Source: Spirochaetales bacterium (GTDB taxonomy: Bacteria; Spirochaetota; Spirochaetia; JABMQR01). From it: DNA of 64,000 nucleotides. The stretch covers positions 58,032 through 122,031 of the forward strand of contig JAGYPA010000003.1 in NCBI GenBank assembly GCA_018399255.1, read 5' to 3'. The position numbers and the translations under genes are program-made. This document shows, one piece after another, positions 1 to 64,000 of this stretch. The notes beneath the pieces are model-generated. The model was not told the origin of the DNA. It made no database searches and worked only from the letters and a program-made list of their open reading frames with translations. Within the stretch, counting starts at the first letter, position 1. Each line of letters starts with the position of its first letter.

Positions 1-147
1 GCCGCGCTGCCGGCTCCGGGTATATCGAGAAAAGCAGTCGGCTCAAGCGTATGCAGAAACGGTTGTGCAGTTGTGGGATCCGTATAACGATTTGGAATAA
101 TGACGAGCCAATTTTGAATGCTTGCATGAAAAAAGGGGAGGATGAGC

Positions 148-1029
148 ATGAAGGAAGGCTTTTATACTGCTCTGGGAACGCCGTTGGATGCTGAAGGCCG
201 CCTGGCTGCAGAGAGCTTTGCTGATCAGATAGAGGATCAGATAGCAGCAGGGGCTTCAGGGCTCCTGGCTATGGGAACTATGGGAACATTAGGCTGCATC
301 CGCAGTGATGTCTACGAAGATGTCATTTCTTGTGCATGCAAAGCAGTTAACGGAAGAGTTCGCTTGATGGTTGGAATTTCCGACAATTCTCTGGCCAGAG
401 TGAGGGTCAAGCTTGATGTGCTGAAGCGGTATCCTGTAGATGTCGGCGTAATCACCGCTCCATATTACTTTCAGTTGTCCGAAACTGTGCTCGAGAGCTT
501 TTTTGCTGAAGCAGCAGCAATGACTGACTTGGATATCTATCTCTATGATCATCTGCCTATAACCAAGCACAAAATAACCTATCCTATGGCAATGCGGCTT
601 TCTCAGATTCCAAATATTAAAGGAATAAAAAGCGGAGACCTGGTACTTATCAAAGCGCTCTTTGAAAATCCGGATTTGAAGAGTGATTTTCTGCCGGTGT
701 TTTCCGGTTCGGATCTTTTTGCGGTCTCCAACCAGTACGGGATCAAAAACTATCTTGATGGCATATTTGCCTGCTTTCCGCGGACAATCAGCCAGGTACA
801 GAAATTTTTCGATGCTGAGGAGTACGGCAAAGCTGGAGAAGCCCTGAATCGCATGATGGCTGGACGTGACGAGATGTTTGCCCTGGGTATCTGGCCCGCA
901 TTTTCCTGTGCAATGAATCTGCTGGGATATGAAGGCAGCTTTGCTCCAGATTATGAACCGGTGATGGATGGTCCGGCATCACAGAAGGTGTTTGAGATAC
1001 TCCAAAAATGCGGAGAGCTGGAAGTATAG
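148..1029 (+). CDS. Dihydrodipicolinate synthase / N-acetylneuraminate lyase family aldolase (class I aldolase)
   Basis: N-terminal GTMGTLG-type motif and overall DapA/NAL-family pattern. GGAGG lies 6 nt upstream of the ATG at 148. The ORF track starts it at 142. Confidence 0.6.
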   Translation: MKEGFYTALGTPLDAEGRLAAESFADQIEDQIAAGASGLLAMGTMGTLGCIRSDVYEDVISCACKAVNGRVRLMVGISDNSLARVRVKLDVLKRYPVDVGVITAPYYFQLSETVLESFFAEAAAMTDLDIYLYDHLPITKHKITYPMAMRLSQIPNIKGIKSGDLVLIKALFENPDLKSDFLPVFSGSDLFAVSNQYGIKNYLDGIFACFPRTISQVQKFFDAEEYGKAGEALNRMMAGRDEMFALGIWPAFSCAMNLLGYEGSFAPDYEPVMDGPASQKVFEILQKCGELEV

Positions 1030-1054
1030 AGATAAAGAAAAAGGAGGACTGAGA

Positions 1055-2506
1055 GTGATTAAAGCCGCTGCCGAAACCTTTTCCATGGTACCTGCTGCGG
1101 ATGCCGCCGGTCAGAAGCTGACATTCGGCCATGTACAGAAAATCTTTACTCCACTGAAAACTACCATTATTCTGCTTCAGGATGATAATCAAAGTATATG
1201 TCTTCTAACGTCTCACTGGCTGGGTGTCCATTACTATCAGTTCAGCAATATTCTCCGGAAGACGCTTTCTGACGCACTGGGAGTGCCGTTCTCGCATGTA
1301 CTTGTCTTTGGTTCCCATAACCACTGTTCGGCGGCCCTGACCAGTCAGAGCAGAGTATTCGGTCAGCCGATGGAAAAGCTTTTTCTCTCGGAAGATCAGC
1401 TGACGACTGACGGTCAGCAGTTTGTCAGTGAGACAAGGCGTACCGCAGAAAAGCTGAGGAGAAATCTGAGGCCAGTAACAGTAAGCTGGGGTGAAGGCCG
1501 GGAACGGAGGATAACTCACAATAACAAAGGATACAGACCCGACGGTAGGACCTACATGATTCGTCATCCTGAAAGAATGCAGCTCGGTGAAAATTTTACA
1601 GGAGACATTGATGATCATGCACCGGTTATCGCGCTTACCGATAATCGGGGATATCCGGCGGCGTTCATTGTACAGTTTACCGGACATCCGACAACAGCCT
1701 ATCATCCTGATTATGCGGTTGTGCATGGAGAATACCCGCAAATTGCCTGCGATGACCTGAGTGCCGCATACGGTAATGTGCCTGTCGCGTTTATTCAGGG
1801 GTGTGCAGCAGACAGCTACTCAGTTGAATCCTTTGCCGGAAAAGCGGTGGGTGAAGCAGTTTCAAGGGCTGAATCAAACGGACATCTTCTCGGGGAAACC
1901 TATACAGCGACGTCTCGAAAGCTGCAGAATTCCCAAAGCAGCACGCTGGCTTTAGCGTGGGACCAAGTCCGTCTGCCGTTTGAGTTGCTTCCTTCTCTTG
2001 AGCAGATGAGAGAACAGTTGGATGAATTAGATCACTTTTCTGCACGCTGCCAGGAGGGGGATGACGGTGCTCTGGAATGTGTCGGACTCAATTTTCCAGC
2101 CAGTTTTTCCTTCGAGCATCGAATAAATCTTGTGGAACCTGTCCGACAATGGGTGAAGTGGATAATCGAACTGCACCAAGCCCATGGACGGCTTGGAATT
2201 CCCGAAGGAGTGACGACTCCGGTCGTTTCGTTCTGCATCGGTGATGTCGGATTCAGTGGTCTTGCATGCGAACCCTTCATGGGCATAGGGCGGCAGATCC
2301 GCAGCGGTTCACCTTTTCCGATTACCGTTCCCTGCGGTTATGTCAATGACACAAGCCTGGTCAACATTCCTGATTCACAGAATAACGGGGACCTGGACTT
2401 TATGAGCTCTACCTACCGATACACTAAAACCATGCTTCCCTATAAGCAGCCGGCCGGTGATCTGCTGGCTGCTTCAGCGGTCAGTATGCTGAAGCGTATG
2501 GTTTGA
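1055..2506 (+). CDS. Hypothetical protein, possible hydrolase, first gene downstream of the aldolase
   Basis: Long ORF. The likely GTG start at 1055 is preceded by AAGGAGG at 1041-1047. The annotated ATG at 968 would overlap the upstream gene by about 60 bp. I recognise no family. Confidence 0.45.
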   Translation: MIKAAAETFSMVPAADAAGQKLTFGHVQKIFTPLKTTIILLQDDNQSICLLTSHWLGVHYYQFSNILRKTLSDALGVPFSHVLVFGSHNHCSAALTSQSRVFGQPMEKLFLSEDQLTTDGQQFVSETRRTAEKLRRNLRPVTVSWGEGRERRITHNNKGYRPDGRTYMIRHPERMQLGENFTGDIDDHAPVIALTDNRGYPAAFIVQFTGHPTTAYHPDYAVVHGEYPQIACDDLSAAYGNVPVAFIQGCAADSYSVESFAGKAVGEAVSRAESNGHLLGETYTATSRKLQNSQSSTLALAWDQVRLPFELLPSLEQMREQLDELDHFSARCQEGDDGALECVGLNFPASFSFEHRINLVEPVRQWVKWIIELHQAHGRLGIPEGVTTPVVSFCIGDVGFSGLACEPFMGIGRQIRSGSPFPITVPCGYVNDTSLVNIPDSQNNGDLDFMSSTYRYTKTMLPYKQPAGDLLAASAVSMLKRMV

Positions 2507-2535
2507 ACATCCAATCCTGAACAGGAGGAATTGTA

Positions 2536-3261
2536 ATGAAAGACAATTTTACAGAATCGAAAGAACCTGCTGCCTGTACGGTTTCTATAGGTGAAGGCAC
2601 GCTTACTGAGCCCGGCGTGCAGATCGGTTTCCGGTATCATCCGGAATGCGGAGGCACGGTCATCGGCAAAAACGGAATTCTGCGGTACGGAACCATTATA
2701 TACGGTGATGTACAGATTGGTGACTACTTTCAGAGCGGCCACTATACGGTAATTCGCGGTATGGTGGAAATTGGCGATTACTGTACGGTAAGCAACCATT
2801 CAACTCTGGAGGGGCTTATGCGACTAGGCAATGGTGTCAGAATCATGTCCCATGTCTATGTTCCTACCCGGACTGTTATAGGAAACCATGTGTTCATCGG
2901 TCCGGGGGTTGTTTTCCTCAACGACAGGTATCCCGCCCGAAGAGAGAAGCCGGAAACACCTGTGGGGGCCGTTATCGAGGATGAGGTGGTGATAGGCGGG
3001 GGAGTTGTCATTCTGCCCGGTGTGACAATCGGAACCGGAAGCTTTATCGCTGCCGGGGCTTTGGTGAATAAGGATATTCCGCCCCGCAGTCTGGTAATGG
3101 GAGTTCCCGGCAATATAATGCCGCTTCCTGCCGATCTGGACAAGCCGAACAATCTGCAGCTGATCGAGCAGCCGCTGGATCTCTGGCATCCGAAGGGGCC
3201 GGATCCCCAAAAAGCTCACTGGCCCGAGCATCTGGGAAGGCGGCCGCTGTCATCAAATTAA
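2536..3261 (+). CDS. Hexapeptide-repeat (left-handed beta-helix) acyl/acetyltransferase
   Basis: Repeated [LIV]-G-x-x-x-x hexapeptides (IGDYCTV, IGNHVFIGPGVVF, VIGGGVVILPGVTIGTGSFIAAGALV). GGAGG lies 8 nt upstream of the start. Confidence 0.7.
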   Translation: MKDNFTESKEPAACTVSIGEGTLTEPGVQIGFRYHPECGGTVIGKNGILRYGTIIYGDVQIGDYFQSGHYTVIRGMVEIGDYCTVSNHSTLEGLMRLGNGVRIMSHVYVPTRTVIGNHVFIGPGVVFLNDRYPARREKPETPVGAVIEDEVVIGGGVVILPGVTIGTGSFIAAGALVNKDIPPRSLVMGVPGNIMPLPADLDKPNNLQLIEQPLDLWHPKGPDPQKAHWPEHLGRRPLSSN

Positions 3262-3357
3262 GCACCGATGGGTTGGGGCTTTCATAATTCAAGGATTTTG
3301 AAAGATCCTCAGATACAGGTGCAGCTGTCACGACGGGTATTTTACAGGAGGGGCCAA

Positions 3358-4902
3358 ATGGCAAAAAAACCTGATATTCTCTGGCTTCTGAGCGATCAGC
3401 ACAATAAAAAGGTAACCGGATATGAGGGGGATGCGTTTGTGCAGACTCCCCATCTCGACGCACTGGCAGAGAGCTCTGTTATCTTTGACACGGCAGTGAC
3501 TCCCAATCCGCTCTGTACTCCGGCCCGTATCTGCATGCTGACGGGAAAAGAAGCCCACCACTGCTCGGCTTATACAAACCACTGGCCGGTATTCCCGGAA
3601 CATCTTACCTGGCCCGGTCATTTTGCTGATAACGGATACCGGACTTGTCTGGTGGGGAAAATGCATCTGGGTGGAAAAAACCAGCTTGCCGGTTTTCAGC
3701 ATCGGCCTTATGGTGACCTCAGGCATGGGGTAGGTCATCAGCCTGATCCACTGGCCAAGTTTCCCGGGTATGCAAATGTCCGCAGTGCGGGAATAACAGA
3801 GCTGCCGGAAACGATGCTCCAGGATTTTGTCGTTGCCCATGAATCGCTGGCTTTTATCAGAGAGCATGCGGACAGGGAACCTGATGTGCCCTGGTTTCTC
3901 TGTGCTTCCTTCACCCGGCCGCATGCACCCCTTACTGCTCCCGGCCGTTATATACGCAAGTACCGCGGAAAGCTTCCGCCGGCAGAGAAGCCGCCGCTCA
4001 GGGAGGATCAGACAAGTTACGAACCCTATGCCCGGAACTTCATTGAGAAGAGTTCTTCCCTGATAAGTCGGGAAGAAGCCCAGGCGGGGTACGAAGCCTA
4101 CTACGCCTGCGTGGATTTTCTTGACGACTGCATCGGGGATCTGCTTGAAGGTCTTAAGAAAGACGGACTTCTGGATAATACCTATATAATATATACCGCT
4201 GATCATGGGGAAATGCTTGGCCGTCATGGTATCTGGGGTAAGAAACTCTACTACGAACCATCAATGAGCGTACCCCTGCTGATATCCGGGCCCGGTATAA
4301 CCGGAGGCAAACGAGCAGCCGGTCCGGTATCAACCATCGATCTCTATCCGACTTTCTGTACACTTGCCGGACTGCCGATACCTGCGGGGCTGGACGGGGT
4401 TGATGTGAGTTCTATGCTTACAGATCCGGAAAACGCCCGTCCGCGCGATTTTGCTGCCTCGAGTTATTTCCAGTATGGAATATGGTGGGACACCGAGGAT
4501 GCGGTTAACGAACAGCTGCCGCATAAGGCGATGCGTGTGATTCGGGAAGAACGGTGGAAATATGCCGAAGTTGAACAGGGGGAAGCCCTTCTCTTTGATA
4601 TGGCAGATGATCCCGAAGAGCGCATCAATCTGGTGCAGGATCCAGCTCATCAAGATCGGGTTCAGCGGATGCGGGAAAAGCTCTATACCAATTTCAGCTG
4701 GGCTGGGGTTCATCGAAAGCTGGCAGAAGATAGGGAGCGCAGGCTGCAGGTGACCTCGGGAATGAAGCCGACTACGCCGAATCAGTACCTGCTGGCTGAC
4801 GGCAGGCTTGTTGATGCCGAGAGGGATCTCTACGATGCCCGTTGGATTGTCATACCGGAAGAACCCGAGTCGGGAGGTCATATTCCTCAGTATTTCGGTT
4901 GA
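3358..4902 (+). CDS. Sulfatase (formylglycine-dependent arylsulfatase family)
   Basis: C-T-P-A-R motif (C-x-P-x-R sulfatase signature) near the N-terminus at LCTPARICMLTG, and a downstream GKMHLGG motif. The start moves to the in-frame ATG at 3358 (MAKKPDILWLLSDQHN). Confidence 0.8.
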   Translation: MAKKPDILWLLSDQHNKKVTGYEGDAFVQTPHLDALAESSVIFDTAVTPNPLCTPARICMLTGKEAHHCSAYTNHWPVFPEHLTWPGHFADNGYRTCLVGKMHLGGKNQLAGFQHRPYGDLRHGVGHQPDPLAKFPGYANVRSAGITELPETMLQDFVVAHESLAFIREHADREPDVPWFLCASFTRPHAPLTAPGRYIRKYRGKLPPAEKPPLREDQTSYEPYARNFIEKSSSLISREEAQAGYEAYYACVDFLDDCIGDLLEGLKKDGLLDNTYIIYTADHGEMLGRHGIWGKKLYYEPSMSVPLLISGPGITGGKRAAGPVSTIDLYPTFCTLAGLPIPAGLDGVDVSSMLTDPENARPRDFAASSYFQYGIWWDTEDAVNEQLPHKAMRVIREERWKYAEVEQGEALLFDMADDPEERINLVQDPAHQDRVQRMREKLYTNFSWAGVHRKLAEDRERRLQVTSGMKPTTPNQYLLADGRLVDAERDLYDARWIVIPEEPESGGHIPQYFG

Positions 4903-5010
4903 TGAGGTTCTTCTGAAGGCGGCAGGAAGCAGTTAATCAATCGATAAACCTGATGCTGCGGCTATTGTAAAATGGGAAAAATCGTATATACTATAGTCAG
5001 TATATATCAA

Positions 5011-5041
5011 TATAACCGTTTGGTTATAGCGGTCTTTTTTT
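5011..5041 (+). terminator. Weak candidate intrinsic terminator after the sulfatase operon
   Basis: AT-rich 7-bp stem (tataacc/ggttata) followed by a T7 run. Confidence 0.3.
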
Positions 5042-5176
5042 ACACCTTTTCGTTTTATACCATTCTGTGAGCAACTGTTATGTACATAACGGAGTCATGA
5101 CTGCTGAACGTACCATGCTTCAATAGTGAAAGGTACTGTACAAAATGCGCAAACAATCAAGGAGATTATTTTTTTG

Positions 5177-5205
5177 TTGACAAACGGGAAAATGAAAAGT
5201 ACAAT
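5177..5205 (+). promoter_or_regulatory. Sigma70-like promoter (TTGACA-17-TACAAT) for the ABC transporter operon
   Basis: TTGACA at 5177-5182 and TACAAT at 5200-5205 with 17-nt spacing, about 170 nt upstream of the substrate-binding protein start. Confidence 0.45.
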
Positions 5206-5374
5206 TTTAATTGTTATAATATTAGTACAATAAATAATTGATCGGTTATACAGATAGTGATTGGTTATACAGGGATTAAAGTTAAAATGAGGAAGATTTT
5301 CTTTCTCTGAAAAAGTTTCGGTATATTGCTTGCTGTCGGAAGACAGCAGTAAGAAAAAACTATGGAGGTTTGTA

Positions 5375-6727
5375 ATGAAACGTAGTGCAAAGATTCTTAT
5401 GGCTGCAGCAGTTTTCTTTCTCGCGGCTGGTATGCTATTTGCCGCCGGGCAGCAGGAAGCAGAAGCAGGTGGAGATGTAACCATCTCTTTTTGGCACTTT
5501 CCCCAAGTAATTGGTGTGAAGGGGTTTGAGGATCAGTCAAAAGAGTATGGCCAGTTCTGGGCGTATCTTGCAGAAGAGTTCAGCGCCATGGACAACGGTA
5601 TTAAAGTTGAAACCGAGCTGATCCCCTGGACCGGCGGTTTTGAACGGTTCAATGTTGCTATTGCCGGTGGTAATCCACCCACAATCGGAGCTGATTATCT
5701 GGGCAGAACTCCCATTTACTATGCCTCAGGGATGGCAACTCCGGCAAACGAAGTAGTTCCTTCCCTGGTGGACGATACCGATGCCTCAATTGTGGATATT
5801 TATACACTCAGTGACGGCAATGTACACGCGCTTCCGGCCTTCAGCTGGAGTCAGGGACAGATGGTTGTGAATGTCGGCCTGCTCAAGAAGTACGGCTGGA
5901 CAGGTCCGGTTCTCAATGGCCCCGGGCAGCCGTTTTCCTTTGATGAAATGACGGCATTCCTGGAAAAAGCCAAAAAAATTGTCCCCAGCAATATATTTCC
6001 CACCGTATGGAGCTGCGGAGATGAGCAGGGCGACTATCTGTGGATGAATATTTTCACTGCCTATGGATACAAACCGTTTGATGCCGACGGCAATGTAGCC
6101 AGCGATGTCAGCGGTATGATAAAAGGTTACAACCTGATTAAAGAGCTTCATGAGAAAGGTCTTACAAACAGGGGTGTTGCCAGCATGAAGGGCAATGAAG
6201 GCAACGATGTATTTTCCAGCGGGCTCAGTGTTCTGAACCGGTCAGTCTCCAAATCTATGATAACAGAAATTGAAACCCGTATAAACGAGGGAACGCTGGA
6301 CTTCGAGTTTGACCTCATGGTCGTTCCTTATCCTACTCCCGATGGCGATTACGGGTATTCAGCTTTAGGGCCGACCGCCTTTATCTACCTGACAAAGGAT
6401 CAGAAAGAGCTTGATGCTGCTGCTGCATGGACAGAGTTTGTTATGCAGGAAAAGTACTGGCCGAACCTTGTTGCCGGAACCGGACAGCTGCTGCTCCAGA
6501 AAAGGTATGCTGATTTGGATCTTTACACCGGCGATCCGCTCATGGAAGTTACCGGGCTGATTAAAGCCAATACAAGTGCTATGGATTTTGGTCTGACCGA
6601 CCCGAACTACCAGAAACGCCGTGAAGCAATGGCTGAAGCTGGACAGAAGATTTTTACCGGAATGGCATCTGTAGAAGATGCAGTGAAGGCTCTTCATGAC
6701 CAGTTTAAAGCGCTTAACAAGGAATAG
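5375..6727 (+). CDS. ABC transporter substrate-binding protein (carbohydrate-type, family 1 SBP)
   Basis: Signal peptide MKRSAKILMAAAVFFLAAGMLFAAG. GGAGG lies upstream of the ATG at 5375. It is followed by two MalF/MalG-type permeases. Confidence 0.75.
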   Translation: MKRSAKILMAAAVFFLAAGMLFAAGQQEAEAGGDVTISFWHFPQVIGVKGFEDQSKEYGQFWAYLAEEFSAMDNGIKVETELIPWTGGFERFNVAIAGGNPPTIGADYLGRTPIYYASGMATPANEVVPSLVDDTDASIVDIYTLSDGNVHALPAFSWSQGQMVVNVGLLKKYGWTGPVLNGPGQPFSFDEMTAFLEKAKKIVPSNIFPTVWSCGDEQGDYLWMNIFTAYGYKPFDADGNVASDVSGMIKGYNLIKELHEKGLTNRGVASMKGNEGNDVFSSGLSVLNRSVSKSMITEIETRINEGTLDFEFDLMVVPYPTPDGDYGYSALGPTAFIYLTKDQKELDAAAAWTEFVMQEKYWPNLVAGTGQLLLQKRYADLDLYTGDPLMEVTGLIKANTSAMDFGLTDPNYQKRREAMAEAGQKIFTGMASVEDAVKALHDQFKALNKE

Positions 6728-6842
6728 CAGAGTAACGGAATAAGAACGAAAACTTTCTAGTGTTTGAGTTATTGAGGGCCCCTTGAAATAGATGTACTGT
6801 TGAAAGGGGCCGTTTTTAAAACTTTTTCTTCAGGAGGGGAAA

Positions 6843-7736
6843 TTGGCTAAACAGGCAAAAAGTTTATGGTACAGGATAAAAAGCGAGAGATCCGCCTATT
6901 TCTTTATCCTGCCCTCTATAATAATGTTTCTTCTACTTGTGCTGGTTCCCTTGATTTTGACGTTTATCTACAGTTTTCAGGATCGTGCTCTTGTACTCAA
7001 AGGGTGGGTTGGATTTCAAAACTACATTAATCTCTTCAAGGATCCCTATTTTCATCGAGCTTTGAAGAACACGTTTACCTTTGTGATAATACTGGTCCCC
7101 GTAGTGGTAATAGTTACGTTTCTGGTAGCTCTTCAGGTCTCGCCGCTCAGGCAGCAGTACCGGGTCTTTTTCCGGGCGGCTTTCTATCTGCCGGTGGTAA
7201 CCAGCGGGGTGGTAAACAGTATGGTGTGGCTCTGGCTTCTGAATACTGACTACGGTCTGCTTAACTTTATTGTCACATCCCTGGGGATGGAGCCGGTCAT
7301 GTGGCTGGCCTCGAGCAATACGCTCTATTATCTGATATTTGTGGTATTCACATTCAATTTCGGCACGCCGTTTATAATTTATGTTGCCGCAATGGGCAAT
7401 ATTCCTACGGTTCTTCTGGAGGTTGCCCGGATTGACGGGGCAAAAAAGCGGACCATAACCTGGAAGATTGTTTTTCCTCTGCTGAAGCCGGTGACATTTT
7501 TTCTTTTTGTTACCCAGACAATTTTTGTGTTCATGGTCTTTGTCGTAATCCAGCTTCTGACCGACGGAGGACCGGCTCGCACAACAGAAACCATTATTTA
7601 TATGCTCTATAAGACAGCATTTCGTTTTCTGGAATTTGGCCGAGCCTCAGCCATGGGTGTAATTCTGCTTTTTATAATACTGAGTATTTCAATCCTGCAG
7701 AAAGTTCTTGTGGGAAAAGATGACACCACCTATTGA
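6843..7736 (+). CDS. Carbohydrate ABC transporter permease (MalF/UgpA-like)
   Basis: Multi-TM protein with the EAA-type loop region (VARIDGAKKRTITWKIVFPLLKP). Confidence 0.8.
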   Translation: MAKQAKSLWYRIKSERSAYFFILPSIIMFLLLVLVPLILTFIYSFQDRALVLKGWVGFQNYINLFKDPYFHRALKNTFTFVIILVPVVVIVTFLVALQVSPLRQQYRVFFRAAFYLPVVTSGVVNSMVWLWLLNTDYGLLNFIVTSLGMEPVMWLASSNTLYYLIFVVFTFNFGTPFIIYVAAMGNIPTVLLEVARIDGAKKRTITWKIVFPLLKPVTFFLFVTQTIFVFMVFVVIQLLTDGGPARTTETIIYMLYKTAFRFLEFGRASAMGVILLFIILSISILQKVLVGKDDTTY

Positions 7737-7748
7737 TGGAGTGAGACG

Positions 7749-8618
7749 ATGAAACGATTTATGATAGAGTCCCGCGAGTTTGCCTATGGAAATCGTCAGG
7801 AACAGGTAAAGTATTATTTCATTATTTTCTTGACGTTTCTACTCTCCTTTATCTTTATTTTTCCCTTCTACTGGTTGTTTAAGGGGGCCTTTCAGCCGCC
7901 CTATATGGCGACGCAGATGCCGCCCGCCTTTGCACCGGTAAATCTGACGTTTAACAACTTTTTTCGGCTTTTTTCCCGATTCCCCGCTTTTCGCTGGTTT
8001 ATCAACAGCGTAATTGTTTCCGGCTGCGCTACGGCTTTTACGCTTGTATTCGGATCTCTGGCCGGCTATGCTTTTGCAAAGCGGAAATTTCCGGGGAAAG
8101 AGGTTCTTTTCTGGATGCTGCTGGCTACCATGATGCTTCCAAGACAAGTGACGCTGATTCCGCTCTACATAATCATGAACAACTATGGATTATACAACAC
8201 CTATCCGGGGATGTTTCTTCCTCAGATAGCCTGGCCGTTCGGCCTGTTTCTCATGCGGCAGTTCATGACCTCAATTCCCGATGAGCTGATTCAGTCCGCA
8301 AAAGTTGACGGAGCTAACGAGCTGACGATTTTTCTGCGGATAATTGTTCCCCTCAGTATACCGGCTTTTGGAACCGTCGGGATTCTCTATTTTGTTCGCG
8401 TCTGGAACGATTATCTCTGGCAGCTGGTAATAAGTAAGGATCTCGTTATGAATACCCTGCCGGTAGGGGTAGCTAAAATTTCACAAGGGGAGTTTGCGGT
8501 GGATTACGGCCTGCTGATGTCCGGAGCGGCTGTCAGTGCGATTCCCATGATTGTTATATTTCTCTTTTTCCAGAAGTATTTTGTGACAGGGCTTACCGTA
8601 GGCAGCGTCAAAGGCTAG
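7749..8618 (+). CDS. Carbohydrate ABC transporter permease (MalG/UgpE-like)
   Basis: Multi-TM protein with the EAA motif region (SAKVDGANELTIFLRIIVPLSIPA). Confidence 0.8.
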   Translation: MKRFMIESREFAYGNRQEQVKYYFIIFLTFLLSFIFIFPFYWLFKGAFQPPYMATQMPPAFAPVNLTFNNFFRLFSRFPAFRWFINSVIVSGCATAFTLVFGSLAGYAFAKRKFPGKEVLFWMLLATMMLPRQVTLIPLYIIMNNYGLYNTYPGMFLPQIAWPFGLFLMRQFMTSIPDELIQSAKVDGANELTIFLRIIVPLSIPAFGTVGILYFVRVWNDYLWQLVISKDLVMNTLPVGVAKISQGEFAVDYGLLMSGAAVSAIPMIVIFLFFQKYFVTGLTVGSVKG

Positions 8619-8664
8619 TTGCTGCGTAAATAAATCAAGGTGAAATAAATCAAGGTGAAAATAT

Positions 8665-9981
8665 ATGGATACCAGTAAAGGACAGAATCTCTATCAACGA
8701 GCTAAAGAACTGATTCCCGGCGGAACGCAGCTGCTGAGCAAGCGGCCGGAAATGTTTGCCCCCGGCCAGTGGCCTCCCTATTATGCATCTGCTTCGGGGT
8801 GCCGGGTAGTCGACTTGGACGGTAACCGGTTTACCGATATGTCATCGATGGGAATCGGTTCCTGTCTGCTGGGTTATGCCGACCCGGTGGTGAACAAGGC
8901 GGTTATTCAGGCCGTTCAGGATGGGACAATGAGCACGCTCAATAGTCCTCAGGAGGTGGAGCTGGCCGAACTGCTGGTGGAGCTTCATCCGTGGGCTGAT
9001 ATGGTGCGGTATGCCCGCAGCGGCGGTGAAATCATGGCCATTGCTGTAAGAATTGCCAGGGCAGCATCGGGACGGGATCGGATTGCTTTTTGCGGATATC
9101 ATGGCTGGAGTGACTGGTATCTGGCTGCAAACTTATCCGAAGGCGACAGCCTGGACGGACAGCTGCTGCCGGGGCTGGCCCCTGTTGGAGTGCCTAAAGC
9201 ACTGGGCGGTACCATTTTTCCTTTTCACTACAATGTGATCGAGGAGCTGGAAGAGATTATAGCTCAATACGGCAACTCAGTCGGGGTTATTGTCATGGAG
9301 CCTTTCCGGTATCAGGGGCCGCAGGATGATTTTCTGCTTAAGGTCAAGGAGATAGCCCGGAAAAATGGATCAGTGCTGATTTTTGATGAGATTACTTCCG
9401 GGTGGAGGCATCATCTGGGCGGGGTCCATATGAAGCTCGGAATTGAGCCGGACATGGCGGTTTTTGCGAAAGCAGTAAGTAACGGGGTTCCTATGGCAGC
9501 CGTGATCGGAAAAAGGGCTGTTATGGACAGTGCCCAGAACAGCTTTATCAGCAGCACCTACTGGACTGAACGGATCGGCCCAGCTGCCGCTCTGGCCGCT
9601 ATTAAAGAGTATCGGAGAAGGGATGTGCCGAAGATAGTGGGCGAGACCGGTTCCGCTGTCCATCGTATCTGGAAATCCGCCGCTGAGAAAGCCGGTCTTG
9701 CACTGGCTGTAGAGGGACCTCCCGCTTTGAGCCATTTCAGTTTTGCCTGTAATAATGCGGCCGCACTGGGAACGCTTCTTACGCAGGAGCTGCTGAAGCA
9801 GGGGATTCTCGGCAATTCCGCCTTCTATGCAAGTGCCGGCCATGATGAAAAGGCTTTGCAGGACTATGAACTGGCAGTCAATACCGTGTTTCCAAAACTG
9901 AAGCGGGCCCTCGATGAAGATCGGGTTGAGGCTTCTCTCGAAGGACCGGTTGCTCACAAAGGATTTACTCGACTGACCTGA
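8665..9981 (+). CDS. Class III aminotransferase (glutamate-1-semialdehyde aminomutase-like, PLP-dependent)
   Basis: GSAM-like N-terminus (SKGQNLYQRAKELIPGGTQLLSKRP) and the fold-type I pattern (DEITSGWR). Confidence 0.7.
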   Translation: MDTSKGQNLYQRAKELIPGGTQLLSKRPEMFAPGQWPPYYASASGCRVVDLDGNRFTDMSSMGIGSCLLGYADPVVNKAVIQAVQDGTMSTLNSPQEVELAELLVELHPWADMVRYARSGGEIMAIAVRIARAASGRDRIAFCGYHGWSDWYLAANLSEGDSLDGQLLPGLAPVGVPKALGGTIFPFHYNVIEELEEIIAQYGNSVGVIVMEPFRYQGPQDDFLLKVKEIARKNGSVLIFDEITSGWRHHLGGVHMKLGIEPDMAVFAKAVSNGVPMAAVIGKRAVMDSAQNSFISSTYWTERIGPAAALAAIKEYRRRDVPKIVGETGSAVHRIWKSAAEKAGLALAVEGPPALSHFSFACNNAAALGTLLTQELLKQGILGNSAFYASAGHDEKALQDYELAVNTVFPKLKRALDEDRVEASLEGPVAHKGFTRLT

Positions 9982-10081
9982 TCGGGCAGCACTCTGCATT
10001 GTTTCAGCTGCCAGCTTCGATGCCGCCAACTTGCCGCTGCCGCCAGCTTTTTAACTGTAGCCAGCTTCCGCCAGCTTCCTG

Positions 10082-10921
10082 CTACCAGCTTCTTGGGTAG
10101 ATGGGGAACGTCTGGGGCGGCAGTTCGGTATCCCGTACGTAGCGGATCAGGTTGACATACTCTTGTACGATGGCAGAAAACACCGCTTCGCCTGTTGCTT
10201 TCGATGCTGGAGAAGGATCGCCGTAGACGCCGGTCTCGCTTATCTGAAGTCCCCAGGTGGACCAGCTTATTTTTCCTGATCCGTTTATAAAATCACCTGC
10301 TACCCATTCATTGCAGTGGACAACCGTATCCCGTCCATCCATGCCTGAGAGATCAACCGGATACCCGAAATGAAGCATAAGCGAAGTTTCATACTCACCG
10401 GCATGACTTGCTCCGCCAATTGCGCTTTTTCGGATGCTTTTAAATGCTGATGCACCGAGAGCATGCGGCATGGATACCACGACAGCAGTTCCTGTGCGGT
10501 CAAAGACTTCCCGGGCGGCAATTTTTGCGACATCTCCATGGGGCCCGTGGGTCGAGACGATAATGATTCTGGAAAATCCCATCTCGACAGCAGACGTGCA
10601 GATATCGGCAATGTAACCGGCAGTGATTTCCCAACGGACCCGGAAGGAGGGCCAGTTTTGGAGACTCTTCGGGTTATATCCGTAAGGAACAGGGGGCAGC
10701 ACCAGTACCTGAGGGTCATTGTTACATTCCCTGGCTGCCGCCGCTGCTGCTCGTTCCGCGATGAAGGTATCGCAGCCAACGGGAAGGTGCGGGCCGTGCT
10801 GCTCGGTCTGACCAAAAGGCAACAGCAGAATTGCTCCTGAGGCGGCAGCCCGGGCAATTTCATTGCGATTGCAGTTTGCATAGTAGATGCTGTCTGCAGT
10901 ACTATCAGTATTCGTTGGCAT
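10082..10921 (-). CDS. Creatininase-family amidohydrolase
   Basis: LLLPFGQTEQHGPHLPVGCD and IIIVSTHGPHGD creatininase-family motifs. The start is at MPTNTD with GGAGG upstream. Confidence 0.7.
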   Translation of the reverse strand: MPTNTDSTADSIYYANCNRNEIARAAASGAILLLPFGQTEQHGPHLPVGCDTFIAERAAAAAARECNNDPQVLVLPPVPYGYNPKSLQNWPSFRVRWEITAGYIADICTSAVEMGFSRIIIVSTHGPHGDVAKIAAREVFDRTGTAVVVSMPHALGASAFKSIRKSAIGGASHAGEYETSLMLHFGYPVDLSGMDGRDTVVHCNEWVAGDFINGSGKISWSTWGLQISETGVYGDPSPASKATGEAVFSAIVQEYVNLIRYVRDTELPPQTFPIYPRSW

Positions 10922-10983
10922 AGAGAGACCTCCTGAATAAAATTCCTGAATAAAGTGCAAATTTTGCTTTACACTCTCCCTGC

Positions 10984-11007
10984 ATATGATATAATGTTAT
11001 ATCATAT
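10984..11007. promoter_or_regulatory. Perfect 11-bp inverted repeat (ATATGATATAA-tg-TTATATCATAT) in the divergent promoter region
   Basis: Exact palindrome between the creatininase gene (-) and the NagB-like copy 1 (+). Confidence 0.4.
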
Positions 11008-11071
11008 TATAAGATAAAAATACAGCCTTTTTTCGGCTGGAGCCTGAAATTCATGGAGGGAGATACATACT

Positions 11072-12030
11072 ATGAATGGTTTTGACTTTTCACCGGCGCC
11101 CTGGATTCCTTTTCGCGACAAGGCGGTTCTGGATCGGGTACGAAAGCTTTCGGGGGAAGCGCTGACGCAGCATCCTAACAAGAACTTCCGGATTCAGATC
11201 AGCAAAAATCCCGGGCTTTTTTCTTTGCCCATCTTTTCAGCAAGATCCAGGAATCCGACCGGGAGAACAAGCCGTTTGTCGCCATCCTCGGCAATCCCGC
11301 CCCGGGAACCTACGAGCCCCTGGCAGACCTGATAAACTACGCGGGAGTAAACTGCCGCAACTTCTACCCTTTACCATGGACGAATGGGCCGATGAGAACG
11401 GAAACATAGCTCCGACAACCTACAAGGCGGGTTTTCCTACTCGTTTCTAAAATACCTGATTAACCGGATCCGGCCGGAGCTCCGGCCGCCGGAGAAGAAC
11501 GTCTTCTATCCCACAAACGAGAACATACAGGACTACTCGAAGCTGATAGCGAGAAGGGGAACGGCGGGGCCGATACCCTCTATTCCGGTCCTGGGTGGGC
11601 CGGTCATATTGCTTTATCGATCCGTGCCCGAGCTGATTCCCGATTACCGGGAAGGCGGGGAGTACCTGATCAAGGATCTGGACGATCCCTACTTTCAGCA
11701 GCTCGGCGCAGGTGCTGACGATCCATCCGCTGACAATTGTGCAGAATTCGCTGCACGGTGTTTTCGGACAGAGCGGGATCTTGCGCAGGTGCCGCCGAAA
11801 GCGGCGACCATCGGCCCGCTGGATGTGCTCAATGCGAAGGAACGGATCGAGACTCACTGGATAACGACAGGAGGCCAGTTCAGCATGGCGCCGGATGACC
11901 AGCCGGCTGATAACCCACGGGCCGGTAACTCCCTACATGCCGGGATCGATTCTGCAGCTGCTCGATACCACTGTGCTTATCAGTGAAAGCATTGCAGAAC
12001 CGATAGAGTGCATGGAGACCGTCGGCTACT
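11072..12030 (+). pseudogene. NagB-like (glucosamine-6-P deaminase / sugar-phosphate isomerase family) pseudogene, copy 1
   Basis: The N-terminus MNGFDFSPAPWIPFRDKAVLDRVRKL is a homolog of the intact paralog at 20436-21371. The reading frame breaks several times, with fragments in three frames (11072-11332, 11609-11986, and others). Confidence 0.7.
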
Positions 12031-12074
12031 GAGAAGTATGTATTGAACAGTATTAAACGAGGAGAGATGCTCTA

Positions 12075-13037
12075 TGAATGGTTTTGACTTTTCACCGGCG
12101 CCCTGGATTCCTTTTCGCGATAAGGCAGTTCTGGATCGGGTGCGGAAGCTTTCGGGGAAGCACTGACGCAGCACCCCAACAAGAACTTCCGGATTCAGAT
12201 CAGCAAAAACCCCGGCCTCTTTAAATTTGCCCACCTTTTCAGCAAGATCCAGGAATCCGACCGGGAGAACAAGCCGTTTGTCGCCATCCTCGGCAATCCC
12301 GCCCCGGGAACCTACGAGCCCCTGGCAGACCTGATTAACTACGCGGGAGTCAACTGCCGGAACTTCTATCCTTTTACCATGGACGAATGGGCCGATGAGA
12401 ACGGAACATAGCTCCGACAACCTACAAGGCGGGTTTTTCCTACTCTTTTCTCAAATACCTGATTAACCGGATCCGGCCTGAGCTCCGGCCTCCGGAGAAG
12501 AACGTCTTCTACCCCACAAACGAGAATATACAAGACTACTCGAAGCTGATTGCGGAAAAGGGAAACGGCGGGGCCGATACCCTCTATTCCGGTCCTGGGT
12601 GGGCTGGTCATATCGCCTTTATTGATCCGTGTCCCGAGCTGATTCCCGATTACCGGGAAGGCGGGGAGTACCTGATCAAGGATCTGGACGATCCCTTCTT
12701 TCAGCAGCCGGCGCAGGTGCTGACGATCCATCCGCTGACGATTGTGCAGAATTCGCTGCACGGAGTTTTCGGACAGAGCGGGGATCTGGCGCAGGTGCCG
12801 AAAGCGGCGACTATCGGCCCGCTGGATGTGCTCAATGCGAAGGAACGGATCGAGACTCACGGGATAACGACAGGAGGCCAGTTCAGCAGCTGGCAGCGGA
12901 TGACCAGCCGGCTGATAACCCACGGGCCGGTAACTCCCTACATGCCGGGATCGATTCTGCAGCTGCTCGATACCACTGTGCTTATCAGCGAAAGCATTGC
13001 AGAACCGATAGAGTGCATGGAGACCGTCGGCTACTGA
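12075..13037 (+). pseudogene. NagB-like pseudogene, copy 2 (tandem duplicate of copy 1)
   Basis: Near-identical N-terminus. A frameshift follows the SGE codons (ggggaagcactgacg versus gggggaagcgctgacg in copy 1). The C-terminal segment 12717-13037 is in frame with the paralog (TLAQNSLHGVFGQSGDLAQVP). Confidence 0.7.
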
Positions 13038-13090
13038 CCGTCGGCTGCTGAAAACTATATTTTTTGAATAGAAAGAAATGAGAAGAGGGT

Positions 13091-14161
13091 ATGACTATGA
13101 ACAGCAGAGAGCGCGTTCTTGCCGCCGCCGAACGAAGAAAGACTGACAAGGTTCCCACATCTTTGCGCTGTACGCCGGAAGTGCTGCAGGCTCTGATTTC
13201 CCGGCTGGGAGTAACTACCAAGCAGGAAGTCTACGATGCACTGGACATCGATCTGCGATGGATTTATCTCCCCTTTATCGGACCTGAAGAGCGCTCTGCA
13301 GCAGTTATGGGCAGCGAGGGGGTCGACTTCTGGGGCTGCCGCAATACGAAAATGGGAAATAAGTTCAATACCTACTACGAGATTACCGGGCATCCGCTTG
13401 CTGAAGCGGAAACCGTTGAGGATGTGGAGAACTACGATTGGCCGAGCCTGGATTGGTGGGATTATGACGCAATACCGAAAATTATCGAGGCCGAGCTGCA
13501 GAAGGACAGGCGGGCAATCATGTTCTTTGCCGGTGGAGCCTTTGAAACCCCCTGGTATATTCGCGGTTTTGAGCAGTTTCTTATGGATCTGTATCTTAAT
13601 CCGGACATTGTTACTGCCATCTGCAGCAAAGTTGAAGAGTACTATCGGCTTCGGGCCCTTCGGGTTCTGGAGGCAGCCGACGGAATGATAGATATTGTGG
13701 GTTCTGGCGGGGACCTCGGCGGGGAGACGGCTCTGCTGCTTGATCCGAACAAATGGCGGGAACTGATCAAGCCCTACACAGCCAGTCTGATCCAGACCTT
13801 CAAGCAGATGGGACTGAAGACCTTTTACCATTCCGATGGCGCCATAACCTCAGTAATCGAGGATTTTATTGAAATCGGCCTCGACATTCTCGATCCGATT
13901 CAAGTGGGGGCGGCTGGTATGACTCCGGAAGAACTGTCACCGAAATTTGGAAGCAGGCTGACGTTTCACGGGGCAATTGATGAAGTGCACCTGCTGCCGC
14001 ATGCCGCCCCGGAAGAAGTGTATCGGGAAACCCGGCGAGTTATATCCATTCTTGGACAGAACCATGGATATATTGTCTCTCCAACCCATCAGCTGCAGGG
14101 AGATACATCAGTTGATAATGTACTGGCAATTTATCAGGCGGTAAACGACTTTCGCTGGTAG
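13091..14161 (+). CDS. Uroporphyrinogen decarboxylase (URO-D) family protein, MtaA/MtbA/CmuA-like methyltransferase family
   Basis: URO-D-family N-terminus (RERVLAAAERRKTDKVP) and 356 aa length. Confidence 0.6.
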   Translation: MTMNSRERVLAAAERRKTDKVPTSLRCTPEVLQALISRLGVTTKQEVYDALDIDLRWIYLPFIGPEERSAAVMGSEGVDFWGCRNTKMGNKFNTYYEITGHPLAEAETVEDVENYDWPSLDWWDYDAIPKIIEAELQKDRRAIMFFAGGAFETPWYIRGFEQFLMDLYLNPDIVTAICSKVEEYYRLRALRVLEAADGMIDIVGSGGDLGGETALLLDPNKWRELIKPYTASLIQTFKQMGLKTFYHSDGAITSVIEDFIEIGLDILDPIQVGAAGMTPEELSPKFGSRLTFHGAIDEVHLLPHAAPEEVYRETRRVISILGQNHGYIVSPTHQLQGDTSVDNVLAIYQAVNDFRW

Positions 14162-15351
14162 ACGGTTTTTCCATCAATAATAGTCATATGTACATTGATA
14201 TCTTCATCAAAAACTGCAAGATCAGCGTCCAGGCCAGCCCGGATTGACCCCTTGTGATGTTCCAAAGCAAGGAATTTTGCAGGATTATACGTTGCTGCAG
14301 TTACGGCTGCCGGGAGTGATATCCCGGTATGCCGCATGAAATTACGGATCGCATCATTCATGGACATGAGGGAACCGGCCAGGCTTCCATTTTCAAGCCG
14401 GACCACATCCTCTCCTTCTCTCAGGACAATTTTCAGACCGTCTTTCATGGTATACCTTCCAGGAGGGCTCCCTGCGGCATCACGGGAATCTGAAATAAGG
14501 ATTATTTTTTCAGCGCCTTTACAGCGAAGGAGAATGGTAAGCAGGACCGGCGGTACGTGGATACCGTTTTTGTCGGCAATAACTTCTGCGTACAGCTCAT
14601 CACAAACCAGAAGCTCTTCTTCTATTCCCCAGGCCTTAACTCCCCCCTCGTATGGAACCGGATCGGCAAAACAGTCAAATATATGATCAATATGGGATAT
14701 ACCCAGATTGAGGGCCCGCTCCAACCGCGGAGGAGATGCGCGGCAGTACCCGAGAGCAACGTGAACATCATGTTTCCGCAGCGTGCGAACCATATTTTCA
14801 TATCCTGAAATCTCTGATGATACGGTCATGATTTTTAGATTGCCTTCAGCGGCAGAAAGTATCCGGCCGACATTTTCAGCGGTGGGTATAATTGCATGCT
14901 CCTCACTCTGGGCACCACGGTCGGGATTTATGAACGGCCCCTCCGAATTGATGCCGACAACCTGCGCCCCATGATCCGCTTTCTGTTCCCGCATCCAGCG
15001 ACTGATGAGACGGCAGCCGTTAATGAGAGATTCCAGGTCCATATTCCAGAAGGTGGGAAGAAAGGCTGTAGTTCCATGTCTGGCGAGGTAGCCAGCCATC
15101 TGATCGTACGGTCCGAAGGCTGCATCGATGCCGTTTGCACCGTGGGTGTGAATGTCAATGAATCCGGGAGAGATGTACATTCGCTGCACATCGATCACGT
15201 TATAAAAATCTGAAGTTTCAGGATGCTGCAGATAGTCTTCTTGAGCTGCAATTTTTTCTATCTTACCCTCCCTGATATACAGTACCTTGTCATGAAGTAC
15301 GGTATGAGGAGTCAAAATTAATCCATTGATAAGAATGATGTTTTTATTCAT
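14134..15351 (-). CDS. NagA-like amidohydrolase (N-acetylglucosamine-6-phosphate deacetylase family)
   Basis: GFIDIHTHGANG metal-binding motif and amidohydrolase fold. The start moves to MNKNIILINGLIL. Confidence 0.7.
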   Translation of the reverse strand: MNKNIILINGLILTPHTVLHDKVLYIREGKIEKIAAQEDYLQHPETSDFYNVIDVQRMYISPGFIDIHTHGANGIDAAFGPYDQMAGYLARHGTTAFLPTFWNMDLESLINGCRLISRWMREQKADHGAQVVGINSEGPFINPDRGAQSEEHAIIPTAENVGRILSAAEGNLKIMTVSSEISGYENMVRTLRKHDVHVALGYCRASPPRLERALNLGISHIDHIFDCFADPVPYEGGVKAWGIEEELLVCDELYAEVIADKNGIHVPPVLLTILLRCKGAEKIILISDSRDAAGSPPGRYTMKDGLKIVLREGEDVVRLENGSLAGSLMSMNDAIRNFMRHTGISLPAAVTAATYNPAKFLALEHHKGSIRAGLDADLAVFDEDINVHMTIIDGKTVYQRKSFTA

Positions 15352-15430
15352 ATGCTTTTTAAAAATGTATACATAAATAATATAACAAAGTATACTATAA
15401 AACAATTCTTATGTAAACTAAAGATGAGAA

Positions 15431-16786
15431 ATGCAAACATTGCACAATTTAAAGACAGCAAAAGATGTTCGACTTATCTACGGGTTTCATCTTTTCAATA
15501 ATATAGCCATAACCGTAGTTGCCAATTTTCTCTTTCTCGATCAGCTTTTTTTGCGCATGCAGCTGAATCTGTCCCATATCGGACTGATTAAAGGGATCAG
15601 CTATCTTATTCCCATGACCGTCAATCTGCTGCTTTCACCAGCAATCCAGCGGCTGAACCGGGACCGGGAAATAGTGGCTGCTGCCTACCTGTTCCGGGTT
15701 TCACTCCCGCTGCTGCTGCTGGTGTTTCCGCAGATCGGGCTGGAAAAAAATCAGCTGGCCATGGCAGTCGGTCTCGCTCTGGTAATAATCCACATCTTTC
15801 CCATAGTTGCCAACAATTCAATTCATGTACTGATAAGTGCTTCTATAGACGTCAAGTCTCTGGGGAAGCATCTCGGGGGACTGCAGCTCATCTGGACTCT
15901 GCCGGGATTTCTGCTGGCTATACCATTGAGCCGCTATATGGATACCTTTGCCCTGCTGCCTGACAGTGAATTTTACCGCGGGCTGTTTTACTGTATGGCT
16001 GGTACCGGGGTGTTTCAGATTGCCGCTAGTGGAATAATTCTCAAAGTACCCCGACCTGACGTCGGGGAAAATGCTTCAGGTGAACATATCAACTGGTTTT
16101 CTCGTATCATTTCTCCGTTCAGGGATAAAAACTTCAGGCTGGTGCTCCGGGTAATACTGCTGACTACCTTTTTTTCCTCTATGGTCAGGGATTTTATCAA
16201 CCCCTATTTTCTCACAGTTCTGAACATGAATATGGGAACGATCTCCTATTTCAGTGCCGGGGTTTCGATACTTTCCATTGTCTCCTTTCCTCTTTGGGGG
16301 CGTGCTATGGATCGGATCGGGGGGAGAAATTCTTATCGCATAGCTCTGGCCGGCCTTACCATCGGCATAGCGATGCTGCTGGGGGACGGGCTGCTGTTTC
16401 TCATGCTGTTTGCCTTTCTGGCCTGGGATGGGTCGAGAGGGGTGTTCGGGTCGGGAATTCAGACCATACATCAGTATCTTGCCATGGTAAACACGCCGAA
16501 AGGAAAAAGGAACATCTATTTTGCTTCGGCAACCTTTGCCACAGGCGTCGGGCTGTTTCTCGGGTCATCCATCGGTGGAATTGTGCTTGATACCCTTATA
16601 GCCCGGCTGCCTTCCGGTGAGCCTGCGGCAGCCTTTCGCATCTACTTTATCGTGGCCATGGCAGGACTCGGCAGCGTCATGCTGTTTGTGCATAAATTGC
16701 CGCACGATCGGAAGCATATTCCCGGACGGGATATGTGGCTGTATGTCTACCGGTTCAGCAGATCTCTGTTTGGCCGATTCCGGTGA
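15431..16786 (+). CDS. MFS transporter
   Basis: About 12 predicted hydrophobic segments and 451 aa. Confidence 0.65.
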   Translation: MQTLHNLKTAKDVRLIYGFHLFNNIAITVVANFLFLDQLFLRMQLNLSHIGLIKGISYLIPMTVNLLLSPAIQRLNRDREIVAAAYLFRVSLPLLLLVFPQIGLEKNQLAMAVGLALVIIHIFPIVANNSIHVLISASIDVKSLGKHLGGLQLIWTLPGFLLAIPLSRYMDTFALLPDSEFYRGLFYCMAGTGVFQIAASGIILKVPRPDVGENASGEHINWFSRIISPFRDKNFRLVLRVILLTTFFSSMVRDFINPYFLTVLNMNMGTISYFSAGVSILSIVSFPLWGRAMDRIGGRNSYRIALAGLTIGIAMLLGDGLLFLMLFAFLAWDGSRGVFGSGIQTIHQYLAMVNTPKGKRNIYFASATFATGVGLFLGSSIGGIVLDTLIARLPSGEPAAAFRIYFIVAMAGLGSVMLFVHKLPHDRKHIPGRDMWLYVYRFSRSLFGRFR

Positions 16787-16814
16787 TTTGTTGTTTACAG
16801 AAAGCCGATAAAGC

Positions 16815-16843
16815 GTATACAATATAAATATAAAATTGTATAC
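16815..16843. promoter_or_regulatory. 9-bp inverted repeat GTATACAAT-N11-ATTGTATAC upstream of the MttB-like gene
   Basis: Exact inverted repeat 30 bp upstream of the GGAGG ribosome-binding site. Confidence 0.4.
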
Positions 16844-16873
16844 GAATGGTGATGGCCATGTGAGGAGGAATGG

Positions 16874-18283
16874 ATGGAGAAAAAAAGAATATCCGACAGC
16901 CAGGTGGATCAGGTCCGGGAAGGAACCGAGTATCTTCTGGAGAAAGTGGGCTTTACAGTTCAGCATGATGGGATCCTGAAAATAGCGAAAAATGCGGGTG
17001 CTGCCGTTGACGAAAGCAATTACCGGATACGATTACCCCGGAAGTTCCTGCGGGAACTGCTCGCTCAGGCTCCGAAGCAGTATGTCATAGCCGGTCTCGA
17101 CGGCCGTGAGCATGTCCGGGGAGGAACAAAGCGCGGGTTCTCTGCTATTGTAACCGATCCCTGGGTAATTGATTACAATACCGGGCAGCCCCGGAGACCG
17201 AACCTGGAAGATGTGCGCAAGCATACCATTATCGGACAGAAGCTCGAGCGGGTGGTGCAGATGAGCAGAATGGATTTTCCGGTTACCGATACAGATGATG
17301 CATCCTCAAGTCTTCGTGCTCTTGAAACTCACTTGCTTCATCAGAACAAGCACATCATGTTCATGCCGGCTTCCCTCGAAAGCTATCACGATTTCAAGAC
17401 CATTGCCCGGATTCTTGCCGGCGGACGGGATCCGGGGAAGAGCCATATTCTGAGCGTTGCAGCAGCCGTTGTAAGCCCTTTTGTTGTCGGAAACTGGAAT
17501 GCGGAAATGCTCATTGATGCCTGTGAAAGCGGCTTTCTGATCAATACCACGATCTGTCCTATGGCCGGCACAACGGCACCGTACAGTAAAGCGGCTGTTC
17601 TTTTGCAAGGCAATGCGGAGAACATTTTTATGACAGCCTTGACACAGATGATCAAACCCGGCACACCGATTGCCTACGGGTTTGGAGCGTCTGTTACCGA
17701 TATGCGGGCAGGGCATGACAGGTACTATATGCTCGATACTGCTCTCTGGACCGATGCGATCTGGCGTATGGCTGCTTCCTATAAGCTTCCTACCTCAGCA
17801 GCGTGCGGGGGAGGGATGACGTTTCGTTATGATCCCCAGAATGGAGCGGAAGGAATGGCCTTTATGCAGGCAGCTTGCGCAACCGGTGCTGACCTGCTTT
17901 CCGGGATCGGTTCTTACTATAACGCCGTCGGTATGTCAGCAGAGATGATGCTTATGCAGAATGCGTGGTTTGAAGCAGTTGAGCATCTGAACAGAGGAAT
18001 TGAGTTTGACAGTTTCAGTCAGGCTCTGGAAAGTCTCGAGGCTGCAGGACCTGGCGGAAATTTCCTCACCGATGATCTTACCATAGAAAACCTGCGGAGC
18101 AGCGAGTTTTTTAACCATGACCTTTTTGATTTTTCGGGCGGAAATTATCAGGGTACGTCGATGCTGCAGAGAGCTCACGAAAAAATAGACGAAATGACGG
18201 AGGGGTTCGAGTCTCCGCTTCCCGGATCGGTGCAGGAAGAGCTGCGAAGGCATTTTCATCACCTCTATCAGAGTTTGAACTGA
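16874..18283 (+). CDS. MttB-superfamily methyltransferase (non-pyrrolysine member of the trimethylamine methyltransferase family, MtgB-like)
   Basis: N-terminal pattern EGTEYLLEKVGFTVQHDGILKIAKNAGAAVDESNYRIRLPRKFLRELLAQAPKQYVIAGLDG matches the MttB-family N-terminus. It is about 470 aa with no internal amber codon. GAGGAGG lies upstream. Confidence 0.6.
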   Translation: MEKKRISDSQVDQVREGTEYLLEKVGFTVQHDGILKIAKNAGAAVDESNYRIRLPRKFLRELLAQAPKQYVIAGLDGREHVRGGTKRGFSAIVTDPWVIDYNTGQPRRPNLEDVRKHTIIGQKLERVVQMSRMDFPVTDTDDASSSLRALETHLLHQNKHIMFMPASLESYHDFKTIARILAGGRDPGKSHILSVAAAVVSPFVVGNWNAEMLIDACESGFLINTTICPMAGTTAPYSKAAVLLQGNAENIFMTALTQMIKPGTPIAYGFGASVTDMRAGHDRYYMLDTALWTDAIWRMAASYKLPTSAACGGGMTFRYDPQNGAEGMAFMQAACATGADLLSGIGSYYNAVGMSAEMMLMQNAWFEAVEHLNRGIEFDSFSQALESLEAAGPGGNFLTDDLTIENLRSSEFFNHDLFDFSGGNYQGTSMLQRAHEKIDEMTEGFESPLPGSVQEELRRHFHHLYQSLN

Positions 18284-18383
18284 TGAGGCAGATCTTGCTT
18301 GACAATGGGAAAGAGGTAACGTAAAATTAAATGGTTATAATATTCTTATATTATAATTTTTCTTTATAATAGAAGGAGTTGAC

Positions 18384-19370
18384 ATGCTGCCGAAATTTAC
18401 TGAGTTTGATAAAAAAATCTGGGAAAAGGAACTGGAAGACTTTGTCCCAGAATCTGTGTTTGATGCGCACAGCCACATCTGGTCCGAAGCTTTCAGGAAG
18501 AACAATACCCAGAACACCTCTGCCTTACGGCTGGAGGTAGCTCTCGAGGACCTTCACCGCTGGTCACTTACACTGTTTCCCGGACGGAATATGGGGTACA
18601 TTCCCTTGCCGACTCCGCTGAAGGATATAGATTATTCCGGTCATAATGACTGGACTGCAGCGGAAGCGCACAGCGCGAAGTCTGCCGGGATTCCCCTTCC
18701 GGTTATTCCCACTATGCTGGTAGTCCCTGGGATGGACAAAGAGGAGATCAGCCTGCGGGCAGAGCGGGACGGAGTGAAAGTGCTCAAACCCTATCGGGTA
18801 TACGCAGACGATCCAAAAAACGGGGTGATTACCGACTTCTTTCCAGAATCCTTTATGGAAGCAGCCGATGAGCATCATCTGGCAGTAACGCTTCATCTTT
18901 CCAAAGAGACGGGTCCGGCTGATGAGCAGAACCTGAAGGATCTTGAACGATTCACTCGAAAGTACCCCGGTATTCGCTGGATTCTCGCCCATTGTGCCCG
19001 GGCTTTCAATTCGGTTCACCTTGAGGATTCCGTGCATCGTCTCGCAAAGATGGAGAATGTGTTTGTGGATACTTCTGCCGTGAATGACACCTACTCCCAC
19101 TATCTGCTTTTCAAATACTTCGATCGGGAAAAAATCCTCTTCGGAACGGACAACGTATCTGCGGGTTCAGCCCGCGGGAAATATATCACCTTCGGTTACG
19201 GCTGGGAAGGCTATTTCGGCAAGGAATCTCTTGAGCACTGCGACAGCCGCTGTACATTCATCGTGTATGAGCAGCTGCGGTGTCAGAAGCAGGCGGCTGA
19301 AATGGTCGGTCTTACGAAAGGTGAAATCGAGGATCTGTTTTATCGGAACAGCCTGAAGTTTTTTTCCTGA
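18384..19370 (+). CDS. Amidohydrolase-2 family (TIM-barrel metal-dependent hydrolase)
   Basis: DAHSHIW N-terminal metal-binding motif typical of amidohydrolase-2, and a HCARAF region. Confidence 0.6.
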   Translation: MLPKFTEFDKKIWEKELEDFVPESVFDAHSHIWSEAFRKNNTQNTSALRLEVALEDLHRWSLTLFPGRNMGYIPLPTPLKDIDYSGHNDWTAAEAHSAKSAGIPLPVIPTMLVVPGMDKEEISLRAERDGVKVLKPYRVYADDPKNGVITDFFPESFMEAADEHHLAVTLHLSKETGPADEQNLKDLERFTRKYPGIRWILAHCARAFNSVHLEDSVHRLAKMENVFVDTSAVNDTYSHYLLFKYFDREKILFGTDNVSAGSARGKYITFGYGWEGYFGKESLEHCDSRCTFIVYEQLRCQKQAAEMVGLTKGEIEDLFYRNSLKFFS

Positions 19371-19430
19371 TAAGCAAACAGCTTTCAGAAAGCTTGAAAA
19401 GGGCATGCCGATGCTGATGCATGAAAAAGG

Positions 19431-20390
19431 ATGGAAAAATTGTCTGTAACAGAAAGCAATAGTCGGAGTATATCCCGGCTCGGGCTGGGAACCGTTCAGT
19501 TCGGGCTGAATTACGGTATAAACAATACCGGAGGGCAGGTTTCGTATCAGGAAGTCTGCAGCATTCTAGAGACAGCAGCAGAAGAAGGCATCAACTTTCT
19601 CGATACATCGCGAAATTACGGAACCAGTGAGACAGTTCTGGGAAAAGCGATGAAGGAAACGGGGACAGACACCCGCTTTACCGTCTCAACGAAGCTCGAT
19701 CTGGACCGGAATTTCAAGGAGCTGAGCGATAAGCAGCTCTCCAAAGCTGCAGAAGAGTCGCTGGAAAAGAGCCTTGAAGCATTGAAGCTCGAGCAGATAC
19801 CGCTTTACCTTCTTCACAGCTATGATTATTACAGCTATCGGGACAATCTGATCTGGCATACTGCCCGGGAGCAGCAGGAAAAGGGCCGTATCGGAAAGCT
19901 TGGCATTTCCATAGGGCAGGGCCCGCATGAAGCCCTCTCCGCCCTCGGGGATACCGAGGTGCAGGCTCTCCAGATACCCTATAACCTGTTCGATCAGCGC
20001 TGGCGGCAGTCCGGTTTTCTTGCTGCGGCAAATAAAGCCGACCTGATTCTGATATCCCGCAGCGCCTATCTGCAGGGACTGCTGCTGATGGATATCGAGA
20101 AGGCTGTTCAGCGGGTGCCGCTCTCTCGGCCCTATAAAGAGATTCTCAATAATCTTGCGAAGACGTGGGATTTGAGCCTGACGGAACTTGTTTTCCGGTA
20201 TGTGATGGATACCAGAGAGATAACAACGACCATTGTAGGGATTGACAGTCTTCAGCAGCTTAAGGAAAATTGCAGGCTGTATAAGCGTCCAGCCCTGAAT
20301 AAAGCCAGGATACGGGAAATTGAAGAGCTCTTCAGCGAAGTTCCTGTCGAGGTGGTAAATCCATCATTCTGGACAACTGTTTTCAAATAA
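19431..20390 (+). CDS. Aldo/keto reductase
   Basis: LGLGTVQFG, DTSRNYG and SETVLGKA aldo/keto reductase motifs. Confidence 0.8.
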   Translation: MEKLSVTESNSRSISRLGLGTVQFGLNYGINNTGGQVSYQEVCSILETAAEEGINFLDTSRNYGTSETVLGKAMKETGTDTRFTVSTKLDLDRNFKELSDKQLSKAAEESLEKSLEALKLEQIPLYLLHSYDYYSYRDNLIWHTAREQQEKGRIGKLGISIGQGPHEALSALGDTEVQALQIPYNLFDQRWRQSGFLAAANKADLILISRSAYLQGLLLMDIEKAVQRVPLSRPYKEILNNLAKTWDLSLTELVFRYVMDTREITTTIVGIDSLQQLKENCRLYKRPALNKARIREIEELFSEVPVEVVNPSFWTTVFK

Positions 20391-20435
20391 CCAGTGATTT
20401 AAAAGTTTCGGGATAAGATAAAAGGAGACGGCAGA

Positions 20436-21371
20436 ATGAATGAATTTACCTTTAAACCCTCTCAATGGGTTCCGTTCAAGGATAGGGAAGTCATTGAGAG
20501 GGTCAGAAAAATCAGGCGCGAAGATATCGATAAGCATAACAATCCTGATTTCCGCATCAGGGTGCTCCCCCGGGAGAAAATATCTCATATCTTTGTAACC
20601 GATGTTTTTTCACGGATAAAACGTTCAGATGATCACGATGAGCCGGTAGTGCTTCTTTTCCCCAATCCCAATCCCGACTACTGGAAGGTTGCGCACCTGA
20701 TAAACACGCTGCAGGTCAGCTGCAGGAATGTCTGGGCTTTTGCGCTGGATGAATACGCAGACGAAGAGGGCAATATTGCCCCTGCCGAATGGAAATTCGG
20801 GTTCATGCGGGCTATGAATGAGAATTTTTACAACGCCATCGATGTGCACCTCCGTCCGCCGCGGGAGCAGGTTATCGGGCCGACCAACGAAAACTACAGG
20901 GACTACAGTAAGATGATTGCCGATCTGGGGGGAGCTGATGCCTGCTACACGGGCCCCGGCTGGACCGGCCACCTGGCTTTTGTCGAGCCGGACGCACCCG
21001 AGTTTAAAGCCGAAAGTCTGGAAGAATGGATGGGTATGGGAGCCCGGATAGTCACCTTGAGTCCGTTTACCCTCGCCCAGAATTCACTTTACGGAGGATT
21101 CGGCATGAGCGGGGATTTGAGTGCCGTTCCACCCAAAGGCTTTACGATAGGTCCGCGGGATGTTGTCGAGGCGAAATACCGGATGGATATGAGCGCCATA
21201 ACCGTTCATGGAACTGCCACCAGCTGGCAGCGTCTCATGGCCCGACTGGTTCTGCACGGACCGGTAACCCCGCTGCTGCCGACATCCATCCACCAGCTCT
21301 TGAGAACAGACAGCTATATATCGGAAGAAAATGCGATGAATATCGAGCCTGATTGGGACAAGGGGTATTAA
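20436..21371 (+). CDS. NagB-like glucosamine-6-phosphate deaminase / sugar-phosphate isomerase family protein (intact paralog of the pseudogenes)
   Basis: ALDEYADEEG and GPGWTGHLAFVEPD (compare the GIGxxGHIAFNEP motif of NagB/Pgl). GGAG ribosome-binding site. Confidence 0.6.
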   Translation: MNEFTFKPSQWVPFKDREVIERVRKIRREDIDKHNNPDFRIRVLPREKISHIFVTDVFSRIKRSDDHDEPVVLLFPNPNPDYWKVAHLINTLQVSCRNVWAFALDEYADEEGNIAPAEWKFGFMRAMNENFYNAIDVHLRPPREQVIGPTNENYRDYSKMIADLGGADACYTGPGWTGHLAFVEPDAPEFKAESLEEWMGMGARIVTLSPFTLAQNSLYGGFGMSGDLSAVPPKGFTIGPRDVVEAKYRMDMSAITVHGTATSWQRLMARLVLHGPVTPLLPTSIHQLLRTDSYISEENAMNIEPDWDKGY

Positions 21372-21372
21372 C

Positions 21373-22479
21373 ATGACGCCGAGGGAGAGAGTTGAAGCAG
21401 TCTATGCCGGTGAAGTGCCGGACCAGGTCCCCTTGCTGCTCGATCTCAGTCACTACTATAAAAGCACCTATAAAAAATTCTTCGATCTTTCCGGGTACAA
21501 AGGCGTGGACCAGGAACTGGTGGATCTGCACAAGAAAATCGGGGCCGTCTGCTATGTGGAGATGGGCCGGTTTTACGATCTGGCAGTAACCGACAGGCGT
21601 ATTGAAACGAGAGCGGAAACCCGGGACGGTGTTTTTTTTACCTATATCAGCACCCCGGAGGGCAGTCTCCATGAGGAGAGGACCTTCAGTGCAGAGAGTT
21701 ATTCCTACAACATCCGTAAGCATCTGCTGGAGAGCGTCGAAGATTTCCCGGCAGTTATCAGTCTGATGGAGCATATGGAGTGCATACCACGGTGGGAGCG
21801 GTATCATGAGTGGAACGACGCCCTTGGGGACGTGGGCTATCCCTACTGCGGTCTGCCCTACTCGGGGCTGGGGTATCTTATCTCACGCAATTTCGGGGTG
21901 GAAAAGACGATCTTTGCTGCCATGGATTATCCTGATGAGGTGCGGCTGCTTGTGGATTCAGTAAACCGTCGGAACCTGGAGATTCTCGATACCATAATCG
22001 ACGGCCCTTTTTCAACCCTTTTTATCAGCGACAACTATGACAGCAATGTGCAGACGAAAGAGCTGTTTGATACCTACTCGCGGGGATATTATACCGAGGT
22101 GGCAGATCGGCTGCATGCAAAGGGGAAGTATCTGGCAGTCCATGTGGATGGGGAGATGCGGGGAGCGCTGCGCTGGATGGATGAGTGCGGAGTGGACTGT
22201 GTCGATGCGGCTACCCCGGCGCCCATGTTCGCGCTGACTCCGAAAGCTGCCCGGGCGGAGGCGGGGAAGAATATGATCCTTTCCGGGGGTATACCGGCGA
22301 CAGTATTCGGTTCTCAGGGAACCGATGCAGAGTTTGAGGAGTCGGTGAAGGCCTGGCTGGAAACCAGGGTTGAATCTCCCCGGCTGTTTATGGCTGCAGG
22401 AGATCAGGTTCCTACCGATGCACCGCTGCACAGAATTGAGATGCTGCCAAAGCTCGTGGAAGCCTGCGGGAAATATTGA
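21373..22479 (+). CDS. URO-D family protein (second MtaA/CmuA-like paralog)
   Basis: N-terminus TPRERVEAVYAGEVPDQVPL. Translationally coupled to the upstream gene with a 1-nt gap. Confidence 0.55.
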   Translation: MTPRERVEAVYAGEVPDQVPLLLDLSHYYKSTYKKFFDLSGYKGVDQELVDLHKKIGAVCYVEMGRFYDLAVTDRRIETRAETRDGVFFTYISTPEGSLHEERTFSAESYSYNIRKHLLESVEDFPAVISLMEHMECIPRWERYHEWNDALGDVGYPYCGLPYSGLGYLISRNFGVEKTIFAAMDYPDEVRLLVDSVNRRNLEILDTIIDGPFSTLFISDNYDSNVQTKELFDTYSRGYYTEVADRLHAKGKYLAVHVDGEMRGALRWMDECGVDCVDAATPAPMFALTPKAARAEAGKNMILSGGIPATVFGSQGTDAEFEESVKAWLETRVESPRLFMAAGDQVPTDAPLHRIEMLPKLVEACGKY

Positions 22480-22501
22480 ACCGAACGGGGAAGATTCAGC
22501 T

Positions 22502-23662
22502 ATGAAAGTTATTGTAAACTGCCGGATTATTACCGAGAAGCAGATTATTCCGGATGCTGTGCTTATTATTGACGGCAGACTTATCCGGGAATTCGGACCT
22601 GCTGAGCTTCTTGCCCCGCGTCTTTCAGAGCTTGCAGACTGCGAAGTACTAGATGCCGGAGGAGACTTTCTCGGACCTGGCTTCATTGATCTTCATTGTC
22701 ACGGAGGCGGCGGGGTATGGTGGCATGAGGAACCCGAAGTTTTTGCCGAAACCCATTTGCGGCACGGCAGTACCGGCCTGCTGGCGACCTCCGGTATGTA
22801 TAAGGATTTGGATGAGCTCTGCCGCGGGCTCGATCGTATCCGTGAAGGTATGCAAAGCGGCAGCTGTCCCAATATTCTCGGTGTGCAGATGGAGGGGCCT
22901 TATAAAAACCCGAAATACGGCGCCCAGCCGGAACTTTCCATTCGCATTAATGAATTAGAGTATCGAAAAATCCTTGAGCATGGAAGTGATATCATCAAAA
23001 TCTGGACAGTTGCTCCTGAGCTTGAGGGAATTGATCCGTTTATTGAGACCGTCAGCGCCCTGGGGCATATTCTTTCCATAGGCCATTCGGAAGCTTCCCC
23101 TGAGGAGATTCTCAAAAACCTCAGTAACCGGCTTATTCTCGCCTGTCACGCTTTCGATGCAACCGGAACCAGTCCGAAGCTGAAAGGCGAAGCGGGAACC
23201 CGCAGCGTCAGTGTGGATGATATGGTACTTCTTGAGGACCGAATATATGCCGAGGTGATTCCCGATGCAGCCGGCGTTCATGTCCGCCCGCAGCTTCTGC
23301 AGCTTATTCTGAAAGCGAAAGGGGTGGATAAGGTTGTTGTAATAACCGATGGAACAACTGGCTCCGGCATAAAAGGGGTGCTCCCCGGAGAATCGGATCT
23401 CAATTTCAATGAAAACGGCCTATGCGGTTCGAATCTGACTATGGATCGGGCAGCCAGGAATATGATGATGCATACCGGTGCCTCACTGCCGGAAATTTTT
23501 TTGATGGCTTCACTTAACCCCGCCCGTGTGCTGAATGTCGATCATGCATACGGCAGCATCAGGCCATGGAAGATTGCCAATCTGGTGCTGGTCGATTCTG
23601 CACTGAATCTGAAAAAAGTAATTTTTCAAGGTGAAGTGATTCAGGATTCTCCAGGAATGTAA
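22502..23662 (+). CDS. NagA-like amidohydrolase (second paralog)
   Basis: GFIDLHCHGGGG motif. The start moves to MKVIVNCRII. The ORF track extends the frame upstream into the preceding gene. Confidence 0.65.
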   Translation: MKVIVNCRIITEKQIIPDAVLIIDGRLIREFGPAELLAPRLSELADCEVLDAGGDFLGPGFIDLHCHGGGGVWWHEEPEVFAETHLRHGSTGLLATSGMYKDLDELCRGLDRIREGMQSGSCPNILGVQMEGPYKNPKYGAQPELSIRINELEYRKILEHGSDIIKIWTVAPELEGIDPFIETVSALGHILSIGHSEASPEEILKNLSNRLILACHAFDATGTSPKLKGEAGTRSVSVDDMVLLEDRIYAEVIPDAAGVHVRPQLLQLILKAKGVDKVVVITDGTTGSGIKGVLPGESDLNFNENGLCGSNLTMDRAARNMMMHTGASLPEIFLMASLNPARVLNVDHAYGSIRPWKIANLVLVDSALNLKKVIFQGEVIQDSPGM

Positions 23663-23795
23663 TACGCGATAAACGACAGCCTCCAAAACTGCCTCTCGCA
23701 CCACACCACAATACATAGTTTCTGAGAAGAAGAACTGGACAAAGTGATATCCCTCTGTTATAGTTTCTTACAAGAAGTAAGTAATAGGAGCCGGC

Positions 23796-24956
23796 ATGAA
23801 GTTATTTGAATACCAGGCGAAAGCTATTTTTCAGAAAGAGGGCATTCCGATTCCTTCCGGATACCTGGCAGCCCCGTTCGAAGCGGCAGGATTTTGTGAG
23901 CAAATCGGTTTTCCCTGTGTCCTGAAATCTCAGGTTCTGCAGGGGGGGAGGGGGAAGGCCGGACTTATCCAGGTGGTGAAAAATTCAGCAGAGGCCGGAA
24001 CAAGGATTGCCGAACTCGAAGCCCGGGGGGTGAAAACAATTCTGGTCGAACAGGCTGTGCCAATTGCACGGGAGCTCTACCTCTCGGTTACCGTTGATCC
24101 TTTGCGGGCAAGCGCCCTTATAATCGCCAGTGGAGAGGGAGGGGTAGAGATAGAGGATCTTGCGGAAACAGCTCCCGAAAAAATCATCCGGGAAGAGGTT
24201 GATATAACCGCCGGTCTCCAGACCTATCAGGCAGTTGATATCGCCTACAGAATGACTGATAACCCGGATGAAGCCAGGCAGGCTGCCAAAATTATTCAGG
24301 CTCTCTTCAAAGTATTCTCGAAGTATGATGCCGAACTGGCCGAGATTAACCCGCTCTTTGTGACCGAATCCGGTGAACTGCTGGCCGGAGACGGGAAGCT
24401 GGTTATCGATGAGAACTCCATGGGACGACAGCCGGGCTTTGAGCGGACCCGGGATCACTACGACAGCGATATGGAATATGAGGCCGCGCAGGAGGGTATA
24501 CCGTATCTCCAGTTTGATGGAGAGATCAGCCTTATGTGTGCAGGCGCAGGACTGACCACCACCGTCTTTGACCTTATCCACTATGAGGGCGGAACCGTAG
24601 CGAACTATCTCGAATTCGGCGGCCCGAATTACCGGAAAGCAGTGCAGGCTATGGAGCTCTGTCTGCGCAATGATTCAAAAGTAATTCTCATAGTTACTTT
24701 CGGAACCATTGCCCGGGCGGATGTCATGGCGGAGGGGATTGTTGACGCAATACAAAGATTGCGCCCAAATCGACCAATTGTTGCATGTATAAGAGGAACT
24801 AACGAGGAAGAGGCAAAAAAAATACTTGAAGCGGCTGGAATTGAACCGCTGTACGATACCGAAGAAGCGGTCCGGAAGGCGGTAGCCTTGTGCGGGCAGG
24901 GTTCCGCAATTTCCGGTGCAGATGATCCTGACGGCAGAGACGGAGGTGAAGTGTGA
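23796..24956 (+). CDS. sucC: Succinate--CoA ligase (ADP-forming) beta subunit-like, ATP-grasp
   Basis: MKLFEYQAKAIFQKEGIP N-terminus is classic SucC. The QGGRGKAG phosphate loop is present. Confidence 0.75.
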   Translation: MKLFEYQAKAIFQKEGIPIPSGYLAAPFEAAGFCEQIGFPCVLKSQVLQGGRGKAGLIQVVKNSAEAGTRIAELEARGVKTILVEQAVPIARELYLSVTVDPLRASALIIASGEGGVEIEDLAETAPEKIIREEVDITAGLQTYQAVDIAYRMTDNPDEARQAAKIIQALFKVFSKYDAELAEINPLFVTESGELLAGDGKLVIDENSMGRQPGFERTRDHYDSDMEYEAAQEGIPYLQFDGEISLMCAGAGLTTTVFDLIHYEGGTVANYLEFGGPNYRKAVQAMELCLRNDSKVILIVTFGTIARADVMAEGIVDAIQRLRPNRPIVACIRGTNEEEAKKILEAAGIEPLYDTEEAVRKAVALCGQGSAISGADDPDGRDGGEV

Positions 24957-25849
24957 GTATTTTTATAACCCGGGAGACCCGGGTGCTGGTTCAGGGCATA
25001 ACTGGAAAAGAGGGAAGTTTCTGGACCGGCCATATGATAGATATGGGTACCAATGTTGCTGCTGGAGTAACACCGGGGAAAGAGGGTCAGTCTGTTTTCG
25101 GCCGACCGGTCTATCACACGGTTCGCCGAGCTGTCGCCGAACATGAAGCCGGCTCACCGCCATGCTCTTTGTTCCACCGCGTTTTACCAGGATGCGGTTT
25201 TGAAGCCCTGGACAGCGGCATTAAGAAGATTGTCACTATTGCCGACGGTATTCCGCTCCACGAAATGGTACAGATACGGGCTGCAGCCAAAGTGGAGGGT
25301 GCTCTGGTTGTCGGCGGCAATACATCCGGCTGCATAAGTCCGGGAGAGGCTATGCTTGGTATGTTTCCCTACTGGATCGATCGGGTCTACAGGAAGGGAA
25401 CAATCGGGATTATGACTCGCAGCGGATCGCTGACTAACGAAGTTACGGCCATGGTAGTGCAGGCCGGCTTCGGGGTGAGTACGCTGATGGGAATAGGGGG
25501 AGATCCGGTTCCAGGAACCCGCTTTGCCGAGATGCTGCCCTTTTATGAGGCAGATCCGGAGACCGAAGCTGTAGTGATTATCGGTGAGCTGGGCGGAACT
25601 ATGGAAGAAGAGGTTGCCGAAGCGGTAGAGGCCGGCATTTTTACCAAACCTCTGGCAGCCTTTCTCGGAGGACGGACGGCCCCGAAAGGGAAGCGGATGG
25701 GCCATGCAGGAGCCATAGTATCGGGAGGACGCGGCACGGTGGAAGGGAAGGTGAAGGCCCTTGAATCTGTAGGAGCTGCTGTTGCAGACCGGCCTTCTAA
25801 AGTGGGTCTGTTTCTAAGGAATTTGCTTGATAGAGGTTTAACGTACTGA
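24953..25849 (+). CDS. sucD: Succinate--CoA ligase alpha subunit-like
   Basis: TRVLVQGITGKEGSF CoA-binding N-terminus and the MGHAGA phosphohistidine region. There is a 4-bp overlap with sucC. Confidence 0.75.
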   Translation: MSIFITRETRVLVQGITGKEGSFWTGHMIDMGTNVAAGVTPGKEGQSVFGRPVYHTVRRAVAEHEAGSPPCSLFHRVLPGCGFEALDSGIKKIVTIADGIPLHEMVQIRAAAKVEGALVVGGNTSGCISPGEAMLGMFPYWIDRVYRKGTIGIMTRSGSLTNEVTAMVVQAGFGVSTLMGIGGDPVPGTRFAEMLPFYEADPETEAVVIIGELGGTMEEEVAEAVEAGIFTKPLAAFLGGRTAPKGKRMGHAGAIVSGGRGTVEGKVKALESVGAAVADRPSKVGLFLRNLLDRGLTY

Positions 25850-25851
25850 AA

Positions 25852-27327
25852 ATGGAGACGAATATGAAAATCCGGCCCAAAGTGTCGATTGAAACAAAAC
25901 AGCTTATCTATTTAGCTGCTGCATTTGCCGCATTGGTGATTATCAGGATTATGCCGATTTCCGAGAGCCTCCGTATAGCGGGCGATGCGGAACTGACTGC
26001 TGCCGGCCAGACGGCTTTGGGAATTCTGGTGTTTGCCCTTATTCTCTGGATGACAGAAGCAATTCCTTTTCACATTACCGGACTTTTGAGCATTATTCTT
26101 CTGGCTCTGTTTAAAACCGATTCTTACAAGGAAATCGTATCTGTAGGTTTCGGAAACGATATTATTACTTTTTTTATCGGTGTTCTGGTGCTTTCAGCTT
26201 TTATCACCGTTTCCGGGCTCGGGAAAAGAATAGGAATGCTCATCCTTTCAAAAACGGGAAACCACACCGGCAATATTCTTTTCGGATTTCTGCTTACCGG
26301 TACGCTGCTTTCTATGTGGGTGACCAATATGGCCGTTGCTGCTATGCTGATGCCGCTGGCGGTCGGTATATTGGAGGAGGAGGGTATTAAGCCCTTGAAG
26401 AGCAATTTCGGCAGGGCCCTGCTGATTGCCTGTGCCTGGGGTTCGATAATCGGTGGAATTGCAACTCCTTCCGGTGCAGGCCCCAATCCGCTGGCTATCG
26501 GCTTTGTTCGTGAAATGGCCGGTATCGATATAACCTTTGCCCAGTGGATGCTCTACGGAGTTCCTGCAGCGCTGCTTATGGTGCCTGCGGCATGGACTGT
26601 GCTGATGCTTTTCTTCAAGCCGGAGATGAAGCATCTTGCTAAAACAAAAAAGGAGATGCAGGCAGAGTACCGGGCTTTGCCGAGGATGAACCGGACCGAA
26701 ATTGTCACACTGATTCTTTTTCTTCTGACAGTGCTTCTCTGGCTTACCTCACCGCTGCTTGAACGATGGCTCGGAATTACCATACCCATATCTATGCCGG
26801 TGCTTTTTACCTCCTGTCTCTTTTTCATTCCGAAGCTTGGGGGAATTCACTGGAAAAGAATAGAACCGGAAATTTCCTGGAGCGGGATATTGCTCATAGT
26901 TTCAGGGATATCATTAGGTATGATGCTCTATTTTACTGGTGCCGCTAAATGGCTCTCTCTTGTGCTGCTTTCCGGCATAGGAAACCTGCCGTCAATTGCA
27001 ATGGTTTTTATTATCGTGTTAATGATTTCGTTGTTAAAAATAATATTTTCGAGCAATACCGTTACCGCAACTATTATAATTCCGATTATGATAGAACTGG
27101 CTGTCGCCCTTGGACTTCCCGTTCTGGCTGTTGCGCTTCCCGCCTCTCTCGTTGCATCGCTGGCTTTTATCCTGGTTACCTCTTCACCGACTAACGTCAT
27201 TCCTTATTCGGCCGGGTATTTTTCCATAGCCGATTTCGCAAAGTCAGGGCTCCTGATGACCTTGTTTGGAACCGTTATCATGACGTTCGTAATAACGCTG
27301 ATAGGGACTGTCAAAGGAATTTACTGA
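25852..27327 (+). CDS. DASS-family (SLC13-like divalent anion:Na+ symporter) or ArsB/NhaD-superfamily permease
   Basis: Polytopic membrane protein of 491 aa whose overall topology resembles anion permeases. Confidence 0.55.
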   Translation: METNMKIRPKVSIETKQLIYLAAAFAALVIIRIMPISESLRIAGDAELTAAGQTALGILVFALILWMTEAIPFHITGLLSIILLALFKTDSYKEIVSVGFGNDIITFFIGVLVLSAFITVSGLGKRIGMLILSKTGNHTGNILFGFLLTGTLLSMWVTNMAVAAMLMPLAVGILEEEGIKPLKSNFGRALLIACAWGSIIGGIATPSGAGPNPLAIGFVREMAGIDITFAQWMLYGVPAALLMVPAAWTVLMLFFKPEMKHLAKTKKEMQAEYRALPRMNRTEIVTLILFLLTVLLWLTSPLLERWLGITIPISMPVLFTSCLFFIPKLGGIHWKRIEPEISWSGILLIVSGISLGMMLYFTGAAKWLSLVLLSGIGNLPSIAMVFIIVLMISLLKIIFSSNTVTATIIIPIMIELAVALGLPVLAVALPASLVASLAFILVTSSPTNVIPYSAGYFSIADFAKSGLLMTLFGTVIMTFVITLIGTVKGIY

Positions 27328-28491
27328 AGGGGCGGATAGCGAATCCAGTTCCCGCCGCTTATAGATAAACGCATCAAGCCCCAACGCCGCCGCTCCAAGT
27401 ATTCCTGCCCTGTCTCCAAGCGCTGATCGTGTAATAATAAGAGAGGACCTGGTTCCCGGAGCAGCTGTGCGAATAAACTGTTCGTTAATGGTTCGATAAT
27501 AGGTATCGTCAATTCCTGAAAGACCGCCGCCAATCAGAATCCTATCCGGGGAAATTATGTTAGCCGCCACGGCGGCGGCTTTTCCCATAGCCTCAGCTGC
27601 TCTGTTGAAGATTTCTGCGAGCGCTTTGTTTTCTGTCGCATCCCTATAGAGCTGCTTAACCGTTTTTCCGGAACCGCCGGTAATCTCATTTCCCTGTTTT
27701 TCAATGCTCCACCCTCCTGAAAGGGTCTCAAGGCAGCCTTTTTTTCCGCAAAAGCAGACTGCTTCTCCGCCTGTCCAGGTATGGCCGAATTCGCTGTTAA
27801 CCGAAAGGATGGTATTACCCGCAAGCTGGGCAGCTCCTATTTTCTGTCCCCAGTTAATATAGAATATAGAATTATCAGGACTTATATCACCAAACCAACG
27901 TTCTGCAAGAAGCATGGAACGGACATTCTGGTCTATAACAGTCGGAAGGGAGAGCTTGCGGGTGAGAAGCCTCCCCAGGGGAATCTGCTCCAGTCCCCAG
28001 TCGGCGGCCCGCATGAGCCTTCCGCCTGCAGAATCAATGTCGGCATGAAGAGTGACCGCAAAGCCCCGAATTTTCTCCGGTGAACGAAAACGGTCTGCCA
28101 GCCTGGCTGCAGATGAGGCAATATAGTCGGTAAACTCCGCAGAATCTGAAAAATCAGCAGTCGGCCGGCGTTCAAAGCGGACCAGTTCTCCCATCAAGTT
28201 GCCGATGCCCAGGGTAGTGTTCTTCAGCCCGATGTCTATGGCCAGAACAAACGCTGCTTCGCGACAGATACGCAAAAGGGTCGGCTTACGGCCGACTGCA
28301 CCGGAGACCTTGCCTGCTTCCTCAATCAGGCCTTCCCGTATAAGCATGTCTGCAATTTCAGAGATTGAAACTTTATTAATAACCAGTTCGCGGGAGAGGT
28401 CTGCCCGGGAGATCGTACCCCTCTGCTGAATGCAGTTGAGAACCCGGAGGCGGTTTATAATTCTGGCAGTCTTGGGGTCCGAAAAGATCAT
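27244..28491 (-). CDS. ROK-family transcriptional regulator (NagC/XylR-type repressor or sugar kinase)
   Basis: N-terminal wHTH (RGTISRADLSRELVINKVSISEIADMLIREGLIEE) followed by a ROK domain. The start is at MIFSDPKTAR. Confidence 0.7.
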   Translation of the reverse strand: MIFSDPKTARIINRLRVLNCIQQRGTISRADLSRELVINKVSISEIADMLIREGLIEEAGKVSGAVGRKPTLLRICREAAFVLAIDIGLKNTTLGIGNLMGELVRFERRPTADFSDSAEFTDYIASSAARLADRFRSPEKIRGFAVTLHADIDSAGGRLMRAADWGLEQIPLGRLLTRKLSLPTVIDQNVRSMLLAERWFGDISPDNSIFYINWGQKIGAAQLAGNTILSVNSEFGHTWTGGEAVCFCGKKGCLETLSGGWSIEKQGNEITGGSGKTVKQLYRDATENKALAEIFNRAAEAMGKAAAVAANIISPDRILIGGGLSGIDDTYYRTINEQFIRTAAPGTRSSLIITRSALGDRAGILGAAALGLDAFIYKRRELDSLSAPSVNSFDSPYQRYYERHDNGSKQGHQEP

Positions 28492-28694
28492 ATCGCTATC
28501 ATACAGGAAGAGCCGGGTTTTAGAGAATAGGTTTTCTCGTACAGACTTCGGTCTGAGCGGATTATTGCGAGAAAATTTCTTTTGACTAATTCTGTTGCCG
28601 CCAGGCTGAAAAATTAGTATTTTTTCCAAAGACTGATGTTAAGCCTGTCAGCATAATAAATAAATTATTAATTCACGACAAGGAGCAGTAAAAG

Positions 28695-30569
28695 ATGGCG
28701 CAAAAGAAGTTTAAAACCGAGGTAAATCAGCTTCTGGATCTTATCATCCATTCACTCTATTCACACAAGGAAATCTTTTTGCGGGAACTGGTATCCAACG
28801 CCTCAGACGCATTAGATAAATTGAAATACCTGACCCTGACAGATGATGAGTATAAAGATATAGATTTTAACCCGAGAATTGACATTACCTTCACCGATGA
28901 GGATAAGCGTACGCTGACAATCAAGGATTCGGGGATAGGAATGAGCGAGCAGGACCTCAACGATCAGCTCGGCACCATCGCCAGTTCCGGAACCAAAAAC
29001 TTTCTCAACCATCTTAAAGGTGATGCCAGAAAAGATGCAAATTTGATCGGGCAGTTCGGTGTCGGGTTCTATTCAAGCTTCATGGTAGCTGACCTGGTGG
29101 AAGTTGTCAGCCGCAAGGCTGGAGAAGATACCGCCTGGAAGTGGACAAGTACCGGAGAGAATTCCTATTCTATTGAGGAGTCCGAACGTGAAGAGCCGGG
29201 AACGACCATAACACTTCATCTGAACGAAGAAGGTGAGGAATACGCCAATAAATGGCAGGTTGAGCAGCTGGTAAAAAAGTATTCTGATCACATTGCATTT
29301 CCGATATTCCTCGAATATGACCAGAAAACCTGGGAAGGCGAAGGCGACAAGCGGGAAGAGAAGGTTGAGCACAAAATAGAGCAGATAAACAAAGCTGCCG
29401 CCCTTTGGAAGCGTTCAAAATCCGAGCTGACCGATGAAGACTATAACGAGTTTTATAAAACCACCACCCATGATTATGAAGATCCTCTTTTCTATATTCA
29501 TACAAAGGCTGAAGGAACGCTGGACTATACCACGCTGTTCTATATCCCTTCAAAAGCTCCATTTGATCTGTTTCAGGCTGACTACAAACCCGGAGTTAAA
29601 CTGTACGTAAAAAGAGTCTACATAACTGATGACGAAAAAGAACTTCTGCCTGCTTATCTCCGTTTTGTCAGGGGTATTATCGATTCCGAAGACCTGCCGC
29701 TTAACGTGAGCCGGGAAATCCTGCAGCAGAATCGGGTTATGTCTAATATCAGGAATGCCTCCGTAAAGAAGCTGCTGGGAGAATTCAAGAAAATATCGGA
29801 ATCAAATCCCGAAAAATTTGCAAAGTTTATCGAACAGTTCAATCGCCCTCTCAAGGAAGGGCTCTACTCCGATTACGCTAACCGGGATGCGCTGCTGGAA
29901 CTTGTCCGCTTTAAATCAACCGAAGTTGAAGGATATACCGGACTGGCCGGCTACAAGGAGCGGATGAAGGAAGAGCAGAAAGCGATCTATTTTATAGCCG
30001 GCGGTTCCGAGGAGACTCTCAGAAATTCTCCGCTTATCGATGCCTACAAGAGAAAAGGAATCGAAGTGCTGATAATGGATGATGAAATTGATGATATCGT
30101 TATTCCATCCATAGGTAAATTTGCCGATTTCGAGCTCAAGGCTATCAACAAATCGAGCGCAGCTGATGATCTTAAAACAGATGATGATAAGAAAAAGGAA
30201 AAGGAAGCCAAGCCGGTTGTAAAAAAGGTGAAGGATGCTCTGGGCGACAAGGTAAAAAATGTTGTCGTTTCATCCCGTCTTACCGACGCCCCTTCCTGTA
30301 TTGTGGTTGACGAGAATGATCCGACCGTGCAGATGCAGCAGATGCTGAAGGCAATGGGACAGACAGATCTGCCCGATTTTACCCCGATTCTCGAAATAAA
30401 TGCCGATCACGCCATTGTCAAAAGAATCGGTGAATCAAAGGATGAAGAACTTATCAAGGATATAAGTCTGATCCTTCTCGATCAGGCAATGCTCGCCGAA
30501 GGGGTTATGATCAAGCACCCAACAGAGTTCGTGAAGCGGCTTAATGCTGTATTGAGCAAGGTGCTGTAG
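28695..30569 (+). CDS. htpG: Molecular chaperone HtpG (Hsp90)
   Basis: HSLYSHKEIFLRELVSNASDALDK GHKL ATPase N-terminus, 624 aa, and acidic linker. Confidence 0.95.
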   Translation: MAQKKFKTEVNQLLDLIIHSLYSHKEIFLRELVSNASDALDKLKYLTLTDDEYKDIDFNPRIDITFTDEDKRTLTIKDSGIGMSEQDLNDQLGTIASSGTKNFLNHLKGDARKDANLIGQFGVGFYSSFMVADLVEVVSRKAGEDTAWKWTSTGENSYSIEESEREEPGTTITLHLNEEGEEYANKWQVEQLVKKYSDHIAFPIFLEYDQKTWEGEGDKREEKVEHKIEQINKAAALWKRSKSELTDEDYNEFYKTTTHDYEDPLFYIHTKAEGTLDYTTLFYIPSKAPFDLFQADYKPGVKLYVKRVYITDDEKELLPAYLRFVRGIIDSEDLPLNVSREILQQNRVMSNIRNASVKKLLGEFKKISESNPEKFAKFIEQFNRPLKEGLYSDYANRDALLELVRFKSTEVEGYTGLAGYKERMKEEQKAIYFIAGGSEETLRNSPLIDAYKRKGIEVLIMDDEIDDIVIPSIGKFADFELKAINKSSAADDLKTDDDKKKEKEAKPVVKKVKDALGDKVKNVVVSSRLTDAPSCIVVDENDPTVQMQQMLKAMGQTDLPDFTPILEINADHAIVKRIGESKDEELIKDISLILLDQAMLAEGVMIKHPTEFVKRLNAVLSKVL

Positions 30570-30647
30570 GTTCACGGCGAACTGCCTGAACAATCCCTGT
30601 ACACAGGAGCCTGAGGGCTCTTGATCATATAGATTTTCTTAATAAAA

Positions 30648-30704
30648 GAGCCGCAAAATGGAATGTGCCGGCTAACGGCACCCCATTTCGCGGCTCGTTT
30701 TTTT
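30648..30704 (+). terminator. Rho-independent terminator of htpG
   Basis: 14-bp stem (gagccgcaaaatgg / ccatttcgcggctc, one mismatch) enclosing a smaller hairpin, followed by a T7 run. Confidence 0.7.
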
Positions 30705-30719
30705 GCTTTCGGCAGGATG

Positions 30720-31748
30720 CTATCCGCAGGTGAACTTCATAATTTTGTCCGCTTCGCCCAGGGCATCCTTCACCATGCCGGCGATGATATCGGCCGCAGA
30801 CTCTTCTTTGGTAACAAGCCCGACGCTCTGACCCGCCATCATAGATCCCTGCTCAACATCTCCATCGATAGCCGCCTTTTTCAGACCTCCAATCCAGAAC
30901 TTCTCCAGTTCCTCAACCGCTTCCCGAACACTCATGACTGAACGTTCAATTTGCTGGATAAGACCCAGCTGTAACGTATTGAACTCCCGGGTTCCCCCAT
31001 TTATCAGGGAACGAACCGGTATAACCGGAAGGCGCGGATCAAACTGCGAAGTCGGGACAGCATCTTTGGCTTTGGCCCTGATTAATGCCTGCTTGAAATT
31101 CGGGTGGGCTATTGATTCGGTGGAGACCGCAAAGCGGGTACCCAACTGGACTCCCGCCGCTCCCATCATGAGAAAGTGCATCATCAGCCGGCCGGTTGCA
31201 ATTCCTCCGGCAACAAAAACCGGGATTTTGCGCAGGGTAGGTAAAATTTGTTCAGCCAGGACGCTGGTTGAGACCGGCCCGATATGGCCGCCGGCTTCAG
31301 AACCCTCGATGACCAGAGCATCGGCACCGCCCCGGACAAGCATTTTAGCAATGTTGACGTTTGGCGCGAAACAGATCAGCTTGCTGCTCGTCTGCTTCAC
31401 CTTGGCAATTGCATCCCGCGGAGGAAGCCCGCCGGCAAACACGATGTAGGGATGCTCAGTTTCGAGAACAAAATCCAGGTGTTTTTTGAAGTTCGGGGCA
31501 ATGGTAATAAGGTTGACTCCAAAAGGCTTGTCGGTTTTATCGTGAGTTTTATCAATTTCCTGCTTGAGCAACTCAAGGGGCATGTTGCCTCCAGCTATTA
31601 CACCGAATCCGCCGGCATTTGATATGGCTGAAACTAAATTGGATTCTGAAAGCCAGCTCATGGCGCCCCCGAGGATAGGATATTCAACACCCAGGAATTC
31701 CCGGCCACGTTTCCACAAAGTATTCAGTAGTTGTTCTGATCTTTCCAT
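30720..31748 (-). CDS. Nitronate monooxygenase / FMN-dependent enoyl-ACP reductase FabK-like flavoprotein
   Basis: NMO-family pattern (GGAMSWLSESNLVSAISNAGGFGVIAGG). Confidence 0.7.
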   Translation of the reverse strand: MERSEQLLNTLWKRGREFLGVEYPILGGAMSWLSESNLVSAISNAGGFGVIAGGNMPLELLKQEIDKTHDKTDKPFGVNLITIAPNFKKHLDFVLETEHPYIVFAGGLPPRDAIAKVKQTSSKLICFAPNVNIAKMLVRGGADALVIEGSEAGGHIGPVSTSVLAEQILPTLRKIPVFVAGGIATGRLMMHFLMMGAAGVQLGTRFAVSTESIAHPNFKQALIRAKAKDAVPTSQFDPRLPVIPVRSLINGGTREFNTLQLGLIQQIERSVMSVREAVEELEKFWIGGLKKAAIDGDVEQGSMMAGQSVGLVTKEESAADIIAGMVKDALGEADKIMKFTCG

Positions 31749-31791
31749 ATTGTCAGCTCCCTTAAAGAACGTGTAAAAGCTCTTTATAACG

Positions 31792-31830
31792 AGCCAATTT
31801 TAAAATGCTTCGCATTTTTGAAAATTGGCT
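31792..31830. promoter_or_regulatory. Long near-perfect inverted repeat (AGCCAATTTTAAAATGC-ttc-GCATTTTTGAAAATTGGCT) in a divergent intergenic region
   Basis: 17/19-bp arms with a 2-nt bulge. It lies between the nitronate monooxygenase gene (-) and the MscS gene (+). Confidence 0.4.
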
Positions 31831-31993
31831 TATGAGATTTGAAACTATAATAGAATACTGTTTTAATCAAGAAAAGAAAACGGGCAGGGGAAACTTCTCT
31901 TTATCTCTTGCTGCCGTACCGGCATGTTAATTTTTCTTTATCTGGTATATATTGATAGAGAAAAACAATGACAACGATACCCGGAGGTTTTTT

Positions 31994-32851
31994 ATGGAAG
32001 ATGGGTTAAATTTTGCCAATTCTTTGTATGAGTGGCTTGTAAACAACGGCATGGAGCTGGCAAAGGATATTCTGGCAGCAGTAATAATTCTTGCTGTCGC
32101 AAAAGTGTTCATTTCTTTAGCGGCAAAAGGTCTGCACAAGGTTCTGAGCAGAAGCGGCAAGGTATCTGAAATCCTGGAAAAATTCACCATAAATATAACG
32201 AGAAAAGCCTTATGGATTATTACTGCAGTTGTTATTATCGGTCAGTTCGGAATCGACATCGGTCCGCTTATTGCCGGGTTGGGAGTTACGGGCTTTGTTT
32301 TAGGATTTGCTTTTCAGGAAACCATCGGCAACCTTCTGGCCGGCGTTATGATATCGCTCAATAAACCGTTCGGGCTGAACGAGTATGTCGATATCGGCGG
32401 CATTGCGGGAACAGTCAAGGATATGGATATGATAAGCATTACCCTTCACACTCCGGACAATAAAAAGATTGTCATGGCGAACAAAGTTGCCTGGGGTAAA
32501 CCCATAATAAACTTTTCAGCACTTGGAACTAGAAGAGTTGATATGATGTTCGGTATCTCCTACGGGTCCGATATAAGACAGGCCCGGGAAATTATCCGGG
32601 GCGAGATAGAGAAGATCGAGGAAATCAGGAACGAACCGGCACCGCTGATAGAAGTACTGTCCATGAGTGATTCATCAGTTGATTTTACTGTCCGTATATG
32701 GGTGGAGACGGCGAATTACTGGAAGGTTTTCTATGCGATGAATCAGAATATTAAATATGCGTTTGATGAAGCGGCGATCGAGATTCCTTTTCCGCAGCTG
32801 GATTTGCATCTTCACCGGGAGGACGCTGCAGCAGTCGTTAACGAAATGTAA
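31994..32851 (+). CDS. Small-conductance mechanosensitive channel (MscS family)
   Basis: N-terminal TM helices followed by the MscS beta-domain region (ETIGNLLAGVMISLNKPF). GGAGG lies upstream of the ATG at 31994. Confidence 0.75.
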   Translation: MEDGLNFANSLYEWLVNNGMELAKDILAAVIILAVAKVFISLAAKGLHKVLSRSGKVSEILEKFTINITRKALWIITAVVIIGQFGIDIGPLIAGLGVTGFVLGFAFQETIGNLLAGVMISLNKPFGLNEYVDIGGIAGTVKDMDMISITLHTPDNKKIVMANKVAWGKPIINFSALGTRRVDMMFGISYGSDIRQAREIIRGEIEKIEEIRNEPAPLIEVLSMSDSSVDFTVRIWVETANYWKVFYAMNQNIKYAFDEAAIEIPFPQLDLHLHREDAAAVVNEM

Positions 32852-32931
32852 AAATACAAAATGGCAGGTTAAAAAAGTGATAAAAAAGCCGGTAGAAACC
32901 AGATATATTTTGCCCAGAAAGGGGAAACTTA

Positions 32932-33789
32932 ATGAAAATAAGCGTATTAATAGAAAATAAGGCAGAAATAAGTGGGCTTCAAGCGCGTCATGGGCTGGCG
33001 CTGCTGGTGGAAACAGGTGAACATGTTATCCTTTTTGACACAGGTCCGGATGAAGCCTTCACAGCAAACGCCCGCCAGCTTGGCGTTGATCTTTCAGATG
33101 TTGAGCTGGTCGTTATCTCGCATGGGCATTACGATCACGGCGGCGGTCTTCCTGCTTTCTGCAGGCTTAATAGTGCCGCTCCCATTTACCTGCACAGCAA
33201 GGCAGTAAAGGACAGCCACTTTTCTCTCAAACCTGGAAATATCTATCGTGATGCAGGCTTTATTCCTGAGGGCTGCGAACAGCGCCTGATGTATGTTGAT
33301 GAGCAGTTCACAAAAACCGGTGCGGAGGTATTCAGTCCCGTTGACGGAGTGCTGCTTTTTGCGGGATTTCCCAAGGACGGCTTCATTCCGGAAGGTAACA
33401 AGCGCCTCTATTCGCAGAAGCCGGGAGGGGTTCTCGAAGCAGATGATTTTTCTCATGAAATAGCTATGCTTGTTCTCAGCGGCAATGCCCTGGTTCTTAT
33501 AACCGGGTGCTCACATTCAGGCATAGGAAACATGGTCCGGCGGGCATATGAGCTTACCGGGGGGCGGAAGATCGATGCTGTTGTCGGCGGATTTCACCTG
33601 ATGTATTCCGATCCGGGGAGTATGGGAAAAAGAAATCAGATAGAGACAGTCGCTGAAGAGCTGAGGAAATTTCCGGAAACCAAATTTTACACCGGCCACT
33701 GTACCGGTGAGGAATCCTTTGCACAGCTCCGTAAGCTTCTTGGAGATCAGATATCCGCTATAGAAACGGGATCCTGTATTAAGTTATAA
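32932..33789 (+). CDS. MBL-fold metallo-hydrolase
   Basis: [11 protein letters not shown] metal-binding motif (HxHxDH). Confidence 0.75.
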
Positions 33790-36700
33790 CGGAGCAACAT
33801 GGGGAGGGTTTTCTGACAGGTACAGAATGGCCTCAACTGCCGCCTCAGCTGCGCTGGTAGTTGTGGTATAGGGAACTTTCATCCGCATGGCTTCCGATCG
33901 AATCTCATCATCACCTTTTTTCGCATACCATCCTACGGGAGTGTTGATTACCAGATCCACCCGTTTCCTGCGGATGTTGTCGGTAATGTTCGGGTGTCCC
34001 TCGTGAACTTTCATTACCACTTCACTCATGATGCCGGCTTCAAAGAGATCCCGGGCTGTTCCCTTTGTGGCTGCGATTTCGAACCCGAGCGTTTCCAGTT
34101 TCCGGGCGAGGGGAATGATGGTTTGCCGATCTTGATTGTTTACCGAGAAAAAAACTCTTCCTGATTTCGGGAGCCGGACACCGGCACTGGCCTGGGATTT
34201 TGCAAAGGCTTCACCGAAGCTTTTACCGATTCCGATAACTTCGCCGGTTGAGCGCATTTCGGGACCGAGTACCGGATCCACATCAGAAAACCGATCAAAT
34301 GAGAAAACAGCTTCTTTTACAGCCCACCCGACAATACAGGACCCTTCTCCGATTCCGTCGCTGTCAGTCAGTCCTTGTGTGTCCAGGCTTTTTCCCTCCC
34401 AGACTTTTACAGCGACGTTTACAAGATCTACGCCGGAAGTTTTTGAGAGAAAGGGGATTGTCCGCGAGGCCCGCGGGTTTACTTCCAGAATGTAGAGCAT
34501 ATTGTCCTTTACCGCAAATTGAATATTAAGAAAACCTCTGACTCCGACAGCCCGGGCGATAGATACAGCGGCATGCTTCATCTCAGTCAGGATTGCCGGA
34601 GTTGATTTGTAGGGAGGAAATACGCAGGCTGAATCTCCGGAATGAACACCGGCTGCCTCAATATGCTGCATGATGCCGCCAATATAGACCCCATACCCAT
34701 CAGATATCGCATCCAGGTCATATTCAAATGCGTCTTCGAGGAATTCATCGACGAGAATGGGAGCATCTTCAGAAACCGAAATTCCTCGCCCGAGAAAATC
34801 CTCGAGTTCGGCATCGTTGTAGGCTATGAACATGCTTCTTCCGCCAAGAACAAATGAGGGTCGGAGTAGAATTGGATAACCCAGCTCTGCAGCAGCCTTT
34901 CTCACAGCTGGGAAACTGCCTGCCATGCGGTTTTCCGGCTGGCGCAGGCCGAGACGGCTTATAAGAGCCGAAAATTTTCCCCGATCTTCCGCTTCCAGAA
35001 TGCTCTGGACGGGAGTTCCGATAACTTCAGCTCCTGCCTCTTCAAGAATCTCAGCCATATTCAGTGGGGTCTGGCCGCCCAGCTGGATGACAACCTTGTT
35101 GACCCGCTCCTTTTTCATGATGGAAATAACATGTTCGGGGGTCAGCGGTTCGAGATACAGGCGGTCGGAGATATTAAAATCTGTCGAGACAGTTTCCGGG
35201 TTTGAATTTATGAGAATGGTTTTGCGGCCTGCTTCCCGGTAAGAGAGTGAGGCCAACGTACAGCAGGTGTCGAATTCCAGCCCCTGGCCTATGCGGTTGG
35301 GACCGCTGGCTAAAATAATGACCCCGGTATCGCCTACTCTGCCGCCCTCATCTATTTCTCCATAGGTTGAATAGAAGTAGGGAGTCTGCGCAGTAAACTC
35401 TCCGGCACAGGTATCGACAAAGTGGAAGCAAGGTTCAATGGATGCGTTTTCCCGCATATCTGCAATTTCAGCAGCTGAGGATCTTGTAAGGAGGGCAATC
35501 CGTGCATCGGAAAGGCCGGCTTGTTTTGCCCGCAGCAGCAGTTCCGCCGGCAAGGAAGCGGATTGCAGCGACTCTCTCGATTGACTGGCCGACAGTTCAT
35601 GTTCCAGCTGGGCAAGACGGTGTAGCTGGTAGAGAAACCAGCGTTCAAAGCCGGTCCGCTGTGAGAGTTCCTCGATCCCGTACTCGGGGTGATGTTTTAT
35701 TTTTGTATAGATTGCAAATATTCGTAAAGGGTGAGCTGAATCCAGAATTCGCTCGATTTCCTCTTCGCTGTATCCAATAAGTTCTTCCAGGCCGTCAAAG
35801 TTACGTTCCACAGCTCTGATAGCCTTATTGAGGGCTTCCAGGGCGGTTCTCCCGATTGCCAGAGTCTCCCCTACGCTTTTCATCTGGGTTCCGAGGGCGG
35901 AATAACTCATCGGGAATTTTTCAAGTTCAAAGCGCGGTACTTTTACTGCGCAGTAGTCCAGGGCCGGCTCGAAGCAGGAGACTGTTTGCCCGGTAATTTC
36001 GTTAAGCACTTCATCCAGGGTGTAACCGACAGCGAGCTTTGCCGAACAGCGGGCTATCGGAAAGCCGGTAGCCTTGCTGGCAAGAGCAGATGAGCGGGAA
36101 ACTCTCGGATTCATCTCAATAACAACCATACGGTCAGAATCCGGCTGCATGGCGAACTGGACATTGCTGCCGCCGCAGTCCACTCCTACAGCCCTCAGTA
36201 TATCTATTGCAGCCGTCCGCATGTGCTGGTACTGCTGATCGGAAAGGGTCTGGATCGGGGCAATGGTTATACTGTCGCCGGTGTGAACACCCATCGGATC
36301 AATGTTCTCAATTGAGCAGACAATGATTGCATTGTCGTGTCGGTCGCGCATGACTTCCAGTTCAAATTCCTTCCAGCCGATGAGGGATTCTTCGATCAGC
36401 GCCTCCCCGGCCGGGCTTTCGGCAAGGGCCTTGTTCACAAGATTCTCAAACTCTTCTTCCGTGTAGGCGATGCTGCCGCCCATGCCGCCAAGCGTAAAGC
36501 TTGGTCTTATTATAAGCGGAAATCCAATTTCGCGCATAAAAAGCACGGCATCTGCATAACCTCTGGTAAGGATTGATTCAGGAGATTCGAGTCCGAGCCC
36601 GGCAACTATCTCCTTGAATTTTCCCCTGTCCTCAGCCAGTTCAATAGAATCGATACCGGCTCCGATAATTTCGACCTGGTATTTTTCCAGAATTCCCAGC

Positions 36701-37011
36701 CGGTGCAGTTCACGGGTGAGGTTAAGTCCTGTTTGTCCGCCCATGGTGGTAAGGATGGCGTCAGGCCTTTCCTCAGCAATAATAACCTCGACATATTCCG
36801 GCTTGAGGGGTTCCATATATATCGCATCAGCTGTTCCCGGGGTCGTCATGACGGTAGCGGGGTTGGGGTTTATCAGCACAACCTGGTAGCCCTCCTCTTT
36901 GAGGGCTTTGACAGCCTGAGTCCCCGAGTAGTCAAACTCGCACGCCTGACCGATAACTATCGGTCCGCTTCCAATAATCAGGATTTTCTTGATATCTTTT
37001 CTGGCCGGCAT
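33784..37011 (-). CDS. carB: Carbamoyl-phosphate synthase large subunit
   Basis: 1075 aa with two ATP-grasp repeats and the N-terminus [26 protein letters not shown]. Confidence 0.95.
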
Positions 37012-37130
37012 CGTTTACCTCGTTTAATTTCTTTTCTGATAATGAATTATCTGTATATCAGCTGACATTTGCCCCCCGCCTCCGACCCCGCCTCCGGTCG
37101 GTCTCTATTCCGTCATTAGTCCGGGTCTGA

Positions 37131-38309
37131 TCAGGGACGCAGGCGATCAAGAAAAGCGTCAAATATCCACCCGGCATCGTGCGGTCCGGGAGCTGCTTCC
37201 GGGTGAAACTGTACAGCCATGACTGGAAGCTTTGTATGCAGAATACCCTCGATTGAATTATCATTGGTATTGGTGAACCAGATATCGACGTCGTCGGGCA
37301 GGGAATCTCCGTCGACAGCAAAGCCGTGATTCTGTGCTGTCACAAAGACTTTTCCTGTCCGCTCGTCGCGGACAGGATGATTTCCGCCATGGTGACCGAA
37401 CTTCATTTTATATGTTTTAGCGCCTAAAGCGAGACTTATCAGCTGATGTCCAAGACATATACCGAATACAGGCATCTTATTCATGCATTCACGGATGAGA
37501 GCTGTCTGCCGGTTCAGTACCGCAGGATCGCCTGGCCCGTTTGAAACAAGCAGACCGTCAGCCTTGAGGGATTCTATTGCCTGTATGTCGGCGTTGGAGG
37601 GAAGCAAGGTGACCCGGGTTCCTCGACTGGTAAGTTCCCTGATAATATTGCCTTTGATGCCGCAGTCCAGCAGGACAAGGTGCAGCTGTTTCTGGTCGTC
37701 CGTTTCACCTTCACCGTTTTTTTTATCAGAGGCAATGTGCTGCTCCCGGTCAGTTCCAACCGAGCTCAGCAGATTGCTTCCAGTCATTTCAGGTTGGGCC
37801 CCAAGCCACTCAAGCACCCTGCTTTTTTCCTCTTTTGCAAGCGTGCTGCCGGCAGTTCTGACCAGTACGCCGTTGCGGCTGCCGTGGTCTCGCAGACTGA
37901 GTGTGAGGCGGCGTGTATCGATTCCCGTTATGCCGGATATTCCGTTGCTGACCATGAATTGATGCAGGCTGATACGACCCGGCGGAACTGGTCCGTCGTA
38001 GTAATCACGAACAATGAGGCCGCATGCTTTTATCTCTTTCCGGTCGACCGCTTCAGGTCCCGACTCGTTCCATTCCTGGCTGGTGCCGTAATTTCCTATG
38101 TGGGGATAGGTCATCAATATGATTTGTCCCGCATAGGAGGGGTCCGTAAGTATTTCATGATATCCAGTCATGCTGGTGTTGAATACCACCTCGCCGGCAG
38201 CACCGGGGGAGGAACTGGCCGGCAGCTCATGCGCATAGGGGGCTGGACTGCCGAAAGGCTTGCCGGAAAAGTGGGTGCCGTCGGCAAGTATTAGATAGAC
38301 TGTTTCCAT
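37131..38309 (-). CDS. carA: Carbamoyl-phosphate synthase small subunit (glutamine amidotransferase)
   Basis: GICLGHQL class-I GATase motif. It lies immediately upstream of carB. Confidence 0.9.
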   Translation of the reverse strand: METVYLILADGTHFSGKPFGSPAPYAHELPASSSPGAAGEVVFNTSMTGYHEILTDPSYAGQIILMTYPHIGNYGTSQEWNESGPEAVDRKEIKACGLIVRDYYDGPVPPGRISLHQFMVSNGISGITGIDTRRLTLSLRDHGSRNGVLVRTAGSTLAKEEKSRVLEWLGAQPEMTGSNLLSSVGTDREQHIASDKKNGEGETDDQKQLHLVLLDCGIKGNIIRELTSRGTRVTLLPSNADIQAIESLKADGLLVSNGPGDPAVLNRQTALIRECMNKMPVFGICLGHQLISLALGAKTYKMKFGHHGGNHPVRDERTGKVFVTAQNHGFAVDGDSLPDDVDIWFTNTNDNSIEGILHTKLPVMAVQFHPEAAPGPHDAGWIFDAFLDRLRP

Positions 38310-38502
38310 AAATCCCCCTGCAGCAGCGACAGGCAGCGGCTGCCGTTGTAATCAAGAATATTTATGCAACAAAATATCTGCAATATTGCATAAAATTACA
38401 TAAATTACGGGAATAATACTGTAATATAAATATTTATGCAATAGATATACCAAAAATGGTGCAAGAATTGGCATGTTTTGCGACAGGTGTTTTACTGGTG
38501 AG

Positions 38503-39120
38503 CTAAACGAAGGATACGCCGACCCTTTTCAGCTCATCAACAGCCCTTCGGACGCTTCCCTGCGGAACACCGACGCCCCTGACTCCGTCTTTGAGAATCG
38601 AAACAGATAAACCAAGCCCGACCGCATCCATGGCTGAATAAAAAACACAGTAGTCAATTGCAAGGCCGCAGAGAACTACCGAGGAAATATTGAGATTATG
38701 CAGGCATCCGGCCAAACCGGTGGGAGTAACCCGGTCGTTTTCAAAAAAGGCCGAGTAGGAATCCATTTGCGGTGTTGTTCCTTTGCGCAGCAGCAGATTG
38801 CAGGAATCGGTGTTGAGATCCGGGTGGAAATCAGCACCGCTGGTACCCGCAACGCAATGATCCGGCCACAGCATTTGCGGTGCCTTGCCGATGGTGATGG
38901 TGGTGTAGGGATTCTGACCGGGGTGACTGGAGGCAAAGGAGATATGTTCCTTCGGGTGCCAGTCCTGGGTTGCGGAAGTAAACGCAAACTGCTCGCTTAC
39001 CGCATTGATAACCGGAATAACGGCATTTCCATCCGGTACGGCTAACGCACCCCCGGAGCAGAAATCATTCTGTACGTCAATTATGATAAGGGCTGAATCT
39101 TTAAACTTGTTTTTTTTCAT
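38503..39120 (-). CDS. Isochorismatase-family cysteine hydrolase (nicotinamidase/pyrazinamidase PncA-like)
   Basis: ALIIIDVQNDFCSGGALAVPDG N-terminus typical of PncA. The start moves to MKKNKF. Confidence 0.7.
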   Translation of the reverse strand: MKKNKFKDSALIIIDVQNDFCSGGALAVPDGNAVIPVINAVSEQFAFTSATQDWHPKEHISFASSHPGQNPYTTITIGKAPQMLWPDHCVAGTSGADFHPDLNTDSCNLLLRKGTTPQMDSYSAFFENDRVTPTGLAGCLHNLNISSVVLCGLAIDYCVFYSAMDAVGLGLSVSILKDGVRGVGVPQGSVRRAVDELKRVGVSFV

Positions 39121-39187
39121 ATTGTTCTCCTTTTTCATTCTCCGGCAGGCATCAGGCATCAGGCAGCTATGTTCGATTCCGGCAGCG

Positions 39188-39814
39188 CTAGTTCGTTTCA
39201 GCTCGCTTCAGCTCAATTCCAATAAGGAAAATCTCGAAGGAGTCCTTTCTGCAGGCTTTTGGCTTGAATGTCTTTACCCGGGCAAACAGATTCCTCATGG
39301 CTTTGACCACGTCCTGCTCACCGCCCCCCTGAAAAAGTTTAATTACCAGATTACCGCCCGGATGCAGCAATTGAGGGACCAGAGAAATAATTGATTCTGC
39401 CAGTCCCTGGGAACGCAGACAGTCAACAGATCGGTTTCCGGTGGTTGACGGAGCCGCATCACTGATCACGGCATGATACGGACCGTGACTGGATATCTGG
39501 TCCATTTGTTCCGGAGCGAATGCATCGCCGGTTAGAACCGTTACCTGGGCGGGGAGAGGATCGAGTATCAGCGGCTTTAAATCAACAGCGACAATGCGTC
39601 CTTGTCCCTTCAAAAGCTTACGATGCACATAGAGTGTCCAGCTTCCCGGAGCTGCGCCAATGTCGAGAACCGTGTTTCCGGGTTTAATTATCTGGAATTT
39701 CTGCTGAATTTCTTCCAACTTGTAGACAGAACGGGCAGGGTATCCCTCTTTTTTTGCCTTTAAAGAATAATAATCAAGCTGAGATCGTGAATTACCGCCC
39801 TTCTTGCCTGCCAT
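39188..39814 (-). CDS. rlmE: 23S rRNA (uridine-2'-O)-methyltransferase RlmE (FtsJ)
   Basis: RSVYKLEEIQQKFQIIKPGNTVLDIGAAPGSW FtsJ SAM-binding motif. The start moves to MAGKKGG. The ORF track extends 53 codons upstream. Confidence 0.8.
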   Translation of the reverse strand: MAGKKGGNSRSQLDYYSLKAKKEGYPARSVYKLEEIQQKFQIIKPGNTVLDIGAAPGSWTLYVHRKLLKGQGRIVAVDLKPLILDPLPAQVTVLTGDAFAPEQMDQISSHGPYHAVISDAAPSTTGNRSVDCLRSQGLAESIISLVPQLLHPGGNLVIKLFQGGGEQDVVKAMRNLFARVKTFKPKACRKDSFEIFLIGIELKRAETN

Positions 39815-40217
39815 TTCCGCAGTATAGCATAAAAAGCAGTCAGAGAACATATAGGGGGGATAATCAGTAGTATAGTATAGCTGAATAAAGACAGCGGCCG
39901 AACAGTAACACTGCCGGCCGCCGGGATAAGAAATAAGAAATAAGGAAACATAGAAACCGGAAGCCAGGATCAACGATCCAGCTTTCAGTTATAGGGGGAA
40001 GTATGAAAACCCCTGACTGCTTTGATACTATAAAAGCAAAGATCGTGCCAACTATTTTGCGAAAATAAAAAAAGTGCCAATCTGTCTCAATAGCGATTCT
40101 ATGCTGAAAGAAAGCCGGGTAACAGGCTCCTTTACGCTTTATTACAATCCAAGGCAGGTAAATTGCCGTGTGAAAAATATTCCATTTGCCCGATAGTGAT
40201 AAAAATATTCACACCTT

Positions 40218-40272
40218 GTGAATAAAACTTGTGAATAAAGGTGGATAAAGCTTGTGGATAACTTGTGGATAA
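40218..40272 (+). promoter_or_regulatory. Cluster of five DnaA-box-like 9-mers, all in the same orientation
   Basis: TGTGAATAA (40218-40226), TGTGAATAA (40230-40238), GGTGGATAA (40240-40248), TGTGGATAA (40253-40261) and TGTGGATAA (40264-40272). These equal the reverse complement of the TTATCCACA consensus. AT-rich sequence flanks the cluster. Confidence 0.55.
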
Positions 40273-40321
40273 CTCAAAATTATATTATTGACACAACGAG
40301 TTCAATAAGTATTCTTTTGAT

Positions 40322-41359
40322 ATGATTACACGATTGGAACGAATTGAGAGCTATCTGAAGGTAATCCTGCCGTTGTATCCTGACCGCAGCTGGGTGGACA
40401 GGATAGCAGGAGAGGAGATTGAAGACCCCGATCTGGAGCAGTATCAGGCATTCTGCCAACCAGCCTCAGATCTGGTAAACCGGGGAGGAAAGCGTTGGCG
40501 GCCGCTCCTTATGGTGTTGACAGCCGAGGCGGCTGGAGGACCGGAAGCGGCAGAGAGAGCATACCCCCTTACAGCAGTGGTTGAATTTCCCCATAACGGA
40601 AGCCTGATTATTGATGATATTGAAGACAGTTCAGAATGGCGCCGCGGAGAGAAGGCTGTCCACACTATCTATGGAACCGATATTTCCATCAATGCCGGGA
40701 ACCTGCTCTATTTTCTGCCGACCGTATCTATCGATTCGGCAGCCCTTGCCAATGAACAGAAACTTGCAGTCTACCAGATTTATTCCCGTTATATGAGAAG
40801 AGTACATCTGGGACAGGGGCTCGATATCCACTGGCACCGGAACCCTGAAATTTTTCCGCAGGTCGGGGAGTATCTTCAGATGTGCCGTTTCAAGACAGGG
40901 TGTCTGGCCGGCATGAGTGCGGAAATAGGAGCAGCGGCAGCAGGGTGGAAACCCGAAAGAACCAGGATATGGGGCCGGACAGCAGAGAAAATCGGGGTCG
41001 GGTTTCAAATACGCGACGATGTGGAAAACCTTCACACGGGAAATCCGGGAAAACGTCACGGGGATGATATTGTCGAAGGGAAAAAGAGCCTGCCGGTAAT
41101 TCTCCATCTCCGGGAGTGTCCGGAAGATATTTTCCGGATGACTGAATTGTTTGCCGAGGCGGCCAGAAAAGGGGTCGACGGTGCAAAAGATGAAATTGAT
41201 GAGGCGGTAGCGATGATAGCCGGTTCAAGCGCCCTGGATAAAGCCGAAGCTATGGGTGAGAAGCTGCTTCATGAGGCCTTGGAAGAGGTTTCCGAGATAT
41301 TCGAACCCTCTCCAGCACGCGACCAGCTGACCAGTCTGGTGGAAAAGTTTATTCGCTGA
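40322..41359 (+). CDS. Polyprenyl (trans-isoprenyl) diphosphate synthase
   Basis: First aspartate-rich motif LIIDDIED and second FQIRDD. Confidence 0.8.
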   Translation: MITRLERIESYLKVILPLYPDRSWVDRIAGEEIEDPDLEQYQAFCQPASDLVNRGGKRWRPLLMVLTAEAAGGPEAAERAYPLTAVVEFPHNGSLIIDDIEDSSEWRRGEKAVHTIYGTDISINAGNLLYFLPTVSIDSAALANEQKLAVYQIYSRYMRRVHLGQGLDIHWHRNPEIFPQVGEYLQMCRFKTGCLAGMSAEIGAAAAGWKPERTRIWGRTAEKIGVGFQIRDDVENLHTGNPGKRHGDDIVEGKKSLPVILHLRECPEDIFRMTELFAEAARKGVDGAKDEIDEAVAMIAGSSALDKAEAMGEKLLHEALEEVSEIFEPSPARDQLTSLVEKFIR

Positions 41360-41365
41360 TTTTTC

Positions 41366-42073
41366 GTGTCAGACACTTATTTGTTCTGCCTCCCAATATT
41401 GACTACTGCCGATGAAATTTGTATGTTTGTTGGGATGGAAAAAAAATTATTGCACAAGCAGTTTACCTATACCTTCTCTAACGTAACCCTGAAGCTGATT
41501 ATTATCAATGTTGTGGTGTTTTTTCTTACATCAGCAAGTAGGGATATTCTCATTTACGGTTCACTTATACCCGCACTGATAATACGGGACCACTATTACT
41601 GGCAATTTTTTACCTATATGTTCTTTCACTCCAATATTACCCATCTGCTGTTCAACATGCTCGGGCTGTTTTTCTTCGGTTCTCAGGTGGAAAAACGGAT
41701 TGGAAGCCGGGAGTTTCTGCTTTTTTATCTGCTTATAGGTACCTTGGCAGGGGTATTCTCCTATTTTGTCTACATATGGAGCGGGAATTACGTCGTTATT
41801 CTTCTCGGTGCGTCAGGGGCAGTATATGGGGTACTGCTGGCTTTTGCCGTCTTTTTCCCTTTTGCCCGGATTTTTGTCTTTGGAGTTCTTCCGGTACAGG
41901 CCCCGGTTCTCGTTGTCGTGTATACCATCATCGAGATTTTCAGTCAGATGACAGGAGCGAGCTCGGGGGTTGCCCATCTTACCCACCTTGCAGGTTTCGC
42001 ATTTGCCTATCTCTATATACTGATCAGGATGCAGATCAACCCTATCGATGTCTGGCGGCGAACCCGCAGATAA
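41366..42073 (+). CDS. Rhomboid-family intramembrane serine protease
   Basis: GASGAVYGVL (GxSG) and a downstream AHLTHLAGF histidine, with a 6-TM layout. The true start may be the internal Met at about 41423-41435. Confidence 0.7.
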   Translation: MSDTYLFCLPILTTADEICMFVGMEKKLLHKQFTYTFSNVTLKLIIINVVVFFLTSASRDILIYGSLIPALIIRDHYYWQFFTYMFFHSNITHLLFNMLGLFFFGSQVEKRIGSREFLLFYLLIGTLAGVFSYFVYIWSGNYVVILLGASGAVYGVLLAFAVFFPFARIFVFGVLPVQAPVLVVVYTIIEIFSQMTGASSGVAHLTHLAGFAFAYLYILIRMQINPIDVWRRTRR

Positions 42074-42101
42074 GCCCCGGGGGGGGTGATTCCTGAGATG
42101 C

Positions 42102-43190
42102 CTAAAACGCTTGGACTCCCAGAGTTTTCCTGATATCAGCATAACCGCTCTTGATAATATCGTAAATAATACCGATTTTTTCGTCGTGATGAACAAATGC
42201 CGACTTCATGGCATTCAGCGTTATTTTCTCCAGATCGTTCAATTCCAGATTAAAAGCAGCAGCGGCAAGCTCCATCTCCTTACCCAGGGAGGTGTCGCTC
42301 ATCAGCCGGTTGTCAGTACTGAGAAACACCCGGAAGTTGTTGCGGTAGAAAATATTGAACGGATGGTCCTCATAACTTTCCGCTGCCCCGGTTCCCACAT
42401 TCGACGAGAGGCACATCTCCATAGGTATTCTGCGGTCCCGGATAAAATGAGATAATGACCCCATCTTCTCTATCCTGGTTCCGTGTACGGACATGTCTTC
42501 CACAAGGCGAGTGCCGTGGCCTATACGGTGAGCACCGCAGGTCTGGATAGCCTGCCAGATGGATTCTACGCCAAAAGCTTCCCCGGCATGAATGGTGATA
42601 TTAAAATTCCGGTTTCTGATATATTGAAAGGCTTCAAGGTGCTTTTTGGGAGGATGTCCGCTCTCATCCCCGGCCAGATCAAAACCGACCACTCCGCGAT
42701 CACTGAATGCAACAGCAAGTTCGGCGATATCGACCGAAATTTTCGGGTCCTGATTACGCATAGCGCAGAGAATGAGACCATAAGACATGTTTGTCCGGCG
42801 GCGGCCTCGCTCAAGTCCATGAAGCACGCTGGTGACAATCTCTTCCAGGTTCATTCCGCCTTGAATATGCAGGATCGGAGCAAATCTGATTTCCGCATAC
42901 ACCACATTATCGGCAGCCAGATCGATTACCGCCTCATAGGCAATTCGCTCCAGTGCCTCCCTGGTCTGCATAACACCTACGGTTACGGCAAAAGTTTCAA
43001 GGTAGAGCGGGAGACTTTTCTGCTTGGCCCCGCGGTGAAACCAATCGGCAAGCTTTTGAGGATCTGTTTCAGGCAGGGCGATATCCTGTTTCCCGGCAAG
43101 ATCAATGATTGTCTGAGGCCGCAGCCCGCCGTCCAGGTGATCGTGCAGTTCCACTTTAGGAACTTTTCTGATTATTTCTTTCGTTACCAT
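42102..43190 (-). CDS. add: Adenosine deaminase
   Basis: PKVELHDHLDGGLRP N-terminal zinc-binding motif and a C-terminal SLSTDD-type region. Confidence 0.85.
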   Translation of the reverse strand: MVTKEIIRKVPKVELHDHLDGGLRPQTIIDLAGKQDIALPETDPQKLADWFHRGAKQKSLPLYLETFAVTVGVMQTREALERIAYEAVIDLAADNVVYAEIRFAPILHIQGGMNLEEIVTSVLHGLERGRRRTNMSYGLILCAMRNQDPKISVDIAELAVAFSDRGVVGFDLAGDESGHPPKKHLEAFQYIRNRNFNITIHAGEAFGVESIWQAIQTCGAHRIGHGTRLVEDMSVHGTRIEKMGSLSHFIRDRRIPMEMCLSSNVGTGAAESYEDHPFNIFYRNNFRVFLSTDNRLMSDTSLGKEMELAAAAFNLELNDLEKITLNAMKSAFVHHDEKIGIIYDIIKSGYADIRKTLGVQAF

Positions 43191-43304
43191 GGCTTATCAT
43201 ACCGTAAAGCGGAGAAGAAAAAAAGAGATAAATGGTTGCTCTTGCAAAAAGCAAGAGCCTCACCTGTATGGAGCTGTTATTCTGTTGTATAATTTCGAGT
43301 AACG

Positions 43305-44519
43305 TTGATCAAGGAGCTGCATGTGGACCTTCGTCCCTTTACCGATGCTGACATACCCCTGCTGACCGGATGGATGGGAACTGCCACTGCCGTAGAAACC
43401 ATGACCTGGGCAGGTTCCTGCTTTAAGGCACCTCTTGATGAAGTCCAGCTGAAGAGCTTCCTGAAAAAGCTGGAAGATGCCGGGACTGCGAGATTTTATG
43501 TCATAGAAACAGCCCTGGAAGGCTCAATCGAGGAAGAAAGCGGGCAGCCGCTTCGGATCCCGGTTGGCATAATATCCCTGGGAAGAATCGATCGGGTCAA
43601 TAACTCAGCCCGGGTCGGTTTCGTGCTCATCGGAGAAAAGGCGTTTCGCGGTAAAGGACTGGGCGGTTTGGCCGTTGCAGAGGTGCTCAGGATAGGTTTT
43701 GATGAGGAGCAGCTCCATAAAATAACTCTGGGAGTATTTGACTATAATATTCCAGCCCTCCGGTGCTATACGGGCTTGGGATTCCAGCGTGAAGGGATGC
43801 TGCGTGATCAGGTGCAGCTTGACGGTACCTATTATAATCTTATTGAAATGAGCATTCTGGAGCATGAATGGCGAAAGGGTGAATCGGTTCCCGCACATTA
43901 CCGGGAAACCGGGCGTCTGATTCTCAGAACTTTTACCGAGGCTGATGTTCCCCTTGCCCTCGGTTTCTATCGGGATAATCATGATTTTTTTGCCCCCTGG
44001 AGTCCTGTCCGGGGAGTGGGAGATGTGGGTGAAGATTTTCTCACTCCCGAGGCCCAGCGCAACTATATACAGCAGTCATTGGATATGGAGCGGACCGGTT
44101 CCGGCCTCCGGCTCTGGTTAATCAGAAAAAAGGCTGCATCGGCAAGTCGAGAAACGGTAGTCGGGAATATAAGCTTGTCCCAGATTGTTCGCGGGCCCTT
44201 TCAGTCGGCTTTTCTCGGGTACCAGCTTGATCATCGATTTACCGGGAAGGGGATGGCGCAGGAGGCTGTCCGGGAACTCCTCAAGATTGGCTTTAATGAA
44301 ATGGGTCTGCACCGGATCGAAGCCAACATCATGCCTGCCAACACACCTTCCCGGACGCTCGCCCGCCGGCTGGGTTTCAGGGAAGAGGGATATGCCCGCG
44401 GATATCTGGCAATTGCCGGTAAATGGGAAGATCATATTCATTATGTTATGCTGGCTGAAGAATACCGTGAAAGGTATTCCGGCACCAACGGACGGGAATC
44501 ATCGAGACTTTGCAGATAA
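43305..44519 (+). CDS. Tandem-GNAT N-acetyltransferase
   Basis: Two GNAT-like cores, with AFRGKGLGGLAV and FTGKGMAQEAV motifs. Confidence 0.7.
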   Translation: MIKELHVDLRPFTDADIPLLTGWMGTATAVETMTWAGSCFKAPLDEVQLKSFLKKLEDAGTARFYVIETALEGSIEEESGQPLRIPVGIISLGRIDRVNNSARVGFVLIGEKAFRGKGLGGLAVAEVLRIGFDEEQLHKITLGVFDYNIPALRCYTGLGFQREGMLRDQVQLDGTYYNLIEMSILEHEWRKGESVPAHYRETGRLILRTFTEADVPLALGFYRDNHDFFAPWSPVRGVGDVGEDFLTPEAQRNYIQQSLDMERTGSGLRLWLIRKKAASASRETVVGNISLSQIVRGPFQSAFLGYQLDHRFTGKGMAQEAVRELLKIGFNEMGLHRIEANIMPANTPSRTLARRLGFREEGYARGYLAIAGKWEDHIHYVMLAEEYRERYSGTNGRESSRLCR

Positions 44520-45322
44520 CGGGCCCGGTAGTGGCTCGGTGCATGTCCGGTATACTGCTTGAAAACCCGGCTGAAATGGAACTCACTGTAAAAGCAGAGG
44601 CGGGCGGCAATCTCCTTTACCGATAGATTAGTGCTGGCAAGCATAGCGCCGGCGGCTTCCACCTTGAGACGGGTGTAGTATTTCATGGGTGAGGTTTTCA
44701 TCCGGCGCTGGAACAGACGAATGAAATAGGATTCCGTCAGTTCCAGCCGGGAAGCAATGTCTGAAAGAGTAATACTTCCAATAACGTTTTTCTGCATGAA
44801 GCGGAGAGCTTTCTCTAAGTGCACACTCTCCTCTCTGCTGTAGGATGACATCTCCCCTTCGCTCAGCTGGTAGAGAAAAGAGATCAGCTGATGAACGGCA
44901 GAACGGCGCAGGTTTTCATTTTTAGATAACCCTTTTTCCCGGATTTCTTCGAAAAAGAATCGATAGTTGGTTCCGATATTGCTGCACGATGCCTTGTGGA
45001 TATCCTGATGCAGCAGTTCCGTCATTTGCTGCTCATGAGAATCGACCGAGAAGAGAACTGCATAATACGTTATGGGGTTGATGCTGTCACTGGCGCGGAT
45101 GGCATGGAACGTTTCCGGCGATGTGATGAACAGAGTTCCGGGAATGATAGTGCAGAGATCGCTTCCGTTCTGGAACTGTCCGGTACCCTGCAGAAAATAG
45201 TGCAGCTCATATTCTGCTGTACCGTGCTGATGGTATCTTCCGTGCCAACGGATCTCGTCATCATCCTGCATCTGGTAGACAAAAACCGCATCCTCTATAT
45301 TCATTATGTCAATTATATGCAT
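44441..45322 (-). CDS. AraC-family transcriptional regulator (cupin sensor plus HTH), likely xylose-operon regulator
   Basis: C-terminal AraC HTH (LSDIASRLELTESYFIRLFQRRMKTSPMKYYTRLKVEAAGAML). It is divergent from xylB. Confidence 0.75.
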   Translation of the reverse strand: MHIIDIMNIEDAVFVYQMQDDDEIRWHGRYHQHGTAEYELHYFLQGTGQFQNGSDLCTIIPGTLFITSPETFHAIRASDSINPITYYAVLFSVDSHEQQMTELLHQDIHKASCSNIGTNYRFFFEEIREKGLSKNENLRRSAVHQLISFLYQLSEGEMSSYSREESVHLEKALRFMQKNVIGSITLSDIASRLELTESYFIRLFQRRMKTSPMKYYTRLKVEAAGAMLASTNLSVKEIAARLCFYSEFHFSRVFKQYTGHAPSHYRARYLQSLDDSRPLVPEYLSRYSSASIT

Positions 45323-45406
45323 GCCTTATCAATTTTGTCCATTGCAAAATATGCCAAACGCCGTGAGAATAGTTATACTAAGGCTACTATACGGGGAGTG
45401 TCTGTT

Positions 45407-46900
45407 ATGAGTATTGCAGTAGGTATAGATACCGGAACACAAAGTACGAAAGTTGTTTTTTATGATTATGCTGTCCGGAAGATTGCGGCAGAGGCTTCTG
45501 CCCCGCATGAATTGGTAAGCGGAGATGATGGAACCAGGGAGCAGGAAGCTTCGTGGTGGACAACTGCCATAGTCGACTGCTTTCGGCAAGTACCGGCGGA
45601 TATCCGTCGCCGAGTTACGGCGCTGGGGGTTTCCGGGCAGCAGCACGGGTTCGTGCCTGTGGATGCTGAGGGCAAGGTTCTTCGTCCGGTAAAGCTGTGG
45701 TGCGATACTTCTACTCCGGGAGAGTGCAGAGAGCTGACAGAAGCCTACGGCGGCAGGGAAAAACTCCTTGCAGGGCCTGGGAACCTGATTCTGCCGGGGT
45801 ATACGGCCTCGAAAATTCTCTGGCTCAAGCATAACCATCCGGACCTCTACAAGCGGATGGCAAAAATACTGCTGCCTCATGACTATATTAACTGGTATCT
45901 GACCGGTTCCTACACTATGGAAGCCGGCGATGCCTCGGGAACAGCTCTGCTGGATGTTCGAACCCGCACCTGGGACCGGGAGCTGCTTAAAGCCCTCGAT
46001 CCGGAGCGCGATCTGCTGGAGCTTCTGCCGGAGATTATTTCAGCCGGAGAGCCGGCCGGCTATGTCACTGAGAAGACAGCTGAAGAACTTGGCATACCGG
46101 CGGGAATTCCTGTTGCCTGCGGTGGCGGCGATAATATGATGGGGGCGATCGGTACCGGTACCGTTGAGGATGGTTTCCTCACCATGAGCCTCGGTACCTC
46201 CGGTACTATCTACGGGTATTCAGATAAACCGCTAATTGATCCCGAAGGCTATCTGGCAGCATTCTGCTCGTCAACTGGCGGATGGCTGCCGCTGCTCTGC
46301 ACTATGAACTGCACGGTTGCCTCCGAACAGACCCGGGCTCTTTTTAAGCGCGGGGTCAAAGAGTTTGACGCAATTGCCGGAACTGCCCCAGCCGGGGCCG
46401 AGGGGGTCCTGATGCTGCCCTATTTTAACGGTGAGCGAACTCCTAATTTTCCTCACGGAAAGGCTTGCATTGTCGGGATGAATGATCGGAATATGAGCGA
46501 AGCCAATATCGCAAGAGCTGCCATGGAATCGGCTATTTTCGGCCTGAGAATGGGACTGGATTCGTTCAACCGGCTGGGTTTTCAGGCGAGGGAGGTTCGA
46601 TTGATAGGCGGTGGAGCCAATTCACCTCTCTGGCGTCAGATTGCGGCCGATATTCTCGATCTGCCGGTTGCGGTTCCTGAAATCGGAGAGGCTGCTGCTC
46701 TCGGCGGCGCAGTGCAGGCTCTTTGGACAAAGGAGCTTCTGGACGGCCGACAGACTGATATCGGGGATTTAGCCAGGGAGCATGTCAAGCTTGATGGTTC
46801 CAAAGCCTGTCGTCCGGATCCCGATGCATCTGCCGTATACGAAAAGGCATATCGGAACTATTCAGCCTATACAGAAGCACTCAGCGGTTTATTTTCCTGA
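45407..46900 (+). CDS. xylB: Xylulokinase
   Basis: FGGY-family N-terminus MSIAVGIDTGTQSTKVVFYD. GGGGAG ribosome-binding site. The ORF track start at 44996 lies inside the divergent AraC gene. Confidence 0.85.
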   Translation: MSIAVGIDTGTQSTKVVFYDYAVRKIAAEASAPHELVSGDDGTREQEASWWTTAIVDCFRQVPADIRRRVTALGVSGQQHGFVPVDAEGKVLRPVKLWCDTSTPGECRELTEAYGGREKLLAGPGNLILPGYTASKILWLKHNHPDLYKRMAKILLPHDYINWYLTGSYTMEAGDASGTALLDVRTRTWDRELLKALDPERDLLELLPEIISAGEPAGYVTEKTAEELGIPAGIPVACGGGDNMMGAIGTGTVEDGFLTMSLGTSGTIYGYSDKPLIDPEGYLAAFCSSTGGWLPLLCTMNCTVASEQTRALFKRGVKEFDAIAGTAPAGAEGVLMLPYFNGERTPNFPHGKACIVGMNDRNMSEANIARAAMESAIFGLRMGLDSFNRLGFQAREVRLIGGGANSPLWRQIAADILDLPVAVPEIGEAAALGGAVQALWTKELLDGRQTDIGDLAREHVKLDGSKACRPDPDASAVYEKAYRNYSAYTEALSGLFS

Positions 46901-46943
46901 GGGTTTCAGCAAGGATACATTGGTTTTATAAGGAGAAACGAAT

Positions 46944-48278
46944 ATGAAAGATTATTTTATCGGAGAAGAAGAATTTTTTCCCGGAATTGGAAAGATCGGG
47001 TATGAGGGACCGAAATCGGACAATCCCCTGGCCTTCAAGTTTTATGACCCGCAAAAGAAGGTTGGCGGAAAAACTATGGCGGAACACCTGCGTTTCTCCA
47101 TTGCCTACTGGCACTCCTTTTGTGCGAAGGGCAGTGATCCTTTCGGAAATGAGACCATGGTATTCCCCTGGAGCGATCCTGATCCGATGATCGCAGCCAG
47201 AAAGAAAGCTGATGCTGCCTTTGAGTTTACCACCAAGCTGGGGGCAGAGTATTACTGCTTTCACGATATTGATGCCGCTCCGGATGCTTCTTCTGTTACA
47301 GAGTATGAGAGAAACTACTTTGCCGTGGCTGAAATGCTGAAGAGCCTCCAGAATGAAACCGGGGTGAAGCTGCTCTGGAATACGTCAAACATGTTTTCCC
47401 ATCCCCGCTATATGAACGGGGCCGCTTCCAATCCTGAGTTTTCTATTCTGGCCAGGGCCGCTGCCCAGGTTAAGGCTTCCCTTGACGTCAATGTGCTGCT
47501 CGGCGGTCAGAATTACGTGTTCTGGGGCGGTCGGGAAGGATATATGTCTCTTTTAAATACCCGGATGAAGCAGGAGCAGGATCATATTGCCCGTTTTTTC
47601 ATGCTTGCCCGTGATTATGGACGAAAAATCGGTTTTACCGGTCCATTTCTGATCGAACCGAAGCCGATGGAGCCCAGCAAGCATCAGTATGACTATGATG
47701 CGGCAACAGCGATAGGCTTTCTCCGAAATTATGGTCTTGACAAGGATTTCAAGTGCAATATCGAGAACAACCATGCAACCCTTGCCGGCCACACCTTTGC
47801 CCATGATCTGCAGGTATGTGCAGATGCGGGAATGCTCGGCAGTGTGGATGCGAATGAAGGCGATGCCCAGAACGGCTGGGATACCGATGAATTCCCGACC
47901 AATGTCTATGATTCGGTAGAAGCTATGATGGTCATCCTGAAAATGGGCGGTTTTACAACCGGAGGTCTGAATTTTGATGCCAAGCTGCGGCGCAACTCAA
48001 CAGACCGGGAGGATTTATTCATTGCCCATATAGGCGGCATGGATACCTTCGCATTGGCCCTGGAGATTGCTGACAGGATTATCAGCGACGGGAAGCTCGA
48101 TACCATGGTTGCGAATCGCTATAGGTCGTATGAAAGCGGCAAGGGCGCAGAATTTGAAGCAGGCAAGCTCACCCTTGCGGACCTGCGGGATATCGCCGCT
48201 TCCCAGCCTGAACCGGCCCTCGTCAGCGGAAAGCAGGAGATGATAAAGAATTTAATTAATCAGTATATCTTCGGTTGA
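46944..48278 (+). CDS. xylA: Xylose isomerase
   Basis: Classic XylA N-terminus [25 protein letters not shown] and the FHD and WGGREG motifs. Confidence 0.95.
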
Positions 48279-48294
48279 GAGCCTCTCAGCATTC

Positions 48295-48332
48295 TGGTGA
48301 CTGCCCTATAGTCTATTGCTGAGGGCAGTCAC
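48295..48332. terminator. Bidirectional terminator-like hairpin between convergent xylA and the regulator
   Basis: Perfect 12-bp stem ggtgactgccct / agggcagtcacc. There is no clear U-tract. Confidence 0.45.
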
Positions 48333-49353
48333 CTTCTCCGGTCAGATCAGCTGCAGCGCACTGCAGAAGATTGCGGAGATTGTCTTTTTTGATAGAATAG
48401 AAAATTTTATTTTTCTCTCCTATGCGAAAAGAGATGAGTCCGGCACTGATCATCTTGCTCAGGTGATAGGACATCGTTGCAGCAGTAAGGCCGAAATGTT
48501 TGGCTAGTTCATTGCTGAACCATTCCTTCTCCCCGAGCAGGCGGAGAATCTCTACCCGCTTGTTGTCAGACAGTGCGCTGAAGAGGATATTTGTCTGAAG
48601 TTTTCGGTTAGCCGATGTAAGCAGAGTGGTACGGGTGATGCCCAGCAGGATTAACTTCTTTTTTATGGAGATCATTGAGCCTGTATCGCAGGTATAGGAT
48701 AAGCAGACAGTAATGTTTTCGTCACCATCAAGCAAGTTGCTGTAGTGGCCCAGAGTAAGCGTGTCAAGAAAATGGGCGGGATTCTGATGCAGCAGGGATT
48801 CGGTTTCGGCGGCTTTTTCTGACCCGAGAGCGATAAGTTCCTTGCGGTAGGGAAGGTAGTGGCTTTGATGGAAATCGGCAAGGGTCTGAACAATTCTGGT
48901 TCGCCATTCTTCAGGGGCATCAAAAAGCTGCTTGATAAGTTTTTCCTGACTTTTTGCCGGGTTGATAAAATTCGCCTTGACTCCCTCCCTGATATCTTTC
49001 AAGGTCAGTTCTTTTACTGTTTTATTCTCCATTTTCAAATGCATGAGGAAGAGCTTAAGAAATTCTTCATCAGAGAGACCCTGCAGGTAGGTGAGGAGTT
49101 CCTCGTCGTTGGTAATAGCTTTCTGGTGGATAAGGAAGAAGAGAATCCAGAAGGTTATGAACATTTTGCAAAAGAACAGGTCGATATCATTTTTCAGGAA
49201 GGGTGAAATGTTCCTATCTACTTCCTGGATGATTTCGGCAATACGAGGGTCCGGCGGTATGGAACTCTCTCCATCTTCCTTTTCCAGCTTCTGGTCAATA
49301 AAACTGTTGAGAAAGCAGAGAAACTCAACAGCATGGTTATAAATAACTTTCAT
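48313..49353 (-). CDS. Transcriptional regulator with C-terminal ArsR/SmtB-type HTH and an N-terminal domain of unknown function
   Basis: C-terminal RVEILRLLGEKEWFSNELAKHFGLTAATMSYHLSKMISAGLI. Confidence 0.6.
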   Translation of the reverse strand: MKVIYNHAVEFLCFLNSFIDQKLEKEDGESSIPPDPRIAEIIQEVDRNISPFLKNDIDLFFCKMFITFWILFFLIHQKAITNDEELLTYLQGLSDEEFLKLFLMHLKMENKTVKELTLKDIREGVKANFINPAKSQEKLIKQLFDAPEEWRTRIVQTLADFHQSHYLPYRKELIALGSEKAAETESLLHQNPAHFLDTLTLGHYSNLLDGDENITVCLSYTCDTGSMISIKKKLILLGITRTTLLTSANRKLQTNILFSALSDNKRVEILRLLGEKEWFSNELAKHFGLTAATMSYHLSKMISAGLISFRIGEKNKIFYSIKKDNLRNLLQCAAADLTGEGDCPQQ

Positions 49354-49514
49354 ACTTTTAATATATCACATTAAGAAAATTATTTCATTAATAATTTAGA
49401 AAAATATCTAACAAACACTTGACAGCTTTCTAGAACTATAATATATATAGAATATAAATATTAGAAAATTATCTAATATCAAGGTATGAAAAATTTTGAC
49501 CAAGGGAGGAAGCC

Positions 49515-49736
49515 ATGTTTTATAATGAATACATGCTGGAGAATGCGAAAGAGTACCAGAAACAGGTAGTAGAAGAAATTGAGTGGCTGCGCAGGATTCG
49601 AAACATGCGCATCACTGCCCGACTTGCAAAGAAGAAGTGCTGCAAGGAAGTTGCGCTTGAGAAAAGTTCCGCTGTCGCTGCGTTGAAATCTGATGACCCT
49701 GCCGAAGCTCGAAACAAGTCCACCATTCCTGCATAA
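49515..49736 (+). CDS. Small hypothetical protein (73 aa) upstream of the trp operon
   Basis: GGGAGG ribosome-binding site with 7-nt spacing to the ATG. It is followed directly by a strong hairpin. No family recognised. Confidence 0.35.
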   Translation: MFYNEYMLENAKEYQKQVVEEIEWLRRIRNMRITARLAKKKCCKEVALEKSSAVAALKSDDPAEARNKSTIPA

Positions 49737-49738
49737 CC

Positions 49739-49812
49739 AATCCTGCGGGGAAGATCCCGCAGGATTTCCATGAAATTGGCTCCAAAACGTCGCTCTTGCT
49801 TTTTGCAAGAGC
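49739..49812 (+). promoter_or_regulatory. Two stem-loops in the trpE leader region
   Basis: Perfect 11-bp stem aatcctgcggg / cccgcaggatt (49739-49766) and 8-bp stem gctcttgc-ttttt-gcaagagc (49792-49812). Neither is followed by a clean U-tract. Confidence 0.4.
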
Positions 49813-49887
49813 CTCAAATGAAAAAATATTACCATTTCATCTATGACGGCGTTGACTTTTATCTCGATTGTTTCTATAAACAGAAAC

Positions 49888-51294
49888 ATGAATACGATAG
49901 AGTTCAAAAAACTGCGGGCAGACCGCATAACTCCCCAGGTAGCTTTCCTGAAGCTTTCCGCCTGCGCCCTTCTTGAGTCAGCGGTGCTCGACATCGGTAA
50001 AAGCCGCTTCTCAATAATTATGGTGGCTGAGTCTTTCCGGCTGCTTCTTGACGAAAGAGGGGTTGTCAGAACAGAACCGGGCAGGCAGGATATCGTGCTG
50101 GATAAATCCCCGAATCAGTTTCTTCCTCTTTTGAGAAAACTTGCTGCTGAAACCGCAGACTTTCCCGGAACCGGGCGGCTGGATTTTCCCGTTCCTGCAA
50201 GCGGTGTAGGGTATCTTGGTTACGAAACTGTTGCTCTCATGGATGAAGTCAAGATCTCCATGCAGCACGATACTCTTGGACTTCCCGATGCCGTTTTCAT
50301 CTTCGGACGCCTGTTTGTTGTTTTTGATCATTACAAGGATGAGCTTATCATAGCTGCCATCGGTCGCGACGGTGAAACCTGCAATCTGAACGAAGAGATC
50401 AGTAAGGTTGAGGAGCGGCTGTTCGATGCTGATTTCCGGGCATTTCAGGGGGATGAACAACTCTATTCTGCCAGAATGGATATTGACCGGAATCGGGAGT
50501 CCTATATAGCAGGAACCAGAAAGGTAAGGGATGCTATTATCCGGGGTGATCTGCTTCAGGGGGTTCTTTCCCATCGGATAGCCGTGGAAGCAGGTGTGCC
50601 GCCCTTTGAAGCCTACCGGAGACTGCGCAGAGCAAACCCTTCTCCCTACATGTTTTATCTTGATTTTTCCGATTTCATCCTGTATGGAGCCAGTCCTGAG
50701 GTCATGATTCGCAGCACAGAGGGTGTCGCGACCGTAAAGCCGATTGCAGGAACCCGGCCGAGGGGGGCATCACGAAAGGAAGATCTTCTGCTGGAGCAGG
50801 AACTTCTCAGTGATCCAAAAGAACGGGCAGAGCACATGATGCTCATTGACCTTGCACGGAACGATCTCAATCGGGTCTGCCGGCCTGGAACGGTAAGGAT
50901 TGCTAAAAGCTATACCGTTGAGCGCTATTCACATGTCATGCATATAGTTTCCGAAATAGAAGGCGAGCTGGAAGAGGGTGCTGATGCCATAGATTTGATC
51001 AAGGCCGCATTTCCGGCAGGAACCGTTTCAGGAGCACCGAAAATTAAAGCTATTGAGATTATTTCTTCGCTTGAACAGGAAAAGCGCGGACCCTATGCGG
51101 GCCTTATCGGTTATTTTGACATTAACGGAGATTTTGACTCCTGTATTGTAATACGCTCGGTCATCTATCAGAAAGGTATGTTCTTTGTCCAGGCCGGAGC
51201 AGGGATAGTGTATGACTCAGTGCCGGAAAAAGAATTCGATGAGACAGTGCATAAAGCTCAGGCTATGATCAGAACCATAGGGGGAATCGAATAA
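49888..51294 (+). CDS. trpE: Anthranilate synthase component I
   Basis: Chorismate-binding C-terminal domain (GAPKIKAIEIISSLEQEKRGPYAG). The start is uncertain, at 49843 or 49888. Confidence 0.9.
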   Translation: MNTIEFKKLRADRITPQVAFLKLSACALLESAVLDIGKSRFSIIMVAESFRLLLDERGVVRTEPGRQDIVLDKSPNQFLPLLRKLAAETADFPGTGRLDFPVPASGVGYLGYETVALMDEVKISMQHDTLGLPDAVFIFGRLFVVFDHYKDELIIAAIGRDGETCNLNEEISKVEERLFDADFRAFQGDEQLYSARMDIDRNRESYIAGTRKVRDAIIRGDLLQGVLSHRIAVEAGVPPFEAYRRLRRANPSPYMFYLDFSDFILYGASPEVMIRSTEGVATVKPIAGTRPRGASRKEDLLLEQELLSDPKERAEHMMLIDLARNDLNRVCRPGTVRIAKSYTVERYSHVMHIVSEIEGELEEGADAIDLIKAAFPAGTVSGAPKIKAIEIISSLEQEKRGPYAGLIGYFDINGDFDSCIVIRSVIYQKGMFFVQAGAGIVYDSVPEKEFDETVHKAQAMIRTIGGIE

Positions 51295-52895
51295 TGGTGT
51301 TAATGATAGATAACTATGATTCCTTTACCTACAATGTTGTCGATCTGCTTCGCCGGTCCGGTGAAGAGGTTGTTGTTCGCCGAAGCCGGGATCTGACCTT
51401 GCAGGAAATTCGTGAGCTGAATCCCGACCGTCTGGTGATATCTCCCGGTCCGGGGCGACCGCAGGATGCCGGAATATCTCTGGCTGCGGTAAAAACGTTC
51501 GCAGGAACTATTCCAATTCTCGGAATATGCCTGGGTCACCAGGTTATTATTGAAGCCTTCGGAGGAAAAGTCATTCAGGCTCCCACCATAATGCATGGGA
51601 AGGCAGATACTGTAGCTCATGACAGTCAGGGGGTATTTAGAAACATCCAGCAGAACATCACCGTAATACGCTATCATTCTCTAGCTGCTGACCAGGCTTC
51701 GATACCGGACTGTCTCGATGTGACATCACGGGCTTTGTCCGATCAGGCAGTTATGGGGGTACGTCACCGCGAAATGCTGATTGAAGGAGTTCAGTTTCAT
51801 CCGGAATCTATCGGAACTGAGCAGGGTCTGAAAATAATTCAGAATTTTTTAAACTACAAAAGGGGTGAATCTCCTGTAACAGCCATAATCAAGAACCTTA
51901 CTGAGGGACGGGACCTCAGTGAATCACAGGCTTATGAAATAATGGATGAGGTGACAAACGGAGAATTAAGCGACGGGCAGATAGGCGCGTTTCTCGGAGC
52001 ACTCTCGGTGAAAGGAGTAACATCAGCAGAGCTGAGTCAGTTCGCGCGAGTGCTGCTGGCTAAAACCGGGGCTGTGCCGCTGCCTGCAGGCAGCGGCTTG
52101 CTTGATACCTGCGGAACGGGAGGAGATGGTCAGCATACGTTCAATATTTCATCGGCAGCAGCCTTGGTATGTGCCGCTTCCGGCGTGAAAGTTGCCAAGC
52201 ACGGAAACAAGGCTGTCTCGTCAAAGTCGGGCAGCTATGATTTTTACCAGGCTCTTGGAATACCCGTTCAGCTGCCTTATGCTGCCTCAATAAAAAGTAT
52301 TCAGGAAAAAAGTTTTACGTTTCTCTTTGCGCCGCTCTTTCATAGCGCTATGAAGTTTGTAGGTCGCGTTCGACAGGAGCTGAAAGTCAGGACTGTATTC
52401 AACATGATCGGACCCCTGGTCAATCCCCTGCGTCCAGAATTTCAAGTAGCCGGGGTGTATTCGGAAGAGCTTTTGGATCTGTATGCGGAAACTATGAAAA
52501 AGCTTGGTGTTAAAAGGGGACTGGTTGTCCACTCAGACGATCACCTGGATGAAATAAGTATTGCCGCAGCAACCCGGGCAAGGGAGTTGTGTGAGGACGG
52601 TACTATCAGGAAGCTGGTTATTGATCCGGAAGATTACGGTATCCGGGGATTCAGCCTGACAGATCTGGCTGGGGGGAATGCTGATGATAATGCCGCTGTT
52701 TTCAAAGCCGTAATTCAAGGGGATATAAAAAACAGACATATCGAAGCGGTAATGCTGGCTGTTGCCTTGAATGCTGCCGCCGGACTGTACGTTAGCGGCA
52801 GGGAGGTCTCGATTGCAGCCGGGTTCGACAAAGCAAAAACGCTGTTGATCGACGGAACACTTATTGATTTTGTCCAGCAGCTTGCAAAAGGTTAA
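51294..52895 (+). CDS. trpGD: Bifunctional anthranilate synthase component II (GATase) / anthranilate phosphoribosyltransferase
   Basis: N-terminal class-I GATase (GICLGHQ) fused to a TrpD domain (DTCGTGGDGQHTFNISSAAALV). Confidence 0.9.
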   Translation: MVLMIDNYDSFTYNVVDLLRRSGEEVVVRRSRDLTLQEIRELNPDRLVISPGPGRPQDAGISLAAVKTFAGTIPILGICLGHQVIIEAFGGKVIQAPTIMHGKADTVAHDSQGVFRNIQQNITVIRYHSLAADQASIPDCLDVTSRALSDQAVMGVRHREMLIEGVQFHPESIGTEQGLKIIQNFLNYKRGESPVTAIIKNLTEGRDLSESQAYEIMDEVTNGELSDGQIGAFLGALSVKGVTSAELSQFARVLLAKTGAVPLPAGSGLLDTCGTGGDGQHTFNISSAAALVCAASGVKVAKHGNKAVSSKSGSYDFYQALGIPVQLPYAASIKSIQEKSFTFLFAPLFHSAMKFVGRVRQELKVRTVFNMIGPLVNPLRPEFQVAGVYSEELLDLYAETMKKLGVKRGLVVHSDDHLDEISIAAATRARELCEDGTIRKLVIDPEDYGIRGFSLTDLAGGNADDNAAVFKAVIQGDIKNRHIEAVMLAVALNAAAGLYVSGREVSIAAGFDKAKTLLIDGTLIDFVQQLAKG

Positions 52896-52896
52896 C

Positions 52897-54330
52897 ATGA
52901 TAAATATTATTAATGAAATAAAAGAGAAAAGAAACCTTTATCGGTCTCATGAAAGCAGGGAGATACGGAATGCCTTTCCGGAAAATGTTCGAGCTCTGCC
53001 GCTTGTTGATTTTTTTTCAGAAAAAGATGTTATCTGTGAACTGAAGAAAGCTTCTCCCAGTAAGGGGGTAATCAATAATAGTGAAGAATTTACGGATATC
53101 ATAGATGATTATCTAGCCGGCGGGGCCAGTCGCTTCTCTGTCCTCACCGAAAGAAACTACTTTCTTGGTGATTGGAGGTACCTTCATGCCTTGAAAAGCC
53201 GACACCCGGAAATGGGTTTCCTGCGTAAGGATTTTCTCTTTTGCCGGGAAGATATTCATGATGCCTGGCTTATGGGAGCTGACGCGGTTCTGCTGATTGC
53301 CGCCATGCTTAAAGACCGGGAATTGGAAGAGCTCATAGCAGAAGCGCATACCTATGGGTTAAAAGTGCTCTGTGAAGCTCATACGGCCATGGAAGTAAAG
53401 CGAATAGTCGATTTGAGGGAGAAAACTGACGCGTTGGGAATAAATGCCCGTGACCTGAAAACCTTTCACGTCAATACCCGCATACCCTTTGCCCTTAAAG
53501 GTATGGTTCCGGATAACCTGCCGGTACTATTCGAGTCGGGAGTAATGGATTCTTCGGTTTCCTACCTGGCGGGGAACAGTGGATTTTACGGTATCCTTAT
53601 AGGTGAGGCTGTCATGCGCAGTATCAGCTCTGTACGAACCGATCTCGTATACTCCTTGAGGAAATCTTTTTTTGACGGGGCCAAGGAACATCCCAACTTT
53701 TTCACAAAGCTGATGAAGCTGCATGCAGGACGGCCCCTGGTAAAAATTTGCGGCTTAACAAGTATTTCTGATGCGGAGGCTGCAGTACAGGCAGGGGCTG
53801 ATGTTCTCGGCTTTATTCTTGCTCCCTCCAGACGACAGGTTGCACCGGCGGATCTCGGCACCTTCAAAACTTTGCCGGTACTGAAGGCTGCCGTTGTTAT
53901 GGATCCTGATGAAGAGTTGCAGAATCTGCTGCGGGATATGCTTGAAAAAGAGGTGATTGATGCAGTTCAGTTTCATGGGCAGGAGAGCCCTGAGCTGGTG
54001 AAGTCCTTTCAGGGGAACGGGTATAAAGCGTTGACCCTTCTTGATCCCGCCGATGTCCGTGATGATCCCTATGCTCCACTTTCGCTTTACGACCGACCAA
54101 AGGGGAAGAATAACGATTCACTGGGGATTCCGTTTGGAAGTGAATTCTCTGATGTTCTCCGAGGAGCATTCCTTGCCGGCGGTATAACACCGGCCAATCT
54201 TGAATATGTTTTGAAGACCTTTGACCCGCTTCTTGTTGATATTGCGGGAGGCGTTGAAAAAAATCCGGGAATAAAAGATCGTAATAAAATTAACAATATA
54301 TTTTCAATTATAAGGAAAAATTATGGGTAA
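52897..54330 (+). CDS. trpCF: Bifunctional indole-3-glycerol-phosphate synthase / phosphoribosylanthranilate isomerase
   Basis: TrpC domain (ICELKKASPSKG), then a TrpF domain (VKICGLT). It begins 2 nt after the trpGD stop. Confidence 0.85.
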   Translation: MINIINEIKEKRNLYRSHESREIRNAFPENVRALPLVDFFSEKDVICELKKASPSKGVINNSEEFTDIIDDYLAGGASRFSVLTERNYFLGDWRYLHALKSRHPEMGFLRKDFLFCREDIHDAWLMGADAVLLIAAMLKDRELEELIAEAHTYGLKVLCEAHTAMEVKRIVDLREKTDALGINARDLKTFHVNTRIPFALKGMVPDNLPVLFESGVMDSSVSYLAGNSGFYGILIGEAVMRSISSVRTDLVYSLRKSFFDGAKEHPNFFTKLMKLHAGRPLVKICGLTSISDAEAAVQAGADVLGFILAPSRRQVAPADLGTFKTLPVLKAAVVMDPDEELQNLLRDMLEKEVIDAVQFHGQESPELVKSFQGNGYKALTLLDPADVRDDPYAPLSLYDRPKGKNNDSLGIPFGSEFSDVLRGAFLAGGITPANLEYVLKTFDPLLVDIAGGVEKNPGIKDRNKINNIFSIIRKNYG

Positions 54331-55552
54331 ATGGTTTGGTGAATTTGGTGGACAGTATGTTGCTGAGGTGCTTAAGCCGGCATTGCTGGAGCTGGAGAAC
54401 GCCGTCAGCACGATTATTCCGTCAAAGAGTTTTCAGGATACCTATGCGGCCATGCTGCTCGAATATGTCGGCCGACCCACACCGCTCTACTTTGCTGAGA
54501 ATCTTACCCGGCAGCTGGGCGGGGCAAAAATCTATATAAAGCTTGAAGGACTTGCCAATACTGGAGCGCATAAGATTAACAATGCGCTTGGGCAGGTGCT
54601 GCTTGCCAGGACAATGGGGAAGCGGAGAGTAATCGCTGAAACCGGTGCGGGTCAGCACGGGGTGGCGGTGGCAGCTGCAGCGGCAAAGCTTGGTCTTTCC
54701 TGCGAAGTCTATATGGGTGAAATCGATGTACAGCGACAGCAGCCCAATGTTTTCCTGATGCGTCAATTCGGGGCATCCGTGAAGCCTGTTGCCGATGGGA
54801 CGAGAACGTTGAAAGATGCGGTAAATGCAGCACTGAAAGAGTGGGTAAGGGATCCCGATACGACAGCCTATGTTCTGGGATCGGCATTGGGACCCTATCC
54901 CTATCCGGATATGGTACGCGGCTTCCAGCGGGTTATTGGCGATGAAACCCGGCGTCAGGTGCTGGATCAAACCGGCAGGCTTCCATCAGAGCTGTTCGCC
55001 TGCTGCGGCGGGGGATCTAATGCTATCGGAATATTCACCGCTTTTCTTGATGATCCGGTACGTCTTACTGCTGTAGAAGCTGGCGGAACAGGCAATGCTC
55101 CAGGAGAGCATGCATCCCGGATGAACGGACTCAGCAAAACAGGAATCGTTGAAGGCTATAAATCGTATTTTCTTCAGGATGATGACGGGCAGATTCAGCC
55201 GACCCATTCCATATCGGCCGGTCTGGATTATGCGGGTATCGGCCCGGAGCTCGCCGAGCTTGGGCGGACAGGGAGAGTTGTCTTTACCTCAGCCCGGGAC
55301 GGTGAGGTTCTTGCTGCTTTTCAGCAGACCGCCAGGAGTGAGGGGATTCTCTTTGCTCTCGAATCAGCTCATGCAGCTGCGGCAGCGTTCAAGAAAGTTC
55401 CTCATATGGATAAAAACGATTCAATTGTGATACATATGTCGGGAAGGGGAGATAAAGATCTATTTATAACCGCTGGTGCTCTATACACAGAGGAATGGGC
55501 GAAGTTCCTCCGACAGGAAGCTGACCGGCTGGAAAGGCAGGCAGAACGATGA
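54323..55552 (+). CDS. trpB: Tryptophan synthase beta chain
   Basis: GKWFGEFGGQYV N-terminus and the LNHTGAHKINN-type PLP region (NTGAHKINN). Confidence 0.95.
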   Translation: MGKWFGEFGGQYVAEVLKPALLELENAVSTIIPSKSFQDTYAAMLLEYVGRPTPLYFAENLTRQLGGAKIYIKLEGLANTGAHKINNALGQVLLARTMGKRRVIAETGAGQHGVAVAAAAAKLGLSCEVYMGEIDVQRQQPNVFLMRQFGASVKPVADGTRTLKDAVNAALKEWVRDPDTTAYVLGSALGPYPYPDMVRGFQRVIGDETRRQVLDQTGRLPSELFACCGGGSNAIGIFTAFLDDPVRLTAVEAGGTGNAPGEHASRMNGLSKTGIVEGYKSYFLQDDDGQIQPTHSISAGLDYAGIGPELAELGRTGRVVFTSARDGEVLAAFQQTARSEGILFALESAHAAAAAFKKVPHMDKNDSIVIHMSGRGDKDLFITAGALYTEEWAKFLRQEADRLERQAER

Positions 55553-56361
55553 TAGAAGAGTTGCAAAAACCAGATTATAAACCGATACCTATTATGGGAC
55601 ATCTTGTCGCCGGCTATCCTGATCGGGAGGGGTTTACGGCAGCGTGCCGGGCAATGGCAGACGGCGGAATAGAGATTCTAGAACTGCAGCTGCCGTTCTC
55701 CGATCCTACAGCCGACGGACCGCTGAATACAGAAGCGGGAGAAACAGCCCTGCGCAATGGTTTTAAAATGCGCGATCTGCCCAGCTATCTGGATACGGTA
55801 AAAGCCGGAGGATTCGATGAAATCCATATAATGACGTATGCAAATATTCTTTACAGGCAGGGGATGAAAGCGTTTGTTGATAATCTCGATGATGTCGGGG
55901 TGACGGGAATAATCATTCCCGACTTGCCCCTTGAAGATGAAGAAGGCTTTTATGCCTACACTGCCGATAAGCGAATCGATGCGGTACCGGTGGTCATCGT
56001 TAACATGCGCTCAGATCGTGCAGACTTGCTAAAGAGTCTGCCGGTATCCCGCTGCTACGCTGCGCTGAGGCAGGGAGTTACCGGGACCAGAACGATCGTT
56101 GAAGACAAGCAGCTGCAGTTTCTTGACTCACTCGAAAATCTTCGTGTGTATGCCGGTTTCGGCATAACGAGCAGGGAACAGATTGAAGCGCTCCGCGGAC
56201 ACGCCCACGCGGCGGTGGTAGGATCCTACTTTACTTCAATTATCCGTGAGGCAGCCAGACCGGGCGTAAATGACGATGATTCAGACAGCAGGACTGATGC
56301 CATATATCAGAAAGTAAAGGTCGGAGCGAGAAAGCTGTCTGAGCCGGAATCGGGTCGTTAA
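55549..56361 (+). CDS. trpA: Tryptophan synthase alpha chain
   Basis: TrpA pattern (ELQLPFSDPTADGP). There is a 4-bp overlap with trpB. Confidence 0.9.
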   Translation: MIEELQKPDYKPIPIMGHLVAGYPDREGFTAACRAMADGGIEILELQLPFSDPTADGPLNTEAGETALRNGFKMRDLPSYLDTVKAGGFDEIHIMTYANILYRQGMKAFVDNLDDVGVTGIIIPDLPLEDEEGFYAYTADKRIDAVPVVIVNMRSDRADLLKSLPVSRCYAALRQGVTGTRTIVEDKQLQFLDSLENLRVYAGFGITSREQIEALRGHAHAAVVGSYFTSIIREAARPGVNDDDSDSRTDAIYQKVKVGARKLSEPESGR

Positions 56362-56756
56362 TCTGTAAACTCCACATCCCATGACATATCAGCTACCTTG
56401 CTCAGGGTCTGGTATATTGAGCAGTAACGGGATGCAATATCAACCGCTTTTTTAGCTTTGCTCTCATCCTCTGCCCCGGAAATAGTCACTTTGACATGGC
56501 AAACTTTAAGGGTAGCAATTTTTTCATCGCGCTTTTCACCCCTGACATCAAAATTTGTTTTTTTGACCGATATCTGCATTTTTTCCAATATGGATTCGTA
56601 GGTCATGAAAAGACATCCGCTCAATGCACTGAGAAGCAGTTCATACGGAGCAAATTTCTCATTTTCACCGCCCAGCTCCACGACGGAACCCCGATCGTTT
56701 AAAGCCTTCCAGTTGTCACCTATAAAATCTACCGATACATGATGTTTAGCGCCCAT
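56358..56756 (-). CDS. OsmC/Ohr-family peroxiredoxin-like protein
   Basis: 132 aa with an OsmC-like pattern and conserved Cys residues (SGCLFMT, CHVK). Confidence 0.6.
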   Translation of the reverse strand: MGAKHHVSVDFIGDNWKALNDRGSVVELGGENEKFAPYELLLSALSGCLFMTYESILEKMQISVKKTNFDVRGEKRDEKIATLKVCHVKVTISGAEDESKAKKAVDIASRYCSIYQTLSKVADMSWDVEFTD

Positions 56757-56957
56757 TATATACTCCTGTTTTCTTTAAAAAAGTTTTTGCCCATTATTCG
56801 CTTTCCTTAAAGTATACAAATAAGACGTGATATCGTCCATGGTATCCTGCTTTTCCGGATATGCACCCAGGTTTTGAAAAAATACTTTTAAAATTGTAAA
56901 AACCATTGTATAAATATACAAAACTTATACAAAATAACTACATATTCAGGAGCAGTA

Positions 56958-58427
56958 ATGGAAAGTAACAAAAAACAAACAGCCATGGTTAAATTTTACA
57001 ACAGAGAAGATCTCCCGCTGGAATTGCATAAAGTGCGGGTCGTGCAGAAGCTTTTTCTCAAGCCTATTGAAGAACGCCTGCAGGCAATTGAAGAAGCCGG
57101 GTACAACACATTTCTTCTCAGCACAAAAGATACCTTTCTTGACATGCTTACCGATTCCGGGTGCAACGCTATGAGCGACAGGCAGACTGCAGCCATGATG
57201 CTTGCCGATGATGCCTATGCCGGTTCCCAGAGCTACGAGCGCCTTGAAAAACGGGTAAAAGCTCTCTTTGCCAAAGAATACATTTTACCTGTGCATCAGG
57301 GACGGGCAGCGGAAAATATTATCTCACAGACATTTGTTTCCGAGGGTGATCAGATCCCCATGAACTACCACTTTACCACCACAAAGGCTCATATAGAGAT
57401 TAACGGTGGAACCCTGCACGAGATTTATACTGATGAAGCCCTTAAAATAAAAAGCGATCATCCGTTCAAGGGGAATATTGACATTCAGAAGCTAGAACGG
57501 GTTATTGCAGAATACGGAGTGGAGAATATCCCTTTTATCAGGCTGGAGGCTTCCACCAATCTGATCGGAGGGCAGCCCTTTTCCATGGAAAACATGCGTC
57601 AGGTTAAGGCTGTTGCCGACAGGCACGGTATTATGATAGTTCTCGATGCCAGTCTTATCGGCGAAAATGCCTATTTCATTAAGCAGCGAGAGAGCGGTTA
57701 CGAGAACAGCACAATGGGGCAAATTCTTTTGGAAATGGCAGATATTGCCGATATCGTCTACTTTTCAGCGAGAAAGCTCAGTTCATCTCGCGGAGGTATC
57801 ATCTGCACCGGTTCAGAAGAGCTGTACGACAAAATGCGCGACCTTGTTCCCCTGTTTGAGGGGTTCCTTACCTATGGGGGCATGTCTGTCAGAGAAATCG
57901 AGGCAATGGCTGTCGGGCTCGAAGAGACCCTGGATGATCAGATGATCAACCAGTCACCAAGCTTCATCGATTATTTTGTCAGGCGAGTTGATGCTCTGGG
58001 AATTCCGGTGGTTACTCCAGGCGGAGCGCTTGGCGCGCATATTGACGCCATGGGATTCCTACCCCATGTTCCCCAGGAAGATTATCCGGCCGGAGCTCTT
58101 GCTGGAGCCCTCTTTCTGATTTCAGGCATACGGGGCATGGAGCGGGGAACAATATCGAGTGTCCGGGATGCTGAGGGAAAGGATGTTCTGGCTGATGTCG
58201 AACTGCTCAGGCTGGCTTTTCCAAGACGGGTTTTTACCCTCTCGCAATTGGAATATACTATAGACCGTCTAAAGTGGCTCTTTGATAACCGGGATCTGGT
58301 TGGCGGGTTGGTATGGCGTGACGAACCGAAAGTTCTCAGGTTTTTTCTGGGAAGACTTGATGCAAAGGGCGACTGGCCGATAAGGCTGATGGAAAAATTC
58401 AGAAAGGACTTCGGGGACAGCCTATAA
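56958..58427 (+). CDS. tnaA: Tryptophanase (tryptophan indole-lyase; beta-eliminating lyase family)
   Basis: Beta-eliminating lyase N-terminus (EAGYNTFLLSTKDTFLDMLTDSGCNAMSDRQ) and the PLP-lysine region SARKLSS. Tyrosine phenol-lyase cannot be excluded. Confidence 0.8.
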   Translation: MESNKKQTAMVKFYNREDLPLELHKVRVVQKLFLKPIEERLQAIEEAGYNTFLLSTKDTFLDMLTDSGCNAMSDRQTAAMMLADDAYAGSQSYERLEKRVKALFAKEYILPVHQGRAAENIISQTFVSEGDQIPMNYHFTTTKAHIEINGGTLHEIYTDEALKIKSDHPFKGNIDIQKLERVIAEYGVENIPFIRLEASTNLIGGQPFSMENMRQVKAVADRHGIMIVLDASLIGENAYFIKQRESGYENSTMGQILLEMADIADIVYFSARKLSSSRGGIICTGSEELYDKMRDLVPLFEGFLTYGGMSVREIEAMAVGLEETLDDQMINQSPSFIDYFVRRVDALGIPVVTPGGALGAHIDAMGFLPHVPQEDYPAGALAGALFLISGIRGMERGTISSVRDAEGKDVLADVELLRLAFPRRVFTLSQLEYTIDRLKWLFDNRDLVGGLVWRDEPKVLRFFLGRLDAKGDWPIRLMEKFRKDFGDSL

Positions 58428-58485
58428 TCGCTGCTTCTGGCGCAGATAAATTGATAATCAATGCAATTTATTGTACACTTACGCC

Positions 58486-60300
58486 ATGGGAAAACAAAAA
58501 GTCTCTTCGGCAGCTGTGTACGATGAGAGCAAGATCAAAACATTGAGCTCTCTGGAACATATACGGCTGAGAACAGGTATGTATATAGGTCGCTTAGGTG
58601 ACGGCTCTAATGTTGATGACGGAATCTATATCCTTTTAAAGGAAGTCGTTGATAATAGTGTTGATGAGTTCATTATGGGCTTCGGACGCGAGGTTTCTGT
58701 TGAAATCCGCGAAGACATGGTTAAAGTACGGGATTTTGGACGCGGCATTCCGCTTGGGAAGATCGTTGAATGCGTTTCGGTTATCAATACCGGGGCAAAA
58801 TATAATGATGAAGTGTTTCAGTTTTCCGTCGGTCTGAACGGGGTAGGAACTAAAGCAGTAAATGCCCTCTCCTCAAAGTTCCGGGTAGTTGCCTATAGGG
58901 AGGGGAAATTTGCCGAAGCCCATTTTGAGCGGGGTCTCCTGATTTCAGAAAAGAAGGGAAAAAGTTCTCAGCCTACCGGAACCTTGATCGAATTCGTGCC
59001 TGACAGGGAAATTTTCGGCGAATATGTATTTAACCCCGAGTTCATTGAAAAGCGGATATGGAATTATGCCTACCTTAATACGGGACTCTCCCTGGAGTAC
59101 AACGGAAAACTGTATGCTTCAAAACGCGGGCTTTTTGATTTGCTCAGCGGGGAAGTGGGATCCGAAAACATATATGATATTATTTATTACAAAGGGAAAC
59201 AGCTTGAATTCGCTCTTACCCATACCCATAACTACGGAGAGGATTACTTCTCCTATGTCAACGGACAGTTCACCAGTGCCGGGGGCTCTCACCTCAGTGC
59301 GTTTCGCGAAGGAATTCTGAAAGGCATAAATGAATACTATAAAAAAAGCTATTCAGGCGTTGATGTCCGTGACGGTATAGCAGGGGTGATAGCGGTCAAG
59401 CTGATGAATCCTGTTTTTGAGAGCCAGACAAAAAACAAGCTGGGCAATAATGACATCAAGGGCTGGATTGTGCAGGAAGTTAAGGCCGCTATAATTGATG
59501 TGCTGATGAAGAACCAGAAAACAGCGGAAAAACTTTCTGGAAAAATCGTCAGCAACGAAAAGCTCCGCAAGGAGCTTAACGAAGTCAAGAAGGGTGCCCG
59601 GGAGGCCGCCAAGAAGATTTCGCTCAAGATTCCCAATTTGAAGGACTGCAAGAATCATTACGGTGAAAATCATAAAAAACTCCCTGAATCCCCCACCACG
59701 GTTTTTTTGACGGAAGGTCAGTCGGCCTCCGGGTCGATGATCTCTGCCCGGGATGTCTATACACAAGCCATTTTCAGTCTGCGGGGCAAGGTGCTCAATG
59801 TCTACGGCAAGAAGCGGACCGAGATTTATAAAAACGAAGAACTCTACAATCTGATGATGGCGCTCGGAATTGAGAACGGAATTGAAGGACTGCGCTATGA
59901 ACGGGTGGTTATCGCAACAGATGCCGATTTTGACGGTTTCCATATACGCAATCTGCTGTTGACCTTTTTTCTCAATTTTTTCGAGGAAGCGGTCCACGGT
60001 GGTCATATATTTATCCTGGAAACCCCGCTTTTCCGGGTCCGCAACAAGCAGGAAACGCTCTACTGCTATAACGCCGCCGAAAGGGAGAGAGCCCGGGAGA
60101 AGCTGAAAAACAGTGAGGTAACCCGCTTCAAAGGATTGGGGGAGATATCGCCGAAAGAGTTCGGGCAATTCATTGGACCCGATATCAGGCTGGTTCCAGT
60201 GAGTGTTCAGGCCATTCATGAGATACGGAAGACGCTCGAATTCTATATGGGAAAAAACACCCCTGAAAGACGGCAGTTTATCATGGAGAACCTTATCTGA
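58486..60300 (+). CDS. parE: Type IIA topoisomerase B subunit (ParE-like; GyrB paralog)
   Basis: GHKL ATPase (LLKEVVDNSVDE), Toprim (TVFLTEGQSASGS) and the PLRGKVLN motif. It is 605-609 aa with no GyrB insert. The TTG at 58471 is an alternative start. Confidence 0.75.
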   Translation: MGKQKVSSAAVYDESKIKTLSSLEHIRLRTGMYIGRLGDGSNVDDGIYILLKEVVDNSVDEFIMGFGREVSVEIREDMVKVRDFGRGIPLGKIVECVSVINTGAKYNDEVFQFSVGLNGVGTKAVNALSSKFRVVAYREGKFAEAHFERGLLISEKKGKSSQPTGTLIEFVPDREIFGEYVFNPEFIEKRIWNYAYLNTGLSLEYNGKLYASKRGLFDLLSGEVGSENIYDIIYYKGKQLEFALTHTHNYGEDYFSYVNGQFTSAGGSHLSAFREGILKGINEYYKKSYSGVDVRDGIAGVIAVKLMNPVFESQTKNKLGNNDIKGWIVQEVKAAIIDVLMKNQKTAEKLSGKIVSNEKLRKELNEVKKGAREAAKKISLKIPNLKDCKNHYGENHKKLPESPTTVFLTEGQSASGSMISARDVYTQAIFSLRGKVLNVYGKKRTEIYKNEELYNLMMALGIENGIEGLRYERVVIATDADFDGFHIRNLLLTFFLNFFEEAVHGGHIFILETPLFRVRNKQETLYCYNAAERERAREKLKNSEVTRFKGLGEISPKEFGQFIGPDIRLVPVSVQAIHEIRKTLEFYMGKNTPERRQFIMENLI

Positions 60301-62222
60301 TGGCATATGCAAAAACCCTTTTCCAAACCAACTTTCTTGAATATGCCTCGTATGTAATCAAAGAGCGGGCTATCCCCGACCTTGACGATGGATTGAAACC
60401 GGTTCAGCGCCGGATTCTGCATTCCTTGCTCGAAATGGATGACGGAAAATTTCATAAAGTTGCCAATGTCGTCGGCCACTGCATGAAGTATCATCCCCAC
60501 GGCGATGCTTCCATCTATGAAGCCCTTGTCAATCTGGCAAATATGGATCTCTTTATCGACAAGCAGGGAAATTTCGGTAATTTTCTCACTGGCGATGTCG
60601 CTTCTGCGGCGAGGTATATAGAATGCCGGATAACACCATTTGCCAGGAATGTGCTGTATAATCCGGAACTGACCCGGTTTCAGGAGTCTTACGACGGAAG
60701 GAACAGCGAACCGGTTTCGTTTCCGGCAAAGATCCCCGTTCTCCTTGCCCTAGGTGTTGAAGGAATTGCGGTCGGTATGGCAACCAAAGTACTTCCTCAT
60801 AATCTGGATGAAGTCCTCGATGCGCTTTCGGCCGCCTTGAAGGGCGATGATTTTGTGCTGTATCCCGATTTTCCCGGCGGCGGGCTGGTTGATGTCTCCG
60901 AATATAACGACGGCCAGGGAAAGGTACTGGTCAGGGCTAAACTGAACACGAAAGATCCTAAGCGGATTGTGGTCGAAGAGCTGCCGTTCGGAGTAACCAC
61001 GGAAAAGCTTATAGCCTCGGTGGAAAATGCCGCCCGCAAGGGCAAGCTGAAAATAGCGTCCATTAACGATTTCACTACTGAGAAAGTGAATATCGAAATC
61101 ACCCTGGCCCGCAACACCTATTCTGAAGATGTGGAAGATGCGCTCTATGCCTTTACCGACTGTGAGCAGTCTGTTTCGGTTAACCTGCTGGTTATCAGGG
61201 ATCGTCTGCCGGTGCAGATGACCGTTACCGAGGTTATTTTGTATCATGCCAGTCGTCTGATCCAGATTCTCAAGCGGGAGCTGGAGGTGGAGAGGGAGCA
61301 GCTGCTTGACAAACTGCATGCCCGTACGCTGGAAAGGATTTTCATAGAAGAGCGAATTTATAAAAGGATCGAGGAAGAAAAGACCCGTGATGGAGTATTT
61401 GTATCTGTTTTTGATGGTTTCAAGCCTTTTCGGGATCAAATTAACCGGGAAGTGACAAATGATGATATAGAACGGCTGCTCAAGATTCCGATTCGCAGGA
61501 TATCGCTTTATGATATCAACAAGGCCCGAGAGGAAGTCCGGGGTATAAATGACCGGCTCGAGCGCATAGCGTATCACCTTGCCCATCTGGTTTCGTACGC
61601 ACTCGAATATATCGCCGGCCTGAAGCAGCTGGGATCGGCCTACCTTCGCCAGCGGCAGACAAAAATAACTACTTTCGGAAAAACCGATGTGCGTGAAGCG
61701 GCTGCCCGCGATCTGGTACTTCGCTATAATCCTTCTACAGGCTATCTCGGGTATGGATTGAAAACCGGGAATGAGCAGTGTAAGGTATCGCATTATGACC
61801 GGGTGCTGATTATAAAGAAATCGGGAACCTATTTTGTTACCGATGTCCCGGAAAAGCTCTTTGTCGACAAGACTGTTCGATTATGCTGTCTTGCGGATAA
61901 AGAGGTGCTTGAAAATCAGGTGCTGACTGCAATATATCAGGATCGTAAAACTAAAGCTCTCTACATAAAACGGTGCCGGGTAACACAATTTATTCTTAAC
62001 AAAACATACGAATTAGTTCCTGAGGACGGAAAATTGGTGAACTTATCTATTCGTGAAGATGCTGAGATCTATGTTGAATATAAGCCGAAACCCCGGCTGC
62101 AGAAGAAGGAAGAGAGTTTTTTCTTCCATGACTATCTGGTTAAGGGGGTAAAAACGGGAGGCGTTAAAATTACATCAAAAGAGGTAAAAACTCTCAAAGT
62201 GCGGGCGGTGAGACAGGTATGA
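60300..62222 (+). CDS. parC: Type IIA topoisomerase A subunit (ParC-like), short form
   Basis: Catalytic region with the active-site Tyr in AARYIECR. Only 640 aa, so the C-terminal domain is truncated. Confidence 0.7.
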   Translation: MAYAKTLFQTNFLEYASYVIKERAIPDLDDGLKPVQRRILHSLLEMDDGKFHKVANVVGHCMKYHPHGDASIYEALVNLANMDLFIDKQGNFGNFLTGDVASAARYIECRITPFARNVLYNPELTRFQESYDGRNSEPVSFPAKIPVLLALGVEGIAVGMATKVLPHNLDEVLDALSAALKGDDFVLYPDFPGGGLVDVSEYNDGQGKVLVRAKLNTKDPKRIVVEELPFGVTTEKLIASVENAARKGKLKIASINDFTTEKVNIEITLARNTYSEDVEDALYAFTDCEQSVSVNLLVIRDRLPVQMTVTEVILYHASRLIQILKRELEVEREQLLDKLHARTLERIFIEERIYKRIEEEKTRDGVFVSVFDGFKPFRDQINREVTNDDIERLLKIPIRRISLYDINKAREEVRGINDRLERIAYHLAHLVSYALEYIAGLKQLGSAYLRQRQTKITTFGKTDVREAAARDLVLRYNPSTGYLGYGLKTGNEQCKVSHYDRVLIIKKSGTYFVTDVPEKLFVDKTVRLCCLADKEVLENQVLTAIYQDRKTKALYIKRCRVTQFILNKTYELVPEDGKLVNLSIREDAEIYVEYKPKPRLQKKEESFFFHDYLVKGVKTGGVKITSKEVKTLKVRAVRQV

Positions 62223-62965
62223 GAAAAAATGAGGATGCAGCATCTGTGCCGGTTAAAGATCGGGTGCTCTACAAGGATAATCATATTATTGCGGTAGCTA
62301 AGCTCCCCTCGGAGATTGTTCAGAGCGATATAAGCGGGGATCCGACGCTTGCTGATGCGGTTAAGGAGTTTATCAGAGCCAGCTGTGGAAAACCGGGAAA
62401 TGTCTTTCTCGGAATTCCTCACCGGCTGGACCGTCCGACGAGCGGGGTTGTCCTTTTTGCCCGAACCGGGAAGGCGCTTGCCCGTCTTGCCGCCATGTTC
62501 CGGGATCGGGAAATCCGTAAGTTCTATTGGGCTGTTGTGGATAAGCCGCCGCCGGAGACCGAAGGGCGTCTTGAACACTACCTGATTCGGGATCGTACGA
62601 AAAATAAATCGTTTGCAGTACCCTCCGATAAAAAGGGAGCAAAGAAGGCTCTTCTTACCTATCGTCTGGAACGAGCGACGAAATCGTATTATATGCTGGA
62701 GATTGAGCTTGAAACAGGCCGTCATCATCAAATTCGGGCTCAGTTTGCTGCGCTGAATATACATATCAAAGGTGACCTGAAGTACGGGGCGGCACGTTCC
62801 AATCCGGGCGGTGGAATCTGTCTGCATGCCCGGCAGGTTGAGTTTGTTCATCCGGTTACCGGGAAGCCGGTTGTTATAACGGCTCCGTTTCCCGAAGAAC
62901 AGATCTGGCAGTCAGCAGAGCCTGAGCAGCCTGAGCCTGAGCAGCCTGAGCCTGAGTCGGTATAA
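62219..62965 (+). CDS. RluA-family pseudouridine synthase
   Basis: HRLDRPTSGVVLFART catalytic-Asp motif. The C-terminal tail is EPEQPEPEQPEPES. Confidence 0.8.
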   Translation: MRKNEDAASVPVKDRVLYKDNHIIAVAKLPSEIVQSDISGDPTLADAVKEFIRASCGKPGNVFLGIPHRLDRPTSGVVLFARTGKALARLAAMFRDREIRKFYWAVVDKPPPETEGRLEHYLIRDRTKNKSFAVPSDKKGAKKALLTYRLERATKSYYMLEIELETGRHHQIRAQFAALNIHIKGDLKYGAARSNPGGGICLHARQVEFVHPVTGKPVVITAPFPEEQIWQSAEPEQPEPEQPEPESV

Positions 62966-62967
62966 CC

Positions 62968-63936
62968 TCAGTTAACTTCGCGGCATGTTATAAGACCCTT
63001 CCCGCTTCTGCCGTCAACAACAATGCTCAAGGGGCTGGCCACCCGGACATGCCGGAAATAGGCATCCTCATAAATCGCTTCAATCGCATCGAGCCGCTCC
63101 ACCTGGAACTGCCCGTCTCCCCGGGCTGGATTGATCGTCATATAGCAGTTGCGCAATGATGTCAGGTTCTGGAAAAAATGCGTTCCCTGGCTTGGTTCAA
63201 CCTGAAAGTTTTCCAGGCCCATCTCGACAATCACCCGGGCATGAGAAATCTGATTCCAGGTAGTCGGAATGCCGAGCCATGGGTCGCTTGACCCGAGACG
63301 CCCCACTACGATCAGAACGTAGCCGTTATCATGATCCTCAAACGACGCGTTGAGCGTACCAAGTTTATCAGCCATTTTCCGGGTATCAGCCGGGTTGAAA
63401 GCGGTCGGCTTGATATATACTACATCCTGCAGATCGCCGAAATTTCCATTGCCCATCGCCTTGATTGAGTAGACAAGGGCTTCTTCAGCTAAAGACTCAT
63501 CGATAAACACATCCTCCTGTTCGGAACCTTCAACAATCGGGCGTATCTGAAGAAGGCTGAATTCAGGCAGCTTGTCGGCTGGCCGGTTCAGATTCCCCGC
63601 AAATTCGATTTCGATGGGAGTATTCATAATCTTTTCGCCAAGCTTCAGCATATCCCGGATTATTTCGGCGATAGGGAATAAATTAAATTTCAGAATGCCG
63701 GCAAAGGTAATGACTTTTTGGCCCTCCCCGGCCGGCGAGTCTGAAAACCGACCGGTATGCAGGTTGAAGGTGGAAGCGGCATATTTCATCGATCCATGGT
63801 CAGCTGCATCCTGAACCGACAGAAGCTTAAGGTTGTCCGCCTCACCTGCCGTCGGATTGAAAGGATTCTCCATATCGAGAGCATAAAATTTCTGCTGAGT
63901 ATTTTTGAGCGCGTGCCCGGGATTGGAAAGCTGCAT
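62968..63936 (-). CDS. PEP-utilising-enzyme-like protein with PPDK_N-type ATP-grasp domain (possibly N-terminally truncated by the window edge)
   Basis: A LLQIRP motif resembles the end of the PPDK_N domain. The ORF reaches within 64 nt of the window end. Confidence 0.35.
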   Translation of the reverse strand: MQLSNPGHALKNTQQKFYALDMENPFNPTAGEADNLKLLSVQDAADHGSMKYAASTFNLHTGRFSDSPAGEGQKVITFAGILKFNLFPIAEIIRDMLKLGEKIMNTPIEIEFAGNLNRPADKLPEFSLLQIRPIVEGSEQEDVFIDESLAEEALVYSIKAMGNGNFGDLQDVVYIKPTAFNPADTRKMADKLGTLNASFEDHDNGYVLIVVGRLGSSDPWLGIPTTWNQISHARVIVEMGLENFQVEPSQGTHFFQNLTSLRNCYMTINPARGDGQFQVERLDAIEAIYEDAYFRHVRVASPLSIVVDGRSGKGLITCREVN

Positions 63937-64000
63937 GATTTTTTTGGGGTACTTAGGGGAAAAGCGCAGCGAGGTACCGGCCTCTACGACAATTTTACCG

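Follow-up and report, generated by a model that had tools for sequence, protein, structure and literature searches.

The window analysed here is the whole 64,000-nt stretch of DNA from an uncultured Spirochaetales bacterium. ORF calling in this window delineates, at positions 148–4902, four co-directional and closely spaced genes (g1 to g4), preceded by the end of another gene:

2–100, forward strand: 3' end of an upstream gene, whose translation (PRCRLRVYREKQSAQAYAETVVQLWDPYNDLE, followed by a stop) matches the C-terminus of the protein encoded at 4913–5398 of locus L088
148–1029, forward strand: g1, putative DHDPS/NAL-family class-I (Schiff-base) aldolase-type enzyme from an orphan subfamily
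1055–2506, forward strand: g2, free-standing metallohydrolase domain of the neutral-ceramidase fold, its active site remodelled
2536–3261, forward strand: g3, predicted left-handed beta-helix (hexapeptide) acetyl-CoA-type N-acetyltransferase
3358–4902, forward strand: g4, predicted cytoplasmic Cys-type formylglycine sulfatase of family S1

All four ORFs proposed by an earlier note on this DNA are present and form a conserved operon segment, with intergenic gaps of 25 (g1/g2), 29 (g2/g3) and 96 nt (g3/g4, the g4 start being taken at 3358). From this spacing and from synteny alone, we infer that they are co-transcribed. The g1 ORF is open from 142, but its start is best placed at the ATG at 148, in agreement with the earlier note, on account of the Shine-Dalgarno sequence AGGGGAGG. 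The gene g2 starts with a GTG located 6 nt 3' of AAGGAGGA and encodes 483 amino acids, not 484 as formerly stated. The g4 ORF is open from 3268. As judged from the AGGAGG found upstream of the ATG at 3358, from the reading of the upstream ATG as ATA in L089 and from the lack of conservation of the upstream peptide in L006, the ATG at 3358 is almost certainly its true start. Since 2–100 encodes the C-terminus of a co-directional gene that ends only about 45 nt before g1, the operon begins outside the window and g1–g4 are the tail of a longer operon extending upstream. The "sulfatase operon" described previously therefore stands as a conserved co-directional segment but not as a complete operon. 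In L088 (positions 1–1031 of the window align with L088 5299–6367 at 90% nucleotide identity), the homologue of the upstream gene encodes a 161-aa protein of unknown function. In its upstream part, the L088 operon contains genes for a GntR/UTRA regulator, an Amidohydro_2 protein and a FucI/AraA-like isomerase, as well as for two small proteins of unknown function, in a carbohydrate context that also includes MR_MLE.

Downstream of g4, the following elements were found:

5015–5042, forward strand: weak terminator-like hairpin with a T-run, 3' of g4, the stem of which holds one copy of the motif TGGTTATA
5177–5205, forward strand: near-consensus sigma-70-type promoter, TTGACA-17-TACAAT (11 of 12 matches)
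5239–5272, forward strand: two tandem 15-nt repeats TGATYGGTTATACAG (family D2, 93% identity, 19-nt spacing)
5375–9981, forward strand: transporter and aminotransferase unit, defined by domain matches, whose SBP-permease order is also found in relatives
5375–6727, forward strand: SBP_bac_1 solute-binding protein
6843–7736 and 7749–8618, forward strand: two permeases
8665–9981, forward strand: class-III (GSA-aminomutase-like) aminotransferase

The ABC transporter and aminotransferase unit, taken to be co-regulated, is separately promoted. Its strong promoter is the best site in bases 1–5500, and the TGATYGGTTATACAG repeats, of which a third related copy occurs at 5012–5028, stand just 3' of it. 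These repeats are possibly an operator, which might be bound by a GntR/UTRA regulator such as the one seen upstream in L088. Class-III aminotransferase genes are found beside or close to g2 across independent lineages (the window, L005/L006, L101/L102 and L103) but in only seven of the 104 fetched loci. The aminotransferases of the window and of L005, where the gene adjoins g2, share just 32% identity and are therefore probably not orthologous.

The g1 protein matches Pfam DHDPS (PF00701; 9e-23), its top PDB matches are DapA proteins (about 1e-16) and its Schiff-base Lys (GIK, codon 628–630) aligns with Lys161 of the DHDPS/NAL family, as does its catalytic Tyr (LYD) with that of the family. 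It is a Lys/Tyr class-I aldolase-type enzyme of this family. Its pyruvate-binding GxxGE motif deviates (GTMGT, 274–288), the position of DapA Arg138 is occupied by Ile, and its scores are below every NCBIfam equivalog cut-off (76 bits versus 206 for dapA, 36 versus 281 for NanA, 46 versus 278 for KdgD). The DapA/NAL assignment made in the earlier note is therefore retained as to family, whereas its sialate-lyase flavour is weak.

The g4 protein matches Pfam Sulfatase (7e-48) and SGSH_C. The Cys of its CTPAR motif (3514–3528), on which its description as a Cys-type sulfatase had been based, lies at the expected position, aligned with the formylglycine Cys54 of choline-O-sulfatase. In g2, g3 and g4 alike, the conserved domain begins at residue 1, which points to a cytoplasmic location, and g4 is a leaderless cytoplasmic Cys-type S1 sulfatase. 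As noted previously for maturases, no radical-SAM/anSME or FGE domain was detected by domain search in any window ORF of at least 180 aa; maturation of g4 must be carried out by an anSME encoded elsewhere. Its nearest characterised relatives are the BetC structures 6fny, 7pth and 6g5z (about 5e-52, alignment over 430 residues), its top NCBIfam match is TIGR03417, and IMG names cluster members or close relatives "choline-sulfatase". Together with an MttB-family methyltransferase gene and two URO-D/MtaA-like genes 8–18 kb downstream, these matches could indicate a locus for the utilisation of choline-O-sulfate or a related quaternary-amine sulfate ester. This is very unlikely, as the TIGR03417 score is 273 bits versus a cut-off of 433 and the choline-clamping residues, a structurally defined set (PMC9063841), are not conserved: Y123, W129, W142, W143 and H145 of the choline cage correspond in g4 to R, H, a deletion, a deletion and P, and N146 to G. 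Moreover, g4 shows no alignment to the gating C-terminal tail, betA, betB and betI are lacking, the enzymes encoded with g4 in the operon handle sugars and amines, and divergent genes separate the methyltransferase genes from the operon. The g4 protein is nearest to the S1_12 choline-O-sulfatases without being itself a choline sulfatase.

The g2 protein, in which the earlier note recognised no family, has no match in Pfam, NCBIfam or PDB sequences. It is nevertheless a highly divergent catalytic domain of the neutral-ceramidase type that stands alone, and it belongs to a hitherto unannotated family paired with an acetyltransferase across phyla; the fold assignment is supplemented by a sequence bridge to PF04734 (neutral ceramidase), of which there is no direct match. 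It has neither a signal peptide nor a C-terminal Ig-like domain. Members of this family come mostly from Planctomycetota and Verrucomicrobiota, and the window g2 sits in a small subclade that retains the His/His/Glu metal site (His88, His211 and Glu406; His90 is also kept). At four alignment columns that are invariant in 37 other family members, it carries a different residue (R157N, K257V, Y437N and Y449F). K257 is a family-invariant residue, while R157, Y437 and Y449 correspond to R160, Y448 and Y460 of PaCD, i.e. to the catalytic Arg, the Zn-ligand Tyr and the second Tyr of ceramidases, so that three of the seven catalytic residues of the fold are lost. With three canonical catalytic residues missing, the window g2 cannot simply be called an amidase, and its chemistry is probably altered or weakened.

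These replacements may suggest that the window g2 has lost its catalytic activity or is decaying, and survives as a relic that at most serves as a binding or scaffold protein, the working operon being reduced to the DHDPS-like enzyme, the acetyltransferase and the sulfatase. In addition, g2 is cleanly missing from the about 90% identical strain L088, where the end of g1 is joined to the start of g3 and the operon is otherwise intact; g2 is thus dispensable in this sister strain and may contribute little here. However, the substitutions are shared by relatives that are just 51–67% identical and are therefore old, the ORF is full-length with a strong Shine-Dalgarno sequence, the metal site is kept with 96 of the 113 remaining conserved columns, and the subclade relatives P0003, P0004 and P0005 persist alone, i.e. 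without a hexapeptide partner. These features argue for a selected function, with new rather than lost chemistry, and make the relic a rather unlikely alternative.

The g3 protein, predicted from the outset to be a hexapeptide acyltransferase, matches Pfam Hexapep (4e-25) and is below all NCBIfam cut-offs, including that of its top match, NeuD/PglB/VioB (1e-18). Its best PDB matches are QdtC 3fs8 (7e-27), 7s3u, FdtD/WxcM 4mzu, WlbB 3mqg and DapH 3r8y (1e-15; TIGR03532, 2e-16), which places it, on sequence similarity, in the QdtC/WlbB/DapH group of hexapeptide N-acetyltransferases. Its closest solved relatives act on nucleotide-linked biosynthetic sugars rather than on free sugars, an observation that was counted against a catabolic reading. 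A hexapeptide transferase gene adjoins the g2 homologue in 60 of 100 cases, in Planctomycetota, Verrucomicrobiota, Lentisphaerae, Acidobacteria and Woeseiaceae, many gaps being of –4 or –11 nt (often a 4-bp overlap). The two proteins diverge in step (41% and 48% identity with those of L003, 67% and 74% with those of L006 for g2 and g3, respectively). These data show g2 and g3 to be a gene pair that is ancient, inherited together and often coupled in translation. L103 has a second ceramidase-like gene, and there the hexapeptide partner has been replaced by a non-homologous N-acetyltransferase (Antibiotic_NAT).

As g3 matches DapH and the best matches of g1 are DapA proteins, the genes might be seen as a variant acyl-diaminopimelate set for lysine biosynthesis, onto which the four enzyme classes (DapA-like, DapD/DapH-like, DapC/ArgD-like class-III aminotransferase and DapE-like g2) map one-to-one. 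This is hardly credible: g1 is far under the dapA cut-off and lacks the aspartate-semialdehyde-binding Arg138, there is no DapB, g2 is strain-variable, and the genes lie amid those of a sulfatase and a sugar ABC transporter and, in relatives, of sugar isomerases and dehydratases.

The g2-g3-sulfatase-SBP-permease block is kept in L006 (66–75% amino-acid identity) and the sulfatase-SBP-permeases order is common to L006, L088 and L089. The association of a cytoplasmic sulfatase with g2-g3 is confined to the spirochaete lineage and is not general. In the Planctomycetota-Verrucomicrobiota group (PVC), 86 g2-g3 loci include BNR_2 sialidase-like (23), SSF symporter (14), DHDPS-family (11), GFO/IDH/MocA oxidoreductase (22) and GntR-FCD regulator (16) genes, and a GH117/GH130/GH32-like propeller is also found. 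L003 and L040 show the order g2, g3, DHDPS, SSF. Combined with the NeuD/PglB/VioB match of g3, this context would fit a sialic- or nonulosonic-acid catabolic cluster in which g1 is an N-acylneuraminate-type lyase, g2-g3 edit the N-acyl group (e.g. a glycolyl or other acyl is removed and the unstable free amine re-acetylated) and g4 desulfates an O-sulfated sialic acid. We regard this as improbable. The NanA score of g1 is far too low, no BLASTP link joins g1 to the PVC DHDPS neighbours, and the window is devoid of sialidase, NanK, NanE and SSF genes. Furthermore, the co-occurring families are all broad, the spirochaete context is that of an aldose-isomerase, lactonase and dehydratase type pathway, and the window g2 has lost R157 and K257, conserved basic residues that could bind a carboxylate.

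Taken as a whole, we propose with moderate confidence that g1–g4 form the downstream end of an inducible catabolic operon whose enzymes are cytoplasmic. This operon would handle a small substrate, most plausibly a sulfated compound of the amino-sugar type, imported through the adjacent ABC transporter. The enzymatic steps are all deduced from family membership and can be viewed as follows. Once the substrate is imported, g4 would remove its sulfate ester and g2 and g3 would handle its amino or N-acyl group. As an amidase would undo the work of an N-acetyltransferase on the same amine, in a futile cycle, g2 and g3 would either swap a non-acetyl acyl for acetyl or bracket another step: the amine would be acetylated, the molecule transformed and the acetyl then taken off. 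Finally, g1 would catalyse Schiff-base C–C cleavage or dehydration of a 2-keto-3-deoxy-type or cyclic-imine acid. The most sensible substrate class remains that of sulfated, N-acylated amino sugars or sugar acids, close to the sulfated, possibly acylated ones suggested by the earlier note, whose interpretation is partly supported overall.

Several observations were counted against this explanation: the absence of R157, Y437, Y449 and K257 from the window g2, the deviation of g1 in GxxGE, the stand-alone genes of P0003, P0004 and P0005 and the rarity of aminotransferases near g2.

The putative enzymes can be compared with known systems. Neutral/alkaline non-lysosomal ceramidases (PF04734; P. 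aeruginosa PaCD 2ZWS/2ZXC, human ASAH2 4WGK) share with g2 the aligned H-x-H, His and Glu motifs, and their Arg and two Tyr are also kept in the wider g2 family, although identity is only about 13%; in the window subclade, these three residues are Asn, Asn and Phe, and K257 is also lost. Ceramidases have 630–780 aa and a C-terminal Ig-like domain and belong to lipid metabolism, whereas the shorter g2 lacks this domain, is cytoplasmic and adjoins an N-acetyltransferase gene within carbohydrate loci. Choline-O-sulfatases BetC/COSe (SulfAtlas S1_12; 6FNY, 6G5Z, 7PTH) are, like g4, cytoplasmic Cys-type formylglycine sulfatases, and their C-x-P-x-R, DHG motif and catalytic Lys align with those of g4, which differs by its lack of aromatic choline cage, gatekeeper C-terminal tail and bet operon and by its score below the TIGR03417 cut-off. 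QdtC, WlbB, FdtD and DapH have the same hexapeptide-repeat fold as g3 and all N-acetylate an amine with acetyl-CoA, but they are biosynthetic, with NDP-sugar substrates except for DapH, whereas g3 is coupled to a hydrolase and would take part in a catabolic operon. The DHDPS/NAL class-I aldolases (DapA, NanA, KDG aldolase, KdgD, L-KDF aldolase) resemble g1 by PF00701, Lys161 and the catalytic Tyr but not by the GTMGT motif, the missing DapA Arg138 or the sub-cut-off scores for all equivalogs. The acyl-protection pathways DapD/DapC/DapE, ArgA-ArgD-ArgE and AstA/AstC/AstE employ an N-acyltransferase, a class-III aminotransferase and a Zn deacylase. The bracketing model, with a class-III aminotransferase encoded nearby, has the same enzyme logic as these pathways, including the catabolic AST one, and the three corresponding genes are contiguous in L005. 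The likeness is by analogy only. The g2 and g3 proteins are not homologous to AstA/AstE or ArgA/ArgE, most PVC loci lack an aminotransferase, and the substrate here is probably a sugar derivative.

The four genes that the earlier note had grouped as a sulfatase operon are all present and co-directional on the forward strand:

g1: start at 148 preferred, forward strand, DHDPS/NAL-family gene; the SD sequence AGGGGAGG ends at 141, too near the ATG at 142
g2: 1055-2506, forward strand, ceramidase-like gene (483 aa); GTG start six bases past AAGGAGGA
g3: 2536-3261, forward strand, hexapeptide acyltransferase gene; AGGAGG ahead of the start
g4: ORF opening at 3268 with ATG 3358 as the credible start, forward strand, Cys-type sulfatase gene; AGGAGG ahead of 3358

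The g4 product translated from 3358 begins MAKKPDILWLLSDQHN and matches choline-O-sulfatase from residue 4 on. The upstream ATG (3268) is replaced by ATA in L089, a relative's locus, and the peptide encoded upstream of 3358 differs in L006, an outgroup locus carrying the g2-g3-sulfatase block; the longer form (544 aa) was dropped, as its N-terminal extension is not conserved. With the start at 3358, the gaps g1/g2, g2/g3 and g3/g4 are thus 25, 29 and 96 nt. Inside g1-g4, only weak consensus matches to regulatory sites were found, those to promoters being at about chance level. The order is kept in relatives: g2-g3-g4 followed by the gene of a solute-binding protein (SBP) in L006, and g1-g3-g4-SBP in L088, the locus of a strain that is about 90% identical and lacks g2. 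Taken as a whole, co-direction, short gaps and kept order fit a predicted operon, but the four genes are not a complete unit and form the tail of a longer one.

Bases 2-100 encode the C-terminus of a co-directional gene located upstream of g1, whose L088 counterpart (GCA_964546945.1) encodes an unknown protein of 161 aa. Ahead of the latter, L088 carries genes encoding a 148-aa unknown protein and a FucI/AraA-like isomerase (weak Pfam matches) and, further ahead, an Amidohydro_2 protein, a GntR/UTRA regulator and a divergently transcribed gene of the MR_MLE dehydratase family. Downstream of g4, a spacer of 473 nt holds a weak hairpin with a T-run and the best promoter match of the region (TTGACA-17-TACAAT, 5177-5205). 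It also holds two tandem TGATYGGTTATACAG repeats (5239-5253 and 5258-5272), and a third related copy lies in the hairpin (5012-5028). Genes encoding the SBP (5375-6727), two permeases and a class-III aminotransferase follow. Given the end of an upstream gene, the locus can be viewed as the last part of a longer operon; the uptake unit behind it has a promoter of its own and is probably co-regulated. The three copies of the TGGTTATA(C/G)-type motif (also written TGGTTATAC) around the transporter-unit promoter are candidate operators for the GntR/UTRA regulator that heads the operon in L088. The ABC unit (5375-9981) encodes a binding protein and two permeases but includes no ATPase gene, and the signal peptide of the SBP has no lipobox cysteine (…LFAAGQQEAE). 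The g3-g4 spacer (3262-3357, 96 nt) is about 90% conserved in L088 and L089 and contains a short inverted repeat, CTTTCA…TGAAAG. An Rfam scan of bases 1-13300 found no RNA family.

The neighbourhood of g1-g4 is one of sugar and amine catabolism. A cluster at 13091-23662, which looks like an anaerobic methylamine/quaternary-amine demethylation island, encodes an MttB-superfamily methyltransferase (16874-18283), URO-D/MtaA-like proteins (13091-14161 and 21373-22479) and two Amidohydro_1 paralogues sharing 32% identity (14134-15405, minus strand, and 22370-23662). It also encodes an Amidohydro_2 protein, an MFS transporter, an aldo-keto reductase and a 311-aa protein (20436-21371) that has no Pfam match, as is the case for the ORF at 46944-48278 (444 aa). 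Between a creatininase-family gene and the first URO-D-like gene lies a tandem direct duplication (11070-12032 and 12072-13037) of a unit of about 965 bp with 94% identity; on both strands it holds only short broken ORFs, with no Pfam match and no Rfam family. HtpG (28695-30569) shares 83% identity with a protein of a "Spirochaetales bacterium" and about 71% with Marispirochaeta and Sediminispirochaeta proteins, which places the window in an uncultured spirochaete.

The sulfatase assignment of g4 held (Pfam Sulfatase PF00884, 7e-48, plus SGSH_C). The protein is of the Cys type: in its 514-aa form, CTPAR occupies residues 53-57, and this motif aligns with CAPAR of the choline-O-sulfatase BetC, whose formylglycine derives from Cys54, so that the signature cysteine is in the expected position. 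As already noted from the sequence, the window encodes no maturase: no anSME or FGE domain was found in any ORF of at least 180 aa over the 64 kb. The nearest structures are those of the choline-O-sulfatases 6fny, 7pth and 6g5z (about 5e-52; SulfAtlas subfamily S1_12). In these enzymes, choline is bound by Trp129 and His145, with Tyr123, Trp142 and Trp143, and the site is gated by Asn146-Asp500 (PMC9063841). By contrast, g4 has His, Pro, Arg and Gly instead of W129, H145, Y123 and N146, respectively, W142 and W143 are deleted, and the C-terminal gating tail is unaligned. It scores 273.4 bits against TIGR03417, whose cut-off is 433.45. As g4 falls under this cut-off and has neither the choline clamp nor the gating tail, the name "choline-sulfatase" given by IMG to its close relatives is probably an over-call.

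The g1 product belongs to the DHDPS family (PF00701, 9e-23). Its Lys161 (GIK) and the Tyr of LYD align with K161 and Y133 of DapA, i.e. the Schiff-base lysine and the catalytic tyrosine. However, it has GTMGT where the family has GxxGE, and Ile where DapA has Arg138, which binds aspartate semialdehyde. It lies under every equivalog cut-off (76.5 against 206 for dapA, 36 against 281 and 25 against 382 for NanA). The g3 product matches Hexapep (PF00132, 4e-25) over three stretches and its best PDB matches (QdtC, WlbB, FdtD/WxcM and DapH) are all acetyl-CoA-using N-acetyltransferases; sequence comparison thus identifies it as a putative hexapeptide (LbH) acetyltransferase. All four products are predicted to be cytoplasmic, since none has a signal peptide.

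The g2 product had been described as belonging to no recognised family. This stands at the sequence level, as it has no match in Pfam, NCBIfam or PDB sequences, but not at the structural level. A homologue search retrieved 98 relatives, all unnamed or "hypothetical" and none with a Pfam domain; a metagenome scan with the single protein gave only distant relatives (20-28% identity). The structure prediction that had been suggested was carried out with AF2 on 41 homologues and gave a confident model (pLDDT 93.4, pTM 0.93), for which Foldseek found only neutral ceramidases as real matches in the PDB (2zws, 1e-22; 4wgk, 1e-20). It covers only the catalytic domain of the ceramidases; their C-terminal immunoglobulin-like domain is missing. 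The family profile matches the 2zws sequence at E = 0.04 only and g2 has no direct match to PF04734. With thresholds of E <= 1e-3 and E <= 1e-10, this profile retrieves 8486 and 3422 cluster representatives, respectively. Among ten matches sampled in the 115-140-bit tier, all match PF04734 (Ceramidase_alk) and seven exceed its cut-off; the g2 profile hits these proteins at about 1e-30 to 1e-36. The homology of g2 to PF04734 is therefore transitive through these intermediates and, combined with the fold match, it places g2 in the neutral/alkaline-ceramidase superfamily, as a branch that is very divergent and carries no annotation.

Active-site equivalences were counted in profile-to-PDB alignments and in a joint alignment with PF04734-positive relatives. 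For the P. aeruginosa neutral ceramidase (PaCD, 2ZWS), the alignment covered two stretches of the chain, around H204 and from E411 to Y460; its Zn-ligand assignments are those described for 2ZWS, and its R160 corresponds to g2 column 157.

Active-site positions of g2 and their equivalents in human neutral ceramidase (ASAH2, 4WGK) and PaCD.
g2 H88; ASAH2 H194; PaCD not aligned; Zn ligand
g2 H90; ASAH2 H196; PaCD not aligned; catalytic
g2 column 157 (family R157); ASAH2 R257; PaCD not aligned; catalytic
g2 H211; ASAH2 H303; PaCD H204; Zn ligand
g2 E406; ASAH2 GEF motif; PaCD E411; Zn ligand
g2 column 437 (family Y437); ASAH2 Y579 (inferred via PaCD); PaCD Y448; Zn ligand
g2 column 449 (family Y449); ASAH2 Y591 (inferred via PaCD); PaCD Y460; catalytic

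Of the 41 family members in the alignment, 37 have the full set of seven residues, and H88, H211, E406 and H90 are invariant in the family. PF04734-positive relatives have R, Y and Y at columns 157, 437 and 449, whereas the window's g2 has N157, N437 and F449 where ceramidases have the catalytic Arg, the Zn-ligand Tyr and the second catalytic Tyr (roles of human H196, R257, Y579 and Y591: PMC6952831). Its three nearest relatives in the alignment (P0002, P0003 and P0005) share this pattern (N/C157, N437, F449) and, like it, have lost K257, a residue that every other family member keeps. The replacement of these residues might mean that the window's copy is enzymatically silent, which we consider rather unlikely: this subclade keeps 96 of the 113 columns with at least 85% conservation among the other family members, and the substitutions are common to its members. 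Both observations argue for a focused, old remodelling of the active site as opposed to decay. A remodelled g2 is plausibly a metal-dependent hydrolase that would act through the retained His/His/Glu site and His90, without the canonical ceramidase mechanism.

The presence of g2 varies between sister strains. Positions 1-1031 and 2550-6742 of the window align to L088 at 90-92% identity but the interval 1032-2549, with g2 and the very beginning of the g3 reading frame, is absent from L088, where the g1 stop overlaps a new g3 start. In L006, g2, g3, sulfatase, SBP and permease genes occur in the order of the window with 67, 74, 70, 66 and 75% identity. This even divergence indicates that the g2-containing block is ancestral and that L088 lost g2; the insertion of g2 into the window's operon by horizontal transfer was dropped on this ground. 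Three relatives of the subclade (P0003, P0004 and P0005) occur as stand-alone genes.

Scanning the genomes of GTDB species representatives gave at least 334 g2 relatives, overwhelmingly from Planctomycetota and Verrucomicrobiota (hereafter PVC) with a few from Lentisphaerae, Acidobacteria and Woeseiaceae; several genomes have more than one copy. In 86 loci, which together carry 100 g2 homologues, the gene directly downstream of the homologue encodes a hexapeptide transferase in 55 cases, and the gene directly upstream does so in 5; none of the ten most distant paralogues has this partner. Many of the gaps are of -4 or -11 nt, and such overlaps suggest that the two genes are translationally coupled. 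The two genes also diverge in step: g2 shares 41% identity with a Verrucomicrobiales locus and 67% with L006, and g3 shares 48% and 74%, respectively. In another relative's locus, L103, a second ceramidase-like gene adjoins a gene of Antibiotic_NAT, an N-acetyltransferase family unrelated to the hexapeptide one, and this non-homologous partner swap supports a functional unit of hydrolase and N-acetyltransferase. This region of L103 (13423-15980) encodes a 506-aa ceramidase-like protein with a weak PF04734 match and the Antibiotic_NAT protein (aminoglycoside 3-N-acetyltransferase family), with hydantoinase A/B, Amdase and Asp/Glu racemase genes nearby.

Genes found near g2 homologues (number of the 86 loci).
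Secreted 535-aa protein, no Pfam match, profile weakly like GH117/GH130/GH32 five-bladed propellers: 36
BNR_2 sialidase-like protein: 23
GFO/IDH/MocA oxidoreductase: 22
GntR-FCD regulator: 16
SSF symporter: 14
SDR: 14
DHDPS-family gene: 11
Sulfatase: 11

This neighbourhood is one of glycan utilisation. In PVC loci, the sulfatases encoded near g2 are secreted proteins with only 23-27% identity to g4, so that a sulfatase was dropped as a general partner of g2. The secreted family of about 535 aa, the commonest neighbour of g2-g3 in PVC genomes (e.g. 8374-9981 in the relative's locus L003, and 35 other loci), may be an undescribed glycoside hydrolase family; its similarity to GH117, GH130 and GH32 propellers is weak (best E 4e-5). 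In a further locus, L101 (415-14906), a g2 homologue without hexapeptide partner belongs to an operon that looks like an anaerobic amino-sugar pathway, encoding class-III and DegT-family aminotransferases, KduI, a cupin-type GPI, an aldehyde:ferredoxin oxidoreductase and a transketolase split over separate genes.

The predicted operon is otherwise an ordinary catabolic cluster. Its novelty lies in the assignment of g2 to a ceramidase-fold family that had no annotation, in the pairing of this family with an N-acetyltransferase that is conserved in glycan loci, in the remodelling of the active site in the window's g2 and in the variable presence of g2 between sister strains. Members of this family (at least 334 GTDB representatives, and thousands that are more distant) have no Pfam or NCBIfam annotation and are "hypothetical" everywhere. 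Their superfamily placement and their pairing in polysaccharide-utilisation-type loci lead to the hypothesis that they are N-deacylases for amino sugars or sugar acids, which touches an uncharacterised glycan-turnover step of Planctomycetota, Verrucomicrobiota and related marine and soil bacteria. A literature search for a characterised ceramidase-like deacylase in glycan loci returned nothing relevant. The remodelled subclade and the sister strain with its natural g2 deletion provide a natural experiment, and "choline-sulfatase" is flagged as an over-call for the sulfatase clade of g4.

For the window itself, the following model, on which we hold the balance even, can be drawn. The ABC system would import the substrate, g4 would take off a sulfate ester, g2 and g3 would process an N-acyl or amino group and g1 would perform Schiff-base chemistry. 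The broader proposal, that g2-g3 is an unrecognised N-acyl editing or protecting module in PVC that acquired a new chemistry in the spirochaete subclade, is doubtful. If true, a ceramidase-fold Zn amidase and a beta-helix N-acetyltransferase would form a widespread module with which Planctomycetota and Verrucomicrobiota break down unusual amino sugars or nonulosonic acids, and the neutral-ceramidase fold would have its first function outside lipids. With Arg and one Tyr replaced by Asn, another Tyr by Phe and the Lys lost, the spirochaete subclade would use the same His/His/Glu site for another chemistry, tied to a sulfated substrate.

Were an amidase and an N-acetyltransferase to share one amine as their substrate, a futile cycle would result, so g2 and g3 would either bracket another step or swap the acyl group. 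In the case of exchange, they would replace a non-acetyl acyl group by acetyl; in the case of bracketing, the substrate would be acetylated, transformed and then deacetylated. Each of these is tentative at best. Class-III aminotransferase genes adjoin or lie near g2 in the window and in relatives' loci (L005/L006, L101/L102 and L103), which favours bracketing for the lineages closest to the window. The aminotransferase of the window, whose nearest proteins are GSA aminomutases and whose relatives include aminoglycoside C-6' aminotransferases, shares only 32% identity with that of L005, and most PVC loci do not carry such a gene. Bracketing by g3 and g2 would be analogous to the succession of DapD, DapC and DapE and, in a catabolic pathway, to that of AstA, AstC and AstE.

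Follow-up and report, generated by a model that had tools for sequence, protein, structure and literature searches.

In a 64,000-nt stretch of spirochaete DNA (hereafter the window), two adjacent genes with broken reading frames are likely to be a real and probably functional tandem pair encoding a distant NagB-superfamily enzyme, whose sequence still contains residual long-read errors. The 11 frameshifts would most likely be non-biological, namely residual consensus errors of a Nanopore contig, and the codon deletion and two or three odd substitutions found alongside them are probably errors as well. The first-pass annotation of this locus had preferred a recent tandem amplification followed by decay, and had raised sequencing error and programmed slippage as alternatives. 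The evidence, although circumstantial, leads us to infer that the lesions are sequencing errors.

Layout of the pair and inventory of its lesions

The two copies lie head-to-tail on the same strand (+), copy 1 at 11072-12032 and copy 2 at 12074-13037, with a period of 1002 bp and a 41-nt spacer (12033-12073, +) between them. Their pairwise alignment shows about 95% identity, with about 4% of sites differing (39 substitutions and 12 indel events), and both begin with the same N-terminal stretch, MNGFDFSPAPWIPFRDKAVLDRVRKL. Each copy is preceded by a Shine-Dalgarno-like motif, which in the case of copy 1 is GGAGGGAG (11055-11062, +), read from the sequence with the ATG at 11072 lying 9 nt downstream, and in the case of copy 2 is AGGAGAG (12060-12066), located in the spacer. 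The first-pass annotation had described two head-to-tail copies of about 1.0 kb, each with its own ribosome-binding site and a near-identical N-terminus, all of which is seen in the sequence; its start at 11072 is also correct, and the second ATG is at 12074 instead of 12075. Upstream of copy 1, in the divergent intergenic region, sits a candidate sigma-70-type promoter (10968-10995, +) with a predicted near-consensus arrangement (TTTACA, 16 nt, TG-TATAAT), in which 11 of the 12 hexamer positions are matched and an extended -10 TG is present. Both copies are likely co-transcribed from one promoter.

The genes on either side are intact. The divergent left neighbour belongs to the creatininase family (10082-10921, -; PF02633, E 7e-48) and its exact product is found on the short-read contig L017, while the right neighbour is a URO-D/MtaA-like gene (13091-14161, +; PF01208, E 2.6e-23) whose exact product is found on the short-read contig L003. 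Convergent with the latter is an intact gene for a NagA-like N-acetylglucosamine-6-phosphate deacetylase homolog (14134-15348, -), the product of which scores 238.1 bits against TIGR00221 nagA (cut-off 225.65), with supporting Pfam matches.

Reading frames were established against an intact paralog (20436-21371, +) and an intact ortholog with 99% identity. As written, copy 1 changes frame nine times: near 11218 (a complex event, 11218-11223), 11367 (C4 to C3), 11432 (T5 to T4), 11551 (GG to G), 11612 (T4 to T3), 11627 (deletion of a T in GTGTCCC), 11703 (insertion of a T), 11775 (G4 to G3) and 11886 (a 2-bp deletion with adjoining substitutions, 11886-11891). Copy 2 changes frame twice, at 12151-12154 (G5 to G4) and 12404-12405 (A3 to A2), and has in addition the substitution Y209F and an in-frame GCC deletion after 12796, by which one of two family-invariant prolines (P243/P244) is lost. 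Two further substitutions, Q276R and G265W (the latter in copy 1, at 11858), affect invariant or near-invariant residues. Considering both copies, all but one of the 11 frameshifts are deletions, in 6 of the 11 (7 with GG to G included) a homopolymer run of 3-5 bases has become shorter, and every indel lies 2-63 nt from the nearest copy-specific SNP. Both copies are broken, as had been noted, and the lesions differ more thoroughly than the single difference then claimed as a minimum, the copy-copy alignment revealing none in common; the C run at 12170-12180, to which attention had been drawn, contains no indel.

In the sequence as given, both copies have the disrupted reading frame of a pseudogene. 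Once repaired, copy 1 translates into a protein of 322 amino acids, near-identical to the intact proteins P0001 and P0122, and the C-terminal fragment of copy 2 is identical to P0123, a 97-amino-acid gene call on a 155,427-bp NCBI contig. P0121, a 107-amino-acid protein with the same Val start as the copy 2 fragment, was considered as a second pseudogene and rejected, its gene being truncated where its contig begins.

An escape from the frameshifts through programmed ribosomal frameshifting or transcriptional slippage, or a role for them as phase-variation switches, is extremely improbable. Two lesions of copy 2 do fall in short homopolymers, G4 and AA, but the affected runs measure 2-5 nt only and nine frame changes in one 963-nt gene, that is copy 1, cannot be programmed. 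Relatives, moreover, have intact ORFs at every lesion site, and we set aside the programmed slippage suggested earlier on these grounds.

Confinement of the lesions to a stretch without short-read contigs

Two Logan contigs of SRR14300308 cover the flanks of the pair: L017 is equivalent to 9490-11099 of the window, with 99.88% identity and no gaps, and L003 to 13008-15013, with 100% identity. The two mismatches of L017 (9494 and 9496) are at the extreme tip of the contig and are uninformative. Both contigs end 30 nt into sequence common to the two copies, as expected at a de Bruijn branch with k=31. The stretch between them, 11100-13007, has no same-strain short-read contigs and holds all 11 frameshifts as well as the codon deletion. 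Elsewhere in the window about 48 long ORFs fill 93% of the sequence, with full-length domain matches in those checked, and the 64 kb contain no other long repeat against which repeat-specific errors could be checked internally. Generally poor sequence quality was considered and rejected, because the remaining 62 kb carries long ORFs that are intact, with domains matched over their full length.

The run SRR14300308 belongs to PRJNA721826, and the identity to the two Logan contigs suggests that the window derives from the Lake Shunet hybrid assemblies. Genomes of this project were obtained from metaFlye Nanopore contigs polished with Pilon and merged with MEGAHIT contigs, before being rebuilt in Unicycler, with the long-read contigs acting as bridges; according to the authors, long-read assemblies carry numerous ORF-breaking indel errors, and their Illumina-only assemblies had an N50 of 6-12 kb (PMC8382752). 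The 155-kb contig with P0123 has a length usual for the hybrid assemblies but not for the Illumina-only ones. The deletions and shortened homopolymer runs of the pair match the class of residual error that PMC8812927 describes for long-read assemblies, and that short-read polishers often fail to remove from repeats. We propose that the Nanopore contig may have served to span a repeat of 2 kb, beyond the reach of assembly from Illumina reads alone, and that polishing with Pilon would have left this repeat partly uncorrected, copy 1 remaining essentially unpolished (about 1% error) and copy 2 being mostly corrected (about 0.3%). The lesions have the features of errors in a repeat: they are confined to it, dominated by indels and biased towards deletions, with clean unique flanks. 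The intact neighbours, candidate promoter and ribosome-binding sites also count for errors. Given that the lesions occur only where same-strain short-read contigs are missing, and that the matching run comes from a project based on Nanopore and Pilon, the sequencing-error alternative raised in the first-pass annotation is most likely a better explanation of the broken frames than decay.

Some observations point the other way. The copy-specific SNPs near each indel should allow most 150-nt reads to be assigned to one copy, and the reason why at least five rounds of Pilon would fail at the repeat is not obvious. Furthermore, several lesions do not look like simple homopolymer errors, namely the 3-bp GCC deletion, the loss of a T in GTGTCCC, the extra T and both complex events. 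True pseudogenes would likewise have unshared lesions and changes at the invariant Q276 and P243/P244, and the pair might in principle be expendable, given the diverged paralogous cluster at 20436-23662.

A different kind of error would concern the tandem arrangement itself, which might be an assembly artefact, produced for example if variants of a single-copy gene from two strains had been joined head to tail. Related strains are present in the sampled metagenome, and a contig from one relative, L004 (JGI 3300001335), carries a single intact copy between creatininase-like and URO-D-like genes, that is between equivalent flanks, and would then represent the true structure. However, L004 is copy-1-like in its 5' part and copy-2-like in its 3' part, a mosaic expected from a collapsed assembly or from unequal crossover of a tandem pair. 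Moreover, the branching of L017 and L003 at the repeat ends requires two different continuations in the reads, and the spacer with its ribosome-binding site resembles a normal intergenic junction. Finally, the related metagenome contig L001 has the same copy-copy junction, consisting of gene end, spacer and GGAGAGATGCTCT-ATG, and 27 nt at one of its ends recur at the other. We consider such an artefact very unlikely; since the junction recurs in L001 and the short-read contigs branch at both repeat ends, the two adjacent copies are a genuine tandem duplication.

Selection on the copies and age of the duplication

Codon differences between copy 1 and copy 2 comprise 33 synonymous and 3 non-synonymous ones, corresponding to a dN/dS near zero (the neutral probability of at most 4 non-synonymous differences among 36 is 1.5e-16), and therefore both copies evolved under purifying selection. 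The isolated substitutions specific to copy 1 follow the same trend, six of the seven being synonymous at third positions and one non-synonymous (P = 9e-4 under neutrality). These seven substitutions are three transitions and four transversions, and the affected runs are short, which makes a mismatch-repair-deficient mutator lineage, also considered, unlikely.

In bacterial mutation-accumulation and pseudogene studies, indels represent 10-30% of neutral events. Copy 1 has nine frame-shifting indels against at most about 3-4 substitutions that possibly stem from a neutral phase, and under this assumption the probability of at least 9 indels among 13 events ranges from 5e-7 to 4e-3. Ordinary neutral decay cannot account for such an excess of indels. 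Instead of the relaxed selection expected for a pseudogene, we found an excess of synonymous changes and an excess of indels over substitutions.

These results bear on the possibility that both copies are genuine pseudogenes, inactivated very recently and independently after a long functional period, selection having been lost, for instance because the cluster at 20436-23662 took over or because the substrate vanished, after which slippage-type indels accrued. We regard this as rather unlikely, even though the frames are broken as deposited, the NCBI record listing the 97-amino-acid fragment as a gene, and even though a diverged paralog is present. The ratio of indels to substitutions is far from the neutral expectation and the copy-copy dN/dS is near zero. 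The lesions are unshared and include non-homopolymer events, the loss of an invariant proline, Q276R and G265W, all of which would suit true inactivation, as would the presence near all indels of SNPs specific to each copy, with which polishing should have worked; yet these lesions are restricted exactly to the stretch that short reads left unassembled, in matching data from a Nanopore-based assembly workflow, and no damage is seen in the neighbours, the promoter or the ribosome-binding sites. Both copy types are also intact in close relatives. The orthologs P0001 and P0122 are intact proteins of 322 amino acids with 99% identity, and none of the lesions occurs in the intact relatives of matching type, the comparison being with L004 over the 5' part of copy 1, with L001 over that of copy 2, and with P0001/P0122. 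Real frameshifts would imply that both copies of an anciently conserved, long-selected pair were inactivated independently over a very brief period, by a process yielding small deletions almost exclusively and very few substitutions, while the paralogous cluster 7 kb away took over, a course of events that seems improbable to us. If true, gene loss would here have been caught at its very beginning, under an unusual mutation spectrum biased towards indels.

Copy 1 matches the relative L004, and copy 2 the relative L001, at 13 sites, while 4 sites show the opposite pattern. A recent duplication would present copies closer to one another than to the orthologs of related strains, and no copy-specific alleles across strains; because such alleles and the copy-copy junction recur across related strains, the duplication is, judging from these comparisons, older than the divergence of the related strains. 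The claim of a recent tandem amplification is thus contradicted by the divergence of about 4%, the copy-specific alleles in L004 and L001 and the junction conserved in L001, and the preference given to subsequent decay by the 33 against 3 codons and the indel excess beyond neutral decay. Scans of GTDB species representatives and of JGI metagenomes returned relatives at no more than 84% and 86% protein identity, respectively, and exact look-ups of the repaired proteins, the copy 2 fragment, P0123 and the paralog in the protein collection gave no match.

Relationship to NagB and comparison with known systems

An AlphaFold2 model (mean pLDDT 87.8, pTM 0.88) retrieved NagB structures from the PDB with Foldseek (best E 5.9e-16, TM 0.73-0.79 normalised to target). 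The top 26 hits are of the NagB family, 25 of them annotated as GlcN6P deaminase/isomerase and one being KP1_5497 (6nbg, "hypothetical protein"), followed by 6-phosphogluconolactonases. A family profile searched against the PDB also found NagB, at E 6.6e-8. As modelled, the protein has the NagB/6-phosphogluconolactonase alpha/beta fold and belongs to the NagB superfamily, and the NagB-like identity assigned in the first-pass annotation holds by both searches. A Pfam scan of the repaired copy and the paralog gave no match, and the scores against TIGR00502 (30.3 bits for the ortholog P0001 and 53.9 bits for the paralog) are below the cut-off of 236.9 for the NagB family proper.

In the HMMER alignment FTMDEW pairs with FNMDEY and GPGWAGHIAFIDP with G.G.DGHIAFNEP, and D104, E105 and H180 are invariant across 21 family members. 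The catalytic Asp of NMDEY and His of DGHIAFNEP, which we take to be Asp72 and His143 of the Escherichia coli enzyme, are both predicted to be retained. The position of E. coli Asp141, preceding Gly-His, is instead occupied by Ala in the tandem copies and by Thr in the paralog, and that of Glu148, in the NEP motif, by Asp in the tandem-copy clade and by Glu in the paralog.

The intact homolog at 20436-21371 is present and carries GPGWTGHLAFVEPD, as reported earlier, and alignment with the tandem copies established their homology, with 45% protein identity. Since the identity is this low, the gene would be an ancient paralog and not a recent spare copy. Behind it come a URO-D-like gene of its own (21373-22479) and then a NagA-like gene (about 22490-23662). 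Homologs of the family number more than 2,700, most of them lacking an annotation, and are found in Spirochaetota, Clostridia and Kiritimatiellae; NagA-like amidohydrolases adjoin family genes in the relatives L005 and L010. As the NagA-like neighbour of the pair passes TIGR00221 and NagA-like genes recur in these two relatives, gene context suggests an amino-sugar substrate. The enzyme would take over after the NagA-like deacetylase, with an amino sugar or amino-sugar phosphate as its substrate, and the pair probably lies in an island with which a saline-lake spirochaete utilises amino sugars and glycans. Because of the NagB fold and the linkage to NagA-like deacetylases, we propose the family as a candidate amino-sugar deaminase/isomerase.

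The locus is mainly a data-quality warning for what is probably a hybrid Nanopore/Illumina metagenome-assembled genome. Before a check of the reads, this stretch should neither be counted as two pseudogenes nor be used to support an "evolutionarily dynamic island". Unshared 1-bp deletions clustered in a repeat, combined with a near-zero dN/dS, provide a simple diagnostic of unpolished long-read sequence. The locus also draws attention to a large family without a Pfam model, with a NagB fold and NagA-like linkage, of which a tandem pair has been kept in a spirochaete lineage.

Compared with NagB (TIGR00502; PDB 1dea, 4r7t, 3hn6, 2bkv), the tandem copies have the same predicted fold, their catalytic-Asp (F.MDE[YW]) and His (G.G..GH.AF..P) motifs align and are invariant in the family, and a NagA-like deacetylase gene accompanies the gene both here and in relatives. 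In contrast, identity is only about 20%, the tandem copies exceed NagB in length by about 55 residues, with an extended N-terminus and inserted residues past the GH.AF motif, and they have no adjoining sugar kinase or PTS gene. With pseudogenes of redundant paralogs that decay by frameshifts, the pair has in common the broken frames, unshared lesions, deletion bias and a diverged paralog nearby, but its substitutions bear no sign of relaxed selection, its indels outnumber the candidate neutral substitutions, and its regulatory signals and neighbours are intact. The residual Nanopore errors addressed by Polypolish (PMC8812927) differ in that the copies here form an inexact repeat, 4% diverged, which should be partly polishable, and in that some of the lesions are non-homopolymer; they resemble the lesions of the pair in the dominance of indels, the bias towards deletions, the changes in homopolymer length and the confinement to a repeat with clean unique surroundings.

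Structure of the tandem pair and its lesions

The two NagB-like genes lie head to tail on the forward strand, at 11072-12032 (copy 1) and 12074-13037 (copy 2) by direct reading and alignment, with a period of 1002 bp and a 41-nt spacer. The first-pass annotation had them start at 11072 and 12075; the first position stands, and the second ATG is located one base earlier, at 12074. It had also given each copy its own ribosome-binding site, and a Shine-Dalgarno-like motif does precede both (GGAGGGAG at 11055-11062 and AGGAGAG at 12060-12066). A promoter-like site lies upstream of copy 1 alone (10968-10995; 11 of 12 positions match, and a TG extends the -10 element), so the pair looks like a segment of a two-gene operon.

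A global alignment of the copies revealed 39 substitutions and 12 indel events, and reading frames were judged against the intact paralog (20436-21371) and intact orthologs. Copy 1 carries nine frame changes (seven 1-bp deletions, one 1-bp insertion and one 2-bp deletion), two of which are complex events with neighbouring substitutions that strike the invariant Q276. Copy 2 has two, a G5 run reduced to G4 at 12151-12154 and an A3 run reduced to A2 at 12404-12405, and it lacks one GCC codon after 12796, which removes an invariant proline. The copy-copy alignment contains no lesion common to both, so the proposal that each copy is broken by frameshifts, at least one of them differing between copies, was borne out. 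Deletions account for 10 of the 11 frameshifts, and runs of 3-5 identical bases are shortened in six (seven if GG to G is counted). Programmed frameshifting was also considered and is excluded for practical purposes.

Age of the duplication

Once their indels are mended to give 322 residues, the copies differ by 33 synonymous and 3 non-synonymous codons (P = 1.5e-16 for so few non-synonymous changes under neutrality); both copies were under selection. Intact orthologs exist on two metagenome contigs, L001 (JGI 3300077563; P0001, 322 aa, 99% identical) and L004 (JGI 3300001335; P0122). The first 27 nt of L001, 1023 bp long, are the same as its last 27, and its left end reads as gene end, spacer, GGAGAGATGCTCT and ATG, which is the junction between copies 1 and 2 in a tandem array that has collapsed to a unit of about 996 bp. 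Since its ends repeat in this way, the tandem arrangement exists in a strain that shares about 93% identity with the window. L004 carries a single copy, placed between a creatininase-like gene and a URO-D-like gene. Within the 5' 540 nt, 13 sites pair copy 1 with L004 and copy 2 with L001 by allele; four sites further 3' pair them the other way round. Copy-specific alleles are thus common to strains that have diverged by 4-7%; the pair is older than those strains and is retained intact in them.

The closest GTDB representative of the gene is a soda-lake Spirochaetaceae MAG, CSSed10_345R1 (84%), where the gene is spread over two contigs (L005 and L010), one of them ending inside it; another metagenome contig, L015 (LSQX01315501.1), begins inside the gene. 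Such recurring breaks would fit several relatives having the gene in more than one copy.

Origin of the broken frames

In the other 62 kb of the window, about 48 long ORFs cover 93% of the sequence, with full-length domain matches in those that were checked. Every lesion falls within 11100-13007, an interval unresolved by short reads alone. Both flanking genes have exact-product matches on Logan contigs of one run, SRR14300308: L017 corresponds to 9490-11099 (99.88%, gapless, both mismatches at the contig tip) and L003 to 13008-15013 (100%). Each ends exactly 30 nt inside sequence common to the two copies, the expected behaviour of a k=31 de Bruijn graph at a repeat branch, which independently confirms that accurate reads continue from the repeat in two different ways. 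A tandem arrangement created by the assembly itself is unlikely given this branching and the junction present in L001.

The run is part of BioProject PRJNA721826, which examined the saline meromictic Lake Shunet and lists Spirochaetota among its genomes (PMC8382752). There, Nanopore reads were assembled with metaFlye, polished with Illumina reads using Pilon, merged with MEGAHIT contigs by quickmerge, binned and polished again, and bins were reassembled in Unicycler with long-read contigs as bridges; N50 rose from 6-12 kb for Illumina-only assemblies to about 100-500 kb for hybrid ones, and the authors report numerous ORF-breaking indel errors in long-read assemblies (PMC8382752). We infer that the window is one of these hybrid contigs. 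The copy-2 C-terminal fragment, missing proline included, is recorded as a 97-aa gene (P0123) on a 155,427-bp NCBI contig. Short-read polishers leave errors in repeats, most commonly in homopolymer length (PMC8812927). The density of errors seen here is what would be expected if copy 1 had gone unpolished (~1%) and copy 2 had been polished for the most part (~0.3%).

Copy-specific changes were polarised with L001 and L004. Copy 1 alone carries six isolated synonymous substitutions at third positions and one non-synonymous change (G265W), together with seven simple indels and the two complex events. Specific to copy 2 are Y209F, nine substitutions at third positions, two 1-bp deletions and the loss of GCC. 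Of the new substitutions expected under neutral decay, about 77% are computed to be non-synonymous, and from bacterial mutation-accumulation and pseudogene studies base substitutions would be several-fold commoner than indels. Here nine indels stand against no more than three or four substitutions that could be neutral (P = 5e-7 to 4e-3, for an assumed indel share of 0.1-0.3). With this indel excess and synonymous-dominated substitutions, the lesions are unlike natural decay.

A real and very recent inactivation of both copies nonetheless keeps some probability. Several lesions are not classic homopolymer errors, namely the GCC deletion, the T deletion in GTGTCCC, the T insertion and the two complex events. 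A copy-specific SNP also lies within 2-63 nt of every indel, so that most reads should have been assignable to one copy, and a failure of Pilon at the repeat is not self-evident. We consider a real double inactivation unlikely; an artefact of the assembly is the likeliest source of the apparent loss of both genes. The tandem pair and the broken frames stand as first described, and the recent amplification followed by decay is not supported. What is real is a conserved and unremarkable tandem pair, whose gene is a distant member of the NagB superfamily.

Genomic context and predicted fold of the NagB-like family

A URO-D/MtaA-like gene and a NagA-like deacetylase gene lie downstream of both the tandem pair and the paralog, forming a triad with the NagB-like genes that occurs twice (13091-15405, with the tandem pair, and 20436-23662). 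The NagA-like gene is convergent in the first triad and co-directional in the second. Paralog identities are 45% for the NagB-like and 32% for the NagA-like genes, and BLASTP detected no significant similarity within the URO-D-like pair, which suggests two amino-sugar modules that are both old and distinct in function, and not a duplicated segment. On L005 and L010, too, the gene is flanked by NagA-like amidohydrolases; on L002, from a related Spirochaetales MAG, its neighbours encode an aldo-keto reductase, a class-III aminotransferase, an Amidohydro_2 protein, sulfatases and BNR sialidase-like proteins. The window is partially syntenic with L002 (aldo-keto reductase, aminotransferase III, Amidohydro_2 and NagB-like genes). 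Upstream, 142-8618 encodes a DHDPS/NanA-like lyase, a sulfatase, an ABC solute-binding protein, two permeases and a class-III aminotransferase, a putative island for glycan/amino-sugar uptake and degradation.

Other genes of the window deserve mention. Between an MFS transporter gene and an Amidohydro_2 gene, 16874-18283 encodes an intact 469-aa MttB-family methyltransferase homolog (PF06253, E 7e-56); as it has no in-frame stop and scores 198 bits against TIGR02369 (cut-off 525), it is a non-pyrrolysine member of the family. The ORF listed at 22370-23662 begins at a TTG and shares 110 nt with the URO-D-like gene before it; since the nagA model matches from about residue 45, translation probably starts instead at the ATG at 22490. 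In the 634-aa ORF at 44996-46900, FGGY sugar-kinase domains start only at residue 141, so the real start is probably much later; a 293-aa ORF on the minus strand (44441-45322) may be a real gene in that space.

Neither a repaired copy nor the paralog matched Pfam, and NCBIfam nagB (TIGR00502; cut-off 237) gave 30 bits for the ortholog P0001 and 54 bits for the paralog. A profile of 21 family members retrieved NagB structures at E 6.6e-8, and an AlphaFold2 model (pLDDT 87.8) matched them in Foldseek at E 5.9e-16 (TM 0.73-0.79), with 6-phosphogluconolactonases next. More than 2,700 homologs (2,736 at E<=1e-3) occur in Spirochaetota, Clostridia, Kiritimatiellae and others; the family, confidently predicted to have the NagB fold, lacks a Pfam model, and most of its members are unannotated. 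Its invariant motifs are MDEW, GPGW.GH.AF, QNSL.G.FG.SG and SWQR. Gene context points to an amino-sugar role, and together with fold and motifs it makes an aldose-ketose isomerase or deaminase, with an amino sugar or amino-sugar phosphate as its substrate, within a glycan-utilisation island, the most likely function. Two residues invariant in the family, the Asp in F.MDE[WY] and the His in G.GW.GH.AF..P, align with NagB catalytic motifs. Where NagB has an Asp just before Gly-His, these proteins have Ala or Thr.

Follow-up and report, generated by a model that had tools for sequence, protein, structure and literature searches.

The 64,000-nt window, that is, the whole stretch of DNA that was analysed, contains a gene for an MttB-superfamily protein among genes of sugar and amino-sugar catabolism type (Table 1). 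The earlier note had described two URO-D-family genes, two NagA-like amidohydrolases, an intact NagB-like gene, an amidohydrolase-2, an aldo/keto reductase and an MFS transporter around it, and this gene content was confirmed by Pfam and NCBIfam searches. The genes had been placed on one strand, which was incorrect for one NagA gene (14134-15354), and within about 10 kb, where they do lie, but the block to which they belong is wider. Because the HemL-like aminotransferase (AT3) at 8665-9981 is a conserved partner of the MttB-like clade, the functional block was taken to extend over ca. 142-27327. From 15431 to 27327, successive plus-strand genes are separated by short gaps and form one long operon.

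Table 1. Features of the locus, with positions in the window and the matches on which each assignment is based
Feature	Position	Strand	Basis
DHDPS/NanA-family aldolase, first gene of upstream operon	142-1029	+	PF00701 80.8 bits
512-aa ORF without family assignment, module membership uncertain	968-2506	+	ORF
Hexapeptide-repeat acyltransferase	2536-3261	+	PF00132 86.8 bits
Sulfatase, C-terminal domain of N-sulfoglucosamine-sulfohydrolase type	3268-4902	+	PF00884 164 bits, PF16347 65 bits
ABC sugar-type transporter, solute-binding protein	5330-6727	+	SBP_bac_1
ABC sugar-type transporter, permeases	6843-7736, 7749-8618	+	BPD_transp_1
HemL-like class-III aminotransferase (AT3)	8665-9981	+	PF00202 124 bits
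Creatininase-family amidohydrolase	10082-10960	-	PF02633 163 bits
Two tandem ~1-kb copies, frameshifted paralogues of the NagB-like gene	11059-13040	+	Repeats, tblastn
URO-D-family protein 1, MtaA-like TIM barrel	13091-14161	+	PF01208 83 bits
NagA (N-acetylglucosamine-6-phosphate deacetylase family)	14134-15354 (listed ORF to 15405)	-	Amidohydro_1; TIGR00221 239.1 bits
MFS transporter, first gene of long operon	15431-16786	+	MFS_1, MFS_2
MttB-superfamily protein, non-pyrrolysine, distinct clade	16874-18283	+	PF06253 189.6 bits, E 7e-56
Amidohydro_2-family protein (lactonase/decarboxylase/hydratase superfamily)	18384-19370	+	PF04909 55.8 bits
Aldo/keto reductase (AKR)	19431-20390	+	PF00248 139 bits
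NagB-like protein, distant (glucosamine-6-phosphate deaminase/isomerase fold)	20436-21371	+	TIGR00502 53.9 bits
URO-D-family protein 2, second MtaA-like subfamily	21373-22479	+	PF01208 49 bits
NagA-like amidohydrolase	22502-23662 (listed ORF from 22370, TTG)	+	Amidohydro_1; TIGR00221 185.5 bits
Succinyl-CoA-synthetase-like beta subunit, same operon	23796-24956	+	ATP-grasp_2, Ligase_CoA
Succinyl-CoA-synthetase-like alpha subunit, same operon	24953-25849	+	CoA_binding, Ligase_CoA
DASS-family transporter (Na+/dicarboxylate or sulfate), last gene of operon	25852-27327	+	PF00939 178 bits, PF03600 122 bits
ROK-family protein, N-terminal MarR-like HTH, convergent with operon	27244-28629	-	ROK 116 bits, weak MarR match

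AT3 scored 244 bits against the NCBIfam GSA-aminomutase model, under the cut-off of 486 bits; its best PDB matches were GSA aminomutases and aminoglycoside C-6' aminotransferases, and its orthologues in related loci scored up to 559 bits. The creatininase-family protein gave weak NCBIfam matches to MftE, creatininase and IolN, none of which reached the cut-off, and a homologue lies directly 3' of the MttB gene in the related locus L008. For the Amidohydro_2-family protein, no NCBIfam match and no sequence-level PDB match were obtained. Homologues of the sulfatase occur in 3-4 related loci, and orthologues of the ABC permeases (240-261 bits) occur in the same module of the Chloroflexia locus L044, which has almost the same gene set as the window. 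The 512-aa ORF had no Pfam match at E <= 0.1 and no homologue in 83 related loci, and the SucCD-like subunits had no counterpart in related loci. The ROK-family protein is likely a regulator.

The minus-strand NagA exceeded the TIGR00221 equivalog cut-off (225.65 bits) and likely starts at the ATG at 15354, not at 15405. The second, NagA-like amidohydrolase stayed under this cut-off; its likely start is the ATG at 22502, which follows a GGGGAAG stretch and lies 23 nt past the stop of the preceding gene. The NagB-like product matched the nagB model TIGR00502 at E 1.5e-14, far under the cut-off of 236.9 bits, and PDB NagB chains at E 4e-6, and had no Pfam match. The NagB motifs MDEY and GHIAFNEP appear in it as LDEY and GHLAFVEP, and the Asp of PDGH aligns with Thr. 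By calling this gene intact, the earlier note had implied broken copies, and two are present at 11059-13040. These direct repeats are 91-99% identical at a spacing of ca. 1003 nt, differ by 63 mismatches and 15 single-base indels, and were matched in tblastn by the NagB-like product in shifting frames (29-54% identity). The window resembles nag/nan clusters in its NagA, NagA-like and NagB-fold genes, DHDPS-family aldolase, ROK protein and transporters. Unlike in those clusters, however, the NagB-like, second NagA-like and DHDPS proteins are only remotely similar to the equivalogs, and MttB-like, URO-D-like, Amidohydro_2, HemL-like aminotransferase, AKR and SucCD-like genes are added. The NagA above its cut-off and the NagB-like, ROK, sulfatase and ABC sugar-type transporter genes were counted in favour of a sugar context.

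The product of 16874-18283 belongs to the non-pyrrolysine MttB family, as had been proposed from its sequence. It is encoded by a single uninterrupted ORF and thus has no in-frame UAG, and its AF2 model (pLDDT 89) gave TM scores of 0.87 to MtgB and 0.86 to MttB (7XCL). It scored 198 bits against the MttB equivalog model TIGR02369, under the cut-off of 525 bits, and is 27.8% identical (phmmer 132 bits) to MtgB of Desulfitobacterium hafniense (PDB 2QNE, 9YCE), which acts with MtgC and MtgA. Superfamily, fold, absence of pyrrolysine and a D-x-Q-x-G-x-E stretch past the seventh strand are common to MtgB and the clade of 16874-18283 (the MttB-like clade), but the ligand residues of MtgB are not. 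In the alignment, Y97 is replaced by Val, R312, which anchors the carboxylate, by a small or hydrophobic variable residue, and F356 by Y/H, and H348 falls in a deletion. Three of the four glycine-betaine-binding residues are lost, including the Arg kept in every characterised carboxylate-betaine member (PMC13080624). Many invariant polar residues are particular to the clade, e.g., D95, R107, D113, E151, K159, H160, E249, C311 and R318. Homologues of the protein are annotated at source as trimethylamine-corrinoid methyltransferases.

The 64-kb window encodes neither a B12-binding nor a pterin-binding protein, in agreement with the earlier report of neither a corrinoid nor an MtrH-like gene: PF02310, PF02607, PF00809 and PF02007 were absent from the ca. 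59 ORFs scanned, and a B12-domain probe gave no match at E <= 10 in six-frame stretches of at least 50 aa. In the positive control, this probe detected a corrinoid protein in 40 of 80 MtgB loci and in 17 of the 23 that were at least 15 kb long, the gene lying ca. 100 nt downstream of the MtgB gene in most long contigs, whereas none of 79 related loci of the MttB-like clade (1.1 Mb) was positive. The missing linked corrinoid gene is therefore a trait of the whole clade. Corrinoid protein, pterin-binding MT2 and RamA-type activase were not seen in the window or in the 1.1 Mb flanks of these 79 loci, and a search of the window and of seven full loci for a cobalamin riboswitch was negative.

Genes of characterised corrinoid methyltransferase systems are usually clustered, save in a few methylotrophic acetogens. 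The MttB-family genes mtpB, mtcB and mtyB of Eubacterium limosum lie apart from those for MtqA/RamQ and for MtqC, the corrinoid protein that their products share (PMC8604678). An unlinked carrier is therefore possible, and the lack of a nearby corrinoid gene, although clade-wide, is not in itself non-canonical, which qualifies the earlier note. The non-pyrrolysine enzymes MtpB, MtcB, MtyB and MthB have kept the Arg that binds the carboxylate (PMC13080624), and this methylotrophic acetogen has dozens of paralogues. The clade studied here, in contrast, occurs in many phyla, and its genes share conserved operons with those for aminotransferase, Amidohydro_2 and sugar-pathway proteins. The E. limosum precedent, superfamily membership and the annotation of homologues would all suit a conventional MtgB/MtpB/MtcB-type methyltransferase acting on quaternary amines (betaine-type osmolytes), with corrinoid protein, MT2 and activase encoded elsewhere and a meaningless position in a sugar island. 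This explanation appears very improbable, given the score of 198 against 525 bits, the 28% identity to MtgB, the missing carboxylate-binding Arg and His and, in at least 10 phyla, same-strand adjacency to aminotransferase/Amidohydro_2 and other sugar-pathway genes, which is not seen in MtgB loci. It is also disfavoured by the host lineages, many of which are not known as methylotrophs.

The assignment of two genes to the URO-D family was upheld, although their kinship with MT2 enzymes had been missed. The URO-D family is that of the methanogen MT2 enzymes, and MT1 (MttB) and MT2 (MtaA/MtbA) are the barrel families of methanogen methylamine:CoM transfer. URO-D protein 1 fell far under the cut-offs of the MtaA/CmuA and HemE NCBIfam models, and its AF2 model (pLDDT 94.5) matched MtaA best in the PDB (4AY7, TM 0.73-0.76; UROD ca. 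0.65). The URO-D-like profile scored 86 bits with MtaA versus 53 bits with UROD. Since both proteins are nearer MtaA than HemE, an MT2-like partner is arguably present in the window. The MtaA zinc-ligand positions (H-x-C...C) are occupied in the URO-D-like proteins by an unvarying His, by either Asp or Cys, and by His or Asp. In protein 1, H247, S248, G250 and H333 do not vary and position 249 is either D or C; in protein 2, the motif H-[VI]-D-G has Asp where MtaA has its second zinc Cys. Orthologues of protein 2 (261-513 bits) stand beside the MttB clade in L033, L015, L046, L067 and L049. Those of protein 1 are 60-98% identical across phyla and also occur in similar sugar loci without an MttB gene (L084, L086), so that the two barrels are not an obligate pair.

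In the Methanosarcina MttB-MttC-MtbA system (trimethylamine:CoM), a barrel of the MttB family (MT1) is likewise paired with one of the URO-D/MtaA family (MT2), and in the window the MttB-like model has its TM score of 0.86 to MttB (7XCL) and URO-D protein 1 is closest to MtaA (4AY7). The window differs from that system in having neither a pyrrolysine codon nor an MttC-type corrinoid protein; its MttB-like protein is far below the equivalog cut-off, the Cys ligands of MtaA are partly Asp or His, and the hosts are not methanogens, the context being sugar catabolism. URO-D-fold barrels also serve as methyl-donor- or methyl-acceptor-binding subunits in URO-D/MtaA-type MT1 enzymes, i.e., the chloromethane methyltransferase CdmB (9RUI, 37 bits with the URO-D-like profile) and type 1 mlp clusters, but these are co-encoded with their corrinoid proteins (PMC13222342, PMC10418091).

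The MttB-like clade spans at least 10 phyla, with members 43-71% identical, and its gene association is conserved over 70-79 non-redundant loci. The commonest partner is AT3 (26-27 loci). Amidohydro_2 homologues occur in 19 related loci, in 10 of them fused (N-terminal) to the aminotransferase; the median distance between the MttB gene and the Amidohydro_2/aminotransferase ORF cluster is 74 bp, and all 33 ORFs of this cluster have the orientation of the MttB gene. URO-D-like (MtaA-like) genes were found in 14 related loci (12 of the 35 that were at least 15 kb long), AKR homologues in 13-16, HpcH in 15, GFO in 13, SDR in 11, DHDPS in nine (of 70) and orthologues of the NagB-like protein in four. 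Cytoplasmic BNR_2 propellers (sialidase-fold) adjoin the MttB gene in 15 loci. The neighbours in 80 MtgB loci are entirely different: aminotransferase, Amidohydro_2 and AKR genes occur in none and URO-D-like genes in two. The association is common and syntenic across phyla, although not a cluster of known function; the earlier note had named a commonly annotated syntenic cluster of known function as evidence against its reading, and half of this applies. In the literature search, no characterised MttB-family locus with this arrangement turned up, as had been stated, and no paper describing this cluster. It is probable that the locus is a conserved catabolic module of sugar type to which a non-canonical MttB clade belongs. 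Against the wider explanation given below count the 36 of 70 clade loci that lack all four core partners (AT3, Amidohydro_2, URO-D-like, BNR_2) over 10 kb, the closest relative, L001 (71% identity), which lies beside amylase, PTS EIIC and sugar-alcohol genes instead, and the absence of BNR_2, HpcH, SDR and GFO homologues from the window. Since the clade is never beside a B12-carrier gene and sits in sugar/amino-sugar breakdown operons, the role of this large branch, present in many phyla, probably differs from the annotated one of a B12-dependent methylamine methyltransferase.

Tentatively, we favour the view that the region ca. 142-27327 is a version of a widespread gene module that breaks down a decorated sugar, amino sugar or sugar acid, in which the MttB-like and MtaA-like barrels demethylate via a cobamide carrier that is not co-encoded. 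The families and folds, the operon layout, the conserved gene association and the consistent lack of a linked corrinoid gene are observations, whereas we infer the class of substrate, the sequence of the steps and, most of all, the chemistry of methyl transfer. The substrate would enter through the ABC and MFS transporters, and the sulfatase would strip its sulfate. The two NagA-type amidohydrolases would take off N-acyl groups, while the HemL-like aminotransferase, together with the NagB-like isomerase/deaminase, would remove the amino groups. The carbon skeleton could then pass to the Amidohydro_2 protein (for lactone or related hydrolysis), the DHDPS-type aldolase and the aldo/keto reductase, and the product could reach central metabolism, with the SucCD-like ligase as a possible route. 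All three barrels, the MttB-like TIM barrel and the two MtaA-like ones of the URO-D family, would be accessory tailoring enzymes that take N- or O-methyl groups off the substrate, the carrier being a shared corrinoid protein encoded elsewhere in the genome or a free cobamide. The earlier interpretation is partly supported, and a decorated or N-methylated amino sugar or osmolyte is plausible as the substrate. Hints counted for methyl transfer were the joint presence of MT1-type and MT2-type families, the closeness of the URO-D proteins to MtaA and the MtaA ligand positions, and E. limosum was taken as the precedent for partners encoded elsewhere. Counted against demethylation were the missing Y97, R312 and H348 of MtgB, the lack of a cobalamin riboswitch, URO-D protein 1 without MttB, and linked corrinoid, MT2 and activase genes without trace, whereas most long MtgB loci keep the corrinoid gene.

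A narrower version of this explanation, overlapping it, would have the module degrade a nonulosonic/ulosonic acid (sialic-acid-like, e.g., Leg/Pse, Kdn, Kdo) or its di-N-acetylated hexose product, with the MttB-like and URO-D-like proteins handling methyl or other rare substituents. The nan/nag-like set of the window, i.e., DHDPS (NanA-family) aldolase, ROK, two NagA-type deacetylases, NagB-like and ABC/MFS genes, is consistent with it, as are the BNR_2 propellers adjoining the MttB gene, NeuB in the related locus L002 and the recurrent GFO-family oxidoreductases. However, no BNR_2, NanE or NanK equivalogs were identified in the window, DHDPS and ROK are broad families and locus contexts vary widely, which makes this version rather improbable.

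The recurrent partners also form a dehydrogenase (GFO/SDR/AKR), lactonase (Amidohydro_2) and aldolase (HpcH/DHDPS) set, among which no known sugar-acid dehydratase family was found. The MttB-like and probably also the URO-D-like barrels might have lost corrinoid-dependent methyl transfer and carry out a different step, cofactor-independent or metal-dependent, of a non-phosphorylative sugar-acid/amino-sugar pathway, for example, one that the module otherwise lacks (dehydratase, isomerase, epimerase or decarboxylase). The B12-binding ORF found in 0 of 79 versus 40 of 80 loci, the mutually exclusive partner sets of the two clades, the lost betaine-binding residues, the clade's own invariant polar residues, and URO-D-like proteins with Asp or His at MtaA thiolate positions that also occur without an MttB gene all point this way. 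This reading is nevertheless somewhat unlikely: it rests on absence of evidence, the corrinoid protein may be encoded elsewhere, the fold and the D-x-Q-x-G-x-E stretch are kept, and the co-occurrence of MT1-type and MT2-type proteins is hard to account for if neither moves methyl groups. Furthermore, we know of no member of either family with such chemistry, save HemE decarboxylation in the URO-D family. If, as we tentatively prefer, the barrels demethylate sugars, they would be a functional counterpart, built from unrelated proteins, of the oxygen-dependent cytochrome P450 6-O-methyl-D-galactose demethylase of marine Bacteroidetes (PMC6292453), the sole carbohydrate demethylation system found in the literature search.

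Annotation of the window by ORF listing and Pfam, NCBIfam and PDB searches agreed with the gene inventory of the earlier note, in which an MttB-superfamily gene stood among URO-D-family, NagA-like and NagB-like genes (see table). Genes from the MFS transporter to the DASS-family transporter were packed on one strand (15431-27327), with a convergent ROK gene at the end. A creatininase-family gene and tandem, frameshifted copies of a NagB-like paralogue separated this operon from the one upstream.

Features of the window and of related loci (window positions, unless preceded by a handle, L, for a locus fetched from another genome)
Feature	Position	Strand	Evidence or remark
Upstream operon with DHDPS-family aldolase, 512-aa protein, hexapeptide acyltransferase, sulfatase, ABC sugar-type transporter and HemL-like class-III aminotransferase	142-9981	+	
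Long ORF (512 aa)	968-2506		
HemL-like class-III aminotransferase	8665-9981	+	
Tandem copies of NagB-like paralogue	11059-13040		frameshifted
URO-D family (URO-D1)	13091-14161	+	Pfam, 83 bits
Amidohydro_1, NagA	14134-15405, likely true start 15354	-	TIGR00221, 239.1 vs cut-off 225.65
MFS transporter	15431-16786	+	Pfam
MttB family (MttB-like protein)	16874-18283	+	PF06253, 189.6 bits, E = 7e-56
Amidohydro_2	18384-19370	+	Pfam
Aldo/keto reductase (AKR)	19431-20390	+	Pfam
Distant NagB-fold protein	20436-21371	+	NCBIfam and PDB; no Pfam match
URO-D family, second gene (URO-D2)	21373-22479	+	Pfam, 49 bits
Amidohydro_1, NagA-like	22370-23662, likely true start 22502	+	TIGR00221, 185.5, under cut-off
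SucCD-like pair (succinyl-CoA-synthetase-like beta/alpha), then DASS-family transporter	23796-27327		operon end
AraC-family regulator	44441-45322	-	
FGGY-kinase ORF	44996-46900		GTG at 44996, 634 aa
Long ORF (444 aa)	46944-48278		
trp operon with fused genes	49843-56361		
GATase and anthranilate phosphoribosyltransferase fusion	51294-52895		
IGPS and PRAI fusion	52864-54330		
trp genes in L001	L001:211-3561		
Amidohydro_2-aminotransferase fusion, example	L019:13564-15912		
BNR_2 ORF, examples	L013:1624-2751; L033:8836-9951; L035:8836-9960		
URO-D1 orthologues in loci lacking an MttB gene	L084:10001-11065; L086:10001-11065		64-66% identity

The MttB-like protein belonged to the MttB superfamily, as had been read from the sequence, with the PF06253 match covering profile positions 34-490 of 500. 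It scored 197.9 bits with the trimethylamine methyltransferase model TIGR02369, against an equivalog cut-off of 525, and its ORF was uninterrupted, with no in-frame UAG (pyrrolysine) codon. An AF2 model (pLDDT 89, pTM 0.88) had the MttB/MtgB-type TIM barrel and C-terminal helical extension. Its Foldseek TM scores were 0.87 to 9YCE/2QNE (MtgB, the glycine betaine:corrinoid methyltransferase, 27.8% sequence identity), 0.86 to 7XCL (MttB) and 0.84 to 4YYC (S. meliloti homologue, solved with an unknown ligand), so that superfamily and fold membership are secure. Protein-database searches returned hundreds of relatives, 49-71% identical, from Kiritimatiellota, Lentisphaerota, Latescibacterota, Omnitrophota, Hydrogenedentota, Planctomycetota, Chloroflexota, Verrucomicrobiota and Clostridia MAGs. 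A one-genome-per-species scan gave 78 loci of this clade, the nearest in a Spirochaetaceae MAG (71% identity). Looking up the exact protein sequence returned no contig, and the only 100% identical cluster lay on a 4.1-kb Logan contig. The clade was abundant in polysaccharide-degrading phyla (Chloroflexota, Planctomycetota, Verrucomicrobiota/Kiritimatiellota, Lentisphaerota, Latescibacterota, Hydrogenedentota, Omnitrophota, Armatimonadota, Bacillota and Spirochaetota).

In MtgB, glycine betaine is bound by Y97 and F356 (cation-pi) and by R312 and H348 (carboxylate), and R312 is conserved in the characterised enzymes for carboxylate-bearing quaternary amines, MtcB, MtpB, MthB and MtyB (PMC13080624). 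In a comparison made by sequence alignment and not by structural superposition of the pockets, Y97 corresponded to a clade-invariant V93, R312 to S308 (S/A/V/T/I in the clade), H348 to a deletion and F356 to Y349 (Y/H). The MttB-like protein thus appears to lack the MtgB-type ligand set, and the missing R312 equivalent argues against a betaine-type substrate.

The earlier note had also seen no corrinoid or MtrH-like partner in 64 kb, and this held: B12-binding, pterin-binding and MtrH domains occurred in none of approximately 59 scanned ORFs. A probe made from the cobalamin-binding segment of E. coli MetH, which in the PDB retrieved MetH (254 bits), MtaC (50), MttC (46) and MtmC (32), gave no match at E ≤ 10 in the window (six-frame stretches of at least 50 aa) or in 83 related loci (ca. 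1.18 Mb). The cognate corrinoid protein of a corrinoid-dependent MT1, usually encoded nearby, was therefore found neither in the window nor in the 83 loci. Rfam searches returned nothing in the window and only a tRNA across seven full related loci, which indicates that these sequences contain no cobalamin riboswitch.

As a positive control, the MtgB sequence was rebuilt from a PDB alignment, and 80 metagenomic loci of MtgB relatives (50-100% identity) were passed through the same pipeline. A B12-binding ORF was found in 40 of the 80, and in 17 of the 23 that were at least 15 kb long, typically ca. 100 nt downstream of mtgB. None of 39 long clade loci had such an ORF (nominal Fisher p = 1e-10, an illustrative value and not a true probability, the loci being phylogenetically non-independent and drawn from different collections). 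The MtgB loci contained no homologue of the aminotransferase, Amidohydro_2 or AKR and only two URO-D-like genes. The partner sets of clade and MtgB loci are mutually exclusive.

Labelling of ORFs in the clade loci (phmmer against window proteins, all-against-all clustering and Pfam on cluster representatives) yielded partner counts for 70 non-redundant loci. Orthologues of the HemL-like aminotransferase (up to 559 bits) were the most frequent (26/70), followed by Amidohydro_2 (19), BNR_2 propellers without signal peptides and HpcH aldolases (15 each), URO-D-like proteins (14, or 12/35 among loci of at least 15 kb), AKR and GFO/IDH/MocA (13 each), SDR (11), DHDPS (9) and NagB-like proteins (4). 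ORFs of the combined Amidohydro_2/aminotransferase cluster lay at a median of 74 bp from the MttB gene, all 33 on the same strand. In ten loci (L005, L007, L015, L018, L019, L022, L033, L056, L057 and L060), the two domains formed a single fusion protein of ca. 770 aa immediately adjoining the MttB-like gene; to our knowledge, this architecture is without a characterised example. Loci carrying the module include L015 on the 2.15-Mb contig CAVOXA010000010.1 and L067 on the chromosome OW818698.1. Orthologues of both URO-D1 and URO-D2 adjoined clade MttB genes in Chloroflexota, Planctomycetota and other phyla, and the Chloroflexia locus L044 approximated the window set, with a NagB-like gene, an SBP, two permeases, AKR, Amidohydro_2, MttB, aminotransferase and URO-D1. 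The association is recurrent and not universal, given that the nearest relative's MttB gene was surrounded by amylase, PTS and sugar-alcohol genes; 36 of the 70 loci had no aminotransferase, Amidohydro_2, URO-D-like or BNR_2 gene, the four core partners, within 10 kb. The BNR_2 (sialidase-fold) ORFs flanking the MttB-like gene in 15 loci shared the N-terminus M-x-I-L-D-R-G-x-V-F. These enzymes probably reside in the cytoplasm, unlike secreted sialidases.

These conserved operonic partners, together with the missing Arg, make it improbable that the MttB-like protein is an ordinary betaine methyltransferase located here by chance. Environmental genomics often takes any non-pyrrolysine MttB as a sign of glycine-betaine or methylamine use, and one study treated every non-Pyl mttB homologue in its data as mtgB (PMC6081815). 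Pyrrolysine is absent from most MttB-superfamily genes, whose functions are acknowledged as an open question (PMC8604678). For the clade of the window, the MtgB reading is probably wrong: its abundance in polysaccharide-degrading phyla, the lack of betaine-binding residues and the lack of a linked corrinoid partner suggest that it probably does something else, in which case betaine or methylamine inferences would be wrong for its members. The earlier note considered that the arrangement matched no characterised MttB-family locus, and literature searches on the MttB superfamily, on URO-D in polysaccharide loci and on corrinoid-dependent sugar demethylation indeed returned no description of the cluster. 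The uncharacterised MttB clade noted in Ace Lake MAGs differs from this one, its genes being linked to split MetH-like modules, a corrinoid protein included (PMC9324843). Marine MtgB is reported to act with the partners MtgC and MtgD (PMC12478193).

Both URO-D proteins fell well short of the HemE and MtaA cut-offs. They scored 18.6 and 15.2 bits with the HemE model TIGR01464 (cut-off 302.95) and 31-35 bits with the NCBIfam MtaA/CmuA models (cut-offs 235-400). Single-sequence PDB searches with URO-D1, URO-D2 and Amidohydro_2 gave no match, so that a profile was needed to find structural relatives of the URO-D-like proteins. A profile of 17 URO-D-like neighbours matched MtaA (4AY7) at 86 bits versus 53 bits for uroporphyrinogen decarboxylases, and also matched CdmB, a chloromethane methyltransferase. 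The AlphaFold model of URO-D1 (pLDDT 94.5) ranked MtaA (TM 0.73-0.76) above UROD (ca. 0.65) and MetE (ca. 0.48). MtaA is the closest solved structure to these proteins.

The zinc motif H-I-C-G of MtaA (site H-x-C ... C) corresponded in URO-D1 to an invariant His247 followed by Asp or Cys at residue 249. Among 24 orthologues (60-98% identical), this residue was Asp in 13, as in the window, and Cys in 11. The second zinc Cys was replaced by His333 in URO-D1 and by Asp in URO-D2; His333 and Asp338 were invariant among the 24 orthologues. The ligand pattern, with its toggle at residue 249 and invariant His, points to a predicted metal site.

URO-D1 orthologues were also found in two sugar loci with neither a corrinoid protein nor an MttB gene. 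One (L084) carried, behind a TonB-dependent receptor, BNR_2, DAO, SDR, Amidohydro_1, DeoC, Aminotran_3 and ceramidase-like genes, and the other (L086) BNR_2, ceramidase-like, AKR, GFO, SDR, HpcH, DHDPS, GH42 and GH2 genes. This distribution implies that the URO-D-like enzyme plays its own part in glycan catabolism. An obligate MT1-MT2 pair of MttB-like and URO-D-like proteins was rejected on the same grounds and because only 14 of the 70 MttB loci had a URO-D-like gene.

The sense of a non-canonical context in the earlier note held, and it extends to the whole clade. It is well supported that the window contains a version of a catabolic module that is conserved across several phyla and has transporters, regulators and enzymes of sugar type, and that proteins of a distinct MttB-fold clade and MtaA-like barrels recur in this module, the corrinoid protein not being co-encoded. 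Our favoured reading, held tentatively and at somewhat less than even chance, is that the barrels would demethylate a methylated (amino)sugar-type substrate via an unlinked cobamide carrier. It is favoured because the characterised non-haem members of both families are methyl-transfer components, because the fold persists along with some superfamily motifs, and because E. limosum offers a precedent of MttB-family genes that are not linked to the gene of a shared corrinoid protein (PMC8604678). Its main rival, somewhat less likely, is that the barrels were recruited to chemistry independent of corrinoids, as part of a pathway with dehydrogenase, lactonase, PLP-enzyme and aldolase steps; consistent with it, no known dehydratase family was present among the recurrent neighbours of this set. 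Demethylation of sugars would provide an oxygen-independent route for methylated carbohydrates, the sole carbohydrate demethylase system retrieved from the literature being a cytochrome P450 (PMC6292453), whereas barrels that do not demethylate would represent an unrecognised second chemistry of the MttB fold. In both cases, the MttB-like protein, Amidohydro_2 and HemL-like aminotransferase form a conserved trio, a concrete set of proteins that lends itself to expression and assay.

More speculatively, a phylum-spanning MttB-fold clade, often with MtaA-like URO-D barrels, might act on carbohydrates with no corrinoid protein dedicated to it. This would be either the first sugar or amino-sugar demethylation of the corrinoid-methyltransferase type, using free cobamide or a shared carrier, or the first MttB fold in non-methyl-transfer chemistry, in a new amino-sugar/sugar-acid pathway around the Amidohydro_2-aminotransferase fusion. 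A nonulosonic- or ulosonic-acid substrate would be an attractive specialisation of the module, given the NanA-like, ROK, two NagA and NagB-like genes in the window and BNR_2 in its relatives. Catabolism of gamma-butyrobetaine/GABA (MttB, class-III aminotransferase, SucCD and DASS) was rejected as the main reading, since the aminotransferase is HemL-like and not GabT-like, and neither SucCD nor DASS is a conserved partner. The SucCD-like pair and DASS transporter, in the same operon as the MttB-like gene, had counterparts in no related locus and hence look like a lineage-specific addition, perhaps to activate an acid product with CoA or to transport it.

Among the amino-sugar genes, only the minus-strand Amidohydro_1 protein scored as a NagA equivalog. 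The catalytic residues of NagB are Asp72, Asp141, His143 and Glu148 (E. coli numbering). The distant NagB-fold protein matched PDB NagB at E = 4e-6 and retained the aligned motifs LDEY and GH..F.EP. Of the NagB residues, the 'MDEY' Asp and the 'GHIAFNEP' His and Glu were conserved, and Thr replaced the 'PDGH' Asp. With 53.9 bits against the TIGR00502 cut-off of 236.9, its sequence is that of a NagB fold and not a NagB equivalog. The two tandem paralogue copies, each ca. 1 kb with several frameshifts, were 29-54% identical to it at the amino acid level; 63 mismatches and 15 single-base indels distinguished one copy from the other. Decay after duplication or misassembly of a repeat could explain them; ORFs elsewhere in the window were intact, and the indels differed between the copies.

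The two long ORFs in the table matched nothing in Pfam at a cut-off as permissive as E ≤ 0.1; the 512-aa ORF overlapped the end of the DHDPS gene by ca. 60 nt. In a promoter and terminator scan of the window, terminator-like sites did not exceed the shuffled expectation. The FGGY-kinase ORF began with a 140-aa stretch without a domain match that overlapped the AraC-family regulator, and the true start is probably near 45400. In the closest relative (L001, the Spirochaetaceae MAG), the same trp genes as in the window lay directly upstream of the amylase and MttB-like genes, indicating that the MttB neighbourhood has been rearranged between the two.

Follow-up and report, generated by a model that had tools for sequence, protein, structure and literature searches.

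A young, co-oriented array of five DnaA boxes just upstream of a polyprenyl diphosphate synthase promoter in uncultured Spirochaetia: a candidate DnaA operator outside the origin

To my knowledge, DnaA-box clusters outside replication origins have been well studied only in Escherichia coli, Bacillus subtilis, Streptomyces and a few others, and almost nothing is known of them for the Spirochaetia beyond Borrelia. The datA locus of E. coli spans ~1 kb, and its promotion of ATP-DnaA hydrolysis depends on an IHF site that lies between the essential boxes. The core of DARS1 and DARS2 consists of three boxes, one of which is opposed to the others in an orientation needed for ADP release. In the low-affinity arrays of E. 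coli oriC, head-to-tail spacing favours the formation of a DnaA oligomer. Several B. subtilis clusters lie beside yydA (rlmH), trmE, gcp and ywlC, which I take to be RNA-modification neighbours like rlmE at the locus described here. B. subtilis has high-affinity DnaA-box clusters of 4-12 sites outside oriC, several of which control adjacent genes; sda, for instance, carries boxes in its promoter region through which DnaA activates it (PMC4447404, PMC3245932). Origins most often have their boxes in tandem (PMC8287927), and in the spirochete Borrelia burgdorferi DnaA binds upstream of dnaX-ebfC and other replication genes, for which a regulatory role has been proposed (PMC9879097).

The locus analysed here lies in a 64-kb window, meaning the whole stretch of DNA under analysis, with an ordinary metabolic and housekeeping gene content (carAB, the trp operon, topoisomerase IV, htpG, transporters). 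Its 507-bp divergent intergenic region (39815-40321), between rlmE and a polyprenyl synthase gene, hosts five co-oriented DnaA-box 9-mers within 56 bp of the minus strand (40217-40272). This arrangement had been pointed out in an earlier note made from the sequence, and direct reading, a pattern search and simulations confirmed it. The features of the locus are as follows.

39188-39814, minus strand: FtsJ/RlmE 23S rRNA methyltransferase gene (rlmE), flanking the intergenic region
40168..40214, no strand assigned: older conserved element, GTGTGAAAAATATT ... AAAAATATTCACAC, an inverted repeat that also holds a 15-nt direct repeat
40217..40225, minus strand: DnaA box 1, TTATTCACA (plus strand TGTGAATAA), an exact TTATNCACA match, centred at -101 from the ATG at 40322
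40230..40238, minus strand: DnaA box 2, TTATTCACA, centred at -88
40240..40248, minus strand: DnaA box 3, TTATCCACC, one mismatch, centred at -78
40253..40261, minus strand: DnaA box 4, a perfect TTATCCACA, centred at -65
40264..40272, minus strand: DnaA box 5, a perfect TTATCCACA, centred at -54 and nearest to the promoter
40288..40315, plus strand: sigma-70-type promoter of the synthase gene, 10 of 12 consensus positions matched
40322..41359, plus strand: polyprenyl (geranylgeranyl- or longer-chain) diphosphate synthase gene, Pfam PF00348 at 2.7e-55
41366..42073, plus strand: rhomboid-family intramembrane protease gene, Pfam PF01694 at 2e-30

The locus resembles B. subtilis clusters such as that of yqeG-sda in being an intergenic group of near-consensus boxes away from dnaA and oriC, at the promoter of a neighbouring gene. 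It is similar in size (five sites versus 4-12; PMC4447404) and in both cases the cluster lies between divergent genes. It differs in belonging to another phylum, in being compact, strictly co-oriented, tandem-duplicated and very young, and in that binding of DnaA is predicted here. Like datA, with its roughly five boxes outside oriC, it could hold DnaA, but its boxes are crowded together, a promoter adjoins them, and the IHF consensus WATCAANNNNTTR, which is that of E. coli and may differ for spirochete IHF/HU-like proteins, has no match on either strand of 39815-40321. DARS1 and DARS2 are likewise short intergenic clusters outside oriC, but all five boxes here point the same way, and the only opposed 9-mer nearby, ATATTCACA, is not conserved as a box. 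The likeness to datA or DARS that had been suggested for the array consequently does not hold: for datA it lacks an IHF-type site and is too compact, and for DARS its boxes are all co-oriented. With the low-affinity arrays and basal unwinding systems of origins it shares head-to-tail boxes ~10-13 bp apart, which would support a directional oligomer, but it has no canonical trio run, unwinding element, skew switch, origin-linked genes or conservation among relatives. The Borrelia case also involves a spirochete DnaA acting outside the origin, with a proposed role in transcription; DnaA binds there to single or non-canonical sites inside a 5' UTR, whereas here a canonical array, for which binding is predicted, stands upstream of the -35 hexamer of a metabolic gene.

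Read on the plus strand, the array runs TGTGAATAA, TGTGAATAA, GGTGGATAA, TGTGGATAA, TGTGGATAA. Measured against TTATCCACA on the minus strand, two boxes are perfect and three carry one mismatch, and four of the five match TTATNCACA, the usual definition of a DnaA box, exactly; this scoring assumes the canonical DnaA consensus for a lineage whose own preference may differ. Box starts are spaced 13, 10, 13 and 11 bp apart, leaving gaps of 1-4 bp. The whole window contains 29 sites with at most one mismatch, versus 11.6 +/- 3.7 in shuffled sequences, and the maximum number of sites per 60 bp was five, compared with two or fewer in 300 first-order Markov simulations of the window. The array is clearly non-random. 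It is also a tandem repeat with a unit of 11-13 bp, CTTGTG[G/A]ATAA, so that the box copies are not independent events; the improbability lies in the identity of the repeated unit with the DnaA box, rather than in the copy number. The chance that an arbitrary 9-mer lies within one mismatch of the consensus on either strand is ~2x10^-4 (2 x 28 / 4^9). Besides the window, the array is present in 13 further independently assembled contigs (NCBI, JGI, Logan), and it is therefore no assembly artefact. A CRP-like site (TGTGA-N6-TCACA) and a Fur-like site built of GATAAT hexamers were considered and ruled out on inspection of spacing and arrangement; iterons were ruled out by spacing and arrangement too, and no rep gene lies nearby.

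Variable sites were counted among five full-length sequences (the window, L050, L046, L055 and L048), which represent few, closely related haplotypes, so that the counts below are not independent events.

Box positions: 2 of 45 variable (0.04)
Spacers within the array: 6 of 11 variable (0.55)
Synthase third codon positions: 99 of 345 variable (0.29)
Synthase first codon positions: 18 of 345 variable (0.05)
Synthase second codon positions: 11 of 345 variable (0.03)
Loose intergenic DNA, 40060-40159: 32 of 100 variable (0.32)

Fisher tests of the boxes against each neutral proxy gave p = 2-3x10^-4. When L045 was added, the contrast became weaker: the boxes rose to 5 of 45 variable positions, with p = 0.004 versus the spacers and p = 0.012 versus third codon positions. 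One of the two box substitutions is a G/A change at the degenerate fifth position (N) of TTATNCACA. This pattern points to purifying selection on the 9-bp units, with a footprint that agrees with a DnaA box in width and register.

Six proteins make up the synthase cluster at 90% identity, and their contigs resolve into five array haplotypes.

Window haplotype (the window and L001): five boxes
Tobar haplotype (L050-L052): a decayed box 1 (TGTGAACAA), a perfect box 2, and boxes 3-5 unchanged from the window
JGI haplotype (L046-L049, L053-L055): boxes the same as in Tobar
L045 haplotype: box 4 damaged (TGCGTATAA plus 2 bp) and box 5 damaged (TGCGGATAA)
L056 haplotype: only two boxes, TGTGCATAA and TGTGGATAA, adjoining the promoter

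Close relatives hence carry two boxes in L056 and four to five in the rest. Box 1 reads TGTGAACAA in the other close haplotypes and is missing from L056, and box 2 is a perfect TTATCCACA in Tobar, JGI and L045, its sole change falling at the degenerate N position. Box 3 is identical across all four haplotypes with four to five boxes, box 4 is TGTGCATAA in L056, and box 5 is perfect in every close relative including L056, with the exception of L045; box 5 is probably the oldest box. The Tobar and JGI haplotypes differ at four sites, all four of them in spacers. In relatives at 57-69% protein identity, no boxes were found within 600 bp upstream of the synthase gene; these relatives keep the intergenic elements, and rlmE is visible where the contig reaches it (L006, L007, L023). 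The collections searched contained no relatives at 70-90% identity. The closest relatives come from saline or stratified lakes and comparable sites and are likewise uncultured Spirochaetia. Judging from these comparisons, the array appears to be young, made by tandem duplication and confined to one lineage of uncultured Spirochaetia; the promoter-proximal pair likely came first, and the array grew afterwards as the CTTGTGGATAA and CTTGTGAATAAA units were duplicated. Any function would be dispensable and lineage-specific, given the absence of boxes at 57-69% identity, the damage in L045 and the presence of only two boxes in L056.

The promoter next to box 5 consists of a -35 hexamer TTGACA (40288-40293), a 16-nt spacer and a -10 hexamer TATTCT (40310-40315), followed by 6 nt and the ATG. 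The gap between box 5 and TTGACA is filled by AAAATTATATTA. All five box centres (-54 to -101) lie directly upstream of this -35/-10 pair. In most relatives examined, down to ~45% protein identity, TTGAC(A/T/C) occurs ~35 nt before the ATG and a -10 sequence 5-7 nt before it, and only one of 49 promoter sites is variable among close relatives. No Shine-Dalgarno sequence precedes the synthase ATG, and a -10 hexamer ending 6 nt before the ATG points to a probably leaderless mRNA; the first nucleotide of the synthase transcript would be the A of the ATG or one beside it. Across relatives, the segment that separates the -35 hexamer from the older conserved motif ranges from ~6 to 75 bp and carries an unrelated tandem repeat (TAGGTTGCTG twice) in L005, indicating that the array was built in a spacer that tolerates changes in length.

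Downstream of the promoter, all NCBIfam matches of the synthase were below their equivalog cut-offs and assign no particular chain length to its product. The rhomboid gene starts 6 nt past the synthase stop codon, this gene order is common to all relatives, and the two genes are probably co-transcribed. The polyprenyl synthase gene is the presumed target of regulation.

The 15-nt direct repeat of the older element, GTG(T/A)(G/T)AAAAATATTC, occurs at 40168 and 40196. Together with AAAATTATATTATT, the AT-rich stretch between the last box and the -35 hexamer, it bears out the 'AT-rich repeats' that had been described beside the boxes, although these repeats are only modest. Two 9-mers within the element bear a weak likeness to the box (TGTGAAAAA, 40169-40177, and ATATTCACA, 40205-40213), and the element's core AAAAAT-N-T-N-CACAC is found also in relatives without DnaA boxes. 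In close relatives the TTAT part of the opposed 9-mer is lost (AAATTCACA, AATTTCACA), so the older element is not being kept up as a DnaA box. A different factor probably binds it, and the activator of a sigma-54 promoter ~150 bp away is one possibility.

The remainder of the intergenic region holds features of its own. A strongly conserved sigma-54-type promoter, TGGCACGATCTTTGCT, runs from 40050 to 40035 on the minus strand. It is followed by an invariant AAAGCAGTCAGGG-TTTCATAC(C/T)TCC with an anti-Shine-Dalgarno-like motif, and a U-tailed, GC-rich hairpin (39925 to 39884) comes next. In combination, these elements resemble a ~140-nt sRNA without an Rfam family, and this putative minus-strand sRNA is conserved down to the 57% relatives; its consensus folding suffered from poor alignment and yielded no compensatory pairs. 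Searches for structured RNAs and tRNAs, using ARAGORN, Rfam at the gathering threshold over the whole window and Rfam with a permissive E-value over 39800-40330, found nothing relevant. Among small ORFs over the array (20-26 aa), no frame is kept among relatives, and a 21-aa ORF at 40003-40068 was rejected as coding because its frame shifts among relatives.

The best explanation of these observations is that the array is a DnaA-box cluster outside the origin, arisen by recent tandem duplication and held by selection, which would control the synthase-rhomboid unit and, to a minor extent, titrate DnaA. I assign this reading a probability of roughly 55%. It agrees with what is expected of a DnaA operator, namely several near-consensus intergenic boxes away from oriC and placed at a promoter, and the position directly upstream of the promoter suggests DnaA acting as a transcription factor, or a DnaA-box cluster of the Bacillus type. 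The proposal of a secondary DnaA-binding regulatory site is supported as far as the sequence can take it, by purifying selection in the box register with one change at the N position. DnaA would bind the two perfect promoter-proximal boxes with high affinity and could then spread over boxes 3 to 1 as an ATP-dependent oligomer, a cooperative spreading suggested by sites that lie head-to-tail and 10-13 bp apart. Such an oligomer, covering -54 to -101, would modulate RNA polymerase at the synthase-rhomboid promoter and may couple polyprenyl diphosphate synthesis to how much active initiator is present. The effect is somewhat more likely to be activation than repression, since the position is upstream and class-I-like and sites upstream of the -35 more often activate, although this leaning is weak. 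As a side effect, an array occupied by five or more DnaA molecules would titrate DnaA slightly. One caveat regarding recognition comes from Borrelia, where two of the residues through which DnaA contacts bases are different and the protein may have another sequence preference (PMC9879097).

Other readings were weighed against a DnaA operator. The array could be the chromosomal origin itself, or an origin element that is secondary or, as the earlier note had allowed, displaced, and here the density and head-to-tail order of the boxes are like those of origin arrays, ~50 bp of AT-rich DNA follow box 5, and the lax rule of three NAN trios within 16 bp of a box, a database-mining criterion (PMC8287927), can be satisfied in the AT-rich flank by my own reading of the sequence. 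However, an AT-rich flank makes this rule discriminate little, and the AT-rich stretch past box 5 is the conserved promoter. On the side set by box orientation, 5' of the TGTGGATAA array, there is no run of even two canonical DnaA-trios ([C/T]TA) and no 30-bp stretch of at least 80% AT. The GC-skew switch proposed as a check was looked for within the window and none was found at the site: plus-strand skew is positive window-wide and cumulative skew climbs steadily through the array. At third codon positions, which remove most of the coding-strand effect, plus-strand skew is +0.076 (plus genes) and +0.139 (minus genes) to the left and +0.065 and +0.087, respectively, to the right, so that the plus strand is of the leading type on both sides, and plus-strand ORFs are in the majority on both sides as well. 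The earlier note's statement that no dnaA, dnaN or gidA/parAB context is present was upheld, as none of these genes was found among 50 Pfam-scanned ORFs, nearly all the long non-nested ORFs of the window; tblastn with E. coli DnaA (an approximate query) gave no match in the window and no real match in the fetched loci, and no dnaA lies within ~5 kb past the window's right end. Relatives at 57-69% identity lack the boxes while sharing the same intergenic elements, and L056 has two. Of the hallmarks of oriC, the locus thus shows the DnaA-box cluster, and shows neither a skew switch nor an AT-rich element or trios, nor the expected linkage and conservation; an origin at this site is very improbable. 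A cluster that mainly controls replication initiation, rather than the neighbouring gene, would draw on the same box density and selection evidence as an operator and on the oligomer-favouring spacing, and it has a precedent in the B. subtilis clusters outside oriC that jointly restrain initiation, where deletion of all six led to over-initiation (PMC3245932, PMC4447404). Effective B. subtilis clusters are mostly oriC-proximal, however (PMC3245932), whereas here no dnaA lies in the window or within ~5 kb past its right end. Five sites would be a small sink, there is no IHF-type site, the array is too compact for the loop geometry of datA, its exact placement at a conserved promoter is better explained by transcriptional control, and fast gain and loss in close relatives is unexpected for a core element. 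A primary role in initiation control is on balance unlikely, albeit the least so of the rivals.

The two remaining readings do without DnaA. Winged-helix response regulators typically bind direct repeats of ~10-11 bp next to the -35 hexamer, and the array could be an operator for such an OmpR/PhoB-type protein, or for another protein that binds direct repeats, with a coincidental match to the DnaA box. Repeats of about this length do lie just upstream of the -35, and as a single unit was tandemly duplicated, only one coincidence is required. The conserved TTCACAC motif beside the array is older than it and belongs to one half of a palindrome whose other half is box 1 (ATATTCACA-CCT-TGTGAATAA), and Borrelia DnaA may not use the canonical box (PMC9879097). 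Against this stand the exact DnaA consensus in two to three copies per haplotype, a match with the low a priori chance given above, and a conserved 9-bp footprint that varies at the N position of the DnaA box. The irregular spacing fits strictly phased dimers poorly, and the ten ORFs scanned from 33.8 to 46.9 kb lack a response-regulator domain; the nearest regulator gene encodes an AraC-type protein (44441-45322), although a cognate regulator may be encoded farther off. I regard this reading as doubtful. Alternatively, the array may be a functionless, neutral product of replication slippage in a hypervariable spacer, in line with the length range of that spacer and the unrelated repeat in L005, with box numbers that differ in close relatives and with the damaged boxes of L045. 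Neutral slippage leaves unexplained why the amplified unit is the DnaA consensus, and the boxes are constrained like codon positions 1 and 2 (0.04 versus 0.03-0.05) while the spacers vary freely (0.55). This is improbable, though less so than an origin.

As a DnaA operator, the array would add a case to a familiar class of sites from a phylum that has received little study, and it has no bearing on where chromosome replication starts. I know of no initiator-control system of the Hda/datA/DARS, SeqA or YabA/Soj kinds described in this phylum. A more far-reaching and speculative idea, to which I give little weight, is that a newly evolved and still expanding array senses DnaA-ATP. It could serve as a sink or inactivation site that is compact and independent of IHF, or else as a switch linking the synthesis of polyprenyl lipid carriers, and hence envelope growth, to replication initiation. 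If so, the two-, four- and five-box haplotypes would be snapshots of such a site coming into being through tandem duplication. The locus offers a clean and testable case, in which a compact head-to-tail array of canonical boxes abuts a conserved and probably leaderless promoter, and its natural variants (two, four or five boxes, and one damaged) amount to a ready-made mutational series. Should DnaA bind here, canonical box recognition would hold in free-living Spirochaetia, and the array would show how a DnaA-regulated promoter can be born through tandem duplication.

Judging by its sequence, the minus strand of 39884-40050, in the intergenic region between rlmE and the polyprenyl synthase gene, looks like a gene for a putative sigma-54-dependent sRNA of ~140 nt. 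The following features of this intergenic region are referred to below.

39821-39829, minus strand: extended -10 element of rlmE, TGCTATACT, ending 6 nt before the ATG (39814)
39833-39843 and 40013-40023: perfect 11-nt inverted repeat AAAGCAGTCAG / CTGACTGCTTT, arms 169 nt apart
39925 to 39884, minus strand: GC-rich terminator hairpin with a U-tail, downstream of the invariant stretch
Within 39884-40050, minus strand: invariant stretch AAAGCAGTCAGGG-TTTCATAC(C/T)TCC, after the sigma-54-type promoter
40050 to 40035, minus strand: sigma-54-type promoter TGGCACGATCTTTGCT, conserved in relatives
40168-40214: GTGTGAAAAATATT ... AAAAATATTCACAC, a conserved repeat, both inverted and direct, lying upstream of the sigma-54 promoter by ~130-180 bp
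40288-40322, plus strand: polyprenyl synthase promoter TTGACA-16-TATTCT, ending 6 nt before the ATG

The GG/GC dinucleotides of the sigma-54-type promoter are kept in relatives as low as 57% identity, and the invariant stretch downstream of it includes an anti-Shine-Dalgarno-like CCUCC/CUUCCC motif. Among close relatives, only 7% of sites vary in the 39884-40050 element, versus 29% at third codon positions. The putative sRNA also contains a 7-bp tandem repeat, ATAAGAA (2.7 copies, 39926-39944), of which the window and L001, a locus with the same haplotype, have one copy more than every other close relative. No Rfam match to the putative sRNA was found, either across the whole window or at a permissive E-value on 39800-40330.

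The 40168-40214 repeat, the core of which is also found in relatives without DnaA boxes, is a candidate enhancer-binding-protein site serving the sigma-54 promoter. The 11-nt inverted repeat has one arm at the 5' end of the putative sRNA and its second arm a short way upstream of the rlmE promoter. Close relatives retain this repeat (the JGI haplotypes with a single G/A substitution), the more distant L023 and L007 do not, and it could be a chance occurrence.

From the spacing of promoter and start codon, both mRNAs of the divergent pair rlmE and polyprenyl synthase seem to be leaderless. The promoter-to-ATG arrangement of the synthase is kept in most relatives (L004-L038), down to ~45% identity, and that of rlmE in the three distant relatives with a visible start (L006, L007, and L023).

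Across the whole window, I found 24 sites outside the array within one mismatch of TTATCCACA, versus ~11.6 expected, and 19 of these resembled TGTGGATAA when read on the plus strand, apparently the leading strand judging by GC skew. This excess and strand bias may stem from G-richness or from codon usage instead of a functional role. The sole perfect box outside the array (62536-62544) lies within a pseudouridine synthase gene.

Elsewhere in the window, a relatively GC-rich (0.53-0.55) region of ~2 kb at 10960-13055, with longest ORFs of at most 185 aa, shows a chain of minus-strand ORFs in differing frames (11447-11857, 11980-12420, and 12366-12923), and possibly represents a gene disrupted by frameshifts or decay. 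At 16874-23662, an MttB-family (trimethylamine methyltransferase-like) gene has URO-D/MtaA-like, amidohydrolase, and aldo-keto reductase genes as neighbours; this group may be a cluster for demethylating methylamines or quaternary amines in a lake spirochete.
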